A DNA stretch of 63,815 bases, counting the filler, from Craspedostauros australis (lineage: Eukaryota): the NCBI GenBank assembly GCA_030167865.1. It is 10 parts of 10 records of this genome, joined end to end, with 100 filler letters (N's around TTAATTAATTAA, not from the genome) between each part and the next. Parts side by side here need not be neighbours in the genome. Positions count along the whole stretch, not along the records: positions 9,281 to 15,626 come from JALAGF010004367.1; 9 more parts are not named here. One strand, 5' to 3'. The notes under the pieces were generated by a model that was given only the letters and a program-made list of their open reading frames with translations, did no database searches and had not been told where the DNA came from. The position numbers and the translations under genes are program-made. Each line of letters begins with the position of its first letter. Position 1 is the stretch's first letter. Positions 1-63,815 of the stretch are shown here, one piece after another.

Positions 1-1120
1 ACCAATTTGATCCTACGGGCCAACCTCGATCCGCAACGTGTCCATGTGGTGCCCAATGCAATCGACCCATCCAAGTTCACGCCAGATCCATCCAAACGGC
101 CGAAGGAAAGGTAGGTCAAGAGAAAAGAGACGGCGCGCTTTTCTTGCGGAGCGTGTGTATCAGAGCGATGTCGATGCGTTGTAGCTACTAGCATCGCGCC
201 GCGTATGTAAGCTGTCTCGAACTGCTCGTATCTTGTTCACGCCGTGCCAATCTGAATCAAATCAAATTAAAGGAAACTAACGCCGTGTCCAATCGGTCTC
301 CTCCTCTTTGGATTCCATATTGGCACAACCAAATTCCAGAATACGCATCGTCGTGGTGTCTCGCCTGGTGTATCGCAAAGGCGTGGACCTGCTGGTTGGT
401 ATCATCCCCAAGGTCTGCCAGGCATTACCACAGATCGATTTCCTCGTGGGTGGAGACGGGAACAAGTTCCTCAATCTGCAGGAAATGGTCGAGCAGGAAC
501 AGCTGGAAGATCGCGTGCAGTTCCTGGGCAGCGTCCCGCACGAGCAAGTCCGTGACGTGCTTTGCCAGGGTCACATCTTCCTCAACTGTTCTCTGACGGA
601 GTCATTCTGTATTGCAATCTTGGAAGCTGCATGCTGCGGGTTGCTCATCGTGTCGACAGATGTCGGTGGCATTCCGGAGGTGCTGGAGGATGATATGATT
701 CTGATGGCGAAACCCAACGTGGATGCGTTGGTGCAGCAAATCATGGAGGCAGCCTCGAGGCAGTCATCAGATGCAACCAAGGTGGATCCCTTCGAAACAC
801 ACGAACGCATCAAGTCCATGTACTCATGGGAGCAAGTCGCAGCCGATACATTGCGAGTCTATGATACAACAGCTAGTGAGAAGGAGGAGCGTAGCGGAGC
901 GAAGTCTTTGCTCGCTAAGTTGCGTCGATACAGTCGCCTTGGCGTGATCTCTGGCCTCGTCGCATGTCTCCTTGCAGTGACGATGGAATTCTGGGCTTGC
1001 GTCGTGGACCTGTGGCAACCGGTTGATGGCATTGACGTGGTCCATGAGAAACAAGCTTGCGTACGGAGAGCCGATGCAAGACATCAATCTGGCAAATCAA
1101 AGGCGAAGTGGAGAAAGTGA
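1..1120 (+). CDS. PIGA: Phosphatidylinositol N-acetylglucosaminyltransferase subunit A (GPI biosynthesis), 5'-truncated; exons 1-110 and 340-1120
   Basis: Translation NLILRANLDPQRVHVVPNAIDPSKFTPDP / RIVVVSRLVYRKGVDLL ... GHIFLNCSLTESFCIAILEAACCGL..VSTDVGGIPEVL has the GT4/PIG-A motifs. GT..AG intron 111-339 joins the exons in frame. Stop TGA at 1118-1120. Confidence 0.93.
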
Positions 1121-1282
1121 TGCAGAGTAATGCCATGCAATGTACAATTTCCAGATGGAACCAACTTCCGGAAGAAATTGTCACAGCAAATAAACCACGA
1201 ATAAACAAATTGAAGACAAACACCAAACAGCAAAAACAACCAGTAGAACAACGACGAAATGACGACGACGAGGAGCAGCAAG

Positions 1283-3871
1283 ATGACGCGTCCAACGGGC
1301 CAAATGCCGATGGAAGCGTATGTCAGAGGCGGCATCAACAGCAACAAGGCGAAGAGCAACAGACCAGGAGGAGTAGAGGAGAAGACAGGGCAAGACGCGA
1401 CGACGAACGGGGGCAAACAGGGCGAGAAAGATGGAAAGCAAGGACGAGGCGTTCGCAAGGTAGAATGCGCCGCAGGCAAGTACTGCAAGGGAAGAGGACA
1501 GGCAGCAGCAGCTGTGCGATGCATCATGTGCGGTGTACCGGCGCACAGGGAATGCAGAGCATGGATCAAGCCAGAAGAAGGCCTGGTGACACCAAGAGGA
1601 TTCCCAGTGGTGTGCACACAGTGCATCGAAAACGACAACATCACAGTGCAGGCAACGAAGGCAGGGCAGCGAAGTGTTGGAGCAGCAACAGAAGCAATAC
1701 GCAAAGCGTTGAGCAAGAAGTGGGGCAAGATGAAGGAGATCAAGGCAACGAAGGACAACAAAGATAAGGACAATAGAAAGCAAGATGGAGAAGAGGCAGG
1801 GCAACGACGTGACGGGACAAGCGGAGGAACGAACAAACCAAAGGAAGCGAAAGGAGGAGAGGACACGAGCAGCGACGAAGAGAACGAATGGGCGGACACG
1901 TGGGAAGAAGGAACCGGAGGGGACAACATGGCAGCGGAAAAGGGAGAAGAGACGGCAGATCAAGGAGGTAGCAAGAAAAGAACGGAAAGAAGCCCGCGAC
2001 ACTCAACGGCGGTGGAGCTGCCAGCCAAAAGAACGGACTTACGGGACGAGGAGCCAGAGGCGGAGAAGACGCAGGAGAAAGCACCGGAGGACGATGAAGA
2101 GACGACGAACATCATGCCAGCGACACCACAGGCAATTGGAGAAATCAGGCAGGACAACATTCACCCAACAATGGATTGTGACGATGAAACACAAGCTGGA
2201 AGCAACGAGAGCGGGATTGGAAGGAGCCGAGCACGAGAACGCGAAGCAATCGAGACACGCTACTGCGATGTACAGATGATGATCGAAGGCGGAGATGGTG
2301 CCAACGACGCAGGCACGGCGATCGACGCAGCTATTGCATCATGCAAAGAGTTCCTACGATCAATCCAACGGGTGAACGCAACAGCAAAATTGCTGCCTTG
2401 GAATCCCTACGAAGACCAAACGATTGTGCACGCAATGGAGTCATTCCCAACAGATATGACTAACCTGAAAAGGTTCTTCAAAGGAGTGAGGCCAATCTAC
2501 AAAGCGGCAAAAGAGAAAGGGTATTTGAAAGTCAAGATCAAAGCGAAAGGACCTATCAGCAAAATCACAGGAGAGCTGATGGACTACTTCCAACACATAG
2601 GAGGGAGGTTTGAAGTAGCGAAGATACAGGCCCCTTCTACAACAACGCTGGGCTGGCTCCTATACTCCACTCGACAGATCGATGCAGAAGCACTGGAGGC
2701 GGAACTCACAAAGTTAGCCAAGACCCAGGTAGCAATCACATGGAAGCGGATAGCAGACGGAGAGAAATACGATCCCAACAGGGACACGAAGAAGGACCCA
2801 AGGGCGCTTCACGTGGAATCCAGCACGGAGGATCGAGCACTAGTGGCCAAAGTACTGGAAGTGTACTACAGCACAAAGTCGAAGAAGTTCCCACTAGGAG
2901 TGAGAATGCGTATCATCACGCCATTATCCGGCATCGTCAACACAGACATGAGGAAAGGATGGTTCGAGCTACGCGAACGCCAAATGGAATGGTGCCTACA
3001 CGCGGTAGCGATGACGACCTACGACATCATCCCAGAGTGCTTGCAAGAGATTCCAGACGGCTCACATCTCACACTCAGAGAGATGGTGATGTGGATCAAG
3101 TCCACCACCGGCAACGAAAAGACGCCGCTCTTCACATCGATAGATAAGCAGTGGAGGGGCAACGGCTACGTGCTACAATTCCACCCAGACAAGACAGCGG
3201 AAGCAAGAATGGTGGTCAAAGGGCTGTTGGTCAAGTTGACTGCCGACTACGGAGAGGACGTGGAGCGACTGTTTACGTCCATGGCCCGGGTAGAAGCAAA
3301 GACGATGAAATGGGATGAGACCACAAAGAGAGTGATATCCGAAAAAGACAAGGAAGTGGAAGCAGCCATGGAGGTCGACGAAGACATGCATTTCCAGACG
3401 ACCAGAGAAGAAGATGAAGGAGACGAAGATGAAGAAGGGGAAAGAGGAGTCCCAATCAGAAGAGAGAAGGATTATGGAGATGACGACACAATCCCCTCGA
3501 TGAGAGACGCAGGCGCATGGAGAAAGGTTCGGGAAAAAAGAAGCGAAAAGAGGCGAGCGGCCCAGCAAGCACGAGAAGACGAAGGGTCGACAACATCAAC
3601 GATCACAGGGGCAAGTAGAAGCACGACGGGCACACAGAAGGAAAAGATGGCAGTGCTCCAAGAGCAGATGGGGAAGATTTTGGAAGCGCAAGCTCAAGGA
3701 TCAGTGACATCGACATTGTCGGGAAGTACCGGGCGAACCACCGGAACTACGCGAGCGCTGATGGCCGCCATGCAACAGCAAATGGAAGAGTTGAAACAGC
3801 TGGTGGTAACCACGAAAGCAGAGAACGAAGCGCTCAAGGCGGCAGAAAAGCCGGGAAAAACATTGGAGTAA
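1283..3871 (+). CDS. LINE ORF1 protein with N-terminal PHD-like finger and C-terminal coiled coil
   Basis: C4HC3 pattern CAAGKYC..CIMCGVPAHREC..CTQC. Colinear with the ORF1 at 57937-60756 (shared KIQA.STTT.GW, DPRALH.E, AKTMKWDE.TKRVISE). ATG 1283 chosen because its context gcagcaagATG is shared with the second copy. Confidence 0.85.
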   Translation: MTRPTGQMPMEAYVRGGINSNKAKSNRPGGVEEKTGQDATTNGGKQGEKDGKQGRGVRKVECAAGKYCKGRGQAAAAVRCIMCGVPAHRECRAWIKPEEGLVTPRGFPVVCTQCIENDNITVQATKAGQRSVGAATEAIRKALSKKWGKMKEIKATKDNKDKDNRKQDGEEAGQRRDGTSGGTNKPKEAKGGEDTSSDEENEWADTWEEGTGGDNMAAEKGEETADQGGSKKRTERSPRHSTAVELPAKRTDLRDEEPEAEKTQEKAPEDDEETTNIMPATPQAIGEIRQDNIHPTMDCDDETQAGSNESGIGRSRAREREAIETRYCDVQMMIEGGDGANDAGTAIDAAIASCKEFLRSIQRVNATAKLLPWNPYEDQTIVHAMESFPTDMTNLKRFFKGVRPIYKAAKEKGYLKVKIKAKGPISKITGELMDYFQHIGGRFEVAKIQAPSTTTLGWLLYSTRQIDAEALEAELTKLAKTQVAITWKRIADGEKYDPNRDTKKDPRALHVESSTEDRALVAKVLEVYYSTKSKKFPLGVRMRIITPLSGIVNTDMRKGWFELRERQMEWCLHAVAMTTYDIIPECLQEIPDGSHLTLREMVMWIKSTTGNEKTPLFTSIDKQWRGNGYVLQFHPDKTAEARMVVKGLLVKLTADYGEDVERLFTSMARVEAKTMKWDETTKRVISEKDKEVEAAMEVDEDMHFQTTREEDEGDEDEEGERGVPIRREKDYGDDDTIPSMRDAGAWRKVREKRSEKRRAAQQAREDEGSTTSTITGASRSTTGTQKEKMAVLQEQMGKILEAQAQGSVTSTLSGSTGRTTGTTRALMAAMQQQMEELKQLVVTTKAENEALKAAEKPGKTLE

Positions 3872-3976
3872 GGCCACAGAAGGTCCAGTGCACAACACAA
3901 ACCATCGGAACGGGTGACGACCGGGAAGAGGCGCACGAGATACAAACAGCTGAGGAACCGAGAGGGGACTCGGCGA

Positions 3977-6900
3977 ATGGTTAGACCAGCAGGGCAAGAG
4001 CAACAGTCAGTGGCAGCATGGCGACAGACTTGGAGCCCACAACAAGCGCCGGCGGATCGAGAGGTTATACCGCAACAGACCGACCGCGGAAGACGACGGA
4101 AGACGAACGAGGGTGGAAGGACGAACAGGGTGAGGAGGAGAATGCTAAGGAAGCAAGAAGGACAGCTGCGGGTAGGAGTGCAGAACTTTGGAGGACTGGG
4201 AAGACGACCGGGAGCAGTAGATGAAGGGTTGAAGAGGTGGATGAATGAAGGGGAGTTTGATGTATTCGGGATTACCGAGGTGAATGTGGATTGGAGGACG
4301 ACATCAGCGGAGCATACCCTGAAAGGCAGAACGCAAGAATGGTGGCCAACAGGGACGGCAGTTGCAAAAACAGCAAACAATCGAACGAGCGAGGCGACAG
4401 AAAGCAAGCAGTGGGGAGGAGTGGCGATGATCAGCAGATTCCAGGCCGCAATCAGAATCATGGGCCAAGGAGAAGATCCGACCAAACTAGGGCGGTGGGT
4501 ATGGCAGAGATACCGAGGGGCGAACCAACAGACACTCTGAGTGGTAGTGGCATATCGGCCATGTCGGCCAAGAAGCAAGGGGTTTCTCAACACGCATGCA
4601 CAACATCGGCGATACTTCAATGAGAAGAGGAAGGATAGAGAACCACGAATAGCGATGATAGAAGACCTTCAGAAAGCAATCCAGGCATGGAGATCAGAAG
4701 GTGATCATATCATAGTGGCAATGGATTGCAATGAAGATACGGACTCAACAACGATGCGCGAATTCAGAGAGAACACAGGACTACGTAACACCATGGAATG
4801 GGCGGGCAAGGACGTCAGTCGGTTACCAACACACCGACTGGGCAAAGTGCCCATAGACGGAGTATTCGCAACAGCAGGAGTACGGATTGAAGGCGCAGGA
4901 GTGAGCGACTGGGATGAAGGAATACAGCTGAGACAGGCTGATCACCGATGCCTATGGATCGACATCAGCATGGTGGCAGTGCTTGGACAATCGATGCCAG
5001 CACTCCGCAAAGCAGTGACGAGAAGAGTGAAAACAGAAGATCCAAGAATCGTGAAAAAATTCAACGAGGCATACGAGACTCATTTACGGCAACACAAAGC
5101 AAGGTCAAGAGCGTTCAGGTTGGAGAAGGATGCAAAGGAAAAGTGGACAGCGGGAATGGAGAAGGAAGCGGAAGCGTTCGATAGGATAAGAGTAGAAGGA
5201 ATTTGGAAAGCCGATGAGAAATGCCGCAGACTGCGGATGGGAGGCATACCGTATTCTAGAGAATACAAAAGAATCGAGGCACGCATCGGACTATGGAATA
5301 ATGTGGTGAGAAAGAGGAAGGGAGCCAATATCTCCTCAACGATGATGTCGAGGTTGGCGAAACGAGCGGGAGAAACAAGAAGAGTGAAGGAACTCATGAG
5401 ATGTGGCAGCGACGAAGTGGACAAGGAGCAAGCGGCGGCATATGCGGAGCTGAAGCAGTTCAGAGTGCGAGCGACGAATGCGCGAGAAAATTGGCTGGAG
5501 GGGTTGGCGGAAGCCAGAGGACTCGAGGAAGTCAGAAAGCGGGCAGAACAGAAAACGAACGACATGGGCGGCGCACAAGACATGAGCGCTGGAGCGGCAA
5601 CGGCACAACAACTACTCCAGCTGCGGAAGAAGGAAAGAGTACGAGCGACATATCGGAGAATACGCATGGCATCAGGCAACAACGCAACAGCAGGGATATC
5701 GATGGTGATCGCGCCCGACAGCAATGGGCAGTGGGTTGAGAGAACAGGCAAGGAGGAGATCGAGCGAGGGTGCATGGAGGAAAACAAGCGAAGGTTCCGG
5801 CAAACGGAAGAAACACCATTCATGCATGGGCAGCTTGCACGGGAGTTTGGATATCTGGGAGTAACAGAAGCCGCGGAGAAAACGCTCAGCGGGACGTATG
5901 AGCCACGACAATGGGTGGATGAAGGTGCCAAGAAACTTCTGGCAGGGTTGCGATCGGTCGCAAGCAGAAGCATTCCAGCGGGAATGACGACAGACGAATT
6001 CCAGCAAGGATGGAGGAAAGCCAAGGAAGACACATCGGCAGGACCATCAGGGATACACTTCGGGCACTTCAAGGCCATCGCATACCACCGAGGGAATTCG
6101 GAATTTGAAGCTAGTATGACATCGGTGGCGATGGTGAGCGGATACTCATACCAAAGGTGGAGGAAAGGCACGGATGTGGAATTGATGAAGAAGGCGAACA
6201 GTTTCCGAGTCGACAAGCTCAGAACAATCGTTCTATTTGAGGCTGACTTCAATTTTGCGAACAAAGCGATCGGAAGGAAGGCGGCCCACCAAGCGGAGCA
6301 ACAAGACAGGTTCGCGGAGGAACAATACGGCAGTCGGAAACGGCATCGGGCGATAGACCACGCGTTGAATAAGCAACTCACAATGGACTGGGCGAGGCAA
6401 ACACGAATACCAACGGTGTTGTGTACTAACGACCTGAAGAGTTGCTACGATCGGATTGTACATACGGTGGCGTCGATGGGATTGCAACGGCAGGGAATCG
6501 CACAGTCCAAAGTGGTGTGCATGTTCAGTACGCTCCAACAACTTGAGCACTACATCAGAACCGCATACGGCGAGTCCAGATTGACGTATGGCGGTAAAAG
6601 GTGGGTAGTGCCGATGCAAGGCATTTACCAAGGGAATGAAGCAGGCCCGGTCATATGGGCGGTTATCTCCTCACCAGTGCTGGACATTATGAAACGTGAA
6701 GGGCACACTGCCAGCTTCCGAACTGTGGTGAGCAATGAGGACGTCGAAATGGTGGGCTACGCATTCGTGGACGATACAGATCTAGTTGTGAATGCACGAG
6801 ATGGAGAAGACGTACAACAAACCATACAACGCATGCAACGAAGCGTGCAATCGTGGGAGAGCCTAGCAAGGGCAACTGGCGGAGCATTGGTCGTGGAGAA

Positions 6901-8804
6901 ATGCATGTGGTGGGCTGTCGATTTCAAGTGGAATGCGGACGGCACATGGAGATATGCCACGAACGAGGAGACGCCAGCTGCACTAATGATGAAGGGAACG
7001 ACAGGGATACCGCAGGCGATGCCAAGAAGCGGGTGCCATCAGGCGTTCGAAACGCTGGGAGTGAAGCTTGCGCCGGATGGCAATGACTCGGCGATCGAGA
7101 CAACGCTACGGAAAAAAGCGGAGCAATGGGTTGAGAAAGTGCGAACATGGCGCATGAGACAGGAAGACGCCGAAATTGCGGTGCGAACAGTGCTGATGAA
7201 GAAGCTGGAGTATGTGTTACCGGTGGCCCAATTGTCCAGAGCGCAGTGCAACGGCATTATGAATCCAGTGTGGAAGACTATGATGTCGAAAGTGGGCTTC
7301 AATAAGGGGTTCCCAAGGGAAATGGCGTATGCAACAGCGGGGTGGCTGGGAGCAGACATGCATGAGTTGCACACAACGCAAGTGGTGGAACACATGAAGA
7401 TGGTCCTTGAGCACGGCGAAAGGATGACAATGACAGGCAAGCTGATGAGAGGGAGCATACAAGCAATGAAGACAGAGGTAGGAGTGGGCACATCCTTATT
7501 TGAGATTGGATACAAGGAGTGGGAGTTCTTGGCGACAGCATGTTGGGTCAAGACCGTGTGGAGGGAAGCCAGTGAATGCGGCATCAAGATCCGGGAGAAG
7601 ACAGCAACGGCAGCGCTTGCACATGACAAAGATGAATGGCTCATGGTAGCTTTTCGCGATGCAGGCTACAGCAGGATGCAACAAATTCGGCTGAACCGAT
7701 GCCGAATTATCATGCAAGTAGTAAGCGTGGCAGACGTGATTGATGAGCGCCGCCAAAGAGTGATGGCCAGGCAACAATACAGCGATGAAGGCAAATGGCA
7801 AGGACGGCGGCACATCAGCTGGCCACGACAAGGCAAGGTACCGCGAAAGGACTGGAAGTTGTGGGACCAAGCACTCCGACGAGTGGCGACAACTGCACAG
7901 CAAGGGACGATGTGGGATATCACGAACGTCGGCGCAATACGCAGTGATGATGGAAAGATAATATGGGCGCGAGAGACGGCACACGAATGGCGACGATGGA
8001 ATGCAAGTGGCGGCAAGGCTTCAGGTGTTGCAGAGTACGTATGGTCGGGAGAAACGGCGAAGGAGCCGCCAGCAGACTGGAGGGTTGTCTATCTGCGGGA
8101 GCGATCAGAACGTCTGCGAGTTGTGGGCACAGGGGGCCGAGCAGGACGCCACGGAAACCAGCACAACATGCGGGTAAGACAGTCGGAGCAAAGGTGGCTG
8201 GAGGCGGTGCTCCAAGGCAAGGCGGTTATCAGTACCGATGGGTCGTACAAGAACGGACGGAGCACTGCAGCATACTCTCTCAACATCCAAGGGCAGAGGC
8301 GAGGCCAAGTGTCAGCAGCAAGCGCAGTCCCAGGGCGCGAGGAGGTGCAGAGTGCATACAGAGCAGAGATAGGCGGCATCCTGCAAGCCCTACGTAGGGT
8401 TGAGGCGATCATGGAGGCGCACGGGGCTGGCCAAGCGGTGCAAGGAAAGGAAATCATCGTCGCATGTGACAACAAGATGGCCGGGATTCATGCTGTGGAA
8501 TACACTCAGGATGTGGGCGTGTCGGTGCAACACTTTGACGTGCTCCGCGAAATCAGAAGTATCCAGCGGAGGTTGACAGTACAGCTGACATACAAGCACG
8601 TCTACAGCCATCAGCTTGAGCGAGACCGAGGCGTGAAGCAGGATGAGTATGCCGTGTGGAACGACAACGTCGATAAAGCCGCAGGGGCAGCTCAATCTGC
8701 AACGGCGGCGTATGAGGACAAAGAAATGTGCCACCAGGAATGGGCGATTTGGGTAGGCGGGAGAAAAGTGTGTACTGATACGACGTCGACACTACGAAGA
8801 TATA
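3977..8804 (+). pseudogene. LINE ORF2 (AP endonuclease, reverse transcriptase, RNase H) with in-frame TGA at 4538-4540
   Basis: APE motifs QNFGG, GITEVN, MDCNE, IDGVF, ADHR. RT motifs QYGSR, DLKSCYDRI, QGIYQG, YAFVDD. RNase H motifs TDGS, YRAEIGG, CDN, HVYSHQ, NDNVDKAA. TL*VVVAYRP corresponds to RLRVVTAYRP in the second copy. Confidence 0.9.
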
Positions 8805-9062
8805 TGTTGGCAAGTTCCGCTCACGGTAACCTACGATCGTGGAAGATGGTGTTGGTTGATAGTCGTTTGTTTACTATTTCATTACGTTGGCACTCCGATA
8901 CTCTCGGTGTCCGTTCGTTCTCTTGCCCGATGCTCTCGGCGCTTCAATCTGTGTCGTAGATTTGGTCTCCGACTATGAGTCGGTACGCGAGATCCTCTCT
9001 CGCTCCTCTCTGTATTCTCTCTCTCTCTCTCTCTCAACATCGTGTGCTCGTGCTACACAACA
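8805..9062. mobile_element. Putative LTR (copia-like TGTTG...CAACA ends) inserted into the LINE
   Basis: TGTTGG begins where LINE-like composition stops. CAACA occurs at 9035-9039 and 9058-9062, with a (CT)n tract inside. The partner end and TSD are not visible because the contig ends at 9180. Confidence 0.4.
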
Positions 9063-9180
9063 CTCCGTGTTCGATGCATACTCTGCATTCGACACTCTGT
9101 TCATTCAGTGCTGGCTTCTACTCCATGAGTACTTACCATTTGAAGTTCACCTTCAGTATCCATGATCTTCATGGGTCATC

Positions 9181-9280
9181 NNNNNNNNNNNNNNNNNNNN
9201 NNNNNNNNNNNNNNNNNNNNNNNNTTAATTAATTAANNNNNNNNNNNNNNNNNNNNNNNNNNNNNNNNNNNNNNNNNNNN
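9181..9280. other. Artificial contig linker (N44-TTAATTAATTAA-N44); also at 15627-15726, 21878-21977, 27632-27731, 30227-30326, 32072-32171, 38947-39046, 54174-54273, 62457-62556
   Basis: Identical 100-nt spacer with stops in all six frames, present nine times. Confidence 0.99.
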
Positions 9281-10139
9281 GCCTTGTGGACGGAGGCAAG
9301 GACCCAGGCTCCAGAGCAGATATCGGCGGCTTCCAAGAACAGACAGAACTGGAAGAAGATGTAGACAGTTGGATGGTCTCCGCGCTCCTCCTTTGGAAGC
9401 TTGGCAACAGCGAAGAAGGCGATCTGCATACCCTTGAGCATACCCACGATGGACATGAAGAGGAAGAAGAGGATGACGGCGACTCCATTTGGCACTCTGG
9501 CCCACATGGTGGTCTTTCCATCGAACAGGGCGACAAGGGTGATGGCCATGGCGTAGCACAGGATGGCGAGGGAGATGAGGATACGGCCCCAGTAGAAGAG
9601 GTTCTGGGCACCGTCGCGTGGTGGTTCCTTGGACTCGATTTCCTTGCCGGATGCCCAAACGAAGAACATCTGGACGAGGTAGAACGAATGCAGAAGTCCA
9701 GAGAACTCGATGGCGAGGGCGACATAGAGGGTGAAGACGGCAAAGAAGTTGTTGCTGTAGTCAAGCATCCAGAGAGAGGCGTTGCCTTGGGAGTTGAGCT
9801 GTCCGGCCATGGCGGCCATGAGGATCATGGCGGCTCCGGATCTGAGGAAGATCTGGATGATGATGTCTGGGAGACCGAAGACCTTGGTGTCCTCGAGCGG
9901 CACACTGCACTGGTTGATGGTGAATACCATGAGGAGGACCATGAACTGACGTCCCATGAGGCAGCGGTCAAGGTTGTCACCCTTGTGGGCAAGGGAGGTG
10001 CACTTGTGGCTGGTTGGGTGGGATTCTACATAGAGGTTGCGGTCGACTGGTGGGAGACCGACGAGGGACCCCTGTCCTCCCTCCACCATGTTGAGCCAGA
10101 CGAGGGCGGCGATCATGATGACGACAGCAACCACTGGGT

Positions 10140-10345
10140 TGAAAGAGCACTATCGAAAAATCATGAGGGGAGAGCAAAAGCAAAGTACCATGCCGGGATT
10201 CGAACCCGGAACCTCAGTTAGAATTACTGGTGCTCTACCGTTGAGCTACAGGCGTTGCGATTGCTGATCCGAACACAAGTGAAATTTATAGATAGTGGGG
10301 GCTACGGGAGTAACGTAATTTGCACTATACGTATTTGTGCTGATA
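10140..10345 (-). mobile_element. 206-bp solo-LTR-like insertion carrying a tRNA-like Pol III cassette, 5-bp TSD (TGGGT)
   Basis: TGGGT at 10135-10139 and 10346-10350. Removing the insert plus one TSD restores the SIT frame (KVHP-VVAVV). Ends TGAAAGAGCAC...GTGCTGATA form a partial inverted repeat. Confidence 0.85.
10186..10255 (-). ncRNA. tRNA-like sequence (non-canonical; not a normal decoding tRNA)
   Basis: D arm GCTC-AACGGTA-GAGC (A box) and T arm CCGGG-TTCGAAT-CCCGG (B box) are perfect. Anticodon-position stem CAGT/ACTG has the atypical loop AATTCTA, and the acceptor stem is imperfect. TATAAA lies ~30 nt upstream (10285-10290) and TTTT downstream (10176-10179). Confidence 0.8.
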
Positions 10346-12329
10346 TGGGTGGACCTTGGACGAGACCATGGTCTGCTCATTGAAGATGAGTCCGCAGACG
10401 ATGGCGATAAAGAAGATGAGGAGTCCAGTGGAGTACACCAACTTGACGAGCTGAATGGGATCCATGGTTACTTGGTTGGGGATGAGTTGGTGATGGTGAT
10501 TTGGTTTTGGTTTTGGATTGATTTCCGTTGTGTTGAGCTGAGCTACACTGAACTAAGTTGGCATGTGTTGATCCACAATTTGATTTTATGAGAGGAGAGA
10601 AAGAGAAGTTTGATGCGGTCGCAATTATAGCAACATCAGCAACAGCAGCAACAGCAACAGGAACAGGAACAGCAGCAGTGGTAGCGGCAGCGCGAAACAC
10701 GCACGCGATCACCCTCATGGGCATTCAAGCAAGGGAAGGTCCAACTCGCACAGCGGGCGAAGGAGCCACAAAGTCTGCGCGCACACTACGAGCAGGTCAC
10801 ATGCAAAACATGGCAAGTCAGGTGACAGGGGAATGGCGCAAACCATATCCACTTCCGTTTCGTTCACATCGTCTGATCACAGCTTGCTGCGCCGGCGCAG
10901 CGATCACAGAAGAGAAAGGGATGAGGCTGCAGACGAGGAGACATCTTCACCACGAAACGCACGCGGTTCTTCCCTGCCATCTCGTCACGCGAAGGGACGA
11001 ACGAGGAAGCCGTCATCCTGCACTAAATCATCCAGCTCCAGGCGCCATGGCCATGGTTATTCGGAAAAGACTGCGAATGAAGGATCTGATCACAAGAACA
11101 GCCCGCCACAAGCTCAGCAATCATCGACACCGAGTCCAGTACACTCGAAGAAGCCCAAGAGCGCAAGGATTCCATGGGCTCCATCTCTTCCTCGCCAGCA
11201 TGCTTGCTGCCGAGATTCCAGGTGGTCCAGGAGTTAGAAAGGGAATGTTCACGAAGCAGAATCAGGGGGAAGGGGGCAAAGGGCAGGCCTGGATCATGTC
11301 TCCAAGTACAAGTATACGCATTGGCCATCCAAGGATGTTTGGCAGGCTAACAAGAAATGATACTTCGCGTTGGGGTACAAACTTACGAACATGTCAAAAA
11401 GGCATACATACGTAGCTCTGACAGAGTGTGATTGGGAGGGAGAGCAGGCTCAGCAGAGCAAACGTCAGCAGCGATATGAAGGTTATAGTACAGGAGGATG
11501 CTGCAGAGTAACGTAGTCCCATTCCTCTCCAACAATACACGATCAAGATCAACGCAGCGGCACATTGAAGTATCTTCCCACTCAGCTGCTGCTGCTTGCC
11601 CTCTGAGGGTGTGTGGTGCGAACAGGCGCGGCCTCCATTGCGTTCGCTCTGAGAATGGGTGACACGAGAGAAGTATTCTTGAGTAGCACCGAGGATCATC
11701 TGTGGCGGAGCCATGTCGATACAACAACTCCACTCGTACATACTCCGCGATGATGTGGCTGCAACACGAGCCTTTGATGAGCAGGGATGCTCTTGCTGGT
11801 GCGCCTGGGCGTGTTTGTGTTGTGTGGAGTTTCCCCACGAACTGGTTCTCATTTCACGCCGAAGAAGAGAACGTGCACACGAAAGCGAACTGTCACGTTT
11901 GAGAACATAACACAACTCGATAGACGACATTGTCCGATAAAACGGGACAGGAATACGAACAAGTGTTCGTCGAACTCTGTATTGCCACGATGAAGGGCCA
12001 GACGGAAGATATGTCGCACAGTGTATTCGTAACAAGCCAGCAACAAAACAAGAGACAGAACGGTTCGCTGTGGCCGTGACGAATGGCGATGCACGAAAGA
12101 GAGAACGAGGAGACCTCTTCGAGGGTAGAGAATACCATGGAGTACGTCCACGTATTGTACTAGAGAAGCACGAATGGTGGTCGTGGTGTTGGTGACATCA
12201 TCGCAGACTATGTCGGATCGGGTTGAGGAGGAGCGGCGGTCAAGAGAGACACAGAGGCAGAACAGTCCTGTATTCTGCCCCATCGTGGTCCTCGATTTGG
12301 TTGTTCTCGTCTCGTTACGGTACCAAAAT

Positions 12330-12330
12330 G

Positions 12331-12365
<35 letters not shown>

Positions 12366-12391
12366 GTCAATCGAGAGAGAGAGAGAGAGAG
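12330..12391 (+). repeat. Microsatellites (TCAA)n and (GA)n
   Basis: Visible tandem repeats. Confidence 0.9.
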
Positions 12392-12903
12392 TATGTTAGA
12401 TGGTATGGACAGGCGACCACGATGGCAAACTGTCCCGGTGGGAAAAGGCATGGAATTGAAGAGAAACTAAGAATTATTGGCGCAGAACACGGTGCCTTGC
12501 GCGACGCACGTCATCGCTGCTAGTGCCCCGTCTAACGCCTCAATAAACGATAATAACGTCAGCGTCTCCTTGACGGAACCGGATGGAATGAATGCGGTTC
12601 TTCTGACTGTGGTCGGTTTGTGGCTGTCCATCCGCGAAACTTCGTCGAAGAACATGATCGAGATCTTTCGAATTCCAACGAAGCCATCTTCTGTGATCGT
12701 CACTATCACCGCCGGAGTTCCGGTGATGTCCAGGGGCGTTTCGTTCAACTCTCTGCACTGTTTCGCGCCCACATACGAGGACTTGTGATTGTGCTTGCGC
12801 TATCACACCAACAGCATCTTTCTCGTTCTTTCCCCATGTGTTTCTTTGACCAACCATCCTGATCAGCTCACAAGAACAATCATACAACAAACAAAAGCGT
12901 AAC

Positions 12904-12904
12904 C

Positions 12905-12938
<34 letters not shown>

Positions 12939-12997
12939 ATACTACGACTACTACAACTACTACAACTACTACAACTACTACAACTACTCCACCAACA
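12904..12997 (+). repeat. (CAA)n / (CTACAACTA)n microsatellite immediately upstream of the SDR start codon
   Basis: Visible tandem repeats ending just before ATG 13001. Confidence 0.9.
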
Positions 12998-13000
12998 ATC

Positions 13001-14012
13001 ATGACCACTCAAGAAGGCAAGATCTATCTGATTACCGGCGCCAGCTCCGGGATGGGCAAGGACGCTGCCCTGTATCTGGCCTCCAAGAATGCCAAGGCTC
13101 TCGCCCTTGTCTCCCGCAGCAAGGATCGTCTCCAGACCGTCGCAGATGAGATCAGCAAGGCGCACCCGAACACCAAGACCCTCGTCGTCGCCGGCGATGC
13201 CTCGTCGGCTGAAGACACGAAGCGCGCTGTCGATGAGACTGTGTCAACCTTTGGCGGCATCCATGGCGCCTTCATCAATGCTGGTGCCTACCGCGGAGGG
13301 GAAATGATCCCTGAAGTGTCTGATCAAGATATTGATGATCTTTTGGACATGTAAGTATTGGCAGCATCCATCAGTATGACCAATACTTGCATTTGTACAT
13401 ATCATGCACGAGATATGATCCTCGTACACGTGCATCCACATCAACGCTCACACTTCGCATCTACTAAACTATACTACACTATTCTACTTTCTTCTCTTCG
13501 TCCTCAATCGCATTTTTCTACCATATTTATACTCGCGCCATACTCGTGCCATGCTCATTTACAGCAACGTGAAGGGCGTCATTTACGCCATGCGATATCT
13601 GATTCCAGCCATCAAGAAGACCGTGGGTGAGGACGGACCAACGGGATCGATCGTCGTGAACAGTAGCTGCGCGGGACAGGCGGTGATCGGATCAAAGAGT
13701 GCTGGCTCCGCCATCTACTCGGCATCCAAGGCATTCGTGAACTCCCTTGTCGAGACTGCCGCAGTTGAGAATGCTCCACGCATCCGCGTCAACGGCGTGC
13801 TGCCAGGCGTTGTGCAGACGAACATCATGCCCGTGGATGATGCCACGTACCAGGCCGTCGGCGCCGCCGTGCAGCCATTGTGGGGCCGACCAGGCAAGGC
13901 GAGGGAGATCTCCCCCTTGGTCTCTTTCCTGCTTTCGGATGAAGCATCTTTCATTTCTGGAACCAACGTGAAAGCCGACGGTTTGTGGTCCTTGTCCGGA
14001 GGTGGCATGTAA
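13001..14012 (+). CDS. Short-chain dehydrogenase/reductase (classical SDR); exons 13001-13350 and 13565-14012
   Basis: TGASSGMG, NAG, YSASK and IRVNGVLPG motifs. GTAAGT..CAG intron joins in frame (DI/NVKG). Confidence 0.93.
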
Positions 14013-14549
14013 GTGCGACACTCGTTGAATCGAGCAGAACAATTGTATGAGAACAACCGAACGACAGCATTAAGCGAAGCAAAAGCAATAAAGTAGATAC
14101 TAACCTCTTTAGTCGTACTCACGAAGAGGTATAGAGTCCTCCAGTACCAAGGACAGCTATCTATTCCATTAATACGTCCTGTTCATGAGGCGATGCCTGT
14201 GTACTGCAAGAGAAGTGACGTGTTGAGTAACTATTGTTCTGTTGACAACAATTATCGTGGAGTATTGGCACTGTGGTGTACTCGCTATGTCCTGTACGGA
14301 GCGAGCTCAATGATACTTCAAGTACTTCGCTCCTGATATCATGTCGCCTCAGTTCAATTCATGTGCGGTGATCTGTTGTGACAGGTACGTGTAGATGCCA
14401 TCTCACTTTGCCTCTCTTGCAGGAAAGCGGCGCCATGATCTGAGATTCACGATGCATCTCGAGATGCCATCGGCGGCGTGATGTATTTGTGTTGGTGTGT
14501 CGATGTGACGCACTGTGGTCGCGCCTCAATGCGCCAAGTGTCAATGTGC

Positions 14550-15626
14550 TCACTTCTGCACACCCATCTCCTCGTCACTCTCGGCAGCACTGTCGTTCTC
14601 CTCCTGGTTCAGCTTGTTCATGGCGGCTGTCTCCGTACAAAGGGCAGACTCAAAGACGGCGGCGGCGTCGTCGTTGCTGCACGAATTGATCTCCTCACGG
14701 AGTCCCTTGATGTTCGACAGGATGCGCTCGCGGCGGACGGAGTACGACTCATTCCGTGCGGCGAGATCCTTCTGGAGCTCGAGGTATTTCTTTGGAACGG
14801 CAGTGGCACCGGCCTCATCCACAAGCACGTTGGTTCTCACATGCAGGTTTCGGTTGCTCTGGTGGTCTGGCTTCATGCCGGCGGCACGCTCCTCTGGAGT
14901 GCCAAAGTACACCTCATCGAGCTGGAAGCCCGAGACGGCCTTGTGGACGGAGGCAAGGACCCAGGCTCCAGAGCAGATATCGGCGGCTTCCAAGAACAGA
15001 CAGAACTGGAAGAAGATGTAGACAGTTGGATGGTCTCCGCGCTCCTCCTTTGGAAGCTTGGCAACAGCGAAGAAGGCGATCTGCATACCCTTGAGCATAC
15101 CCACGATGGACATGAAGAGGAAGAAGAGGATGACGGCGACTCCATTTGGCACTCTGGCCCACATGGTGGTCTTTCCATCGAACAGGGCGACAAGGGTGAT
15201 GGCCATGGCGTAGCACAGGATGGCGAGGGAGATGAGGATACGGCCCCAGTAGAAGAGGTTCTGGGCACCGTCGCGTGGTGGTTCCTTGGACTCGATTTCC
15301 TTGCCGGATGCCCAAACGAAGAACATCTGGACGAGGTAGAACGAATGCAGAAGTCCAGAGAACTCGATGGCGAGGGCGACATAGAGGGTGAAGACGGCAA
15401 AGAAGTTGTTGCTGTAGTCAAGCATCCAGAGAGAGGCGTTGCCTTGGGAGTTGAGCTGTCCGGCCATGGCGGCCATGAGGATCATGGCGGCTCCGGATCT
15501 GAGGAAGATCTGGATGATGATGTCTGGGAGACCGAAGACCTTGGTGTCCTCGAGCGGCACACTGCACTGGTTGATGGTGAATACCATGAGGAGGACCATG
15601 AACTGACGTCCCATGAGGCAGCGGTC
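14550..15626 (-). CDS. SIT: Silicon transporter (SIT), 3' part with C-terminal coiled coil; same internal deletion
   Basis: GRQ, GQLNSQ, GMQIAFFAV, LFLEA..ICSGAWVLA, GFQLDEVY.GTPEER. Identical to 9281-9969 over the overlap. Confidence 0.88.
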   Translation of the reverse strand, partial: DRCLMGRQFMVLLMVFTINQCSVPLEDTKVFGLPDIIIQIFLRSGAAMILMAAMAGQLNSQGNASLWMLDYSNNFFAVFTLYVALAIEFSGLLHSFYLVQMFFVWASGKEIESKEPPRDGAQNLFYWGRILISLAILCYAMAITLVALFDGKTTMWARVPNGVAVILFFLFMSIVGMLKGMQIAFFAVAKLPKEERGDHPTVYIFFQFCLFLEAADICSGAWVLASVHKAVSGFQLDEVYFGTPEERAAGMKPDHQSNRNLHVRTNVLVDEAGATAVPKKYLELQKDLAARNESYSVRRERILSNIKGLREEINSCSNDDAAAVFESALCTETAAMNKLNQEENDSAAESDEEMGVQK

Positions 15627-15726
15627 NNNNNNNNNNNNNNNNNNNNNNNNNNNNNNNNNNNNNNNNNNNNTTAATTAATTAANNNNNNNNNNNNNNNNNN
15701 NNNNNNNNNNNNNNNNNNNNNNNNNN

Positions 15727-17271
15727 ACCCACGTTGGCAGCAAGCCCAACGCACGGACCTTGACGGGCGTGCTGGAATCGCTGTCCACCATCGACGAGAT
15801 TCTCTCCCTCCTCAAGTCGGCCATCGACGAGGCCCAACGTGGCTCCCATGAAGCCTTCCCGTTGGATTCGGTGGTCTTCAGCACCGCCATTCGCACCATC
15901 TCTCAAAACCATCGCACCCGCAGCGGCGCAACGGCCGCCGAGAGCATCCTGCGCATGCTGGAGGGATACGCTGATTCTGTGGGACTGACGAGGGCAACAT
16001 CCGTCACTGCCAACTCTCAAATCTACTCCATGGTGCTACATGCATGGGCGCAGTGCGAATCCACGGAACACCGTGGCGATGCCGCTCAGCGCGCGCAGGA
16101 TATCCTGGTGCACATGGTGGAAGGCTACAAGCAGGGCAAGAACCAGAAGCCCAACACCCGGAGCTTCACCACATGCATCGGCGCATGGTCCCATTGCGCA
16201 AAGAATGTCCCGCATGCAGCCGTCAGGGCGGAGCAACTGCTGGATACTCTGCTGGCATTGCACGAGGCATTCCCCGATGACACGGACTTTGCTCCAGACA
16301 CGTCGATTGGGAATGCTGTGCTGTCGGCATGGTCAAGGTCCGACCAATCGATTGATCATGTGCTGAGGGCGTTCGACAAGCTGAAGACATTCGCACGGCC
16401 TGATCTGTTCAGCTACAACTGCCTGTTGCACGCGCACAGCAGGAAAGGCGATGTTCCATCCGCGCTGGCCTTGTTGGATTGGATGGAGGGAGTGGAACAA
16501 GCAGCTGATGGTGGTACCGACTACGATGGTGGCGAAGACAGCGATGGCCAAAGCAGCATTCGAATCATGCCAGACACACTGTCCTACAACAACGTCATGA
16601 GCGCCATCGCAAACAGCAGGAGCAACAGTGGCAGCAGCAGTAGAAGTAGTGAAAGTGACGCATCTGCCTGTGATCCTGAAGAACTGCTGCGACGGATGCT
16701 ATCCAACAACATCTCACCCAGCATCATCACATACACCTCTCTCCTTCGTGCGCTGGATGACGTGGACAGGGCCATGGAGTACTTGGAGGATGACATGATC
16801 CCCGATCCTCGACTCCAGCCTGATCATGTCACGTTCGATGTGATGGTGAGGAAATGCAGCAACGCCATCAACAACGGAGACTCGGTTGACACAAGGTCGC
16901 ATCTGCAAATGTTGGACCGATTGCTGCAATACATGAAGCCGGTCCCCAAACTTCGTGATTCCATCTTTTGCAACATGATCCAGACGTGCAGCGCCGGACT
17001 CGCATCGGCCGGGAGGGACGGCAGCAGCAACCGTCATGGCGATGACATGGCCGACGAAGAGAGAAGACACGAGGAGTGGATACAGCATGTGGCACCTGTT
17101 GTGGCCGAATGCAAGCGACGAGGAGTCGTGTCCAGAAAGGTGCTGATGCTGCTGAGGAGGGGCAGTATTCGACCATCACGATCGACCATGGAACGAGTCC
17201 TTGGAACGGCTGATACTCATTCGATGCCGAGAGAATGGAGCCGGAACGTCCCACGGCAGCACCGTCCATAG
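15727..17271 (+). CDS. Pentatricopeptide-repeat (PPR) protein, 5'-truncated by linker
   Basis: Repeated P[ND]xx[ST][YF]xxxxxAW/AxA motifs (KPNTRSFTTCIGAWS, PDLFSYNCLLHAHS, PDTLSYNNVMSAIA, PSIITYTSLLRA). C-terminal PREWSRNV. Confidence 0.9.
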   Translation, partial: THVGSKPNARTLTGVLESLSTIDEILSLLKSAIDEAQRGSHEAFPLDSVVFSTAIRTISQNHRTRSGATAAESILRMLEGYADSVGLTRATSVTANSQIYSMVLHAWAQCESTEHRGDAAQRAQDILVHMVEGYKQGKNQKPNTRSFTTCIGAWSHCAKNVPHAAVRAEQLLDTLLALHEAFPDDTDFAPDTSIGNAVLSAWSRSDQSIDHVLRAFDKLKTFARPDLFSYNCLLHAHSRKGDVPSALALLDWMEGVEQAADGGTDYDGGEDSDGQSSIRIMPDTLSYNNVMSAIANSRSNSGSSSRSSESDASACDPEELLRRMLSNNISPSIITYTSLLRALDDVDRAMEYLEDDMIPDPRLQPDHVTFDVMVRKCSNAINNGDSVDTRSHLQMLDRLLQYMKPVPKLRDSIFCNMIQTCSAGLASAGRDGSSNRHGDDMADEERRHEEWIQHVAPVVAECKRRGVVSRKVLMLLRRGSIRPSRSTMERVLGTADTHSMPREWSRNVPRQHRP

Positions 17272-17356
17272 ATCTAACTGCAAACAAGCCACCTCGCAAC
17301 GACAGCCAATACTCTTCACAGAAATCTACATTTTCGCAGTGATGGGTGAGTGCAAA

Positions 17357-19507
17357 CTACAGCTTCTGCTTCTTCTGTTTCTTCTTCGTGCGAGTATCTC
17401 CATTCACGTCAGAGGTGCTGTCGCTGTTGTCACCATGGTGATTGCTGCTGCCATTCTTTTTGCCACCACTGCCACCACCGCCATGGGTTCCGCCCACGTG
17501 CACGTCCACGTCCATGTTCATGTTCGTGTCTATGTTCATGGGCACTGTCTGGACGACGAAGTCCTCAGCTGACAGAATGTCTTGATCCTTCTTCAGCCGG
17601 GTAGACAGCGCGGCCTTCTCGTACGTCTCCATCAAATCCCCAGGCTCCGCCATGTCCAACCACCGCGTTTTGACCTGATAGACACTCCGATTGGGAAAGT
17701 ACTCACGTGCGTACTGCGTCCAACGAATGGGCTCGATGGCTTGCGTCTTCTTCTTCTCTCTCCGTTCAAGTATCGTCCTCCTCACGAGCTCATCCTCGGC
17801 CTCCGTAAACCCTGCGCATGAGTTGATATCAGGATTGAGAGAGCGATTCCACTTGGCCGACACCATGGTGGGATTCCTGTTGGGGAAGTGGTAGAGATTG
17901 GCCTTCAATGTCGGCGATGGATCGTTCTTGTATGCCTTCATGCACAGCGCCAGTCTGCGCTGATCATCCTTGTTCCACTGGCTGTGATCGAGGGATGGGT
18001 TCAAGAGCGATTGGTTGATCCGGGCCAGAATCTGCTTGATGTTCTTGGTGTGACCGAGCATCGCAGACACCGTCATGACTCCATGAAAATCCAGCACATG
18101 CTGAGGACCGAGCGCGGCCATGGTTGCGAGCATGACGCGGTCTTCCTCGATGGTCCAGTCTGCGTGGATGGGCTTGAGCTGCGTTTCGTAGGCGTGGAGG
18201 CAATCCCACGCAGTCAGCTTGCTCTTCGATTCTTCATGTATTTCTGGTTCTGCTTGCGTTCCTGCTGTTGGCGGCGATGAGGCTCGCAAGCGATTGATGG
18301 ACTCAGCGACTTGCTCCCAATCCAGCACGCAGTGTCGTTGGCTGGCATTCACATTCCGTCGTTCTTTGTCTACTCGCGACTGTGATTGTGGATGAACCGA
18401 CGTGAGGTTTGCATCTGCACCTTCCCCACTCTTCTCGTTGCGACGATTCTGCTCTTTGCGTGCTTCTGCCATGTGTACCATCTCGAGCATGAGGAGGCTC
18501 TCCTGCTTGTTCAACTTTGGTGTTGGATCCATGGTGATGAACTGGTAGCGCATCCGGTACTCTTCCATCGACCTTTCGCTGATCTTGGTAGCAGGCTTCT
18601 TGCCCCGGTTGAACTGGGCGACTGATTCGATCATCCTGGCATGGAACCGATTCCATACGTCGTCAACACCATCCTGAAGGCTTCCACTGTTATCGTCGTC
18701 AGCGATGTCATCTGTATTGCTTGCAAATACATCGCGTACCACTGCCCGAATCAGATCATCCTCCTTGGGCATGAAGGGCGGCGATAGATGATGGAAGAAG
18801 GACTCGCGGATCAGTTGCTGTCGCCGGATGAAATCCTCGTTGGGAGCAGGCATAGAACCGGCGGGATCCACAAAGAAGGTTCGGGTCCACTTGCGATCAG
18901 GGTCGTACCGGAACAGATGGCGCCTGATGTAGGAGACGCGCGTTACGGCACCCGGAACTTCTTCTTGTTGTTGTTCCTGCCGTTGGGATGGCGGTTGTTG
19001 CCAGCCATTCTTGTTGCTGCTTCTATGGATGTTGCTGTGGCTGCTACTGTGCCTGTCACTGTGGCTGTCACTGTTGTTGTTATTATCGTCACCCTCCTTC
19101 GAAGTGCGGCTGGTTACTGCCAACGACGCAGCGTTCCCAGTGGGTGGCGTCTTGCTGTAGCGTTTGCCACTTTGGGGGAACATGTACTTCCATTGGACGA
19201 GACTGATGTTCTGCTGCTGCTCCATGTCTATCCCTTCTTCGTTCCCTTCATCATCAATGGCATCCCAATGCAGCCGAATCTGTTGGATGCATTGCGCTGC
19301 CTTGCGTCTGTTCTCCGTTTTCTGCTTTGCAACAAGCTGCAGCGCTTCCAGGATCTTGGTCTGTGCCTTGCGGTTGGCAGTCAGCGACTCTTGGATAGAG
19401 CTCTTGACCTTGTCTGGGATGCCATTCTGCTTCCGTTGCAGCTGGGCTTGTGATCGTGGGAGACGACTGCCACTTTTGAGTGCGATGCGTCTGGAACGGC
19501 TCGCCAT
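17357..19507 (-). CDS. SNAPC4: Multi-Myb-repeat protein, probably snRNA-activating protein complex subunit 4 (SNAP190)
   Basis: Myb repeats WTIEEDR, WNKDDQRRL, FTEAEDELV..WTQYAREYFPNRSVYQVKTRW. N-terminal coiled coil and FFVDPAGSMPAPNEDFIRR resemble the SNAPC4 F.D..G..PP.NED motif (from recall). Confidence 0.7.
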   Translation of the reverse strand: MASRSRRIALKSGSRLPRSQAQLQRKQNGIPDKVKSSIQESLTANRKAQTKILEALQLVAKQKTENRRKAAQCIQQIRLHWDAIDDEGNEEGIDMEQQQNISLVQWKYMFPQSGKRYSKTPPTGNAASLAVTSRTSKEGDDNNNNSDSHSDRHSSSHSNIHRSSNKNGWQQPPSQRQEQQQEEVPGAVTRVSYIRRHLFRYDPDRKWTRTFFVDPAGSMPAPNEDFIRRQQLIRESFFHHLSPPFMPKEDDLIRAVVRDVFASNTDDIADDDNSGSLQDGVDDVWNRFHARMIESVAQFNRGKKPATKISERSMEEYRMRYQFITMDPTPKLNKQESLLMLEMVHMAEARKEQNRRNEKSGEGADANLTSVHPQSQSRVDKERRNVNASQRHCVLDWEQVAESINRLRASSPPTAGTQAEPEIHEESKSKLTAWDCLHAYETQLKPIHADWTIEEDRVMLATMAALGPQHVLDFHGVMTVSAMLGHTKNIKQILARINQSLLNPSLDHSQWNKDDQRRLALCMKAYKNDPSPTLKANLYHFPNRNPTMVSAKWNRSLNPDINSCAGFTEAEDELVRRTILERREKKKTQAIEPIRWTQYAREYFPNRSVYQVKTRWLDMAEPGDLMETYEKAALSTRLKKDQDILSAEDFVVQTVPMNIDTNMNMDVDVHVGGTHGGGGSGGKKNGSSNHHGDNSDSTSDVNGDTRTKKKQKKQKL

Positions 19508-19754
19508 TGTCAACAGCTATCTGTCCGTATGGAGATGGATGGTTGATTGGATGGTTATGTGAAGAATTGATGATGGATGATGATGGATGAAGATGGGCGA
19601 TGACGATGGGAGGTGTTGCCCAGAACGCAAGGTGTTGAGGTGTTGAGGTGTTGATGTGTTGGTGTGTTGGTGTGTTGATGTGGCTGTGTTGTTTGTCTGT
19701 TGTGATCTCACAGTCCCGTGACCCTTCCACCGTTGAAGACGTACGTAGGACCAG

Positions 19755-21877
19755 TACAAAATTTCTCACGTAGAACCTGTAGAAACAGTACTAGAACAAA
19801 ATCCTGAACAATGGTGCGCACCGACGCACAAAACCGTTCTGGCACAAGCAACCAGACCACTCATTCGACATTGACAATGGCACGAGGACGATCAGGAAGA
19901 GGAGGGCGTCAGGCCCGTGGCACTAGCTCCAGAGGAGGAGGCCGCGGCGGTAAGCGACAGTCCAGAGACTCTCCGGGCAAAAAGACGGCGAAAACGTGCC
20001 CCTCTGAAAACGAGAACCGTTGGATTTGGAGCCACCAGCACGAGCGAAGCTGGGGAGACGTTCTTCGCGAGCGCAACCTGATGACACGAGGCTACGAGCC
20101 TTTCCTGGCAGCGACCGGGGAAGAAGGAGCATTGGACGAGACGATCGCCTTTGTCAAGGAGATGAGGGACGACCTGGCGAATGGAGCATCCTTCCCACAG
20201 TGGAAAGAGCTTTTCAGTGATGCCTACGATAACAAGCTCCCCGCGGAGTCCAACCTGGTGATGATCCAAATCATGGTGAGACTGTTGGCGACTTCGAACA
20301 TCTTCTCGTCAGCGCTGTGGAAACTGGGGCAGATCCGATCCACCCATGAGACTGCGGCATGGATCGCCGCCAGAACCGTCTTCATGGAAGTCAAGGGCAT
20401 CCATCTGGACAACGACGACGAAGAAGTACCACAAGCCAGCTCCCCGAATCCAACGTCCAAGAAGAAATCGCGTACGCCAAGACACAAAGTGAAGGCTTAC
20501 CCGCGAAAAAACCCACAAGCGCGGGAACTGGTCAGCGTCAACGACGTGCTCAGCGAATACCATAAGACGTTCTTCGACGTGCGACTGCCAATGTCAAGGG
20601 AAGGCAGCGACACCCCTCTCACACAGGTCATTGCAGGACTCAACACCCTGCGAGCGTTCATCTTCCGCGCAGACTCCAAGTCTCAGATACTGGCATGGCG
20701 GAAAAGCAGGGAGCTACGCCCATGGACTGCAGCGGACGTCGCATGGACCAATCGGGAGACCCTGAAGCAATTCGTGGATAGCCTCTACGCGCGTACGGGC
20801 TTCATGACCTACACCCAAATCTGGGTTGCTCACAAAAGGGACCTCGAGGTCTTTGACGACGACGGTACACTCGCAGCGGCCGCGATCTCCTTCAGGAAGT
20901 CAGATATCCAGGAGCATAACATCATGGCGGCGGGCTGGCTCTTCGGGAGCCACAGCACCATGAACACGGATGATCTGGCTGAGGTGATCAACGATCACGA
21001 ACTCGTGAAGAACCACTGTGTGGTCCAGCTCCGCATCCGCGAGATCCAGCTGGTGAAGAGACGAGGACGGCGCTCTGAGTTGGATGACTTCCGCAGCAGG
21101 CCAAGGGCAACCCACATCATGTGCGGTGAATCGAAGTCCACGGTATGCCGAATCGCGATGAAAGACATGTTCAACAATCGAGCGGACACGGTGAGACTTC
21201 TTGGGAAGCAAATGCGGTTCATGCCGGATGCCCTCGACCAGCGATTCCACCATCCCCCCTCCGAGTTGGCAAATCTCAGCTCCATGGTAGCACACCAGAC
21301 CGCGTTCGAAAAGAAAATGGTCACCCAAGGGGTCTACTCTATCATGCAGCTGGACGTGGAAGTCCCAATTTGGAGATTGACACTGCGGGAAGTCATCATG
21401 AACCTTCGGTCGTTCGACAATCCGGACTATACATTGTTCGTGTCCGTTGATACGGACAAGTTTGATCGCAATCGCACTTTCTTCGTCTTTCACCCCAAAC
21501 GACAAGTCGAAGCAAGGGAACTAATCTCCAAGTTGCCCTTCTTCTGCAGCAAGAAGCTTGATCACAAGTGTCAAGGCTGGTTTACCCCAGAGGCCTGGGC
21601 CCAAAACGAATTCTACGAGGTAGACTGGGAGACTGGTCTGGTTCGGAGCAAAGAAGAGCTTGAAATGGGGCAGCTCGCGCAAGCAGGCGCTCACTTTCTG
21701 GACCTTGACGAAGATGAGATGGTCGGGCTGTCAGCCGAGGACGTGGGATGGGAAGGCTATGTGGACGAACACGGGAACATGAAGCCGGTTCCTCTTCTGA
21801 AGTTCGAAGTAGAAATGACGGCCAATCCCAGCACCCAGAACGGCGACAACGGAACAGTCGCGACGTTCGCCACAGCC
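19755..21877 (+). mobile_element. 5' part of a third, divergent LINE; ORF1 from 19811 open to the contig end
   Basis: ORF aligns by eye with the other ORF1s (IQ......GWL, RA.H, LTLRE..M.., LF.S.D, FHP....EAR, W/F....A......D..T..V.S). RG-rich N-terminus with no PHD. 5' motif TACAAAATTT. Confidence 0.75.
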
Positions 21878-21977
21878 NNNNNNNNNNNNNNNNNNNNNNN
21901 NNNNNNNNNNNNNNNNNNNNNTTAATTAATTAANNNNNNNNNNNNNNNNNNNNNNNNNNNNNNNNNNNNNNNNNNNN

Positions 21978-23522
21978 ACCCACGTTGGCAGCAAGCCCAA
22001 CGCACGGACCTTGACGGGCGTGCTGGAATCGCTGTCCACCATCGACGAGATTCTCTCCCTCCTCAAGTCGGCCATCGACGAGGCCCAACGTGGCTCCCAT
22101 GAAGCCTTCCCGTTGGATTCGGTGGTCTTCAGCACCGCCATTCGCACCATCTCTCAAAACCATCGCACCCGCAGCGGCGCAACGGCCGCCGAGAGCATCC
22201 TGCGCATGCTGGAGGGATACGCTGATTCTGTGGGACTGACGAGGGCAACATCCGTCACTGCCAACTCTCAAATCTACTCCATGGTGCTACATGCATGGGC
22301 GCAGTGCGAATCCACGGAACACCGTGGCGATGCCGCTCAGCGCGCGCAGGATATCCTGGTGCACATGGTGGAAGGCTACAAGCAGGGCAAGAACCAGAAG
22401 CCCAACACCCGGAGCTTCACCACATGCATCGGCGCATGGTCCCATTGCGCAAAGAATGTCCCGCATGCAGCCGTCAGGGCGGAGCAACTGCTGGATACTC
22501 TGCTGGCATTGCACGAGGCATTCCCCGATGACACGGACTTTGCTCCAGACACGTCGATTGGGAATGCTGTGCTGTCGGCATGGTCAAGGTCCGACCAATC
22601 GATTGATCATGTGCTGAGGGCGTTCGACAAGCTGAAGACATTCGCACGGCCTGATCTGTTCAGCTACAACTGCCTGTTGCACGCGCACAGCAGGAAAGGC
22701 GATGTTCCATCCGCGCTGGCCTTGTTGGATTGGATGGAGGGAGTGGAACAAGCAGCTGATGGTGGTACCGACTACGATGGTGGCGAAGACAGCGATGGCC
22801 AAAGCAGCATTCGAATCATGCCAGACACACTGTCCTACAACAACGTCATGAGCGCCATCGCAAACAGCAGGAGCAACAGTGGCAGCAGCAGTAGAAGTAG
22901 TGAAAGTGACGCATCTGCCTGTGATCCTGAAGAACTGCTGCGACGGATGCTATCCAACAACATCTCACCCAGCATCATCACATACACCTCTCTCCTTCGT
23001 GCGCTGGATGACGTGGACAGGGCCATGGAGTACTTGGAGGATGACATGATCCCCGATCCTCGACTCCAGCCTGATCATGTCACGTTCGATGTGATGGTGA
23101 GGAAATGCAGCAACGCCATCAACAACGGAGACTCGGTTGACACAAGGTCGCATCTGCAAATGTTGGACCGATTGCTGCAATACATGAAGCCGGTCCCCAA
23201 ACTTCGTGATTCCATCTTTTGCAACATGATCCAGACGTGCAGCGCCGGACTCGCATCGGCCGGGAGGGACGGCAGCAGCAACCGTCATGGCGATGACATG
23301 GCCGACGAAGAGAGAAGACACGAGGAGTGGATACAGCATGTGGCACCTGTTGTGGCCGAATGCAAGCGACGAGGAGTCGTGTCCAGAAAGGTGCTGATGC
23401 TGCTGAGGAGGGGCAGTATTCGACCATCACGATCGACCATGGAACGAGTCCTTGGAACGGCTGATACTCATTCGATGCCGAGAGAATGGAGCCGGAACGT
23501 CCCACGGCAGCACCGTCCATAG
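21978..23522 (+). CDS. PPR protein, second identical copy (alternative contig path)
   Basis: Identical translation to 15727-17271 (offset 6251). Confidence 0.9.
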   Translation, partial: THVGSKPNARTLTGVLESLSTIDEILSLLKSAIDEAQRGSHEAFPLDSVVFSTAIRTISQNHRTRSGATAAESILRMLEGYADSVGLTRATSVTANSQIYSMVLHAWAQCESTEHRGDAAQRAQDILVHMVEGYKQGKNQKPNTRSFTTCIGAWSHCAKNVPHAAVRAEQLLDTLLALHEAFPDDTDFAPDTSIGNAVLSAWSRSDQSIDHVLRAFDKLKTFARPDLFSYNCLLHAHSRKGDVPSALALLDWMEGVEQAADGGTDYDGGEDSDGQSSIRIMPDTLSYNNVMSAIANSRSNSGSSSRSSESDASACDPEELLRRMLSNNISPSIITYTSLLRALDDVDRAMEYLEDDMIPDPRLQPDHVTFDVMVRKCSNAINNGDSVDTRSHLQMLDRLLQYMKPVPKLRDSIFCNMIQTCSAGLASAGRDGSSNRHGDDMADEERRHEEWIQHVAPVVAECKRRGVVSRKVLMLLRRGSIRPSRSTMERVLGTADTHSMPREWSRNVPRQHRP

Positions 23523-23607
23523 ATCTAACTGCAAACAAGCCACCTCGCAACGACAGCCAATACTCTTCACAGAAATCTACATTTTCGCAGTGATGGGTGA
23601 GTGCAAA

Positions 23608-25758
23608 CTACAGCTTCTGCTTCTTCTGTTTCTTCTTCGTGCGAGTATCTCCATTCACGTCAGAGGTGCTGTCGCTGTTGTCACCATGGTGATTGCTGCT
23701 GCCATTCTTTTTGCCACCACTGCCACCACCGCCATGGGTTCCGCCCACGTGCACGTCCACGTCCATGTTCATGTTCGTGTCTATGTTCATGGGCACTGTC
23801 TGGACGACGAAGTCCTCAGCTGACAGAATGTCTTGATCCTTCTTCAGCCGGGTAGACAGCGCGGCCTTCTCGTACGTCTCCATCAAATCCCCAGGCTCCG
23901 CCATGTCCAACCACCGCGTTTTGACCTGATAGACACTCCGATTGGGAAAGTACTCACGTGCGTACTGCGTCCAACGAATGGGCTCGATGGCTTGCGTCTT
24001 CTTCTTCTCTCTCCGTTCAAGTATCGTCCTCCTCACGAGCTCATCCTCGGCCTCCGTAAACCCTGCGCATGAGTTGATATCAGGATTGAGAGAGCGATTC
24101 CACTTGGCCGACACCATGGTGGGATTCCTGTTGGGGAAGTGGTAGAGATTGGCCTTCAATGTCGGCGATGGATCGTTCTTGTATGCCTTCATGCACAGCG
24201 CCAGTCTGCGCTGATCATCCTTGTTCCACTGGCTGTGATCGAGGGATGGGTTCAAGAGCGATTGGTTGATCCGGGCCAGAATCTGCTTGATGTTCTTGGT
24301 GTGACCGAGCATCGCAGACACCGTCATGACTCCATGAAAATCCAGCACATGCTGAGGACCGAGCGCGGCCATGGTTGCGAGCATGACGCGGTCTTCCTCG
24401 ATGGTCCAGTCTGCGTGGATGGGCTTGAGCTGCGTTTCGTAGGCGTGGAGGCAATCCCACGCAGTCAGCTTGCTCTTCGATTCTTCATGTATTTCTGGTT
24501 CTGCTTGCGTTCCTGCTGTTGGCGGCGATGAGGCTCGCAAGCGATTGATGGACTCAGCGACTTGCTCCCAATCCAGCACGCAGTGTCGTTGGCTGGCATT
24601 CACATTCCGTCGTTCTTTGTCTACTCGCGACTGTGATTGTGGATGAACCGACGTGAGGTTTGCATCTGCACCTTCCCCACTCTTCTCGTTGCGACGATTC
24701 TGCTCTTTGCGTGCTTCTGCCATGTGTACCATCTCGAGCATGAGGAGGCTCTCCTGCTTGTTCAACTTTGGTGTTGGATCCATGGTGATGAACTGGTAGC
24801 GCATCCGGTACTCTTCCATCGACCTTTCGCTGATCTTGGTAGCAGGCTTCTTGCCCCGGTTGAACTGGGCGACTGATTCGATCATCCTGGCATGGAACCG
24901 ATTCCATACGTCGTCAACACCATCCTGAAGGCTTCCACTGTTATCGTCGTCAGCGATGTCATCTGTATTGCTTGCAAATACATCGCGTACCACTGCCCGA
25001 ATCAGATCATCCTCCTTGGGCATGAAGGGCGGCGATAGATGATGGAAGAAGGACTCGCGGATCAGTTGCTGTCGCCGGATGAAATCCTCGTTGGGAGCAG
25101 GCATAGAACCGGCGGGATCCACAAAGAAGGTTCGGGTCCACTTGCGATCAGGGTCGTACCGGAACAGATGGCGCCTGATGTAGGAGACGCGCGTTACGGC
25201 ACCCGGAACTTCTTCTTGTTGTTGTTCCTGCCGTTGGGATGGCGGTTGTTGCCAGCCATTCTTGTTGCTGCTTCTATGGATGTTGCTGTGGCTGCTACTG
25301 TGCCTGTCACTGTGGCTGTCACTGTTGTTGTTATTATCGTCACCCTCCTTCGAAGTGCGGCTGGTTACTGCCAACGACGCAGCGTTCCCAGTGGGTGGCG
25401 TCTTGCTGTAGCGTTTGCCACTTTGGGGGAACATGTACTTCCATTGGACGAGACTGATGTTCTGCTGCTGCTCCATGTCTATCCCTTCTTCGTTCCCTTC
25501 ATCATCAATGGCATCCCAATGCAGCCGAATCTGTTGGATGCATTGCGCTGCCTTGCGTCTGTTCTCCGTTTTCTGCTTTGCAACAAGCTGCAGCGCTTCC
25601 AGGATCTTGGTCTGTGCCTTGCGGTTGGCAGTCAGCGACTCTTGGATAGAGCTCTTGACCTTGTCTGGGATGCCATTCTGCTTCCGTTGCAGCTGGGCTT
25701 GTGATCGTGGGAGACGACTGCCACTTTTGAGTGCGATGCGTCTGGAACGGCTCGCCAT
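23608..25758 (-). CDS. SNAPC4: SNAPC4-like Myb protein, second identical copy
   Basis: Identical translation to 17357-19507. Confidence 0.7.
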   Translation of the reverse strand: MASRSRRIALKSGSRLPRSQAQLQRKQNGIPDKVKSSIQESLTANRKAQTKILEALQLVAKQKTENRRKAAQCIQQIRLHWDAIDDEGNEEGIDMEQQQNISLVQWKYMFPQSGKRYSKTPPTGNAASLAVTSRTSKEGDDNNNNSDSHSDRHSSSHSNIHRSSNKNGWQQPPSQRQEQQQEEVPGAVTRVSYIRRHLFRYDPDRKWTRTFFVDPAGSMPAPNEDFIRRQQLIRESFFHHLSPPFMPKEDDLIRAVVRDVFASNTDDIADDDNSGSLQDGVDDVWNRFHARMIESVAQFNRGKKPATKISERSMEEYRMRYQFITMDPTPKLNKQESLLMLEMVHMAEARKEQNRRNEKSGEGADANLTSVHPQSQSRVDKERRNVNASQRHCVLDWEQVAESINRLRASSPPTAGTQAEPEIHEESKSKLTAWDCLHAYETQLKPIHADWTIEEDRVMLATMAALGPQHVLDFHGVMTVSAMLGHTKNIKQILARINQSLLNPSLDHSQWNKDDQRRLALCMKAYKNDPSPTLKANLYHFPNRNPTMVSAKWNRSLNPDINSCAGFTEAEDELVRRTILERREKKKTQAIEPIRWTQYAREYFPNRSVYQVKTRWLDMAEPGDLMETYEKAALSTRLKKDQDILSAEDFVVQTVPMNIDTNMNMDVDVHVGGTHGGGGSGGKKNGSSNHHGDNSDSTSDVNGDTRTKKKQKKQKL

Positions 25759-25882
25759 TGTCAACAGCTATCTGTCCGTATGGAGATGGATGGTTGATTG
25801 GATGGTTATGTGAAGAATTGATGATGGATGATGATGGATGAAGATGGGCGATGACGATGGGAGGTGTTGCCCAGAATGCAAG

Positions 25883-25946
25883 GTGTTGATGTGTTGATGT
25901 GTTGATGTGTTGATGTGTTGATGTGTTGATGTGTTGATGTGTTGAT
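25883..25946 (+). repeat. (GTGTTGAT)n tandem repeat upstream of the SNAPC4-like gene
   Basis: About 8 perfect octamer units. The counterpart at ~19633-19680 is shorter and degenerate. Confidence 0.9.
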
Positions 25947-26331
25947 GTGGCTGTGTTGTTTGTCCATTGTGATCTCGGCGTTTTGATGTGTTGGTATCAA
26001 TCGTGGATACATGCAGTCACGAACGAATAGAAGTCGTGCTGTGTCTAGAGAGCACAACTCTGGCAACATCAACATCAACAACACCAGCATCATCATCATT
26101 GTGCACATCACCAACCAACATCCGCGAAAGCCGAATGGTTTGGTATGTACCATATGCAGTATTATACGTAGTACTTGTGGTACTCATAGTCGTATGATAT
26201 GTATGTATGCATGATATTATAGCGACTATCTTCCCTGATAGAGTTGGGTTAACCCGAGTAATATGACACTGTTGGACCGACCGACCTACTGACCGACATG
26301 CCTCGCCCTTTTCTTCTCCCTTTCCTACGAG

Positions 26332-27631
26332 CTACACATCGACGTGTTTGGCAGAATACGCAATCAACCACTTGACGTTGGTGAGCACATACTTCATGAC
26401 GCGGGTCCATTCCACACCGTTGCTTCCGGTGTAGGATACGGACAACCCACCAACGCGGAATTCGTTGCTGGGTGCCTTCTGCACGGAGTGCGGCAGTATG
26501 ATGGTGCGATCGCGTTGATGGATGACGCTGGCGGCGTCGTGGATGCATTGCATCATGGCGTGCAGCGCGATATTGAAGTTGCGTCTGCCGAAGAGAGAGA
26601 AGGAGGTGTCCTGGTAATAGAGGTTGTAAACGGATGGCTTCTGGGCGTTGGATTGGAACCGGATGCCGATCCTGCTGGTGCTGCCCATGGGGTGCAGGTC
26701 GTGCATGTAGCGGATGGTGGATCGCTCCTGCAGGATCTGCAGCAGGAAGACGACCTGTCCCAGCGCCGCGTTGATCTCGTTCCAAGATATGGTGACCATG
26801 GTGAGCTGCGGCACAGTTTTGATGGGCGCCACCGACGAGTTGCCTCCCTGCAACATCGAGAAGGGTGACATGGATGTCGATGCAGACGATGTCGTCGAGT
26901 CCATGGCCGCACGTGTCGCAGGCTCCGGTGCCACCGAAGCGGAGGAAGAGGAGAAGAAGAGGTACCTGCGCGGCTGTGTCGGAGGCTGGTTTGGGTGCGA
27001 CTGAGATGAATTGCTTGCACTTGCGCTTGCACTTGCGCTTGCACTCGCGTTGGAATCTGCGTTGGCGTTTGGAGAACCGCCGCCGATCGACTTGCTGACA
27101 GTCATCATGGTCCCACCAGAGCTGTGAAAGCCGTCGCCACCGTATCCGCCGTGAAAGTCCTGACGAATGATGGCAGGCATGGGAGGTGCCTCCAGACCCA
27201 ACCGGTAGCCATTGATGGTGCCAAAGGGACCGGAATGCCAAATGGGAAAGCAATCGTTGAGCACGTTCCACATCTTTGCGCGTTGCTGGAATCCATGGAG
27301 CTGCTGCAGCTGCTTGACCACGCTGTGGTAGCGTTGGCAGGTCTCCATCTGCTCCTGCTGCCGGACGTAAAGTTGGTGATGCAGCTGCTGAGAGGACGTG
27401 TCCAGCTGATGTTCCAGTGACTGCAACTGCGCGCGTTGCTGCCGCAGCTTGGCCAGTTTGTGGCGAAGGACCTCGTTGTGTTTGAGACGCTGCTCAAGTC
27501 CCTGCTCACAATGTACAAGTGGGCCATTCGCCGTGGTGGCCGCAACTGCGGATGGCTGATCCATCACATCCTGCGGATTGCCCGCGGAATCCCCTGCTTC
27601 CATCATCGATGGTTGTCCCTCGTCCATTCCA
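26332..27631 (-). CDS. ATG6: Beclin-1/Vps30 autophagy protein, 5' end at contig edge
   Basis: Coiled coil followed by NVLNDCFPIWHSGPFGTINGYRLG, WNEINAALGQ, PMGSTSRI and WTRVMKYVLTNVKWLIAY (APG6/BARA domain). Confidence 0.95.
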
Positions 27632-27733
27632 NNNNNNNNNNNNNNNNNNNNNNNNNNNNNNNNNNNNNNNNNNNNTTAATTAATTAANNNNNNNNNNNNN
27701 NNNNNNNNNNNNNNNNNNNNNNNNNNNNNNNAC

Positions 27734-30226
27734 TGTGACGATGGCAGAGCAGCATACTACATCGGCGAATGCAAGTTTCGACACATGGGCAACAACTTTG
27801 GAATCCCCCAAACAGTTCATATCGCCAAACATGACGAAGCGCCAGATTCCAGCGTTGTTCGTGTCCTCTTCTCCGGCAGCGGCACAGGCAAGACAGTTGA
27901 GCTGGCGACAAGCTCAGAGTCAAGAAATGCGACCATCACTCTGATGCACGAAGCAGATGGTGACATAGCGATGAGGGAACCAAACGGAGATCGAACGAAT
28001 CAGTGCCGAACCTATTTGAAGAGATGGGTGGATACTGACTTCGCATACAACGGTGAGGTGCTATCAACGATCGTAACCACGGTGCAGCAGCGGTTGCGTA
28101 CACTCAAGAAGAATCAAGGCGGGGGCAACGCGGTTGGCGACGATGAACACCCGAATGTGAACGACAACAGGATTCGGATAGTGCTTGCCATCGATGAAGC
28201 ATCGAAGTGTCCCAATCTTGCGAGAGAGATCATCAAAAACTATGATGACCTTGGAAGAGACCTTGGTCACTACATCATGAACAATGGGTCTGGAGGCGCG
28301 AAGGAAGGAGACAGCACGGATCATGGTGGACTCCCAGCAACCGAAACCCCGTCAGCCATCGAGGTGGTCTTCTCTATCGCAGGCACAGGAATGTACCGTG
28401 GGATTGCCGGTTCTCCAAGCAAAAACTTCGTCTGTCTTGACTCCAGCGCCAAAAAGGATCCCAAACAAACGTACGAAGCCCTTTGCAAGGAATACAACGA
28501 ACGAAGATGGCAAAGGCGCAAGCTCCCCACCTACAAGAAGATGATGGAGACGCCATTCCTGAGCATCATCGCAACACACAATGCAAGGATGACGTCCATC
28601 TTCATCAACCAGCTGGCAGAATCGATGTTGAAGATCGGCAACCCGGATGATGACATGAGGCTGATCTCGTTCGTGTTCACCAAGTTTCTACGATGCAATG
28701 GCTTTTCCACCCTTCGGACTGGTACGACAGAAGGAGCCAGCAAACAAGCTCTGGCAGTGGCACGAGTCCTGGCCATTGCTCTGTATCAAGAGGAACTCGA
28801 AGTGCCCATGGATATCGAGACAGCAAAGGAACGCGCGAGGAGACTCGACTATGGAATCGAGTTCGAGAGGTTCGGAACGAACGACATCAACATCATGTAC
28901 CATCTCGTCACGAGGTATGGACTGGTGGTACCAGTGCCTTTCGAGACATTCGACCACGTTGTGATGGATGAGGATGGGAATACTCAGGTGGATCCAGCAT
29001 TCACGCAGCCGAAGAGCCTGAAGAAGCCATACTTGGTGGATGAAGCCATTCAACTGCTGTGTGTGTGGCTGTTGGAGGGTGGAAAGCGGTTGGAGGGCAG
29101 CTATGACTTTCTTGGAAGGACTCTGCTTCCCTTCGAGGCGTTGTCGACGCAGATCGTCGGTTCTGCCATCACTGCAGCCACGACGGTCGCACAACAGAAA
29201 CGGAAACACATCCAATCCATTCTGAAGGATACCCTCAACATGCAGCCCAAATCGTCCAGCGGCAAGACAGACCCTGACAACAGGGCAGACCCTGACAACA
29301 AGACAGACCACGTGCAAGAGGCATGGGATGGTCTGGAAGATGTGATTCCTGTCTCTGTTTGGTCTGACTTTGCGTTGAATGGAATGTACCATCAGCAGTC
29401 TGAAATGAGTCTCAACGAACCGACCATACCAACAAAGCCCGAGAACTTTGAAGAGATGACCACAGCTCAGGTCATGGAGTGGATGGAAACCGAGAAGAAC
29501 GAACGTCTCAATGCCCGGGAGGCTCGCATGCGGCTGAACCGTTGGGACGGGTTGGAAACAAAGCAAGTCGATCCAAACTTTGGCAGCAATCCTCGTGAAC
29601 TGATCTCGGAATTGGACACACTCGACGGCTTCGATGCTTCATGTCAGGAGACCGCGGTGCCAACTTTCGACATGGACAAGAAGCTGACAGGTGGTCTTCT
29701 CAAGATGAGGGAGGCATGCGGCCATCTTGAGAAAACGATCAGGGAGACAGAAGCGCCCCAATTCAATCCAACCAAACAGAATTTCTGTCCATCACTCACA
29801 ACTGTGGCTGAGGGATCGAGCAACCTTGCGGATGGATACATTTCCACTGCTGGCGTGAGGAAGATCACAAACAGCGCAGGTAAATTCTTGAGATGGGAAG
29901 TGGGACTCTTCACGGTCTGCGTCCAAGGCAAAGATATGTTCGATTCCAGCACAATTGACTACAAAGATATCCGCGATATCAGAGACAGGATTCACCACAG
30001 CCTCCTTAACATCATGTTTGGCTTGAATCGGTTGTACTGCGTTGCAGGCATGCAAGACAAGCTTGCCATGAATACAGCGCCACCCGAAGACGATGAGGAA
30101 GACGACGATAACAGTGACAGCGACAACGGAACATCCCTTTACGCAGGTTTTCCGACCGATGTGAGTCCACTGTTGAGTGAATCGATGGACAAGCTCGACA
30201 ATCATCGCAGGCGTAGTCGGAAGACC
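27734..30226 (+). CDS. P-loop NTPase with putative C-terminal restriction-endonuclease-like domain; both ends truncated
   Basis: Walker A SGSGTGKT, Walker B IVLAIDEA, AGTG and NARM motifs. C-terminal LADGYI...VCVQGKD. Intronless ORF of more than 800 codons. Confidence 0.7.
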
Positions 30227-30328
30227 NNNNNNNNNNNNNNNNNNNNNNNNNNNNNNNNNNNNNNNNNNNNTTAATTAATTAANNNNNNNNNNNNNNNNNN
30301 NNNNNNNNNNNNNNNNNNNNNNNNNNAC

Positions 30329-32071
30329 TGTGACGATGGCAGAGCAGCATACTACATCGGCGAATGCAAGTTTCGACACATGGGCAACAACTTTGGAATC
30401 CCCCAAACAGTTCATATCGCCAAACATGACGAAGCGCCAGATTCCAGCGTTGTTCGTGTCCTCTTCTCCGGCAGCGGCACAGGCAAGACAGTTGAGCTGG
30501 CGACAAGCTCAGAGTCAAGAAATGCGACCATCACTCTGATGCACGAAGCAGATGGTGACATAGCGATGAGGGAACCAAACGGAGATCGAACGAATCAGTG
30601 CCGAACCTATTTGAAGAGATGGGTGGATACTGACTTCGCATACAACGGTGAGGTGCTATCAACGATCGTAACCACGGTGCAGCAGCGGTTGCGTACACTC
30701 AAGAAGAATCAAGGCGGGGGCAACGCGGTTGGCGACGATGAACACCCGAATGTGAACGACAACAGGATTCGGATAGTGCTTGCCATCGATGAAGCATCGA
30801 AGTGTCCCAATCTTGCGAGAGAGATCATCAAAAACTATGATGACCTTGGAAGAGACCTTGGTCACTACATCATGAACAATGGGTCTGGAGGCGCGAAGGA
30901 AGGAGACAGCACGGATCATGGTGGACTCCCAGCAACCGAAACCCCGTCAGCCATCGAGGTGGTCTTCTCTATCGCAGGCACAGGAATGTACCGTGGGATT
31001 GCCGGTTCTCCAAGCAAAAACTTCGTCTGTCTTGACTCCAGCGCCAAAAAGGATCCCAAACAAACGTACGAAGCCCTTTGCAAGGAATACAACGAACGAA
31101 GATGGCAAAGGCGCAAGCTCCCCACCTACAAGAAGATGATGGAGACGCCATTCCTGAGCATCATCGCAACACACAATGCAAGGATGACGTCCATCTTCAT
31201 CAACCAGCTGGCAGAATCGATGTTGAAGATCGGCAACCCGGATGATGACATGAGGCTGATCTCGTTCGTGTTCACCAAGTTTCTACGATGCAATGGCTTT
31301 TCCACCCTTCGGACTGGTACGACAGAAGGAGCCAGCAAACAAGCTCTGGCAGTGGCACGAGTCCTGGCCATTGCTCTGTATCAAGAGGAACTCGAAGTGC
31401 CCATGGATATCGAGACAGCAAAGGAACGCGCGAGGAGACTCGACTATGGAATCGAGTTCGAGAGGTTCGGAACGAACGACATCAACATCATGTACCATCT
31501 CGTCACGAGGTATGGACTGGTGGTACCAGTGCCTTTCGAGACATTCGACCACGTTGTGATGGATGAGGATGGGAATACTCAGGTGGATCCAGCATTCACG
31601 CAGCCGAAGAGCCTGAAGAAGCCATACTTGGTGGATGAAGCCATTCAACTGCTGTGTGTGTGGCTGTTGGAGGGTGGAAAGCGGTTGGAGGGCAGCTATG
31701 ACTTTCTTGGAAGGACTCTGCTTCCCTTCGAGGCGTTGTCGACGCAGATCGTCGGTTCTGCCATCACTGCAGCCACGACGGTCGCACAACAGAAACGGAA
31801 ACACATCCAATCCATTCTGAAGGATACGCTCAACATGCAGCCCAAATCGTCCAGCGGCAAGACAGACCCTGACAACAAGACAGACCACGTGCAAGAGGCA
31901 TGGGATGCTCTGGAAGATGTGATTCCTGTCTCCGTTTGGTCTGACTTTGCGTTGAATGGGATGTACCATCAGCAGTCTGAAATGAGCCTCAACGAACCGA
32001 CCATACCAACAAAGCCCGAGAACTTTGAAGAGATGACCACAGCTCAGGTCATGGAGTGGATGGAAACCGAG
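30329..32071 (+). CDS. Second allele or paralog of the P-loop NTPase ORF, truncated
   Basis: Identical for ~1.5 kb, then SNPs and loss of one 18-bp DPDNRA repeat unit. Confidence 0.7.
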
Positions 32072-32171
32072 NNNNNNNNNNNNNNNNNNNNNNNNNNNNN
32101 NNNNNNNNNNNNNNNTTAATTAATTAANNNNNNNNNNNNNNNNNNNNNNNNNNNNNNNNNNNNNNNNNNNN

Positions 32172-33451
32172 TCGTTCAGCTTGCTGCTGGTGCTGGCGAC
32201 GGGGCAGTCCACAGCGCCGAGGGTGGCATTGACTTGAGGCATGTTGCAGCTCACGACGCCGCCGGCATCCATGAATCCATCGAAATCGTAGGCCAAACCG
32301 AGATCGGAATTGAGGAAGACGAGGAAGTCGCCCACCTGCAGGTTGCGGCTTGTGCCGTCACGGTAGATACCGCTGTTTCCAATGTACTGCCAGATAGCGA
32401 CCCCGTTGGGCGCCTGCGCCACATTAAAATCTCCATCCCGCACACTCTCAAAGAATGCATTGTCCAACGTCGTTGGGTCGGCCACCCAACGGGCGCTGGT
32501 GATGGGGCCGGACGGCGCAACCGTGATTTGTCCGCTGCGTTGTTGGTGCGTACATGGATGGATGGATGGATGGATGGACAACAGATGGAAATAAATTATT
32601 GGTTGGTCGAGAGTCGATGGAGGCAGAAATGGTGAGCGAGACGCTTGTGTCGTGCACATGACATGCATGTGTGCTCCAGGTAGATGGATGCTTGCAAGGA
32701 TGTCGGCAGAGCTCGTACCTACAGTGCGCATTCAAACTCTCACTAGAACAGGAAGCTCAACTTACATTGTGTGTGCTCCAATAGCGGCGACAGTCTCGTC
32801 AGCGGTGAGACCGAAGTGTTTCTTGAAGTAGGCGACAGTTTGTTCGGTGGTGAAGTCCAGTCCTGGCATTTCCCGTGGTGGACCTGCGACGTCGGTGTAA
32901 CCTGCAGCAGCATCGCATGTTGGCCGACCGAAGTAATCAAATCGGTACTCGAAGTTGTTGTTGGGTTGCATCCCTTCCGCTGCGACCAATCCAGCCAGCC
33001 CCCAGATATCTGTGCGGGTGAGGTATTGGGAGTACGTCTTCACGAGCGGACGAAGCGCCTCGACTGGAGTGAGCAATCCGCCGTTGTCCTTGTTGGAAAG
33101 GTCGATGCATCCATCACACACATCGACGCAGTCATGGAAGGTGAGACGAATGAGTTGAGGTGCAAGGCGGTAGTTGCTTGCGATAAGGTCAACAATATCC
33201 TGTCGCAGCGCGTTGACTGCGTCGCGTGGGGTCGGGAAGTTGAGCGGGGTGACATCATCGCCAGTGGCTCGGCCAGATGTATCCTGGCTCAATCCACGGG
33301 TACGACGGGCGGACCCATTCACGGCATTGTCTGTGCGAGGAGAGGCAGCATCGCTGTCGTGGGGGTTGTCACCGCCCGCGGTGTATCCGAGGTATGGGCA
33401 TGCCTGTGCGGCAGCAATGGTTGCGAGGAGAGTTGCGAGGCTGGTCTTCAT
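32172..33451 (-). CDS. Secreted non-animal heme peroxidase (APX/CcP-like), 3'-truncated; exons 33451-32766 and 32534-32172
   Basis: Signal peptide MKTSLATLLATIAAAQA-CPYL, distal RLTFHDC, DIWGLAG, proximal GAHT/IG (joined across a GTAAGT..CAG intron), LDNAFF and LNSD. Confidence 0.9.
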
Positions 33452-36016
33452 GCTGGATCTTCGGTGATTTGTTTTTGTGTTTGCTTTTGTGTTTGTTATT
33501 GTTATTGTTTTGGCGTTTGCGTTTTCTTTTGTTGGTGTTTGATTTTATGAAATGTGAGTGGTGTGTGACGAATTCGGCATTCCCTCGCCGGCATCTCTCC
33601 GAGTGGTTGGTGCCCTTCTTCCGTGCCGGCCAGCACCAATCTCCTGCCTGATGGAGATGGATAGAGGAGGAGGATTTGCAAAGAAGCGAGTGTCGCGACG
33701 GTGATGAGAAAGATGTACGACTATCCATCGTTGCCAGCCTGTGACGAAGAAGCTGGGAGGAGGCCACTTTTTTGTACTTCTCACATGGTGTTACTTGGCG
33801 GTCTGCGATGGCTAATTGAGTCTCGGAAAGGGAAAGAGCTTTGATTGGCACAGTTGCTGTTCGTGCCGGTGCGCGCTTGTGACAAGATCACGTTGTGTGG
33901 AGATTGCGTGATGGAGCATAGAGTACACGCGCGTGCTCGCGGCTTGTCTCTATGCATCGACAGCGAGCACGCATGGACGCCCGTCATCATTTGGTTTGGT
34001 TTGGTTTCGCCCGGCCAACGAAACACGATTTGTGGCCGCGACGGTGACGCACCTGTGGCGATCGTTGGTGGCTTGCAAATGAAAATTACTGCATACGACA
34101 CCATTCAGGGTTTGCACGTTCGCAAATGTCAGGAATCGGGTGTTCTGAAACACCTTATTGCCGCATCTCCCATGCGTGCGGATGATCGAGCGTCATGAAA
34201 CGCAACATTACCGCACCTCCCAATCTGGATCGTTGTGTGACACCAAAAAATGTGAGCTGCACGTTTGAGGCGAAGAACATGGCATGACGGATGCGAACCA
34301 GATCATGACGTTTGTGACCTCAATGCACGAATGGGAGTCACACGTGTATGTTGCAGGGGGCGGCGATGTTGGATTTGTGACCAGCATCACGATACACGCG
34401 ACTACAGTCCTATGTCGCAACGAACAAGAAAAGAGGATTCGAGATGGCCGGTGTGATGAAGTATGAGATGGCCTGTGAATAAATCCCTGATGGCAAACCA
34501 GTGAATGGTTGGAGAGGATCAGAGATTGTCCCAAGATGAGAAACTGCAGGAGCAATCGCCCAAGCTGTTTTTTAACATGGAGATGGCAATCCAATCGAAT
34601 GGAACAAGTTGGCAACGACTGTGAATCAACGCTGTCTATGCTAACAAAACTATTGGAGGCAAGACAACAAGATGAATTCATGGAGATGGGTAACATTGCT
34701 AAGCATGCACAATCATGGTGGATGCAAGATGAATGCATGCTGATCTAATAGATGCAGTCATGGAGATCTCAGGAGGAGATCGAACTTTGGAAGTTGAGAG
34801 CAATGAAGAGCTCACAGTTCAGAGAAGTAGATTCTAACAAACGATTAGTTTTCTACTATCACCACCACCCTGGATTTCCAACAGTTGGATTTGTGCGCTG
34901 TCTGTTCACACGAATTGGTGAGAAAAGTCTTGCAAACTGCCGGTTTCAGGATAACCATTCGATGCGGTTCACACAGAGTGAGCTTGTCGAAATAGAGTAA
35001 TAGAACGATGATTAAGAGTGATGCTTGTTGTACTAATCTTGTGCTTGTGTTGTATGAGTTAGTTTGTTGTAGTAGTAGGATGAAGAAATGATGTTACACG
35101 GTGCACATGACTCTGCACTGATCCTCATGGTTCAGTGTTGAGGACAGGCATTGTTTGCTTCTTCTACTCCTCTTTCCACTTCTGCTGTTGCTTTGCAATG
35201 TAGAGCATAACAGCTCAGAATTCTGTTGAAGTTCCAAAGGAGATGCAGCAGCAGTTGTTGTTGGAATGCACAGTTGGATTCTCTGCTCTTGTTGAAGCAG
35301 GTTAGATCTCTACGGCATTACTGTGACAATGTGATCGTTGCCATAGTCAAAGAAGGAATCGAGGTTTGCAATTCAAAGGATCTGAAGAGCATAGCACCCA
35401 GAACAATTTGAATCGAGTCGATCATGGTATGGAGTTAGACAATGATTCGTGAATGAAGAAGAGGAGAAGGAGGCAGGTGTTGTGGTCATCAGGGTCAGAA
35501 TGTTTCCGTCATGCTAATTTCGAACATCGAGGTGGGACACCATAAGTGTGGAGGTAGTCTGTCCCTGCTGAATTCCAACGATTCCTTCGTGTTCGCATTT
35601 ACGATATTGTCGAAGATCCAGTATTGACTACTTCGACCAACTTCGGGTTCGGATATCAACGAGCGCGATCTTGTGGTGCCTTGGGCGTTTGCGGCCCACA
35701 TCACCAAGGCATCACTTCAAATGGCTTCGCATCACGTGACATCGAAGACGCGGTGGCGCATAGTCGCAATAGAAAAATGGTGTAGATTCAATGCCTCGAC
35801 TTGACTTGTCTATTCCACTATTATATTCCAAGAACTTCCCATTGCGGAATGTGCACGCATTCAGCTGCGCATGCGCTTTTGCCCAACGTGTGGCCATGAA
35901 ACGACATCTTGCCATCACCCCTTGCAACCAGCTGGTTGCCTCATCATCGACTCGAATTTTGGTCTTTGACAGAGCATCCCCAGTTGATCTATGATGGTGA
36001 ATTCCTCAACTGACGA

Positions 36017-36914
36017 TTAAGCACTACCTGGCACATCTTCTTCCTCCTTCTCTTCTCCAGGATTCTCAGGATCGGCTGTCGCTGCAGCATCAGCAGCTTG
36101 ACCTGCAGCGTCTTCCTCGATCTGCGACAGGCGCATGGAGAAGCGACGGGACAAACGCTCCGCCATCAACGTGCGATTGTCGCGAGCATTGTCATATTCC
36201 TCATGACACTGCACAGTCGAAGAAGCAAATCAAAGATCGCAGCAGAAAGGGATGGATGGTTTTGGAACAAAGACATCATGTCAGATGCGAGTACGATAGC
36301 ATGGCGAATGAATGAATGGATGGATGGATGGATGGATGGCTGAATGGTTGGCAAAACAGATACACCATACCAGCTGCGCATACCATCCACGCATACCAAA
36401 TGAAACACACCGCGCCGCCCCATAGAACAGGAAGCACACTCACCTGACCCATGAAAGCACAGAACTCAAGGAAGTCAACATATCCGCTGCCATCGGCATC
36501 CATCACTGCCCACAACGCTTCGAAGTCATGGCGGTTCATCTCGACCGCCTTTCCGGAGCTCAAGAACTCCCACATGCCCTCCTTCGTGATGTTGCCAACG
36601 GAGCTCGCACGTCGGTCACTCTTGTTGGCCGTGGATTGGGCGTCGATCTTCTGGAACTCGCGGGCCAATGCCGCAGCATCCATGCGTCTGGCCGGTACGC
36701 GGATGCTCATGGTCTGTGCAACACGTGCGGCGAATACGGCACGGTATCTCTTTGCCTGTTGTTTGTTGTATATGTAGACTGCGATGGCGACTATGATGAG
36801 GAAGAAGAGGACACCGCCGATGGTGAATCCAGCGATGACTCCTGACTTGACGGGTGTGGTTGGCTCTTGGTATGGGTTTGTGGCGCAGTTGGGATCGAAC
36901 TGTGTCGTCCATGC

Positions 36915-36948
<34 letters not shown>

Positions 36949-38162
36949 GGAATGATTTAGAGAAAGAGGCGAAAGGAGGAAACAGAATGGAGCGAATCAG
37001 CAAATAATGATCGAGAGGTGATGAGAACGACAGAGCGAATGGCGCGATCGCCACAATTTCACGAAATCATGAAGTGAAACATTTGGAATCGGTACGAGCA
37101 ACATCGTCAGGCTGGTCGATCGTTTTCTCTCCGCTGCTGAACTTACCTGACACCACTGCTCTTCCGTCGGAAAGAAGCCCGCGGCAGAGGAACCTGTCAT
37201 TGGGACTGGGACTTGGGCAGCCGGTGGGACCCTGAACTCCTGGTAGATGGCCACGATACCGTCGATGAATTCTTGCTCTGTGATCCGCCTGAGGGTGCAT
37301 CCTTGGGTGAGGGAGAAGTTGCCGCCACTGAAAGTAACGCTCTGTTCACGAATGCTATCGCATTCCTTGTCGATGCAAGTGATCGATGTAGCTAAGAAAT
37401 TGCCTTCTTCACCTTCTCGAAAACTCTTGGTGAAGAGGGTGTCGTCGCCAACCGGAGAAGTGACCGACGTGTCCGTGATGGAGAACGATTCCTCTGTGAT
37501 ATTGAATGCGGTCTGAAACGGCAAGGTGATCGCCCTACCATCCAGCTCGAAGCTTGATGTCCCGTACACATCGAAGGCTCGAGCAATACCAACGGGAAAG
37601 CCCCCCTCAACTGGTGGGAAGATGGTGTATCGGTGACTGCTGCTCCTGGTGCCTCGGACAGAGTAGTTGCTGAAGACCCTGTATGGGAAAGCTCCAACTT
37701 GAAGCACTCCTCCATCCGGTGTATCAATCGTGAATCTTTCGATGGGTTGATTATCAGCGCCGAATGTGTACGTGTCGCACGTGAAGTATCCGGAGACCGC
37801 TCTCTGTGCAGATTGGATGGAGACAAATCGGGCGTTGCATGGCTCGTGGCGAACAATTGAGTGAGCAGATGTACTCTCGATACGCAGATCATGCGACATA
37901 GCGGATGCGGCGTGCCGAACCACGGCCTTCGCTTAGACTCAAATCATGGTGTACTCGTGCAGAGTCGCACCATATCTTCCACTCAACTCACCCAAATGCT
38001 GTTCTGACTTTCCATATCGTAGTCGTTGTTTTCTTTGTATCGGATGTCGGAATCAGAGAGGCAGGGTTCACGCCACGGATCGCCGCATTTGGCACCGGCG
38101 ACCGTGTTGGCTGTCATCATCGCAGCGACGGCGGCGCCCGCGAGGACAAAGTGAGAAGCCAT
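36017..38162 (-). CDS. Type I membrane protein: signal peptide, Cys-containing ectodomain, one TM helix, cytosolic EF-hand(s); exons 38162-37992, 37803-37147, 36899-36444, 36208-36017
   Basis: Three phase-0 GT..AG introns give a continuous ORF: MASHFVLAGAAVAAM..CGDPWREPCLSDSDIRY..EEQWCQFDPNC..GVIAGFTIGGVLFFLIIVAIAVYIY..DADGSGYVDFLEF. Confidence 0.8.
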
Positions 38163-39046
38163 GCTGATTTCTTTGGGTTTCGTGCAGACGGAGGCAGCGA
38201 CTTCTGAACGAAATCAATGAGTATTGCAGCAGCGAAAGTGAGCGGTGGCCGATGCCTCAAGAGGTATGTGAGGATCGTATCTCATCATGGTACCATACGA
38301 CCCGCGAGGAAGTAATACACGTCGTACGTGCGAGCCATCAATAGACACGGTGTTGCCGAACGCCCGTCTCTTGAAGGGAACAAAGCGGATTTGGTGAACC
38401 TCAAGTCACCGATACTTCTGACATCCCTCTCCGTTGCACACCAAAGAAGGACGGAATGGTCACATTCCCAATTGACCGGTGGACATAACGAGATGATGGA
38501 TCGCACTTCCCCATGGTCGGGAAGGCGCGGATGTCGTACATGTTCTATCTATTGGAATCTGGGCTGATGGTAACGACTGTGGATGATCAGTGTGTGTGCT
38601 AACTGTGTTGTGTAGGGAATTATGAGGCATACCTCGCTNCTTTTGTTGTGTTTCGCTTTGTTCTGTTCCATCAGCGTTCGTGCACGTATTTCGATGTTTG
38701 CCTTCTCATTTCTCTCTGCTGTTGCGTCTTGATCGCTGCTGTGTGGTCGTCGTATCTTTTGTGTTTCCGATTCATGCGATCGTAGCTCCATGTCTCCGGC
38801 TCGTGCGGTCGTGGCTCCAATACGCCCCTTTATAACCTCACTTGTCAATGGGCACGTGAGGTTGTAATCCAGACACAGGGCAACTCACGTGTGCTTCTTT
38901 CAGCATGGGTAGTAGGCTCAGCTGGTTGTGGATCGTCCGGACAGTANNNNNNNNNNNNNNNNNNNNNNNNNNNNNNNNNNNNNNNNNNNNTTAATTAATT
39001 AANNNNNNNNNNNNNNNNNNNNNNNNNNNNNNNNNNNNNNNNNNNN

Positions 39047-40326
39047 TCGTTCAGCTTGCTGCTGGTGCTGGCGACGGGGCAGTCCACAGCGCCGAGGGTG
39101 GCATTGACTTGAGGCATGTTGCAGCTCACGACGCCGCCGGCATCCATGAATCCATCGAAATCGTAGGCCAAACCGAGATCGGAATTGAGGAAGACGAGGA
39201 AGTCGCCCACCTGCAGGTTGCGGCTTGTGCCGTCACGGTAGATACCGCTGTTTCCAATGTACTGCCAGATAGCGACCCCGTTGGGCGCCTGCGCCACATT
39301 AAAATCTCCATCCCGCACACTCTCAAAGAATGCATTGTCCAACGTCGTTGGGTCGGCCACCCAACGGGCGCTGGTGATGGGGCCGGACGGCGCAACCGTG
39401 ATTTGTCCGCTGCGTTGTTGGTGCGTACATGGATGGATGGATGGATGGATGGACAACAGATGGAAATAAATTATTGGTTGGTCGAGAGTCGATGGAGGCA
39501 GAAATGGTGAGCGAGACGCTTGTGTCGTGCACATGACATGCATGTGTGCTCCAGGTAGATGGATGCTTGCAAGGATGTCGGCAGAGCTCGTACCTACAGT
39601 GCGCATTCAAACTCTCACTAGAACAGGAAGCTCAACTTACATTGTGTGTGCTCCAATAGCGGCGACAGTCTCGTCAGCGGTGAGACCGAAGTGTTTCTTG
39701 AAGTAGGCGACAGTTTGTTCGGTGGTGAAGTCCAGTCCTGGCATTTCCCGTGGTGGACCTGCGACGTCGGTGTAACCTGCAGCAGCATCGCATGTTGGCC
39801 GACCGAAGTAATCAAATCGGTACTCGAAGTTGTTGTTGGGTTGCATCCCTTCCGCTGCGACCAATCCAGCCAGCCCCCAGATATCTGTGCGGGTGAGGTA
39901 TTGGGAGTACGTCTTCACGAGCGGACGAAGCGCCTCGACTGGAGTGAGCAATCCGCCGTTGTCCTTGTTGGAAAGGTCGATGCATCCATCACACACATCG
40001 ACGCAGTCATGGAAGGTGAGACGAATGAGTTGAGGTGCAAGGCGGTAGTTGCTTGCGATAAGGTCAACAATATCCTGTCGCAGCGCGTTGACTGCGTCGC
40101 GTGGGGTCGGGAAGTTGAGCGGGGTGACATCATCGCCAGTGGCTCGGCCAGATGTATCCTGGCTCAATCCACGGGTACGACGGGCGGACCCATTCACGGC
40201 ATTGTCTGTGCGAGGAGAGGCAGCATCGCTGTCGTGGGGGTTGTCACCGCCCGCGGTGTATCCGAGGTATGGGCATGCCTGTGCGGCAGCAATGGTTGCG
40301 AGGAGAGTTGCGAGGCTGGTCTTCAT
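39047..40326 (-). CDS. Heme peroxidase, second identical copy; intron 39640-39410
   Basis: Identical to 32172-33451 (offset 6875). Confidence 0.9.
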
Positions 40327-42743
40327 GCTGGATCTTCGGTGATTTGTTTTCGTTTTTGTTATTGTTTTGGCGTTTGCGTTTTCTTTGGTGTTTGCTTTTG
40401 CTTTTGCTTTTGTTGTTGTTATTGTTTTGGCGTTTGTTATTGTTATTGTAATTGTTTTGGCGTTTGCGTTTTCTTTTGTTGGTGTTTGATTTTATGAAAT
40501 GTGAGTGGTGTGTGACGAATTCGGCATTCCCTCGCTGGCATCTCTCCGAGTGGTTGGTGCCCTTCTTCCGTGCCGGCCAGCACCAACCTGCTGCCTGACG
40601 GAGATGGATACGACTCGAGGAGGAGGATTTGCAAAGAGGCGAGTGTGGCGACGGTGATGCGAAAAATGTACGACTATCCATCGTTGCCATCCTGTGACGA
40701 AGAAACTGGGAGGAGGTCACTTGTTGATGCTTCTCGCGTGTAGCCATCTGGTGATCTGCGATGGGCTCGATTGAGTCTCGGAAAGCGGAAGACCAGACCA
40801 ACCCAAGATGTTTGAGTGGCGCGGTTGCTCTCCGCATCGGTCCACGATTGTGACAAGATCACTTTGTGTGGAGATTGCGTGATGGAGCATAGAGTACACG
40901 CGCGTGCTCGCGGCTTGCCTGTATGCATCGACAGTGCACACTCATGAACACATGTCACCATTTGGTTTGGTTTCGCCGCCCAACGAAACACGATTTGTGG
41001 CCAAAACGAAACACGAATTGTGCTAATCTTGGGTGACATGCAGATGAAAATTACTGCATACGCCGCACGAGTGTGGAGTGTCACCAACGGATGCAGTGGA
41101 TACCTTTTCTTCATCAACCGCGCGAGTTCCGGTGACGGTTTCTGCACCTCTCGCCTGTTGTGCACACATATTTCGGTTGTAGTAGACGACGTATGATAGA
41201 CCCTAAATAGTATGCTATCTCATTCTTGCCTTCAAGTCGTATCGAACAGGGCACCCTCTCCCTGGAAGCAGTGCGTTTTACTCTCGCTCTCTCTCTCCAG
41301 ACAGGCAAGAGCTGATCATTGATCTTCTTTGCGACTACACAGGGCAGATCGATCGGTATCTACCAGAAGAGAGAGGTTCGAAGACAATACACCGCAGATT
41401 ACTCTGGTTTGCGGTGGTGAAGATCCTTGGTCTTGAGATGTCTCTTTTGTTTCCTTGTTGTGAATGCGAGATGTTGAAGACGACATGCGTTATTTTCACG
41501 TTAACAAGACATATTATGAAATAAATATTATATCGCCGCAACTTTCAGTACAGTGAACTTGTCCACGTCGTCTTTCCTACACGAAAACGTGAATGCTTCG
41601 CTGTTTGAAAACGGATACTGCAAATCCTCGTTGGCCTTGTAGGAATCGGTCTTCGGTGACCGGGGGTGACTTTGGCGAATCCGAAAGCGAAACAAATTGT
41701 GACGTACATCGACACGAACACAGACCTGGACGCAGACCACGAGCACCGTCGCGCTTCTGCTGAAAGGGATACGAGCTAGGAATGGCACCGGAATGCCTTG
41801 ATGCGCGGTGGGATGCTCGCAAGCGACACGGACACAGCCATCGCCGGCGGAGCATTATCTTTCCATCGTCCTAAAAGTGGATGAAAGGAACGCGCAACCA
41901 TGCCGTCGGCGAAGAACATGTGTTGAAAAGCGCCGATGCGCACGGAGGGTCCTCGCTGCAACCAAATTCACGGGCATTGCACCGAGTAATGAAGCGTCAA
42001 GACCCACTTCAAATAGTGGGAGGAAAGCCCCTTGCGTTGCGCTCCAAAGGGGCTCAAAACAGCAAAACGCATTGGCAGGTGGGACGGAAAACGGAGGGAG
42101 AGGTCAGCGAAAGGGAATTTTGTTTGTTTCCTCACCCTCGACGTACTCTTACAGCAGGTTCTTGCGCAGCGGCACAACTCGATCCGGCTCATCTCGTGAA
42201 GGAAAGCAAGACTGGCCGACAGGGTAATAGGAGCGGGCAATCATGTCGACCCCGTCAATCATTCTTTCTATCTCTGTTGCTCAGCGGTGACAATTGTGAT
42301 ATACTATGGTTGTTGGAAATGAAGGAGAAAAGCCGACGAACCGACTCGTTGTCCGATGGCATTGGGCCTCGTAGGACGCAGACATGGGCAAGCTTCCGGA
42401 ATATAGTACCAGTCTGCAACTCATGTATCTCGTGACTGCTGCAAGGAGCGTGCCCGCTTCCATTACATGGGTTGAAGTTGTGGAAAGAGCTGACTGGCGT
42501 GACTCCACCAACCATCCGACTGCCGCAAGGGTGGAATTCAATCGCCAGTCTCCTCGGAAGTCGTACTGATCAACTCCCTCCAATCCTGGGCCGCAGCCGC
42601 GACTGTCGGATATGCTACGAGTAGCAAGTATGGTCCCTTTCTGCTTGTATAATAGCATGGAACTAACAACTCATTGCGAGACAACCAACCAGCAGCGATT
42701 ATAGTACTCTATCTGATTGAAACAACTGATTGGCCCAAATGCG

Positions 42744-44975
42744 TTATGACTGCGTTACGACGGGCACGAGAACGAGGGCGGCCAGGAACCAGCTGCCCAA
42801 CGCCGCAGCCGCGCGGCCGATGTCGACGCCTTCGATCTCCTGCTGGGCCGGCACCTCGGTATCGTTCTCGACGACGTTGTAGACGATCCACGCCGACAGC
42901 AGCAGATCCCCCTGCGTGCCCGTGAGCGTGAAGTTGCAGACGAGCAGGAGGATCCAGAACGTTCCCGCAATGATGTTGTGCGCCCCGCGACCGAAGAGGG
43001 CCTGCGACATGCGTCCGCCGTCGCTGGAACCCAACGGCATGAGGGCCACGGCGTTGATGAGCATGCCGCAGTATCCGGCGATGGCGAAAGGGTGCAGCGG
43101 GACGGGTGATTTGGTGTTCTGGTTGGCGATGGCGGCCAGGACGTCGTTGCCGTTGAGGAAGGTGTCGACGATGGTGGTGCCGAGCGTGCTGAGCTGGATG
43201 ACGCTGGTGGGCAAGGCGGGCAGGAGCTGGATGGCGGATGCATCGCCGCTGGCCATGATCTCTGTCGTCATGGACAATCCCGTGAGGAGGAAGGCAGCGG
43301 ATGCCGCCATGCCGAGGACGGGTCCCGCGATGGCGAAATCAAACAAGGACGAGCGGTTCTTGGGCGACGATATAATTTTGGTGTAGGCTCCCAGCAGAGG
43401 AAGGCTGTTGAGGAAGGGTAGGAGGGTGGGGAAGACGGACGAAACCTTGAATTGGTCGCGCTTGGCCACGAGCTGATGTCCCAATTCGTGCGATGCCAGG
43501 ATGGAAAGGAGGGGAACGAGGATCTGAGCGATCTTGCCGTTGAACCAATCGAATCCTGAAAAGTCCCCAAGCGAAGCGTATTCGTTGAGCTTGTCGAAGA
43601 CGGCGTCGTTGGAACCGTAGACGCCGATGCAGAAGAGCGACGTCGTGACGATGGCGCAGACCGTGGAGATCTGCGAGAAGATGGGATTGCTGGCAGGCGA
43701 AAAGTCCTTGTGCAGCAGGACGAGGACCCGCTCCGAGTCGAAAGGACCATCGTCGACGCGCGGCATGGTGGGATCGTTCATGTAGGCAAGCGTACCGTTC
43801 CATGACTCGACCGCCGGCAGCTTGTCGTTGAGCGCCGCCATGAAGTCATCGGGCTTGTCGGTGAAATCCTTGTTGACGATGTTGCCACGGATGATGTATC
43901 CGCACAGGGCCTCCTCCGGCGTGCCGCTCGTCGAGAACATGCGCGACGATGAGTTACCTTGATCCAACGCCGCCATGACGATCTCGAGATCCCTGGCCGA
44001 GGGACGCACGCCCTCCTTGCGCACGTTGCGAGCGAGTTTGCTGTTGAGGTTGCTTTCGGCGCGCGCCTGTTCCGGCGACTTGTCGAGGACGTCGGCGAAG
44101 AACTTGTCGATCTGCAGCTCCACGTTGTCCAATGACGATTCTGTCTTGTTGGGGGGCGACCTCGTCGCATTGATGGTCTTGGCGGTGGTGGAAAAGACGA
44201 GGTCGGAGATGGTTTTGCCGTCGGCCATGGTGATGGTGACGAGGCCGCGATCGGCACGCTTGATCGCCTTGATGGAATCCTGCAACCGCTGTTCCGTGAG
44301 CTGAATACGGTTGTCGTGGAACCGGCGCATGAGCTGCGGTATCTGCAGCAGCATGCAGAGGCGGTACTCGCCGACCTTGCTGGTGTCCTCCTTCTCACCC
44401 AAGGACAGGAGGGCCTCGACCATGGACCTCTGCGCGATGGAAGGCAGCTTGACGAAGACGGCCATGGCCTGCTGGAACTCCTCCTCGGACATGCCCTCCG
44501 GTGGCTCCATGTTGACGACGATCCTCGCCTGGCCTGCCTCTGCAACGTCGCGCTGCACAAGCTTTTGGTAATTCAGCAGCCTCTTCTCCTCCAGCCGCAG
44601 CTGATCGTCCGTGGTGATCGCTGCGATTCGAGCGTCCGCCGACTTCAGATCCTCGATGATGAACTCCATCTTCTGCTTCTCATGCACCAGCGCCCTCCGC
44701 GCCACTGGTGACATCGTCTCGTTCTTTCCGCTGGTAGTGGTCGGCTCAGTGGTGGTCTCAGTGGTCGCGCCAGGATCCTCCGATGACAGGAACAGCGGCT
44801 GCGATCGCGGCATGCTCCTGGTGGAACGCATCATGCTGCGCACGGAGATGGGCGCAAGGGCCTCCACCATCACGGCATTCTCGTGGCTGCGATGTTGCAG
44901 GAGATCCAACGATGCGGCAGCCGCAATGACCACCATCGCGACAGATATCGCACCGCATCTCGTTCTGCGCGCCAT
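42744..44975 (-). CDS. Site-2 protease family M50 metalloprotease, EGY-like, probably plastid-targeted
   Basis: HELGH, FDFAIAGP, VPLHPFAIAGYCG and NAVALMPLGSSDGGR motifs. Hydrophobic N-terminal presequence. Confidence 0.88.
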   Translation of the reverse strand: MARRTRCGAISVAMVVIAAAASLDLLQHRSHENAVMVEALAPISVRSMMRSTRSMPRSQPLFLSSEDPGATTETTTEPTTTSGKNETMSPVARRALVHEKQKMEFIIEDLKSADARIAAITTDDQLRLEEKRLLNYQKLVQRDVAEAGQARIVVNMEPPEGMSEEEFQQAMAVFVKLPSIAQRSMVEALLSLGEKEDTSKVGEYRLCMLLQIPQLMRRFHDNRIQLTEQRLQDSIKAIKRADRGLVTITMADGKTISDLVFSTTAKTINATRSPPNKTESSLDNVELQIDKFFADVLDKSPEQARAESNLNSKLARNVRKEGVRPSARDLEIVMAALDQGNSSSRMFSTSGTPEEALCGYIIRGNIVNKDFTDKPDDFMAALNDKLPAVESWNGTLAYMNDPTMPRVDDGPFDSERVLVLLHKDFSPASNPIFSQISTVCAIVTTSLFCIGVYGSNDAVFDKLNEYASLGDFSGFDWFNGKIAQILVPLLSILASHELGHQLVAKRDQFKVSSVFPTLLPFLNSLPLLGAYTKIISSPKNRSSLFDFAIAGPVLGMAASAAFLLTGLSMTTEIMASGDASAIQLLPALPTSVIQLSTLGTTIVDTFLNGNDVLAAIANQNTKSPVPLHPFAIAGYCGMLINAVALMPLGSSDGGRMSQALFGRGAHNIIAGTFWILLLVCNFTLTGTQGDLLLSAWIVYNVVENDTEVPAQQEIEGVDIGRAAAALGSWFLAALVLVPVVTQS

Positions 44976-45596
44976 CTTGCGAATGGATCGTGCACGGCGA
45001 GTTCGTCTTGTCGTCGTTAGAAGCAGAGAGTGTTGAGCGGAGCGGTGAGATTGTCTCCAACTTCCGAATTTCTTGAATGAATGCTGATTGGTATGCACTT
45101 GGATGGTCTCCAGCAAGTGTACTCCTGTACTCTATTCTGCTTTGGAATGCAAGATCAGGGTATGATCGTAGAATGGATTGGAGCGGTTGTGATGCCAGAT
45201 GAATCTGACAAGATCGGGCAGGTTGTGGTTGTTGTTTGAGGTTCTTGGATTTTGTGTCAAGCGCGATCCACATTTGTGGTGGTTGTTCCATCTGGTGACG
45301 TGTGCAATGTTCCTTCTGACGTTTTTCGAATGGTTCAAGCAATCGACTTTTCCGATCAAAACTTGGAACAAGCTACAAATCAAAAGTAGAGTGCTGCAAC
45401 ACAGCATCCAAACAAGCGCAATTCAAACATCAGAATAGAATAGTTGGAATAAAGCCAAGAATTGAACATATTAGTCCTCATGCGTGCGAGTATTGGTATT
45501 GGTCGATCGTACATACATACCACCACCATTCGTTCATGTTTGATTCATAGCACTGCTCCAAAGGACACTTGCATTGGAACGGATGCTGTCCATCTC

Positions 45597-48290
45597 TCAT
45601 TCGTTTCTGGCGGCGCAATCTTTCTTCACCACCTCCAGATCCATTCCTGCTGGCACATCTGTCGCGTTGCGTATCTTGAGATCGTTCCAAATGGCGTAGT
45701 CGGTGGCGTACGCTTGCTCCACCATGCGTCGTAATTCCGGTGTGTAGAATTCCTCCTGCTTTTGTTTGGAATTCGTCGAATGGCGATACACGTCGCGCGA
45801 TGTCTGATGATGCTGGTTGAAACCGTGCGATATGCCATCGTTCGTCGCTTCGGAGGATGGAGGCATCATGGCGCATGCGGAGCGCTCAGAGGTGACCTTC
45901 GTCTTGCCGTACGCAAACGTCTTGCCGTAATCTTCCCACATTCCCACCCGTTCCAGCAGCATCTTCGTTTGCACGGCGGCATGATCGATGTTGCCGACAA
46001 AGTCGAAGTTGGGAAGCAGGACGTCCATGCCGCAGGTCATGTACTGCGGTTTCCAATGCGGATCCACGCCCCACGGCACGGGTGCTGTGGCGTTCGTCTT
46101 TGGATCTCGCGTCAGGATGCGCACGAACTCGTCGAAGGATACCTGGCGTTCCTCCGCGAGACCCAGCATGTACTTGGCATTCTTCGAGTTCCCGCGCACC
46201 TTGTTCAGGTAGGCCGACAGCAGCCGTTCCGCAGGGTCTCGGAAGAACACAGCACGCGTCCACGATGGATCGTACCATATGTTGCGCGCGACGTCCATGT
46301 CCAAATGTCGGAATTGGAACACTTCGCGGTCGACCTTGAAGTGCGGGAGACTCAGGTAATCCCTGGCCCCGAAGGAGTACCGGATGAATTTGACCCATTC
46401 GGTGATGGCGACCTTCGGGATGCCACAAAAGATCAGCTTGTGCTCCGGAACGAAGTACATGTGATGCGAGCTCGCTTGGTGCACCGGACACGTCAATCCC
46501 AACGGGGCTGATCGTTCCGATGCTGTCGCAAGTGCGGCGTCATTGCCATCGTTTGCGTCGTCGTTTGCACTGTCGTCCCTTGCCATGAACATCGCCAACC
46601 GATCTTGCATGGGCTCGCAATCGAAGTGCCGCGATGCGCCTTCTTGATCGCGCTCCTTGCCGCACATTTTGATTTGCTTGTTGGCCTGGAACGTGTGCAT
46701 CTCATGTGAGTTCGCAGCCGGCGCGTTGGGATAGAACCGATCGCGCAGCTCCCAGCTCTTCCACGGCCAGGAGTGATTGGCTTCGCTGGCCTGCGGCGTG
46801 AAGCACGTCGCGGTGCACGTGCAGGGTCCGCTGAAGGGCCGACGCCGCGTTTCATCCGTCTGACCCACGTGGTACGCGCCCTTCTGGATGATCCTGCGCA
46901 CGTGTTCCGAGACTGGCATGCAGACATGGCCAGCTTTATCGTAGATCATGTTGGGGATGTGTCCCACAGGCGCGAAGCCGTCCTCGTAGTGATGGACGAA
47001 GGTGCTCTGCTGAGTTCGTTGCGCATCTTCAGTAGCGGTGGCGAGAGCGTACACGGAATTGAGGATGCCGCTGAAGGACCAATCGGAAAGCAATGACTGC
47101 TGCCGATCGTTTTTGCCATTGGCAATGCTTGGCATTTTGCCATTCTGATGCCTGCAACCGGCAAGGTCCGGGCAGGTCTCTTCGTGGCACACCGTCCACT
47201 TGAGTGCGTTCGGATTCAAGGTTCTTTGGGTATTGCCGACCGGGTCGAAGTACGAAAAGGCCGCAACATGCTTTTTCTGAATGTCCAAATCGCTCTGCTT
47301 CTTCATCTTCTGTGAGGCGTTGAGGTTTGCATCGGCCGTGATGAAGGTCCAGTTGAACGTGACTTGCAACGGATGTTCTGTCATGTAGGTCTGTATGTCA
47401 CTGGGACGCGACGCCACGGTCGGAGAGGCTGGACAGGTGGGGATATCTGCATCATCCTCCGCCGTTTGCTGGGCCTTTGCCTTCGCTTTGTTGCAAAACT
47501 GGAAGGTCACAGACTGCTCCGGCAGCGGCTGCAGCAGCGACTCCGCATGGATTTGCGCCGTGAAGAGGTTTTGCGCCATTTCCTCCTCCAACGCCTTCGT
47601 CAGCCACACGGTGAACTTGATGGAGTTGACTTCGGGTGCTGTTGCTGACGGTGTGGGCGACGATGACGACGATGATGATGCTGGGTAGTTTGGAGACGGC
47701 TCTTCTATTTGATTCATATTATTGGAGTCAACCTCGTCAGTTTCGGCGTCATTGTCAGCGTCGTCAATGTCAGCGACGGCAATGTCAGCGACGGCAATGT
47801 CAGCGACGCCATTTTCATCACCGCCACCATCCTCATCGATCTCATCATCTCCATCTTCATCCGAATCGCCCATACCGCTTTTCGCTCCTTTGGTGACCTT
47901 CACGACGGCACCAGGCCCACCGACTTTGATGATCTTCATGGACGACGCCGGCACCACAAGTTGCTGAACCGGTGGCGATGTCGCCTCGGGCTTGGGTTGT
48001 TCATGCGTGGCATGCCTCAGAATGGCCTGCTTCGCCGACTTTGTCATGCGCGCTTCCGATGATGGTTGCACTGCATCCATCCTGGCAACGCGCGTTCGGG
48101 CATCGATGTTGGCTTGCGACGCCGTGAAGTGGGACGTCTGCTCCAGGTTGTTGAAGATGCTGAATCCCACGAGGATGGCGACGCTCAGGATGGGTGCCGA
48201 CGATGCGAACGAACGCTTCGATTGCTGCTGCTGCTGCGCGCCGCCGGCAGTCTGCTGGTTCAGCTGTCGTCTTGGGGGTCGCAGTCGCAT
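45597..48290 (-). CDS. Golgi-type carbohydrate sulfotransferase (Sulfotransfer_2) with long stem
   Basis: N-terminal TM anchor. 5'-PSB FCGIPKVAITEW, 3'-PB FFRDPAERLLSAY, DPHWKPQ, DFVG and YATDY. Confidence 0.9.
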   Translation of the reverse strand: MRLRPPRRQLNQQTAGGAQQQQQSKRSFASSAPILSVAILVGFSIFNNLEQTSHFTASQANIDARTRVARMDAVQPSSEARMTKSAKQAILRHATHEQPKPEATSPPVQQLVVPASSMKIIKVGGPGAVVKVTKGAKSGMGDSDEDGDDEIDEDGGGDENGVADIAVADIAVADIDDADNDAETDEVDSNNMNQIEEPSPNYPASSSSSSSPTPSATAPEVNSIKFTVWLTKALEEEMAQNLFTAQIHAESLLQPLPEQSVTFQFCNKAKAKAQQTAEDDADIPTCPASPTVASRPSDIQTYMTEHPLQVTFNWTFITADANLNASQKMKKQSDLDIQKKHVAAFSYFDPVGNTQRTLNPNALKWTVCHEETCPDLAGCRHQNGKMPSIANGKNDRQQSLLSDWSFSGILNSVYALATATEDAQRTQQSTFVHHYEDGFAPVGHIPNMIYDKAGHVCMPVSEHVRRIIQKGAYHVGQTDETRRRPFSGPCTCTATCFTPQASEANHSWPWKSWELRDRFYPNAPAANSHEMHTFQANKQIKMCGKERDQEGASRHFDCEPMQDRLAMFMARDDSANDDANDGNDAALATASERSAPLGLTCPVHQASSHHMYFVPEHKLIFCGIPKVAITEWVKFIRYSFGARDYLSLPHFKVDREVFQFRHLDMDVARNIWYDPSWTRAVFFRDPAERLLSAYLNKVRGNSKNAKYMLGLAEERQVSFDEFVRILTRDPKTNATAPVPWGVDPHWKPQYMTCGMDVLLPNFDFVGNIDHAAVQTKMLLERVGMWEDYGKTFAYGKTKVTSERSACAMMPPSSEATNDGISHGFNQHHQTSRDVYRHSTNSKQKQEEFYTPELRRMVEQAYATDYAIWNDLKIRNATDVPAGMDLEVVKKDCAARNE

Positions 48291-49019
48291 CTTGAGTCAA
48301 TGTTGCGGATACGTGTGGTGCGGAAGTGAGGCGCTGTTTCAAATGTTCAGCGTGCACGATGGTTGACGCTTGCTGGATTGTTGGTGGCGGTGTTGTTTCA
48401 AGACGACGAGGAAGGTCACGACCGCAGTATTGGGAAGTATTGGTATGGTGCTGCTATGATTTATGATATGATCTACGATCCCACTTCAGCCAGAATGCTG
48501 TCGACGGTACGCCTGTTTGCTTTGCACGTGTTGTTTGCTGTTTGCTCATTTTCTCACATGTTTTCCGTGAAAGTGTTGTTGTGGTCTTTTGTCGACTATT
48601 TGGCGATACTGGTTGCTGACCCATTCGAATGAAACGCCTTCGTTTGTTTGCGTGTAGATTGAGACAACAAATGTAGAGATGAACTCTGACGCAAAGATGC
48701 GACGAGGAGCCTCGAATTCTCAGAACCGGACAAATCAACCACAACACCAAAATTGCTGACATCACGAAGGGATCTTCTTTGGCACCGCACACAGAGAAGA
48801 TGCGAATGCAGACGAGCCAACAAGCACGCGTACAAACGAGAGCAGCACGAGGAGAGGGAGAGACACAACGATCCATCACATCACAGTGTATCACAACGCA
48901 TCGAATTGTGCCACATCACATCAATCTTCTTATCTGCTTGAAGCCGCCAACGTTGCTGTGATCTCCACACGGACATCGACACGTCGAAGCGCTCCCCGGC
49001 GACAACAAAGAGTGTAGCC

Positions 49020-50189
49020 ATGTCGCAAGCAAATGAACATGCCGACGCGGCGATCATCATTCCGGATGAGGAACGATCGTTGGATGCGTCGGTGAGTGGG
49101 CATCGACGCCGATGATGGCACAGCATCGTGGAAGAAAATACAAACACTGTTCAGCCACAACATGATTGCAAATCCATTATTATACAGTAAGAACCACGAA
49201 CTCACACCATCGCAATTGCATTGGATCGCTCTCCACTCTCATCGTTTCATTGCATTGCACTGAATTGTACTGCATTCCATTTGACTGTCTATTCATTAAT
49301 CCATTCATCGTGGTGGCCACAACAACCATCGACGAATGCATCGACATCGCGATGCCCGCAACCAAATCCACGACTGGACATCGTCGCGCCATGACACACG
49401 TTTGCATCACAGAATCGTCTGTTCCCAAAAGAGTACGATGGACATCTGAAATCATTAATGATCCCGCGAGAGGAGATCCTTTCCAGAATCCAAACCCTCG
49501 CAAAGACGTTGAGCAAGGACTATGAAGGCAAGCGCCCCGTCATGCTTTGCGTTCTGAAGGGAGCTTGTCCGGTGAGTCAAGAGTCATGTGATAATGTGTT
49601 GCGTTGATTCATGTTGGTTTGATTTGCCTCCCAAAGTTGGTTTGATTGCTCACCATCTCTCTTGCCCATCCATGCCATACCATGCTATACCGCACCTTAC
49701 CATGCCATTTGTTCCATTGCGGTTGATGCCTCGGCACATCACAATTCACGTCAGTTCTATCAACACCTGCTTGATGCCCTCCAAGACTGCAGACAGGGGT
49801 ACACGATGGAGTTCCTCCGCGTATCGTCCTACCACGGCACCGAATCCACCGGCAAGGTAAAAATCAGCGGCGGTCTGAAGGTCGAAGACTTGAAGGGCAA
49901 GGACGTCATCATCGTGGAAGACATCATCGACACGGGCACCACCCTGTCCCAGCTCATTCCCATCCTGCAAGAACAGGGTAATCCCAAAACCGTGGAAGTG
50001 TGCACTCTGCTGTCCAAGCGAATCGGCAAACCGGCGGCATACACTGCGAAGTACGTGGGATTCTCGATCCCTTGCCATTTCATCATCGGATACGGTCTTG
50101 ACTACAACGAGATATATCGCGACTTGAGAGATATTTGGGTCATCTCACAGAAAGGTATCGACTTTGACCAAAGTGAGTGGGCGGAGTAG
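49020..50189 (+). CDS. HPRT: Hypoxanthine-guanine phosphoribosyltransferase; exons 49020-49091, 49413-49571, 49755-50189
   Basis: LCVLKGA, RVSSY, VIIVEDIIDTGTT (PRPP loop) and FIIGYGLDYNE. Phase-0 GTGAGT..CAG introns. Confidence 0.93.
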
Positions 50190-50537
50190 AGTGAAACAGA
50201 CTGTAGAAGAGATGGGACATAATTATTGCTTCTCTTGGCGTACTCTACGCACACTCCCTTTCGTCATCGATTTCGTCTTGGGTTGATTGCTCTTGAAGGA
50301 GATGGATGATAAACGTCTGACCAATTCATTCCACACCATCGCAGCAACAGTCCATCCAATGGCCTTCTTTCAATGCGCATGTACGAGTACAGTACGACGA
50401 GTACTTGTGTATTTGTTTGTTCCTTTTAAGTGCATTGTTTTGTTTTCGAATGTTTCTGTGTGATACGTACGTCTGCATGGATTGTGTATGTGTATTGCGA
50501 TCATTGTCAGCTTTAACGTGCAACATGTTTCCTCTCA

Positions 50538-52871
50538 TCAAACGTGAGACTCCTCCGAGGCGTCGGCATCAACTTCGGCAATGGCGCAATCGCCATCTTC
50601 GTGCATGATGTCTTCTTGTTTGAATGCAACTGCGCCAATGTCCAAATCCATATCCATGCTCTCCTGTCCATGAGCGTTGTCCGTGTTGGAGAACTGAGCA
50701 TTGTTGTTCATTTCCTCCTTGACTTTTGCTCGTTCTTGCACTTCCCCATGTCCATCTCCATGCCCATGTCCGTTGTTCTGATTGCGCGATTGCTCCTGCT
50801 TCAGCACCATGTCACTTTCCAATTCAAACGGTGGGATCAAAAGCTTCTCGTCTCCCATCAAGCCATCATCCAGACCTCTCTGAGCATCAAAACTCTGGGG
50901 GAACCCATTATGGAGTGATGGCGCGGCGCCGACGGTGCCATCAGCATCATCTTGCATCCGAATCATTCTTTGCGAACGCTGCTGCCTTGCCTGTAGGTCA
51001 TGAGACAACCAAAGACGTTCAAAATCGAAGAGAGTCTCATCATCGTCATCGCCGTCGTCGCTGCCGCCATCGTCATTGTACAAGTAGAGAGAGGATGGTG
51101 CACCCACCCATCTCTGTTCGTGGTGGCGCTGTTGCAGGCCATTGGCGGCATGCAGATGCGACAAGGATTCTTGTTGCACCTCATCTTGCTCATGCACGGT
51201 GGTTTGTGTGTCGCTGCCAGGCGATCGTGAAGGACGAGCAAGATTCAGGTCACGCAGTGGAATTGGCTCGTACATTTCAGCTGTGCCAACACCGCCTTGT
51301 TCATCAGCGTGCACATCAGCAGCCCCAACCATGAAATGACAATACGCATCCATTCGAAGTGGCTGTGGCATAGCTGAATCCATGCCGTTGTCAAGCTCAG
51401 TTGCAGTCTCAGCCACCATGCCCCGTGACGATGTTGCATGTTTGATTGGTGGCATCAGCGTCCAAGCTGCGTTGGCGGCCTGTTTCTGTTGTGATTGTGG
51501 CTTGTGATGTTGGTCGCGATTTTGTGAACGCGCTGAATCGGTGTTTGCGTGAGTTTGGAACGCCCTTTCTGTCGGAACAAATTCGCCGTGGGCGGCATAC
51601 CCAGAGCCGTCACTGAATGTGCCATCAGGCACTTGCTTCGCCCCCGATCGTGCCGCAGCAGCCGCAATGACTACTGATGCAACATGCTCGTCTCTTCCGT
51701 GAGGAGAGGTGCGAAAAGGATGTGCTGCAGCAACACGTGGCACAGCTGGTGGCGATGTCTCTGTGAATGATGTGGATGCCGCATGCGATGATGATGCCGA
51801 CGGCGAAGGCGAAGGCGGAGGAATCGCCAGGTTGAGGGAAGGTGGATACTGGTGCTGCTGGATGCTGTACGGATGCGTCCGTGGCGTTCTCTTCATCCTC
51901 AGACCATGCTGCACCTTCTTGAAGGCATTGAGATCCGTCTCCTCCACCCATCCGTAATTCTCATCTTCTGGATCTCCGACTGACACCTTTCGCAGGAAAC
52001 GGACGACCAGTTGGCGAGCCTCGCCGCCACCACCACCAGCAGCTCCTGCTTGCTCTGCTTGGTCGTCATCAACTTGCAACCCGCCATACACAGCATCGCT
52101 GTTATCGTCCTCATCAGCCTGATGTTGGAAGCCGAACTTGACGAGGTCAATGACATGCCAGACGAGGCTGTTCTTCGTCGCATTATCAGACGCTGCCGCA
52201 TACTCGGGCTTGTGATCCAAGATGATTGCATGCATGCGCAGGTTGCCAGGGTGCATCTGGTACGGTTTGCCTCGTCCAAAGATGACATCGTACTTCCTTG
52301 GTCTGTGATGGATTGTCGCAGCCACCGCAGTGCAGATTGTGCCATTGGCAATATGCGTTGTTTTGGTTGTTGGTGTGGTTGCGGAGGCATCGGTTTGGTT
52401 GCGTTTTTGGGAGCGATTGTCATCGAGTTGGTTGCGATTTTGTGATGCTGACATGCTGAGAGAAACGAAAGAACCAACGGGCGAAGCCGGCGCAGCCAGA
52501 GCCTGTGCCTCAGTGGTTGGGGTCTTGCACCGCCGTGGTGGCGATCGCCTTTGCGCTACTTTAGCAGCAGTGGTGGTGCTCCTCGTGGCTGACTTTCTGG
52601 CCGTGCGACTGGATCCGCCTCTTGGCTTGGCTTTTGGCAGAGCTGCTCTCTTCGCCGTCACCGTCGTTCTGGCCTTGGCCTTTGCCTTTGCCTTTGGTTG
52701 TGCCTTTGCTTTAGCCTTGGTTCTGGATGTTGGTTTGACTTTGCTTCCACGTTTGGTTTTGCTTGGGGCTGCAGGTTTGACTTTCGGTGTGATGTTGACC
52801 GAAATTGTGGCGAGACGTGAATGTGGTACGGATGTGAGCTGAAGTTGGGTGTCTGGTGCTGCCGGTATCAT
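50538..52871 (-). CDS. DUF6824-type domain protein in a low-complexity scaffold
   Basis: PRKYDVIFGRGK...HPGNLRM...Y...K...RFL...W......KKVQHGLR signature. Lys/Arg-rich N-terminus. Confidence 0.75.
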   Translation of the reverse strand: MIPAAPDTQLQLTSVPHSRLATISVNITPKVKPAAPSKTKRGSKVKPTSRTKAKAKAQPKAKAKAKARTTVTAKRAALPKAKPRGGSSRTARKSATRSTTTAAKVAQRRSPPRRCKTPTTEAQALAAPASPVGSFVSLSMSASQNRNQLDDNRSQKRNQTDASATTPTTKTTHIANGTICTAVAATIHHRPRKYDVIFGRGKPYQMHPGNLRMHAIILDHKPEYAAASDNATKNSLVWHVIDLVKFGFQHQADEDDNSDAVYGGLQVDDDQAEQAGAAGGGGGEARQLVVRFLRKVSVGDPEDENYGWVEETDLNAFKKVQHGLRMKRTPRTHPYSIQQHQYPPSLNLAIPPPSPSPSASSSHAASTSFTETSPPAVPRVAAAHPFRTSPHGRDEHVASVVIAAAAARSGAKQVPDGTFSDGSGYAAHGEFVPTERAFQTHANTDSARSQNRDQHHKPQSQQKQAANAAWTLMPPIKHATSSRGMVAETATELDNGMDSAMPQPLRMDAYCHFMVGAADVHADEQGGVGTAEMYEPIPLRDLNLARPSRSPGSDTQTTVHEQDEVQQESLSHLHAANGLQQRHHEQRWVGAPSSLYLYNDDGGSDDGDDDDETLFDFERLWLSHDLQARQQRSQRMIRMQDDADGTVGAAPSLHNGFPQSFDAQRGLDDGLMGDEKLLIPPFELESDMVLKQEQSRNQNNGHGHGDGHGEVQERAKVKEEMNNNAQFSNTDNAHGQESMDMDLDIGAVAFKQEDIMHEDGDCAIAEVDADASEESHV

Positions 52872-54273
52872 GATTTGCTGCTGCTGCTGCTGCGAAGAGT
52901 GAAGGGATTGTGCGCGCGTGTGTTTCAGATAATTTGCCTCGTGGTGTTTTTGCTGCAGGTGTGATCGATTGCCGATGAAAAAACCCGCGATTCAGAATAT
53001 GTCGAGTGTCAACCGCGTAGATCGGCCACTTTATTCCAATTTGCTTGTCTTCGTCCAATGAATTTGAAACACGGCAGATGCTGGCTGCACGATCTCGTTG
53101 CTTTGCGCACCTCGTGGGGAGTTTTGGTTGGCTGTGGAGTTAGTGGGGTGGTGATGGTGATGGCGATGGTGGTGGCGATGGTGGTCGCGACGATGATGGT
53201 GATGTACTCCTTGACAGCGAAAACCACTGAGGAAAGAACGATGATGAGGCTGATGGTTCAAGGAAGAGCCCGGAATACGTGCGAAAAGCCGTGGTGAGGG
53301 GATAGCGCTTGGCTGTTGAGGTGGAATATTTTATGGATTGCTCTCGGTAATTGGTGTGTCGTGGACGTGATGTTGAAGAGAAATGAGCCCAAGAATTACA
53401 CACGACTCCATTTGCTGTGATGTGCCGTCATTGCTCGTTGTACCTGCACCCTGTCAGTGCTCTTGCGTGTGGCAAATGCGCGGCGAGGAAGTGCTCCCTC
53501 GCCAGATCGCCTTCGGTTTTGTGGTCCACGATTCTGATGACAAATCTTCGTCCATCTTTGTTGTTGTCGCTGTGGTTTGGATTGTGGGAGGACTGACTTT
53601 TTTCCCTCCGACTTGTGTTGATTTGTTGCTGAAACATCGTTCCGGGAGTCAGGATTCATCGTGACTGCTGCCACGATTCCAATTCGTGCAGGTTTGGATC
53701 GGACGGTTCTTGTCCGGCAACTCGAATCGTGGACACGACATCATCAAATCGCGATTTGTGCCTGATTTGTGATGGCACGTTTCGATGAGATAAATCACGA
53801 TTCAATGCATCCATTTCAGGCGTGGATCTTTGTTTCGTGGTGGATTGTTGCAATCTGCGTACGGCCCCATTCAGCGAAGTCGAGTATTATTCTGCGGATT
53901 TGAGATACTGAAACGTGATATTTTTAGATATCAATTTTTCGTGTTGTCCATTAGGGTTAGATATATTTAGCTAGCTTCTACGACACAAATACATGGCTGG
54001 CTTGTCCTCACCGTGGACGAAAATGGTGGCGTCATCGACGGTCGATGCCAGACTGAGATGGTATCCAGCCGCCTCGATGGTGATGTTGCGAAAGGTTCAG
54101 TGTTACGTTCATTCCTTGTGTTGTCGATGGTTTGGCTCTGGTGTGCGTTACCTCCTTTGTGCGTGGGATGTCANNNNNNNNNNNNNNNNNNNNNNNNNNN
54201 NNNNNNNNNNNNNNNNNTTAATTAATTAANNNNNNNNNNNNNNNNNNNNNNNNNNNNNNNNNNNNNNNNNNNN

Positions 54274-57200
54274 GCCGGCATCAGCCATTCCTCCTTCTCC
54301 CACGCTCGAATGGTAGTTGGCGTCCTCTCCCGCAAGTCGATGCCGTACTCTTGGACCTCTCTCCACACTGTTTTGATCCAACAGTCCGTCGCCAGAAACG
54401 ACCATGCCTTGTAGCTCGTATTGAAGAGAGCATCGCCGATGCCGATCTCCGTTTTCATCGCTTCGATCGTCCCTCGAATAAGTTTGCCTGTAACCGTGCT
54501 CCTTTCGCCATGCTCCAGCACCATGCATACATGCTCCACGACCTGCGTCGTGTGCAACTCATGCACATTGGCCCCGAGCAACGCACTTGGCGCGTGGATC
54601 ATAGCCCTCGGGAAGCCTTTGTTGTAGCCGAGCTTGGACATCGTCGCCGCCCACACGGGCTTCATTGTCTGCCTCGCTTCAGCTTCGCTAAGTTGCGCCA
54701 CCGGCAGAACGTACTCCAGCTTCTTCAGCAGTATGCTCCGAATCGCCGCGTCTGCGTCCTGTTTCCTTACTCGCTTCGTTCTGACCTTCTCTGCCCAATT
54801 CTTGGCTTTGTCTTGTATAGCTTCGACGATAGCTGCGCCGTTTCCATCTGGTGCCAGTCGCACTCCAAGAGTCTCGAATGCTTGGTGCCGAGCACTTTTT
54901 GGCATCTTCTGTCGGTCTCTATTGCTGCCTGCCATCCAGATCTCGTACGGCGTCTCCTCCTCATTCGCGTACCGCCACGTGCCATCCTCTCGCCACTTGA
55001 AGTCGATCGGCCACCACATGCTCTTCTCTACCACCAATGCTCCTCCCGTCGCCCTCACTAGCGCTTCCCACATATCCACGCTACTCTGCATTCTCTTTAC
55101 GGCTTCTTTGATACCCTCGGTCCTCCTCGCGTTCACCACTAAGTCCGTATCGTCGACAAACGCATAACCCACCATCTTCACTTTCTCCCCGCTTATCGCC
55201 GACCTGAACTCTGCTGTGTGGTTCTCCTCCTTCATCACTTCGAGCATTGGTGACGATATCACCGCCCAAATCACCGGCCCTGCTCCATTGCCTTGGTAGA
55301 TCCCTTGCATTGGTGCTATGCCTGGCTGATTCCGCAGTGTGTCCCTGGAGTCTCCGTACGTCGTTCGTATGTGGTGTTCCAAGCTCTGTAGTGTTCGGAA
55401 CATGCTCACCACCTCCGTGACTGCTACTCCTTGTCGCTGCAGGCATATCGATGCTATCGAATGCACAATCCTGTCGTAACAACTCTTCAAGTCGTTGGAG
55501 CAAAGGACCCCTGGTACTCGAGTCTGTCGGAGCCAATCAAATGTCAATTGCTTGTTAAGCGCATGGTCGATGGCCCGGTGTCCTTTGCGGCTCCCGTACT
55601 GTTCTTCCGCGAATCCTTCTTGCGCTTCCGCTTGTTGTGCCGCCTTCCTGCCCACCGCTTTATTCGCAAAATTGAAATCTGCTTCGAACAGGACGATCGT
55701 GCGGAGTTTATCGACGCGGTAGCTGTTTGCTTTCTTCATCAACTCCACGTCGACCCCGTACTTCCACCGTTCATACGAGTATCCCGACTTCATAGCTATC
55801 GACGTCATGCTCGCTTCGAACTCTGAATTCGCTTGGTGCATTGCTGTTGCTTTGAAGTGGCCGAAGTGGAGCCCGGATGGACCGGCCGAGGTATCTTCCT
55901 TGCATTTTCGCCACCCCGATTGGTACTCATCGGTTGTCATTCCTGCCTGTATCGTTTTATGGCTCTTCGACTTCAGCCCTCCGATGAGCCTCCGAGCACC
56001 TTCCTCGATCCATGCCGGCACGTGATATCTGCCTTGTAGCGTTTGTTTGGCAGCCTCTGACACTCCCAGGTACCCATATTCCTGTGCTAGAAACCCCTGC
56101 ATGAACGGTGTCCGCTCTGTCTGTCGGAATCTTCTTCGGTTCTCCTCCATACAGCCTCTCTCAATGTCTTCTCTTCTTGTGCACTCCTTCCATTCCCCGT
56201 TACGATCTGGCGCTATCACCATCGATATACCTCCCGCTCCGTTGGCCCCTGTTGTTCTTCGTATCCTCGCATACATCTGCTTGACTTGTTCCCTTCGTCG
56301 CATCTGTAAGAGCTGACTCGACATCCTCTTCCCCATCCCTGTCTGTCTTCGTTGTCTTCGCCCTGGCTTACCGTTCCCTTGCTGCTTGTTTTCCGCTTCG
56401 GCTTTGGCGGCTTCTTCTCTTGCTCTTGCTGCTGCCACCCTTTCTATCCAGTTCGCTCTCGCGTCCGTTGCTTTGCGTCGAAACCTTTTCAACGCTTGGA
56501 ATGCCTCCTCCTGTTCTTTGGCTACCTCTTTGTGCCTCATCCGGCTAATCTCTGATACCTTCCTTGCTTCGCCTGCTCTTTTTGCTAGCCGTTGTACGAG
56601 CCTTGATGACACTTTCCTCCCAGCTGCCCGCCTCGCCACATTGTTCCAGAGCCCTATCCGTGCTTCGATGGCTTTGTACTCCCTTGAATACGGGATACCT
56701 CCCATGCGCAGCTTCCGGCATTGCTTGTCCGCCTTCCATATGCCTTCCACTCGTATTGCGTCCAACCTTTCGGCCTCTCGCTCCATCTGAGCATTCCACT
56801 CGCTTTCTGCCTTCCGTTCCAACCGTATCGCTCGATTCCTTGCATTGTGTTGTCGTAGGTGCTGCTCGTAGCTATCGTTGAATTTTTTCACAATTCGGGG
56901 GTCTTCAGTTTTCACTCTTCTTGCGACTGATCGGCGCAGAGGTGGCATACGCTGGCCCAGGACCTCTTGCATGTTGACTTCGAGCCATATGCATCTGTGA
57001 TCCGCACTGCGCTCCTGTATCCCTTCATCCCATCTTGTCATCCCGGCCCTTGCCACTGTGATTGATTCGGTTGTAAATATGGCGTCGATTGGCGTCTTTC
57101 CCCATCGTTGTGTGGCGGTTCGTGCCGCGGCGCTGTTTCTCGTCCTCATTGCGTTCACCAACCCTGCTTCGCTTGCGAATGCTTGCATTGCTCTTGTGCC

Positions 57201-57968
57201 TGTGTCTTCGTTGCAATCCATCATAAGTATCACATGCTCGCCTTCTCTTTTCCAGCTCGCTACTGCTTTGCCTAGGTCAGCCAGCATTCGCGCTCTTGGT
57301 TCTACGTCCTCACACTTTTCGTTGTAATACCGACGGTGCTGTGCGTACGTATTGAGTACTCCGCGCGTGCGAGGTCGACACGGTCGATAGGCTGTCACAA
57401 CCCGCAATCTTTGGTGATTGGCCCCGCGATAGAGCTGCCATGCCCACCTCCCGAGTTTGGTTGGGTCTACTCCATCTTTTACCATCCTCACTGCTGCTTG
57501 GTGCCTGCTAATCATTGCAGTGCCTCCCCATTGCTTCCTGTTGTTTATGTCTTCGTTGCTGTTGTTGCTCGTCGTTGTTTGCGTGGTACCCGTCGGCCAC
57601 CACTCTTTCACTCTATTTTTGAGTGTTGCTTCCTCCTCTACTCCTCTCCAATCGACGTTGACTTCTGTTATTCCGAACACGTCGAATTCTCCCTCGTTCA
57701 TCCATTGTTTGAGGCTCTCATCCACATTTCCTGGATGCCTCTTCAGTCCTCCGAAATTCTGCATTCCAATCCTCATTCGTCCCTCCTGTTTCCGTAGCAA
57801 TACGTCGCCTACGTTTGCTTCTCGTCCTCCTCTTCCGTCTTCTGCCTGGTGCGGTAAACCTGGTGTGAAGGCGGGCGCATTCGGGCTCAGGCCTGTTGGT
57901 CGTGCTGCTTCCGACTCCTGGCCCTGCCCTTCCCCTTTAACCGTCTCCGGATGCCGCCGTAGCGCCAT
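54274..57968 (-). CDS. LINE ORF2 (APE + RT), 3'-truncated by linker
   Basis: QNFGG, GITEVN, MDCNE, ADHR, DLKSCYDRI, QGIYQGNGAGP and YAFVDD motifs. Confidence 0.93.
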
Positions 57969-60756
57969 CCGTTACATTTGGTGTGCGACCTGGAAGTGGG
58001 CTGTCAACCTTTCCTTCGCTGGTTCTCTCGCGCTGGGCGTCCTTTGGCGTTATGCCTCGCCCTTCCGTGCTCTCCCCCTCTTTTTCTTTGAGCTTCCGAT
58101 TTTCCTCTGCCGTTGCCTCCAACCGTGCTTGCATTGCTTCCATCTGTGCTTTCATCTCTACTACTAGTGCTCTCGTCGTCCCTGATGTCTTCTTTGTGCT
58201 TCCCGATAGCGTTGACATAGTTGATTTCTGTGTTCTGTTCTCCATCAACTCCGCCAGTTGTTCCTCCAAGTGTGCGATCTTCTGTCTCTGCGTGCCTGTT
58301 GTCCGTTTGCTATTGTTTGTGAGTGTGGACGTGGTGGATCCTTCGCCTTGAAGTTCTTTGTCTCTTGCTGCCTGCCTGTTGGCTTCGCCTCTCGCGCTGA
58401 TGGTTTTCCATGCTTGGTGGTTTCGCAGCGACGGGATGGTCTCGTTGTCCCCGTAGTCCTTTTCTGGTCTCACGTCGCAGTCTCTGCTTTCTTGTGCTAC
58501 TCCCTCCTCCATGTCGACCTCCACCTTTCGTGCGAAGTGCATGTCTTCGTCGGCAGCCATCACAGCTTCCACTGCTTCATCTCGCTCTGAAATCACCCGC
58601 TTGGTTGCTTCGTCCCACTTCATCGTCTTTGCTTCGCCTCGCGCAAGTGTTGTGAATAGTGACCTCACTGTCTCGCCGTATTTCGCCTCTAGTGTCACCA
58701 GCAGCCCTTTCACCGTCATGCGTGCTTCCATCTCTTTGTGTGGATGAAATTGAAACACGTACCCTGCCCCTCTCCACTGCTTGCTCACTGATGCGAACAG
58801 TGGGGTGTTCACGTTCCCCGTGGTGGATTTGAGCTTCATGATCATCTGGCGTAGTGTGTTGCCTGTTCCGTCTGGCACCGTGTCCAGAGTCTCTTGGATG
58901 ATGTCGTGTGATGTGATAGATTTTGCCTCTTCGCACCAGCCGGCGTGGCGCTCTCTTAGCGCAAACCACCCTTGCCGCATGTCTGTGTTCACAATGCCTG
59001 AGAGTGGTGTTACCAACCTCATCCTGATTCCCAGTGGAAATTTCGTCGATTTCGCACCATAGTACGTCTCCATCACTTTCATCACCACTTCCTTGTCGGC
59101 TGTAGCGGTCTCAATGTGTAGTGCCCTCGGGTCTCTCTCCATTTTCCGGTTGGGGTCGTACTTTGCCCCGTCAGAGATGCGTTTCCAGTTCGCTGCCACC
59201 TGTCGTTGTGTTAGTCGAGTGAGCTCCGCCTCCAGCTCGTCTTCGCTGAGCTGTCTGGTTGAGTACATCATCCATCCGATGGTGGTGGTTGATGCGGCTT
59301 GAATCTTTGCCACGGTGAACCTTCCGCTGTCTCTTGAGAAGAAGTCTCTTAGCTCCTCTGTGATCCTTGTGATTGGGTTCTCGCATTCGATCCTCACCTT
59401 CAGGAACATCTTCTCTCGCTCTTTCCCGTAGATGGCTCTCACCCCTTTGAAATATTCTTTCAGAGTGGTCAGGTCCTTAGGAAAATCGTCGAGTGAGTGG
59501 ACGTTGGTTTGGGCCACTGTTAGGTTCCATGGTTTCAATCTTGCTGTTGCGTCCACGTGCTGGATGTTAACAAGGAAATCTCTGCATGACCCGATGGCCG
59601 CGTCGATGGCGACTTTGGCGTCCTTCGCGTCACCTCCTCCGTTCACCATGATGTGCACGTCGCAGTATTTGATGTCGTTGGTCTTGGTAGCCGTTTGTTG
59701 TTGGTTGGCGTCTCTGTTCCTGTTAACCTCGTTCCATTCGTTGGTGAAAGTGTTACTTCCTGCCTGCGTTTGTTCATCTGCGTTGATGGACATATGATCC
59801 TGGTCGCTATAGATGAACTCGTTGTTCACACTTGGTGTTTCTGTTGGCGGCTGTGCTGTTGCTGTTGCCTCTGTGTTTGCTTGCGCTTGCTCCTTGTCCG
59901 TGTCTGCTGCTGCATTGGCTCTTTTGAGCGGTTGTATGAGATTGTCGCCTTTTGTTGGGCTCACTTCTCCTCGTTTCTTGTTGGCTGTTGTTCTGGCTGT
60001 TGTTCCTTCATCTTGTACCACTATTTCTTTTGGCACTGGCATCCTCTGGTCCGTTTCCGCCTCCTTGGTTTCTTTCCCATCTTCTACACTTCGCTCTTCA
60101 TTACTGCTCTCTTCACTGCTGCTCTCTTCCTCGCTGCTTTCATCCTCGTCGTCCTGCGAGTCCGATTCCTTCGCTTTGCTAGCTAGTACTTCTGTGTCCT
60201 CCTCCTCTTCATCTACCATCATCTGCTCTCCTCCTTGCACATCTTCCTCCGTCTTCTTGGCCTCTTCCGCTGCAATTCTTGCCTTGCTTGCTGCCCCCAT
60301 CTTCTCCCACTTCGTGTTGAGAATTCTCTCCATCCCGGCCTGGGCTGCTACCAAGTAGGCTTTCGCCTTGTATGGTCGCGTCACCCTGAGACTTCTGTTT
60401 TTGATGCACTGGTGGCACACTCTCTCGAAACCTCGTTGGACTGGTGGGTTCCTTGTTGGCGCAATCAGTACACTGCACTCGTCATGGATCGGCTCGCCAC
60501 ATGCCGCGCATCTTGACTCAGCCGTTGCCTTCCCTTCTCCCCTGCACATCCTTCCTGCTCCGCACCGGTCTTTTTCCTCCTTCTCCTGTCCTCCTGCTTC
60601 CCTTGCATCGTTCTTCCCCATTTCGCCTCCGTTGCTCTTCCTGTTTCCTCCCCCTTTATCCTCCTTCGTTCCTTGTCCTCCTTCCTTGCTTCTTCCTGTC
60701 TTCTCTATCCTCTTCACATACGCACCAATAGGCATCTGAACTGGTTTCGTCGCCAT
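57937..60756 (-). CDS. LINE ORF1 with PHD-like finger
   Basis: CGAGRMC..CAACGEPIHDEC..CHQC. Colinear with the ORF1 at 1283-3871. Confidence 0.88.
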   Translation of the reverse strand: MATKPVQMPIGAYVKRIEKTGRSKEGGQGTKEDKGGGNRKSNGGEMGKNDAREAGGQEKEEKDRCGAGRMCRGEGKATAESRCAACGEPIHDECSVLIAPTRNPPVQRGFERVCHQCIKNRSLRVTRPYKAKAYLVAAQAGMERILNTKWEKMGAASKARIAAEEAKKTEEDVQGGEQMMVDEEEEDTEVLASKAKESDSQDDEDESSEEESSSEESSNEERSVEDGKETKEAETDQRMPVPKEIVVQDEGTTARTTANKKRGEVSPTKGDNLIQPLKRANAAADTDKEQAQANTEATATAQPPTETPSVNNEFIYSDQDHMSINADEQTQAGSNTFTNEWNEVNRNRDANQQQTATKTNDIKYCDVHIMVNGGGDAKDAKVAIDAAIGSCRDFLVNIQHVDATARLKPWNLTVAQTNVHSLDDFPKDLTTLKEYFKGVRAIYGKEREKMFLKVRIECENPITRITEELRDFFSRDSGRFTVAKIQAASTTTIGWMMYSTRQLSEDELEAELTRLTQRQVAANWKRISDGAKYDPNRKMERDPRALHIETATADKEVVMKVMETYYGAKSTKFPLGIRMRLVTPLSGIVNTDMRQGWFALRERHAGWCEEAKSITSHDIIQETLDTVPDGTGNTLRQMIMKLKSTTGNVNTPLFASVSKQWRGAGYVFQFHPHKEMEARMTVKGLLVTLEAKYGETVRSLFTTLARGEAKTMKWDEATKRVISERDEAVEAVMAADEDMHFARKVEVDMEEGVAQESRDCDVRPEKDYGDNETIPSLRNHQAWKTISARGEANRQAARDKELQGEGSTTSTLTNNSKRTTGTQRQKIAHLEEQLAELMENRTQKSTMSTLSGSTKKTSGTTRALVVEMKAQMEAMQARLEATAEENRKLKEKEGESTEGRGITPKDAQRERTSEGKVDSPLPGRTPNVTDGATAASGDG

Positions 60757-62556
60757 CTTGCTGCTGCTTCCTCTTCTCTTTTCGTCGTGTTGTTGTTGGT
60801 TGTTTTCTTGCTGTCTTTTTGCTGTCTTTTTATTTTAGTTGGTTGTTTTGCTGCGACAATTTTTTCGGGACTGTTTCGGTCTTTTCCAAAATTGTATTCA
60901 CTGAACTCAATGTACTCCAGGAACTATGCTCCTCTGAATCCTTGTGTTACAGCTAATCTCGATTCCATTGTCGGCCATGCCAGCTAACAACTACACATGG
61001 CAACAACAATGTTATATCGATATTGTACACAGCGAAATCACACGAGTCCTTCAAGAGGGATCAAGTCTTTCAGGATGATGGTGATGAGCTAGTGTAGTGA
61101 AGACACTGTTTGGGTTGAGTGACTTCTGGTTCTATGTTATCTTCTTTGAGTTGTATCTCATGTTGCTGTCTTCAAGGACAGCTCTCGGTCATTGCACCTC
61201 TGCAATCTTGTTCTGATGTGGAGATGACCCATGATGTGGCGATGATGTCTCCTGTGTCGACATCACTCATCACCATTCCATGGCTCTGTCGATTCCACAT
61301 TCCATTGATGATGCTTGAGGGCGTCGAGGGTGGTGTCACTTCAGGTTTAGTTGGGAAGTATATCAGGTCGAATTGGACATCACATGTTCGCCGGGTGGTG
61401 GCCAGACCGAATCTCTGATGTTCTCTCTAGTGTGTCCCTTATGCCGGAATTCATGTGTCTGAAGAAAGCATCGTTTCAGCACATACCAGGACAGACTAAT
61501 CAGAAAACGAATCAGGTGAATAAAGCATTGTGCTAATAAGACCCCCTCGAGTGAGTCGACCTGCAGTCCGTAATCAGGCATGTCAACTTTTTCTGGACAC
61601 ATGGATAACCACCCACAAATTAAGAATACTGACCATCACAGCATGACGAAAAAATAAAGTCCATATTGCTATAGTTTATATTCTAAGTTTTATGGATCAT
61701 TCATGTTTTTGTGGTCCCATGAGTGGAAGTCAACGATACGTCGCCTTTGATTTTGGAATGCTCTATGATGTTCTGTGCAAAATACAAAAGGTATCTATTC
61801 ACGCTGGTGTTTCGGCTGCTTCCTCCTAACTCGATCGTTTGAAACGCGTTAATCCCACGTTAGCACTGGTAACAACAATCGGCGTTTTGAGCCTCCACAA
61901 ACTGAACACATCACAAAGATGACAACACATCACACACCATCATCATCTATCCACAAAATTCATCGTCGCATTTTGGCGCCGTTTCAGTGTTTTCTCGGCT
62001 CATGTTATGTATAGTCGTGGTATCGTTCCACACGCACGGTCGTTGCACAAATAGCATGAGTAGCATTACTGGTTCCGACTACGGAAGTCGTCGTTGTTGT
62101 TACTCCATTGTCTACCTATCACTGCGTGATCTTGTATGGTCACTTTTCCTCAGACTCGTGCAAGCCATCCACCCCACCACACCAACTCCTCTACTCCACT
62201 ATCATCGCCATCATGCTCACCTCCTCCACCCCGAAAGCCCTTTCCAAGGATGTCAACCCCTCGCCAAGGAAGAAACCTCGTTCCGCTCAACTTGCGTCTG
62301 ATCCTCCCTTCGACTCCAAGGGGAATCTGCTTCCTGCCACGGAGCATTTGTTGCTTGACAAGCCGTCTGCTGTGTTGCGCAAGCCGATCACCATCAAGCA
62401 AGTTGTTGGTGTGAAGCCCATGCAGGCAGTAGACAGCAGCCTTGTCCCAAACGATGNNNNNNNNNNNNNNNNNNNNNNNNNNNNNNNNNNNNNNNNNNNN
62501 TTAATTAATTAANNNNNNNNNNNNNNNNNNNNNNNNNNNNNNNNNNNNNNNNNNNN

Positions 62557-63815
62557 GAAGAGCGTACATCTGGGATGGAGACAGTGCAATTGGTGATGAC
62601 ATTGGCAATGACGTACGCCTGACCAGCGGTTCCGATGCACATGACAACAGCGACACAGGTCTACCAGCTGTTGTTGGTCATGCAGATGCCATCTTCGATA
62701 ATGAGGTCATCTATTGCAGCATCGGTGCTTGCTGTGCCGTTTCAACTGCCAGCAGGCATTCAGGAGTTGTTGCCAAGATTGAGGCTTCTAGTGGCCTTTC
62801 CTGTTTCACGATGGGCGTTCTGGCACAAGCGCTCTCCCTGGTATCCCTCCTCCTGGACATTGATGTTGGCAAGAGTCGGTGCGACAACACTTGATGGCTG
62901 TTCCGTGCGAAAGTGCATATTGGCGCAGATGTTGGCACCGTTGCATACAGCACGCTCAATGCAGATGATTCCGTAGATGTTGATTCCAAGGTTTTGGCAG
63001 CTTCTGGCGTTGGTGCATGCTGCTGGTCCAATGATCTTGAAACCAATGACTGTGTTGATGTTGATTGTATGCATGAAGCTGCCAAGCGCAGCGCAGGAGT
63101 TGTCATTGAGGCAGCTGCCAAGGATGATGATGTTGCTGCCAAGCTTGCTATGGGATCGATTTGCCATGGTCATACCGGAACAAGAGTCTGGAATCATGGT
63201 GATGATTTCATCAGCCACAAGCGTCATGCACTGCATCACGCTGCAGCATGAGGCACCGGAATTGGAGTACTGAGTTGAGATCTCTGTAGAGGCCCTGATC
63301 TGGAACATGCAACTGCCATTGGAAGTAGAGAAGCAGTCACCATTGGTGGTGCAGAAGGTTATGCCAGCATTTCTTGTGCATTTCATTGTCATCGGGGTTC
63401 CTTTGAAGGCAGTGACGAATTGAGCTTCTGTGCTCAAGTCCACCTTGAGCTGTTGAGAAAGCTCTGAGTTGGAAGCGGAGTTGTTGAACACAGCATGGGG
63501 CTCTCCCTCACTTGAATCATCCCCAGTGCATGCAAAGAACATCTGGAGGTCTGGAAGACTGCGGACATCAAGAATGGCCTTGCGACACGACGCCTCATCC
63601 CTGTTGCAAAACAAAGTCTTGATATCTCCCAGAGTGTCATCTGTGGCTGTATCATGTTAATCATAGATGGCGACGATGGAGGCATTGAACACAGTTGGAG
63701 CCACTGTTGGAGATGCAGTGGGTGCTGGATTTGGAGCGAATGTCTGGGCTGGAGATGGCACCAAGGCCGGTGCAGATGGCAGTGCAAAAGTTGGTGTGGA
63801 AGTTGCAGCCCTGGT
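62557..63815 (-). pseudogene. Degenerate coding remnant of unknown identity, CpG-decayed
   Basis: Long minus-strand frame (P/T/A-rich start TPTFALPSAPALVPSPAQT, then an internal stop). Excess Cys/Met/His codons and TG/CA dinucleotides. Confidence 0.35.

Follow-up and report, generated by a model that had tools for sequence, protein, structure and literature searches.

A silicon transporter gene of Craspedostauros australis is interrupted within its coding exon by a discrete insertion of mobile DNA. The insert carries a core that is derived from a tRNA. Its most likely class, held at somewhat less than an even chance, is a solo LTR of a small LTR retroelement with a Pol III promoter, similar to Helenus (TRIMp3). 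The window, which is the whole 63.8-kb stretch of DNA analysed, is composed of ten contigs joined by N44-TTAATTAATTAA-N44 spacers. The contig with the insert is 6,346 bp long (9281-15626), and its two ends are identical over 689 bp (9281-9969 and 14938-15626), which suggests tandem or collapsed paralogues. A transporter-dehydrogenase unit of 5.66 kb may thus be repeated in tandem. The features of the insertion and of the host gene are as follows.

10140..10345, minus strand: mobile insert, 206 bp, read directly from the sequence and oriented by its tRNA-like unit
10135..10139, no strand: target-site duplication copy 1, TGGGT on the plus strand, by direct reading
10346..10350, no strand: target-site duplication copy 2, TGGGT on the plus strand, by direct reading
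10346..10465, minus strand: first 40 codons of the silicon transporter (M...VHP), upstream of the insert, with the ATG at 10465
9281..10134, minus strand: silicon transporter coding sequence downstream of the insert, to the contig end, from the frame and the homologue alignment
14550..15626, minus strand: remainder of the same transporter frame, stop codon included, at the opposite contig end; this C-terminal part matches Pfam Silic_transp (PF03842) with 409.7 bits

The upstream frame of the transporter ends ...SSKVHP at 10346 and hits a stop ten codons into the insert, and the downstream frame resumes VVAVV... at 10134. Homologues of the transporter numbered 809 at E<=0.001, the best showing 58-65% identity, and the named transporter homologues among the matches listed are all from diatoms. 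The top HMMER match, P0001, was rejected as a close relative, being an internally duplicated transcript model. For the junction, the N-termini of ten homologues picked from 120 listed were aligned, nine of which span it. All nine are gap-free there, with ..HP followed directly by the next helix, and the two pieces from the window abut at this point. Excision of 211 bp, namely the insert and one TGGGT, joins both transporter frames at the same gap-free position. The duplication is not a chance repeat because this excision restores a conserved protein, and it is exactly 5 bp because the bases immediately outside both copies differ. The sequence-only reading had proposed both a 206-bp insert between perfect TGGGT copies and the restoration of the SIT frame by its removal, and both are borne out by these results. 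The insert lies in sense orientation relative to the transporter gene, with a GC content of 45%, below the 52.7% of the contig. Apart from the insert, the two transporter frames stay open over about 453 codons, so that the insertion is probably young.

The minus strand of the insert begins with TATCAGCAC... and finishes with ...GTGCTCTTTCA, so that it reads TA...CA (TG...TA on the plus strand). A 5-bp inverted pair, AGCAC/GTGCT, is located near the two ends at unequal distances from them. Direct reading gave the same ends and the same pair as had been claimed before. LTRs are expected to end in TG...CA, and the TA...CA termini thus count against an LTR. No shift of the insert boundaries within the 5-bp repeat yields TG...CA ends. 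With CA at its 3' end, the insert would need a single transition at the 5' end to read TG, and on either strand its termini miss TG...CA by one base, as seen in a single copy without a consensus. A 7-bp direct repeat, ATAGTGC, near both ends was considered as a nested duplication and rejected, for about one such repeat is expected by chance in 206 bp by our estimate. The RNA fold of the whole insert is unremarkable (z -1.76; 9 of 200 shuffles fold equally well).

The middle of the insert contains the tRNA-like unit and the signals around it.

10191..10250, minus strand: tRNA-derived core (pseudo-tRNA), RF00005 at 35.4 bits (threshold 29), model positions 6-65 of 71
10238..10248, minus strand: box A-like motif TAGCTCAACGG, TAGCT...CGG, intact, by direct reading
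10196..10206, minus strand: box B-like motif GGTTCGAATCC, GGTTC, intact, by direct reading
10285..10290, minus strand: TATAAA, upstream of the tRNA-like unit by about 35 nt, by direct reading, a putative upstream element
10156..10160, minus strand: T5 run, by direct reading, a putative Pol III terminator

The core is derived from a tRNA, yet it is no tRNA gene. Pairing is complete in its D stem (4 bp) and its T stem (5 bp), and four of five positions are paired in the anticodon stem. In the acceptor stem, pairing is found at three of seven positions, and position 33 of the anticodon loop is A, where tRNAs have U. The 7-bp acceptor stem and the canonical anticodon loop of a functional tRNA gene are therefore lacking. 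The match to RF00005 is the only tRNA-like Rfam match in the whole window. ARAGORN found no tRNA in the insert at default, -ps or -ps80 settings. With -ps70 and introns allowed, it returned a 'tRNA-Thr with a 73-nt intron', which combines unrelated parts and was discarded as spurious. A weak Rfam match to YrlA (17.2 bits against a threshold of 69) was also discarded, and nothing similar to 5S was detected by Rfam in the insert or the window. The full Pol III unit described earlier is thus recovered in its TATAAA, its A and B boxes, its perfect D and T arms and its T run, whereas its cloverleaf proved incomplete at the acceptor stem. The core is preceded by 95 nt and followed by about 50 nt, and the T5 run lies about 31 nt beyond it and 16 nt before the end of the insert. 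The earlier statement that the tRNA part is central and the insert tailless, and hence no conventional SINE, agrees with the 95 nt in front of the core and the missing SINE-type tail.

In the available sections of Kojima 2024 (PMC10886601), Helenus (TRIMp3) elements are described as TRIMs with tRNA-derived sequence in their LTRs, and the account of Helenus in the sequence-only reading agrees with them. According to these sections, the LTRs keep conserved boxes (box A TRGCY...YGG and box B GGTTC) while the tRNAs are mostly non-functional. The target duplications are given there as 4-6 bp, and as 5 bp in fungi and plants, solo LTRs included. An LTR of 120 bp is also reported, and the hosts named are fungi, animals and one plant. 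The terms diatom, stramenopile and oomycete have no occurrence in the text of the paper. The insert resembles Helenus as portrayed there in several respects. Its TAGCT...CGG and GGTTC fit the box motifs, and its A and B boxes are intact without an acceptor stem or a working tRNA. It is a short repeat unit, and its duplication has the length known from the fungal and plant families and their solo LTRs. In addition, 206 bp falls within the size range of LTRs, and a central core without a tail fits an LTR better than a SINE. On the other hand, the insert differs from Helenus in its TA...CA ends and in having no second LTR, PBS or PPT in the window; its host is a silicifying stramenopile, and it is likened to Helenus by description only. 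The only autonomous elements seen among the 60 of 138 ORFs scanned in the window are LINE-like, which also speaks against a solo LTR. Moreover, if the insert is an LTR, a Pol III transcript would tend to end at its T5 run while still in the 5' LTR. Cassandra and Ajax follow the same design principle, a small-RNA Pol III promoter inside an LTR. Their promoter, however, is derived from 5S rRNA and their hosts are plants and nemerteans, whereas that of the insert is derived from a tRNA. Therefore, the 5-bp duplication, the size and the central module of the earlier proposal, a solo LTR of a tRNA-containing TRIM, stand, and the ends and the missing second copy, PBS and PPT do not support it.

A search for further copies was carried out in the window and beyond. 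No second copy of the insert, whole or partial, was found in the 63.8-kb window, where the best other BLASTN match is 18 nt long (E 0.43). A partner LTR, a PBS and a PPT were likewise not found in the 63.8 kb. Because there is no second copy in the 6.3-kb contig or the window, this copy is at best a solo LTR. Among the ORFs of at least 130 aa, 60 of 138 were scanned, and none of these gave an integrase, RVT_2, gag, transposase or LTR-type reverse transcriptase. Exact patterns of 22-30 nt taken from the insert had no match in metagenome, viral and prokaryote contigs, from which the organism is probably absent.

More was obtained from X1, a sequencing run from a related organism (share 0.11) that is represented by contigs only and whose type, RNA or DNA, is a guess. 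Its transporter contigs are about 88-90% identical to the transporter of the window. One X1 contig of 226 nt matches 10196-10345 with seven differences (about 95% over 150 nt). The match stops exactly at 10345, at the insert terminus, with 76 nt to spare, and this exact stop favours a solo LTR. It hints that another copy, bounded by the same defined terminus, exists at a different locus; a donor locus, or a diverged paralogue with this same insertion, would explain the single contig equally well. The summed contig depth of X1, which is not a copy number, is 292 over 10145-10198, whereas the contig of the 5' part has 37 and the gene about 30. In the listed part of X1 (8 of 43 pieces, 6 of 23 loose ends), no joint crosses the insert and no contig spans 10128-10364, which has no bearing on an empty site or on splicing. 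The loose end expected behind 10345 is not among the 6 of 23 listed.

If the insert is a solo LTR, its history may be outlined as follows. A short non-autonomous element would have integrated recently into the first part of the transporter coding exon in sense orientation. The integration, which breaks the reading frame, would have been performed by the integrase of an autonomous LTR retrotransposon through a 5-bp staggered cut that left the TGGGT duplication. Recombination between the LTRs may later have reduced the element to one LTR. Its middle is a decayed copy of a tRNA in which just the parts needed by Pol III are kept, namely box A, box B, an upstream TATA-like element and a downstream T5 run, and the insert may be transcribed by Pol III. 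Since the promoter features alone are kept in the core, selection would have acted on promoter function and not on tRNA function. The disrupted gene copy may be tolerated because further copies of the transporter presumably exist.

A dependence on LINE-like enzymes is possible, yet unlikely. In that case, target-primed reverse transcription by the endonuclease and reverse transcriptase of the LINE-like elements of this genome would have inserted either an element resembling a SINE or a copy, shortened at its 5' end, of a longer non-LTR element or of a composite SINE that has a tRNA-like module inside. Three LINE-like elements lie within the 63.8 kb.

4541-8956: LINE-like ORF with RVT_1, by domain match
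54276-57971: LINE-like ORF with RVT_1 and Exo_endo_phos, by domain match
19808-21877: distant homologue of LINE ORF1 (22% identity over 407 aa, E 2e-6)

Of a pair of contigs with 99.4% identity over 3,999 bp, just one contains the third of these ORFs, which suggests that it was recently active. The first was considered as a neighbour of the transporter gene and rejected, for it sits on another contig in the assembly. Machinery of the LTR type was not seen in the 60 of 138 ORFs scanned, and a tRNA-derived Pol III promoter is the usual head of a SINE. SINEs of tRNA origin (SINE2) share with the insert the A/B box promoter, the small size and the presence of LINE-like elements in the same genome sample. 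The skew of X1 depth towards the 3' part of the insert would fit 3'-biased copies, with the reservation that summed depth is not copy number. However, the tRNA-like unit of the insert is not 5'-terminal. It begins 95 nt from the 5' end, and a SINE RNA made by Pol III would exclude these 95 nt. The insert also has no A-rich, simple-repeat or LINE-like tail and simply ends ...GTGCTCTTTCA. No resemblance of the insert to the visible LINE 3' region (8957-9180) was found, with local scores of 13 and 17 where shuffled sequences average 16.0 and 17.1; the contig of this LINE ends before the 3' end of the LINE is certain. Moreover, the X1 contig stops at the identical 5' terminus, which is unexpected under random 5' truncation, and a 5-bp duplication is short for target-primed reverse transcription.

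Few DNA transposon superfamilies make 5-bp duplications. This counts against the view that the insert is a MITE-like, non-autonomous DNA transposon, or an element that moves by an unclassified mechanism, with a tRNA-derived segment in it by chance. The sharp boundaries, the short duplication of fixed length and the AGCAC/GTGCT pair near the ends would all be in keeping with such an element. Nevertheless, a terminal inverted repeat of about 10 bp or more is expected at the very ends, and no real one is present because the inverted pair has only 5 bp and stands at unequal distances. The whole insert is not unusually well folded (z -1.76) and no transposase family was seen in the 60 ORFs scanned. 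A DNA transposon is considered unlikely. Short non-autonomous elements have been annotated in another diatom: in the available part of Rastogi et al. 2018 (PMC5859163), the putative annotations of Phaeodactylum tricornutum comprise 27 TRIM/LARD, 13 SINE and 235 MITE, so that diatom MITEs are on record. The same part does not mention a tRNA-bearing LTR, and the insert is compared with these elements by description only.

A one-off capture is likewise given a low probability. Here, the repair of a staggered double-strand break would have taken in a piece of another locus, either organellar DNA or a flanked tRNA pseudogene, and no mobile family would exist. The single copy in the window agrees with a capture. 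The fragment does resemble a small gene locus with a TATA motif, a tRNA-like unit, a terminator and some flank, and the X1 contig could be an orthologous donor locus in which the similarity ends where the captured fragment ends. However, a clean 5-bp duplication without filler or deletion would be more typical of an integrase or a transposase. The tRNA-like unit is degenerate already in what seems to be a young insertion, and this agrees better with a promoter-only retroelement than with the copying of a functional tRNA gene, nuclear or organellar. The X1 depth over the 3' part of the insert is also several-fold above that of the gene, as summed depth and not as copy number.

The insert, whatever its class, may also act as a new intron in the manner of introners, which is still less probable than a capture and would leave the gene functional. 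One interval is compatible with this.

10150..10330, minus strand: hypothetical GT...AG interval, 181 nt, wholly inside the insert, with a frame-keeping, stop-free pair of sites

If the GT at 10330 and the AG at 10150 served as splice sites, 181 of the 211 added bases would be lost and 30 nt would stay, which are ten codons in frame without a stop. Among the 11 frame-keeping, stop-free GT/GC-AG pairs found within the bounds set, this is the one with both sites inside the insert. The acceptor AG is preceded by a pyrimidine-rich run, the insert is in sense orientation, the transporter frames are otherwise intact, and the identical ends of the contig hint at a repeated unit that carries the insert. 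Working introns from solo LTRs are reported for Panicum virgatum in the available part of Gozashti et al. 2025 (PMC12130899). Such introners share with the insert the placement of a transposable element in a coding exon and its potential removal by splicing. Introners, however, form many near-identical spliced copies, whereas splicing of the insert is a frame-compatible possibility. The donor GTATAG poorly resembles the one readable real intron of the contig, GTAAGT...TTTACAG at about 13351-13564, and one frame-keeping pair in 206 bp could well arise by chance. The protein may also fail to tolerate ten more residues where a membrane helix begins. The combined case, a Helenus/TRIMp3-type copy in a silicifying stramenopile, from a lineage without reported elements of this type, that would also generate an intron with its own GT and AG, lose 181 nt by splicing and add ten residues, is very improbable.

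At present, this is one well-defined insertion of uncertain class, which is a seed for a genome-wide search and not yet a new family. If it is of the Helenus type, LTR retroelements with Pol III promoters would occur in stramenopile algae as well as in fungi, animals and one plant. Such elements would also be an added source of tRNA-like sequences that inflate the tRNA gene counts of diatoms. For the host, the insertion is a clean natural knockout of one copy of the silicon transporter, or it may have given the gene a new intron. It bears on the reshaping by mobile elements of the multi-copy transporter family behind silica cell walls.

The pentamer TGGGT is found on the + strand at 10135-10139 and again at 10346-10350, with 206 bp in between. 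The bases outside the two copies differ, and therefore the repeat is exactly 5 bp, in agreement with the sequence-only reading of a 206-bp insert (10140-10345) in a perfect TGGGT pair. The host gene, a silicon transporter, lies on the minus strand. It starts with an ATG at 10465, and its first 40 codons end with ...VHP at 10346. This upstream frame hits a stop ten codons inside the insert, and a second frame, opening within the insert, encodes the remaining transporter from 10134 up to the contig end. The transporter frame resumes at the opposite contig end and stops at 14550. The C-terminal part scored 409.7 bits against the Pfam family Silic_transp. A database search gave 809 homologues at E ≤ 0.001, with 58-65% identity for the best among the matches listed; the named homologues among the 120 matches listed were all from diatoms. 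The junction was examined by aligning the first 130 residues with ten homologues hand-picked among these 120. Nine of the ten cover the junction, and all nine have ..HP and then directly the next hydrophobic helix. The two pieces from the window meet there with no gap and no overlap. Therefore, excising 211 bp (the insert and one TGGGT) gives back the conserved protein, and the earlier claim that removal restores the transporter frame is borne out by the abutting pieces and the nine gap-free homologues. As judged from these sequences, the TGGGT duplication is not a chance repeat, and the insertion is real and discrete and interrupts this silicon transporter copy.

On the minus strand the insert starts TATCAGCAC and finishes GTGCTCTTTCA (TA...CA). 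A 5-bp inverted pair, AGCAC/GTGCT, is located near its ends, not at them, and its GC content is 45%. Its internal features are as follows.

10290-10285, minus strand: TATAAA, read from the sequence
10250-10191, minus strand: tRNA-like core, from the Rfam tRNA model
10160-10156, minus strand: T5 run, read from the sequence

The Rfam model gave the core 35.4 bits (threshold 29), covering model positions 6-65 of 71 only, and no other tRNA-like match was obtained anywhere in the window, whether the cutoff was the gathering threshold or E ≤ 1. As aligned to the Rfam model, all pairs of the D stem (4 bp) and of the T stem (5 bp) are formed. Both promoter boxes, A (TAGCTCAACGG) and B (GGTTCGAATCC), are intact. 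The anticodon stem is paired at 4/5 positions, loop position 33 is A, and only three of the seven acceptor positions are paired. ARAGORN called no tRNA on the window, nor on the insert with the default, -ps or -ps80 settings. The model that it built on the insert with -ps70 and introns was clearly spurious and was rejected. The weak acceptor stem, the partial Rfam match and the ARAGORN nulls indicate that the core is a putative tRNA-derived Pol III promoter module rather than a tRNA gene. The cloverleaf described earlier thus holds for the D and T stems and was overstated in view of the acceptor stem, position 33 and ARAGORN; the rest of that description (TA...CA, AGCAC/GTGCT, TATAAA, the T run, a central tRNA part, no tail) was correct.

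The insert had been proposed to be a solo LTR of a tRNA-containing TRIM family. According to Kojima 2024 (PMC10886601), Helenus (TRIMp3) elements, which are TRIMs with tRNA-derived sequence in their LTRs, have a PBS and a PPT between the LTRs; their duplications measure 5 bp in plant and fungal families and 4 bp in animal ones. The two boxes (A and B) have been conserved, although most of the tRNAs do not function, and for some families solo LTRs alone are known (PMC10886601). Like Helenus, the insert has both tRNA boxes and a 5-bp duplication, and its size is suitable; to this extent the proposal stood. Unlike Helenus, the insert is a single copy with neither two LTRs nor a PBS and PPT. LTRs in general have TG...CA ends, from which the insert is one base off. 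A solo LTR of a Helenus-like element is possible, and it is adopted here as the leading, still tentative, reading of its class. Diatoms, stramenopiles and oomycetes go unmentioned in the text of the Helenus paper (PMC10886601). In the papers searched, no use of TRIMp3 in the transposon sense was found beyond this paper, and a literature search for diatom TRIMs or non-autonomous LTR retrotransposons gave one unrelated review. PMC5859163 lists putative annotations in Phaeodactylum tricornutum: 27 TRIM/LARD, 13 SINE and 235 MITE.

The window has 138 ORFs that reach 130 aa, and 60 of them were scanned for mobile-element machinery; the remaining 78 were alternative-frame overlaps and were omitted. 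Integrase, Copia/Gypsy-type reverse transcriptase, gag and transposase had no match at E ≤ 0.001 among the 60 scanned ORFs. Three LINE-like elements are found in the window.

1247-8956, + strand: LINE-like element 1, contig 1, RVT_1 in the last of three ORFs
54276-60834, minus strand: LINE-like element 2, contig 9, Exo_endo_phos and RVT_1, with an upstream 965-aa ORF
19808-21877: 5' part of LINE-like element 3, an ORF similar to ORF1 of element 1

The ORFs of element 1 (1247-3868, 3872-4537 and 4541-8956) are in the same frame, split by TAA and TGA, and represent either one frame of 2,570 codons that contains two in-frame stops or a copy that was disabled very recently. The ORF at 4541-8956 is near the insert by window coordinates, but it is on a different contig. 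Element 2 is 66.6% identical in DNA to element 1, and its 3' end is cut off at the contig end. The element 3 ORF is 22% identical to ORF1 of element 1 over 407 aa (E 2e-6). It is found in just one of two contigs (3 and 4) that otherwise share 99.4% identity over 3,999 bp and diverge totally at 19709/19710 versus 25976/25977. Past this point, contig 3 enters the ORF 19808-21877, a distant relative of LINE ORF1, and contig 4 enters an Apg6/Beclin gene. The divergence has the appearance of a LINE insertion that one haplotype or copy carries and the other lacks. With one element in a single contig of a near-identical pair, the LINEs look recently active, which leaves a LINE-dependent origin of the insert conceivable. 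However, the insert lacks a tail, its tRNA-like part lies 95 nt away from its 5' end, and it shows no similarity to the visible LINE 3' region (scores of 13 and 17, where shuffled sequences averaged 16.0 and 17.1). A LINE-dependent element is considered unlikely.

Further copies were sought in several collections. Within the 63.8-kb window there is no second copy, the best other BLASTN match being 18 nt (E 0.43). Three stretches of the insert, scanned as exact patterns, had zero matches in metagenome, viral and prokaryote genome contigs; the organism is probably absent from these collections because the closest transporter protein is 65% identical at best. X1, a public sequencing run, has a small part of the stretch in common (share 0.11). 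Over 9281-10900, the transporter contigs of X1 share about 88-90% identity with the window, and therefore X1 is from a relative. A 226-nt X1 contig aligns to 10196-10345 with 7 differences; the match ends exactly at 10345, with 76 letters left over. Such a break in the match would be expected from a second copy that lies elsewhere and has the same terminus; the contig may also represent the donor locus, or else a paralogue that has diverged and carries the same insertion. The summed X1 contig depth, which is not copy number and comes from a run whose RNA or DNA nature is guessed, is 292 over 10145-10198, while the 226-nt contig has 37 and the gene about 30. Separately, a microsatellite of the CAG/CAA type (10614-10690), which lies upstream of where the transporter starts, has a summed depth of 1,381 with many loose ends in X1, a repeat artefact to be discounted. 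Some other or unclassified transposon is quite unlikely as the identity of the insert, and a one-off captured fragment has a similarly low probability.

The insert could also be a new intron. GT/GC...AG pairs around it were enumerated for those that keep the frame and are stop-free. Eleven were found, one of which has both sites within the insert, with the donor at 10330 (TAC/GTATAG) and the acceptor at 10150 (TTTTTCGATAG/TGC). Splicing there would take out 181 nt and leave 30 nt, or ten extra residues. Working introns made by solo LTRs have been reported (PMC12130899), a precedent in favour of the idea. The donor GTATAG is weak compared with the sole real intron readable in the contig (GTAAGT...TTTACAG, in a dehydrogenase gene), and such a predicted intron is very unlikely.

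The window is not a single chromosome stretch. Its 63,815 bases are ten contigs separated by 100-base spacers, so that for features flanking a spacer neighbourhood in the genome does not follow from window order.

9181-9280, 15627-15726, 21878-21977, 27632-27731, 30227-30326: spacers, N44-TTAATTAATTAA-N44
32072-32171, 38947-39046, 54174-54273, 62457-62556: spacers, N44-TTAATTAATTAA-N44

Besides contigs 3 and 4, two further contig pairs have their starts in common: 27732-30226 and 30327-32071 (98.7% over 1,763 bp), and 32172-34097 and 39047-41062 (91.3% over 2,023 bp). Such pairs suggest that the assembly retains both haplotypes or recent duplicates.

The insert-bearing contig is the second one (9281-15626; 6,346 bp; 52.7% GC). 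The same 689 bp stand at both of its ends (9281-9969 and 14938-15626; 100% identity), and the unit of 5,657 bp holds the transporter and a second gene.

12863-14009, strand opposite to the transporter: short-chain dehydrogenase gene with one intron

The identical ends imply one of three things for this unit: a tandem repeat, a circle in the assembly graph, or a collapse of paralogues. The insertion is probably young. Since the contig ends are identical, several transporter copies are possible, and the interrupted silicon transporter may be one of several.
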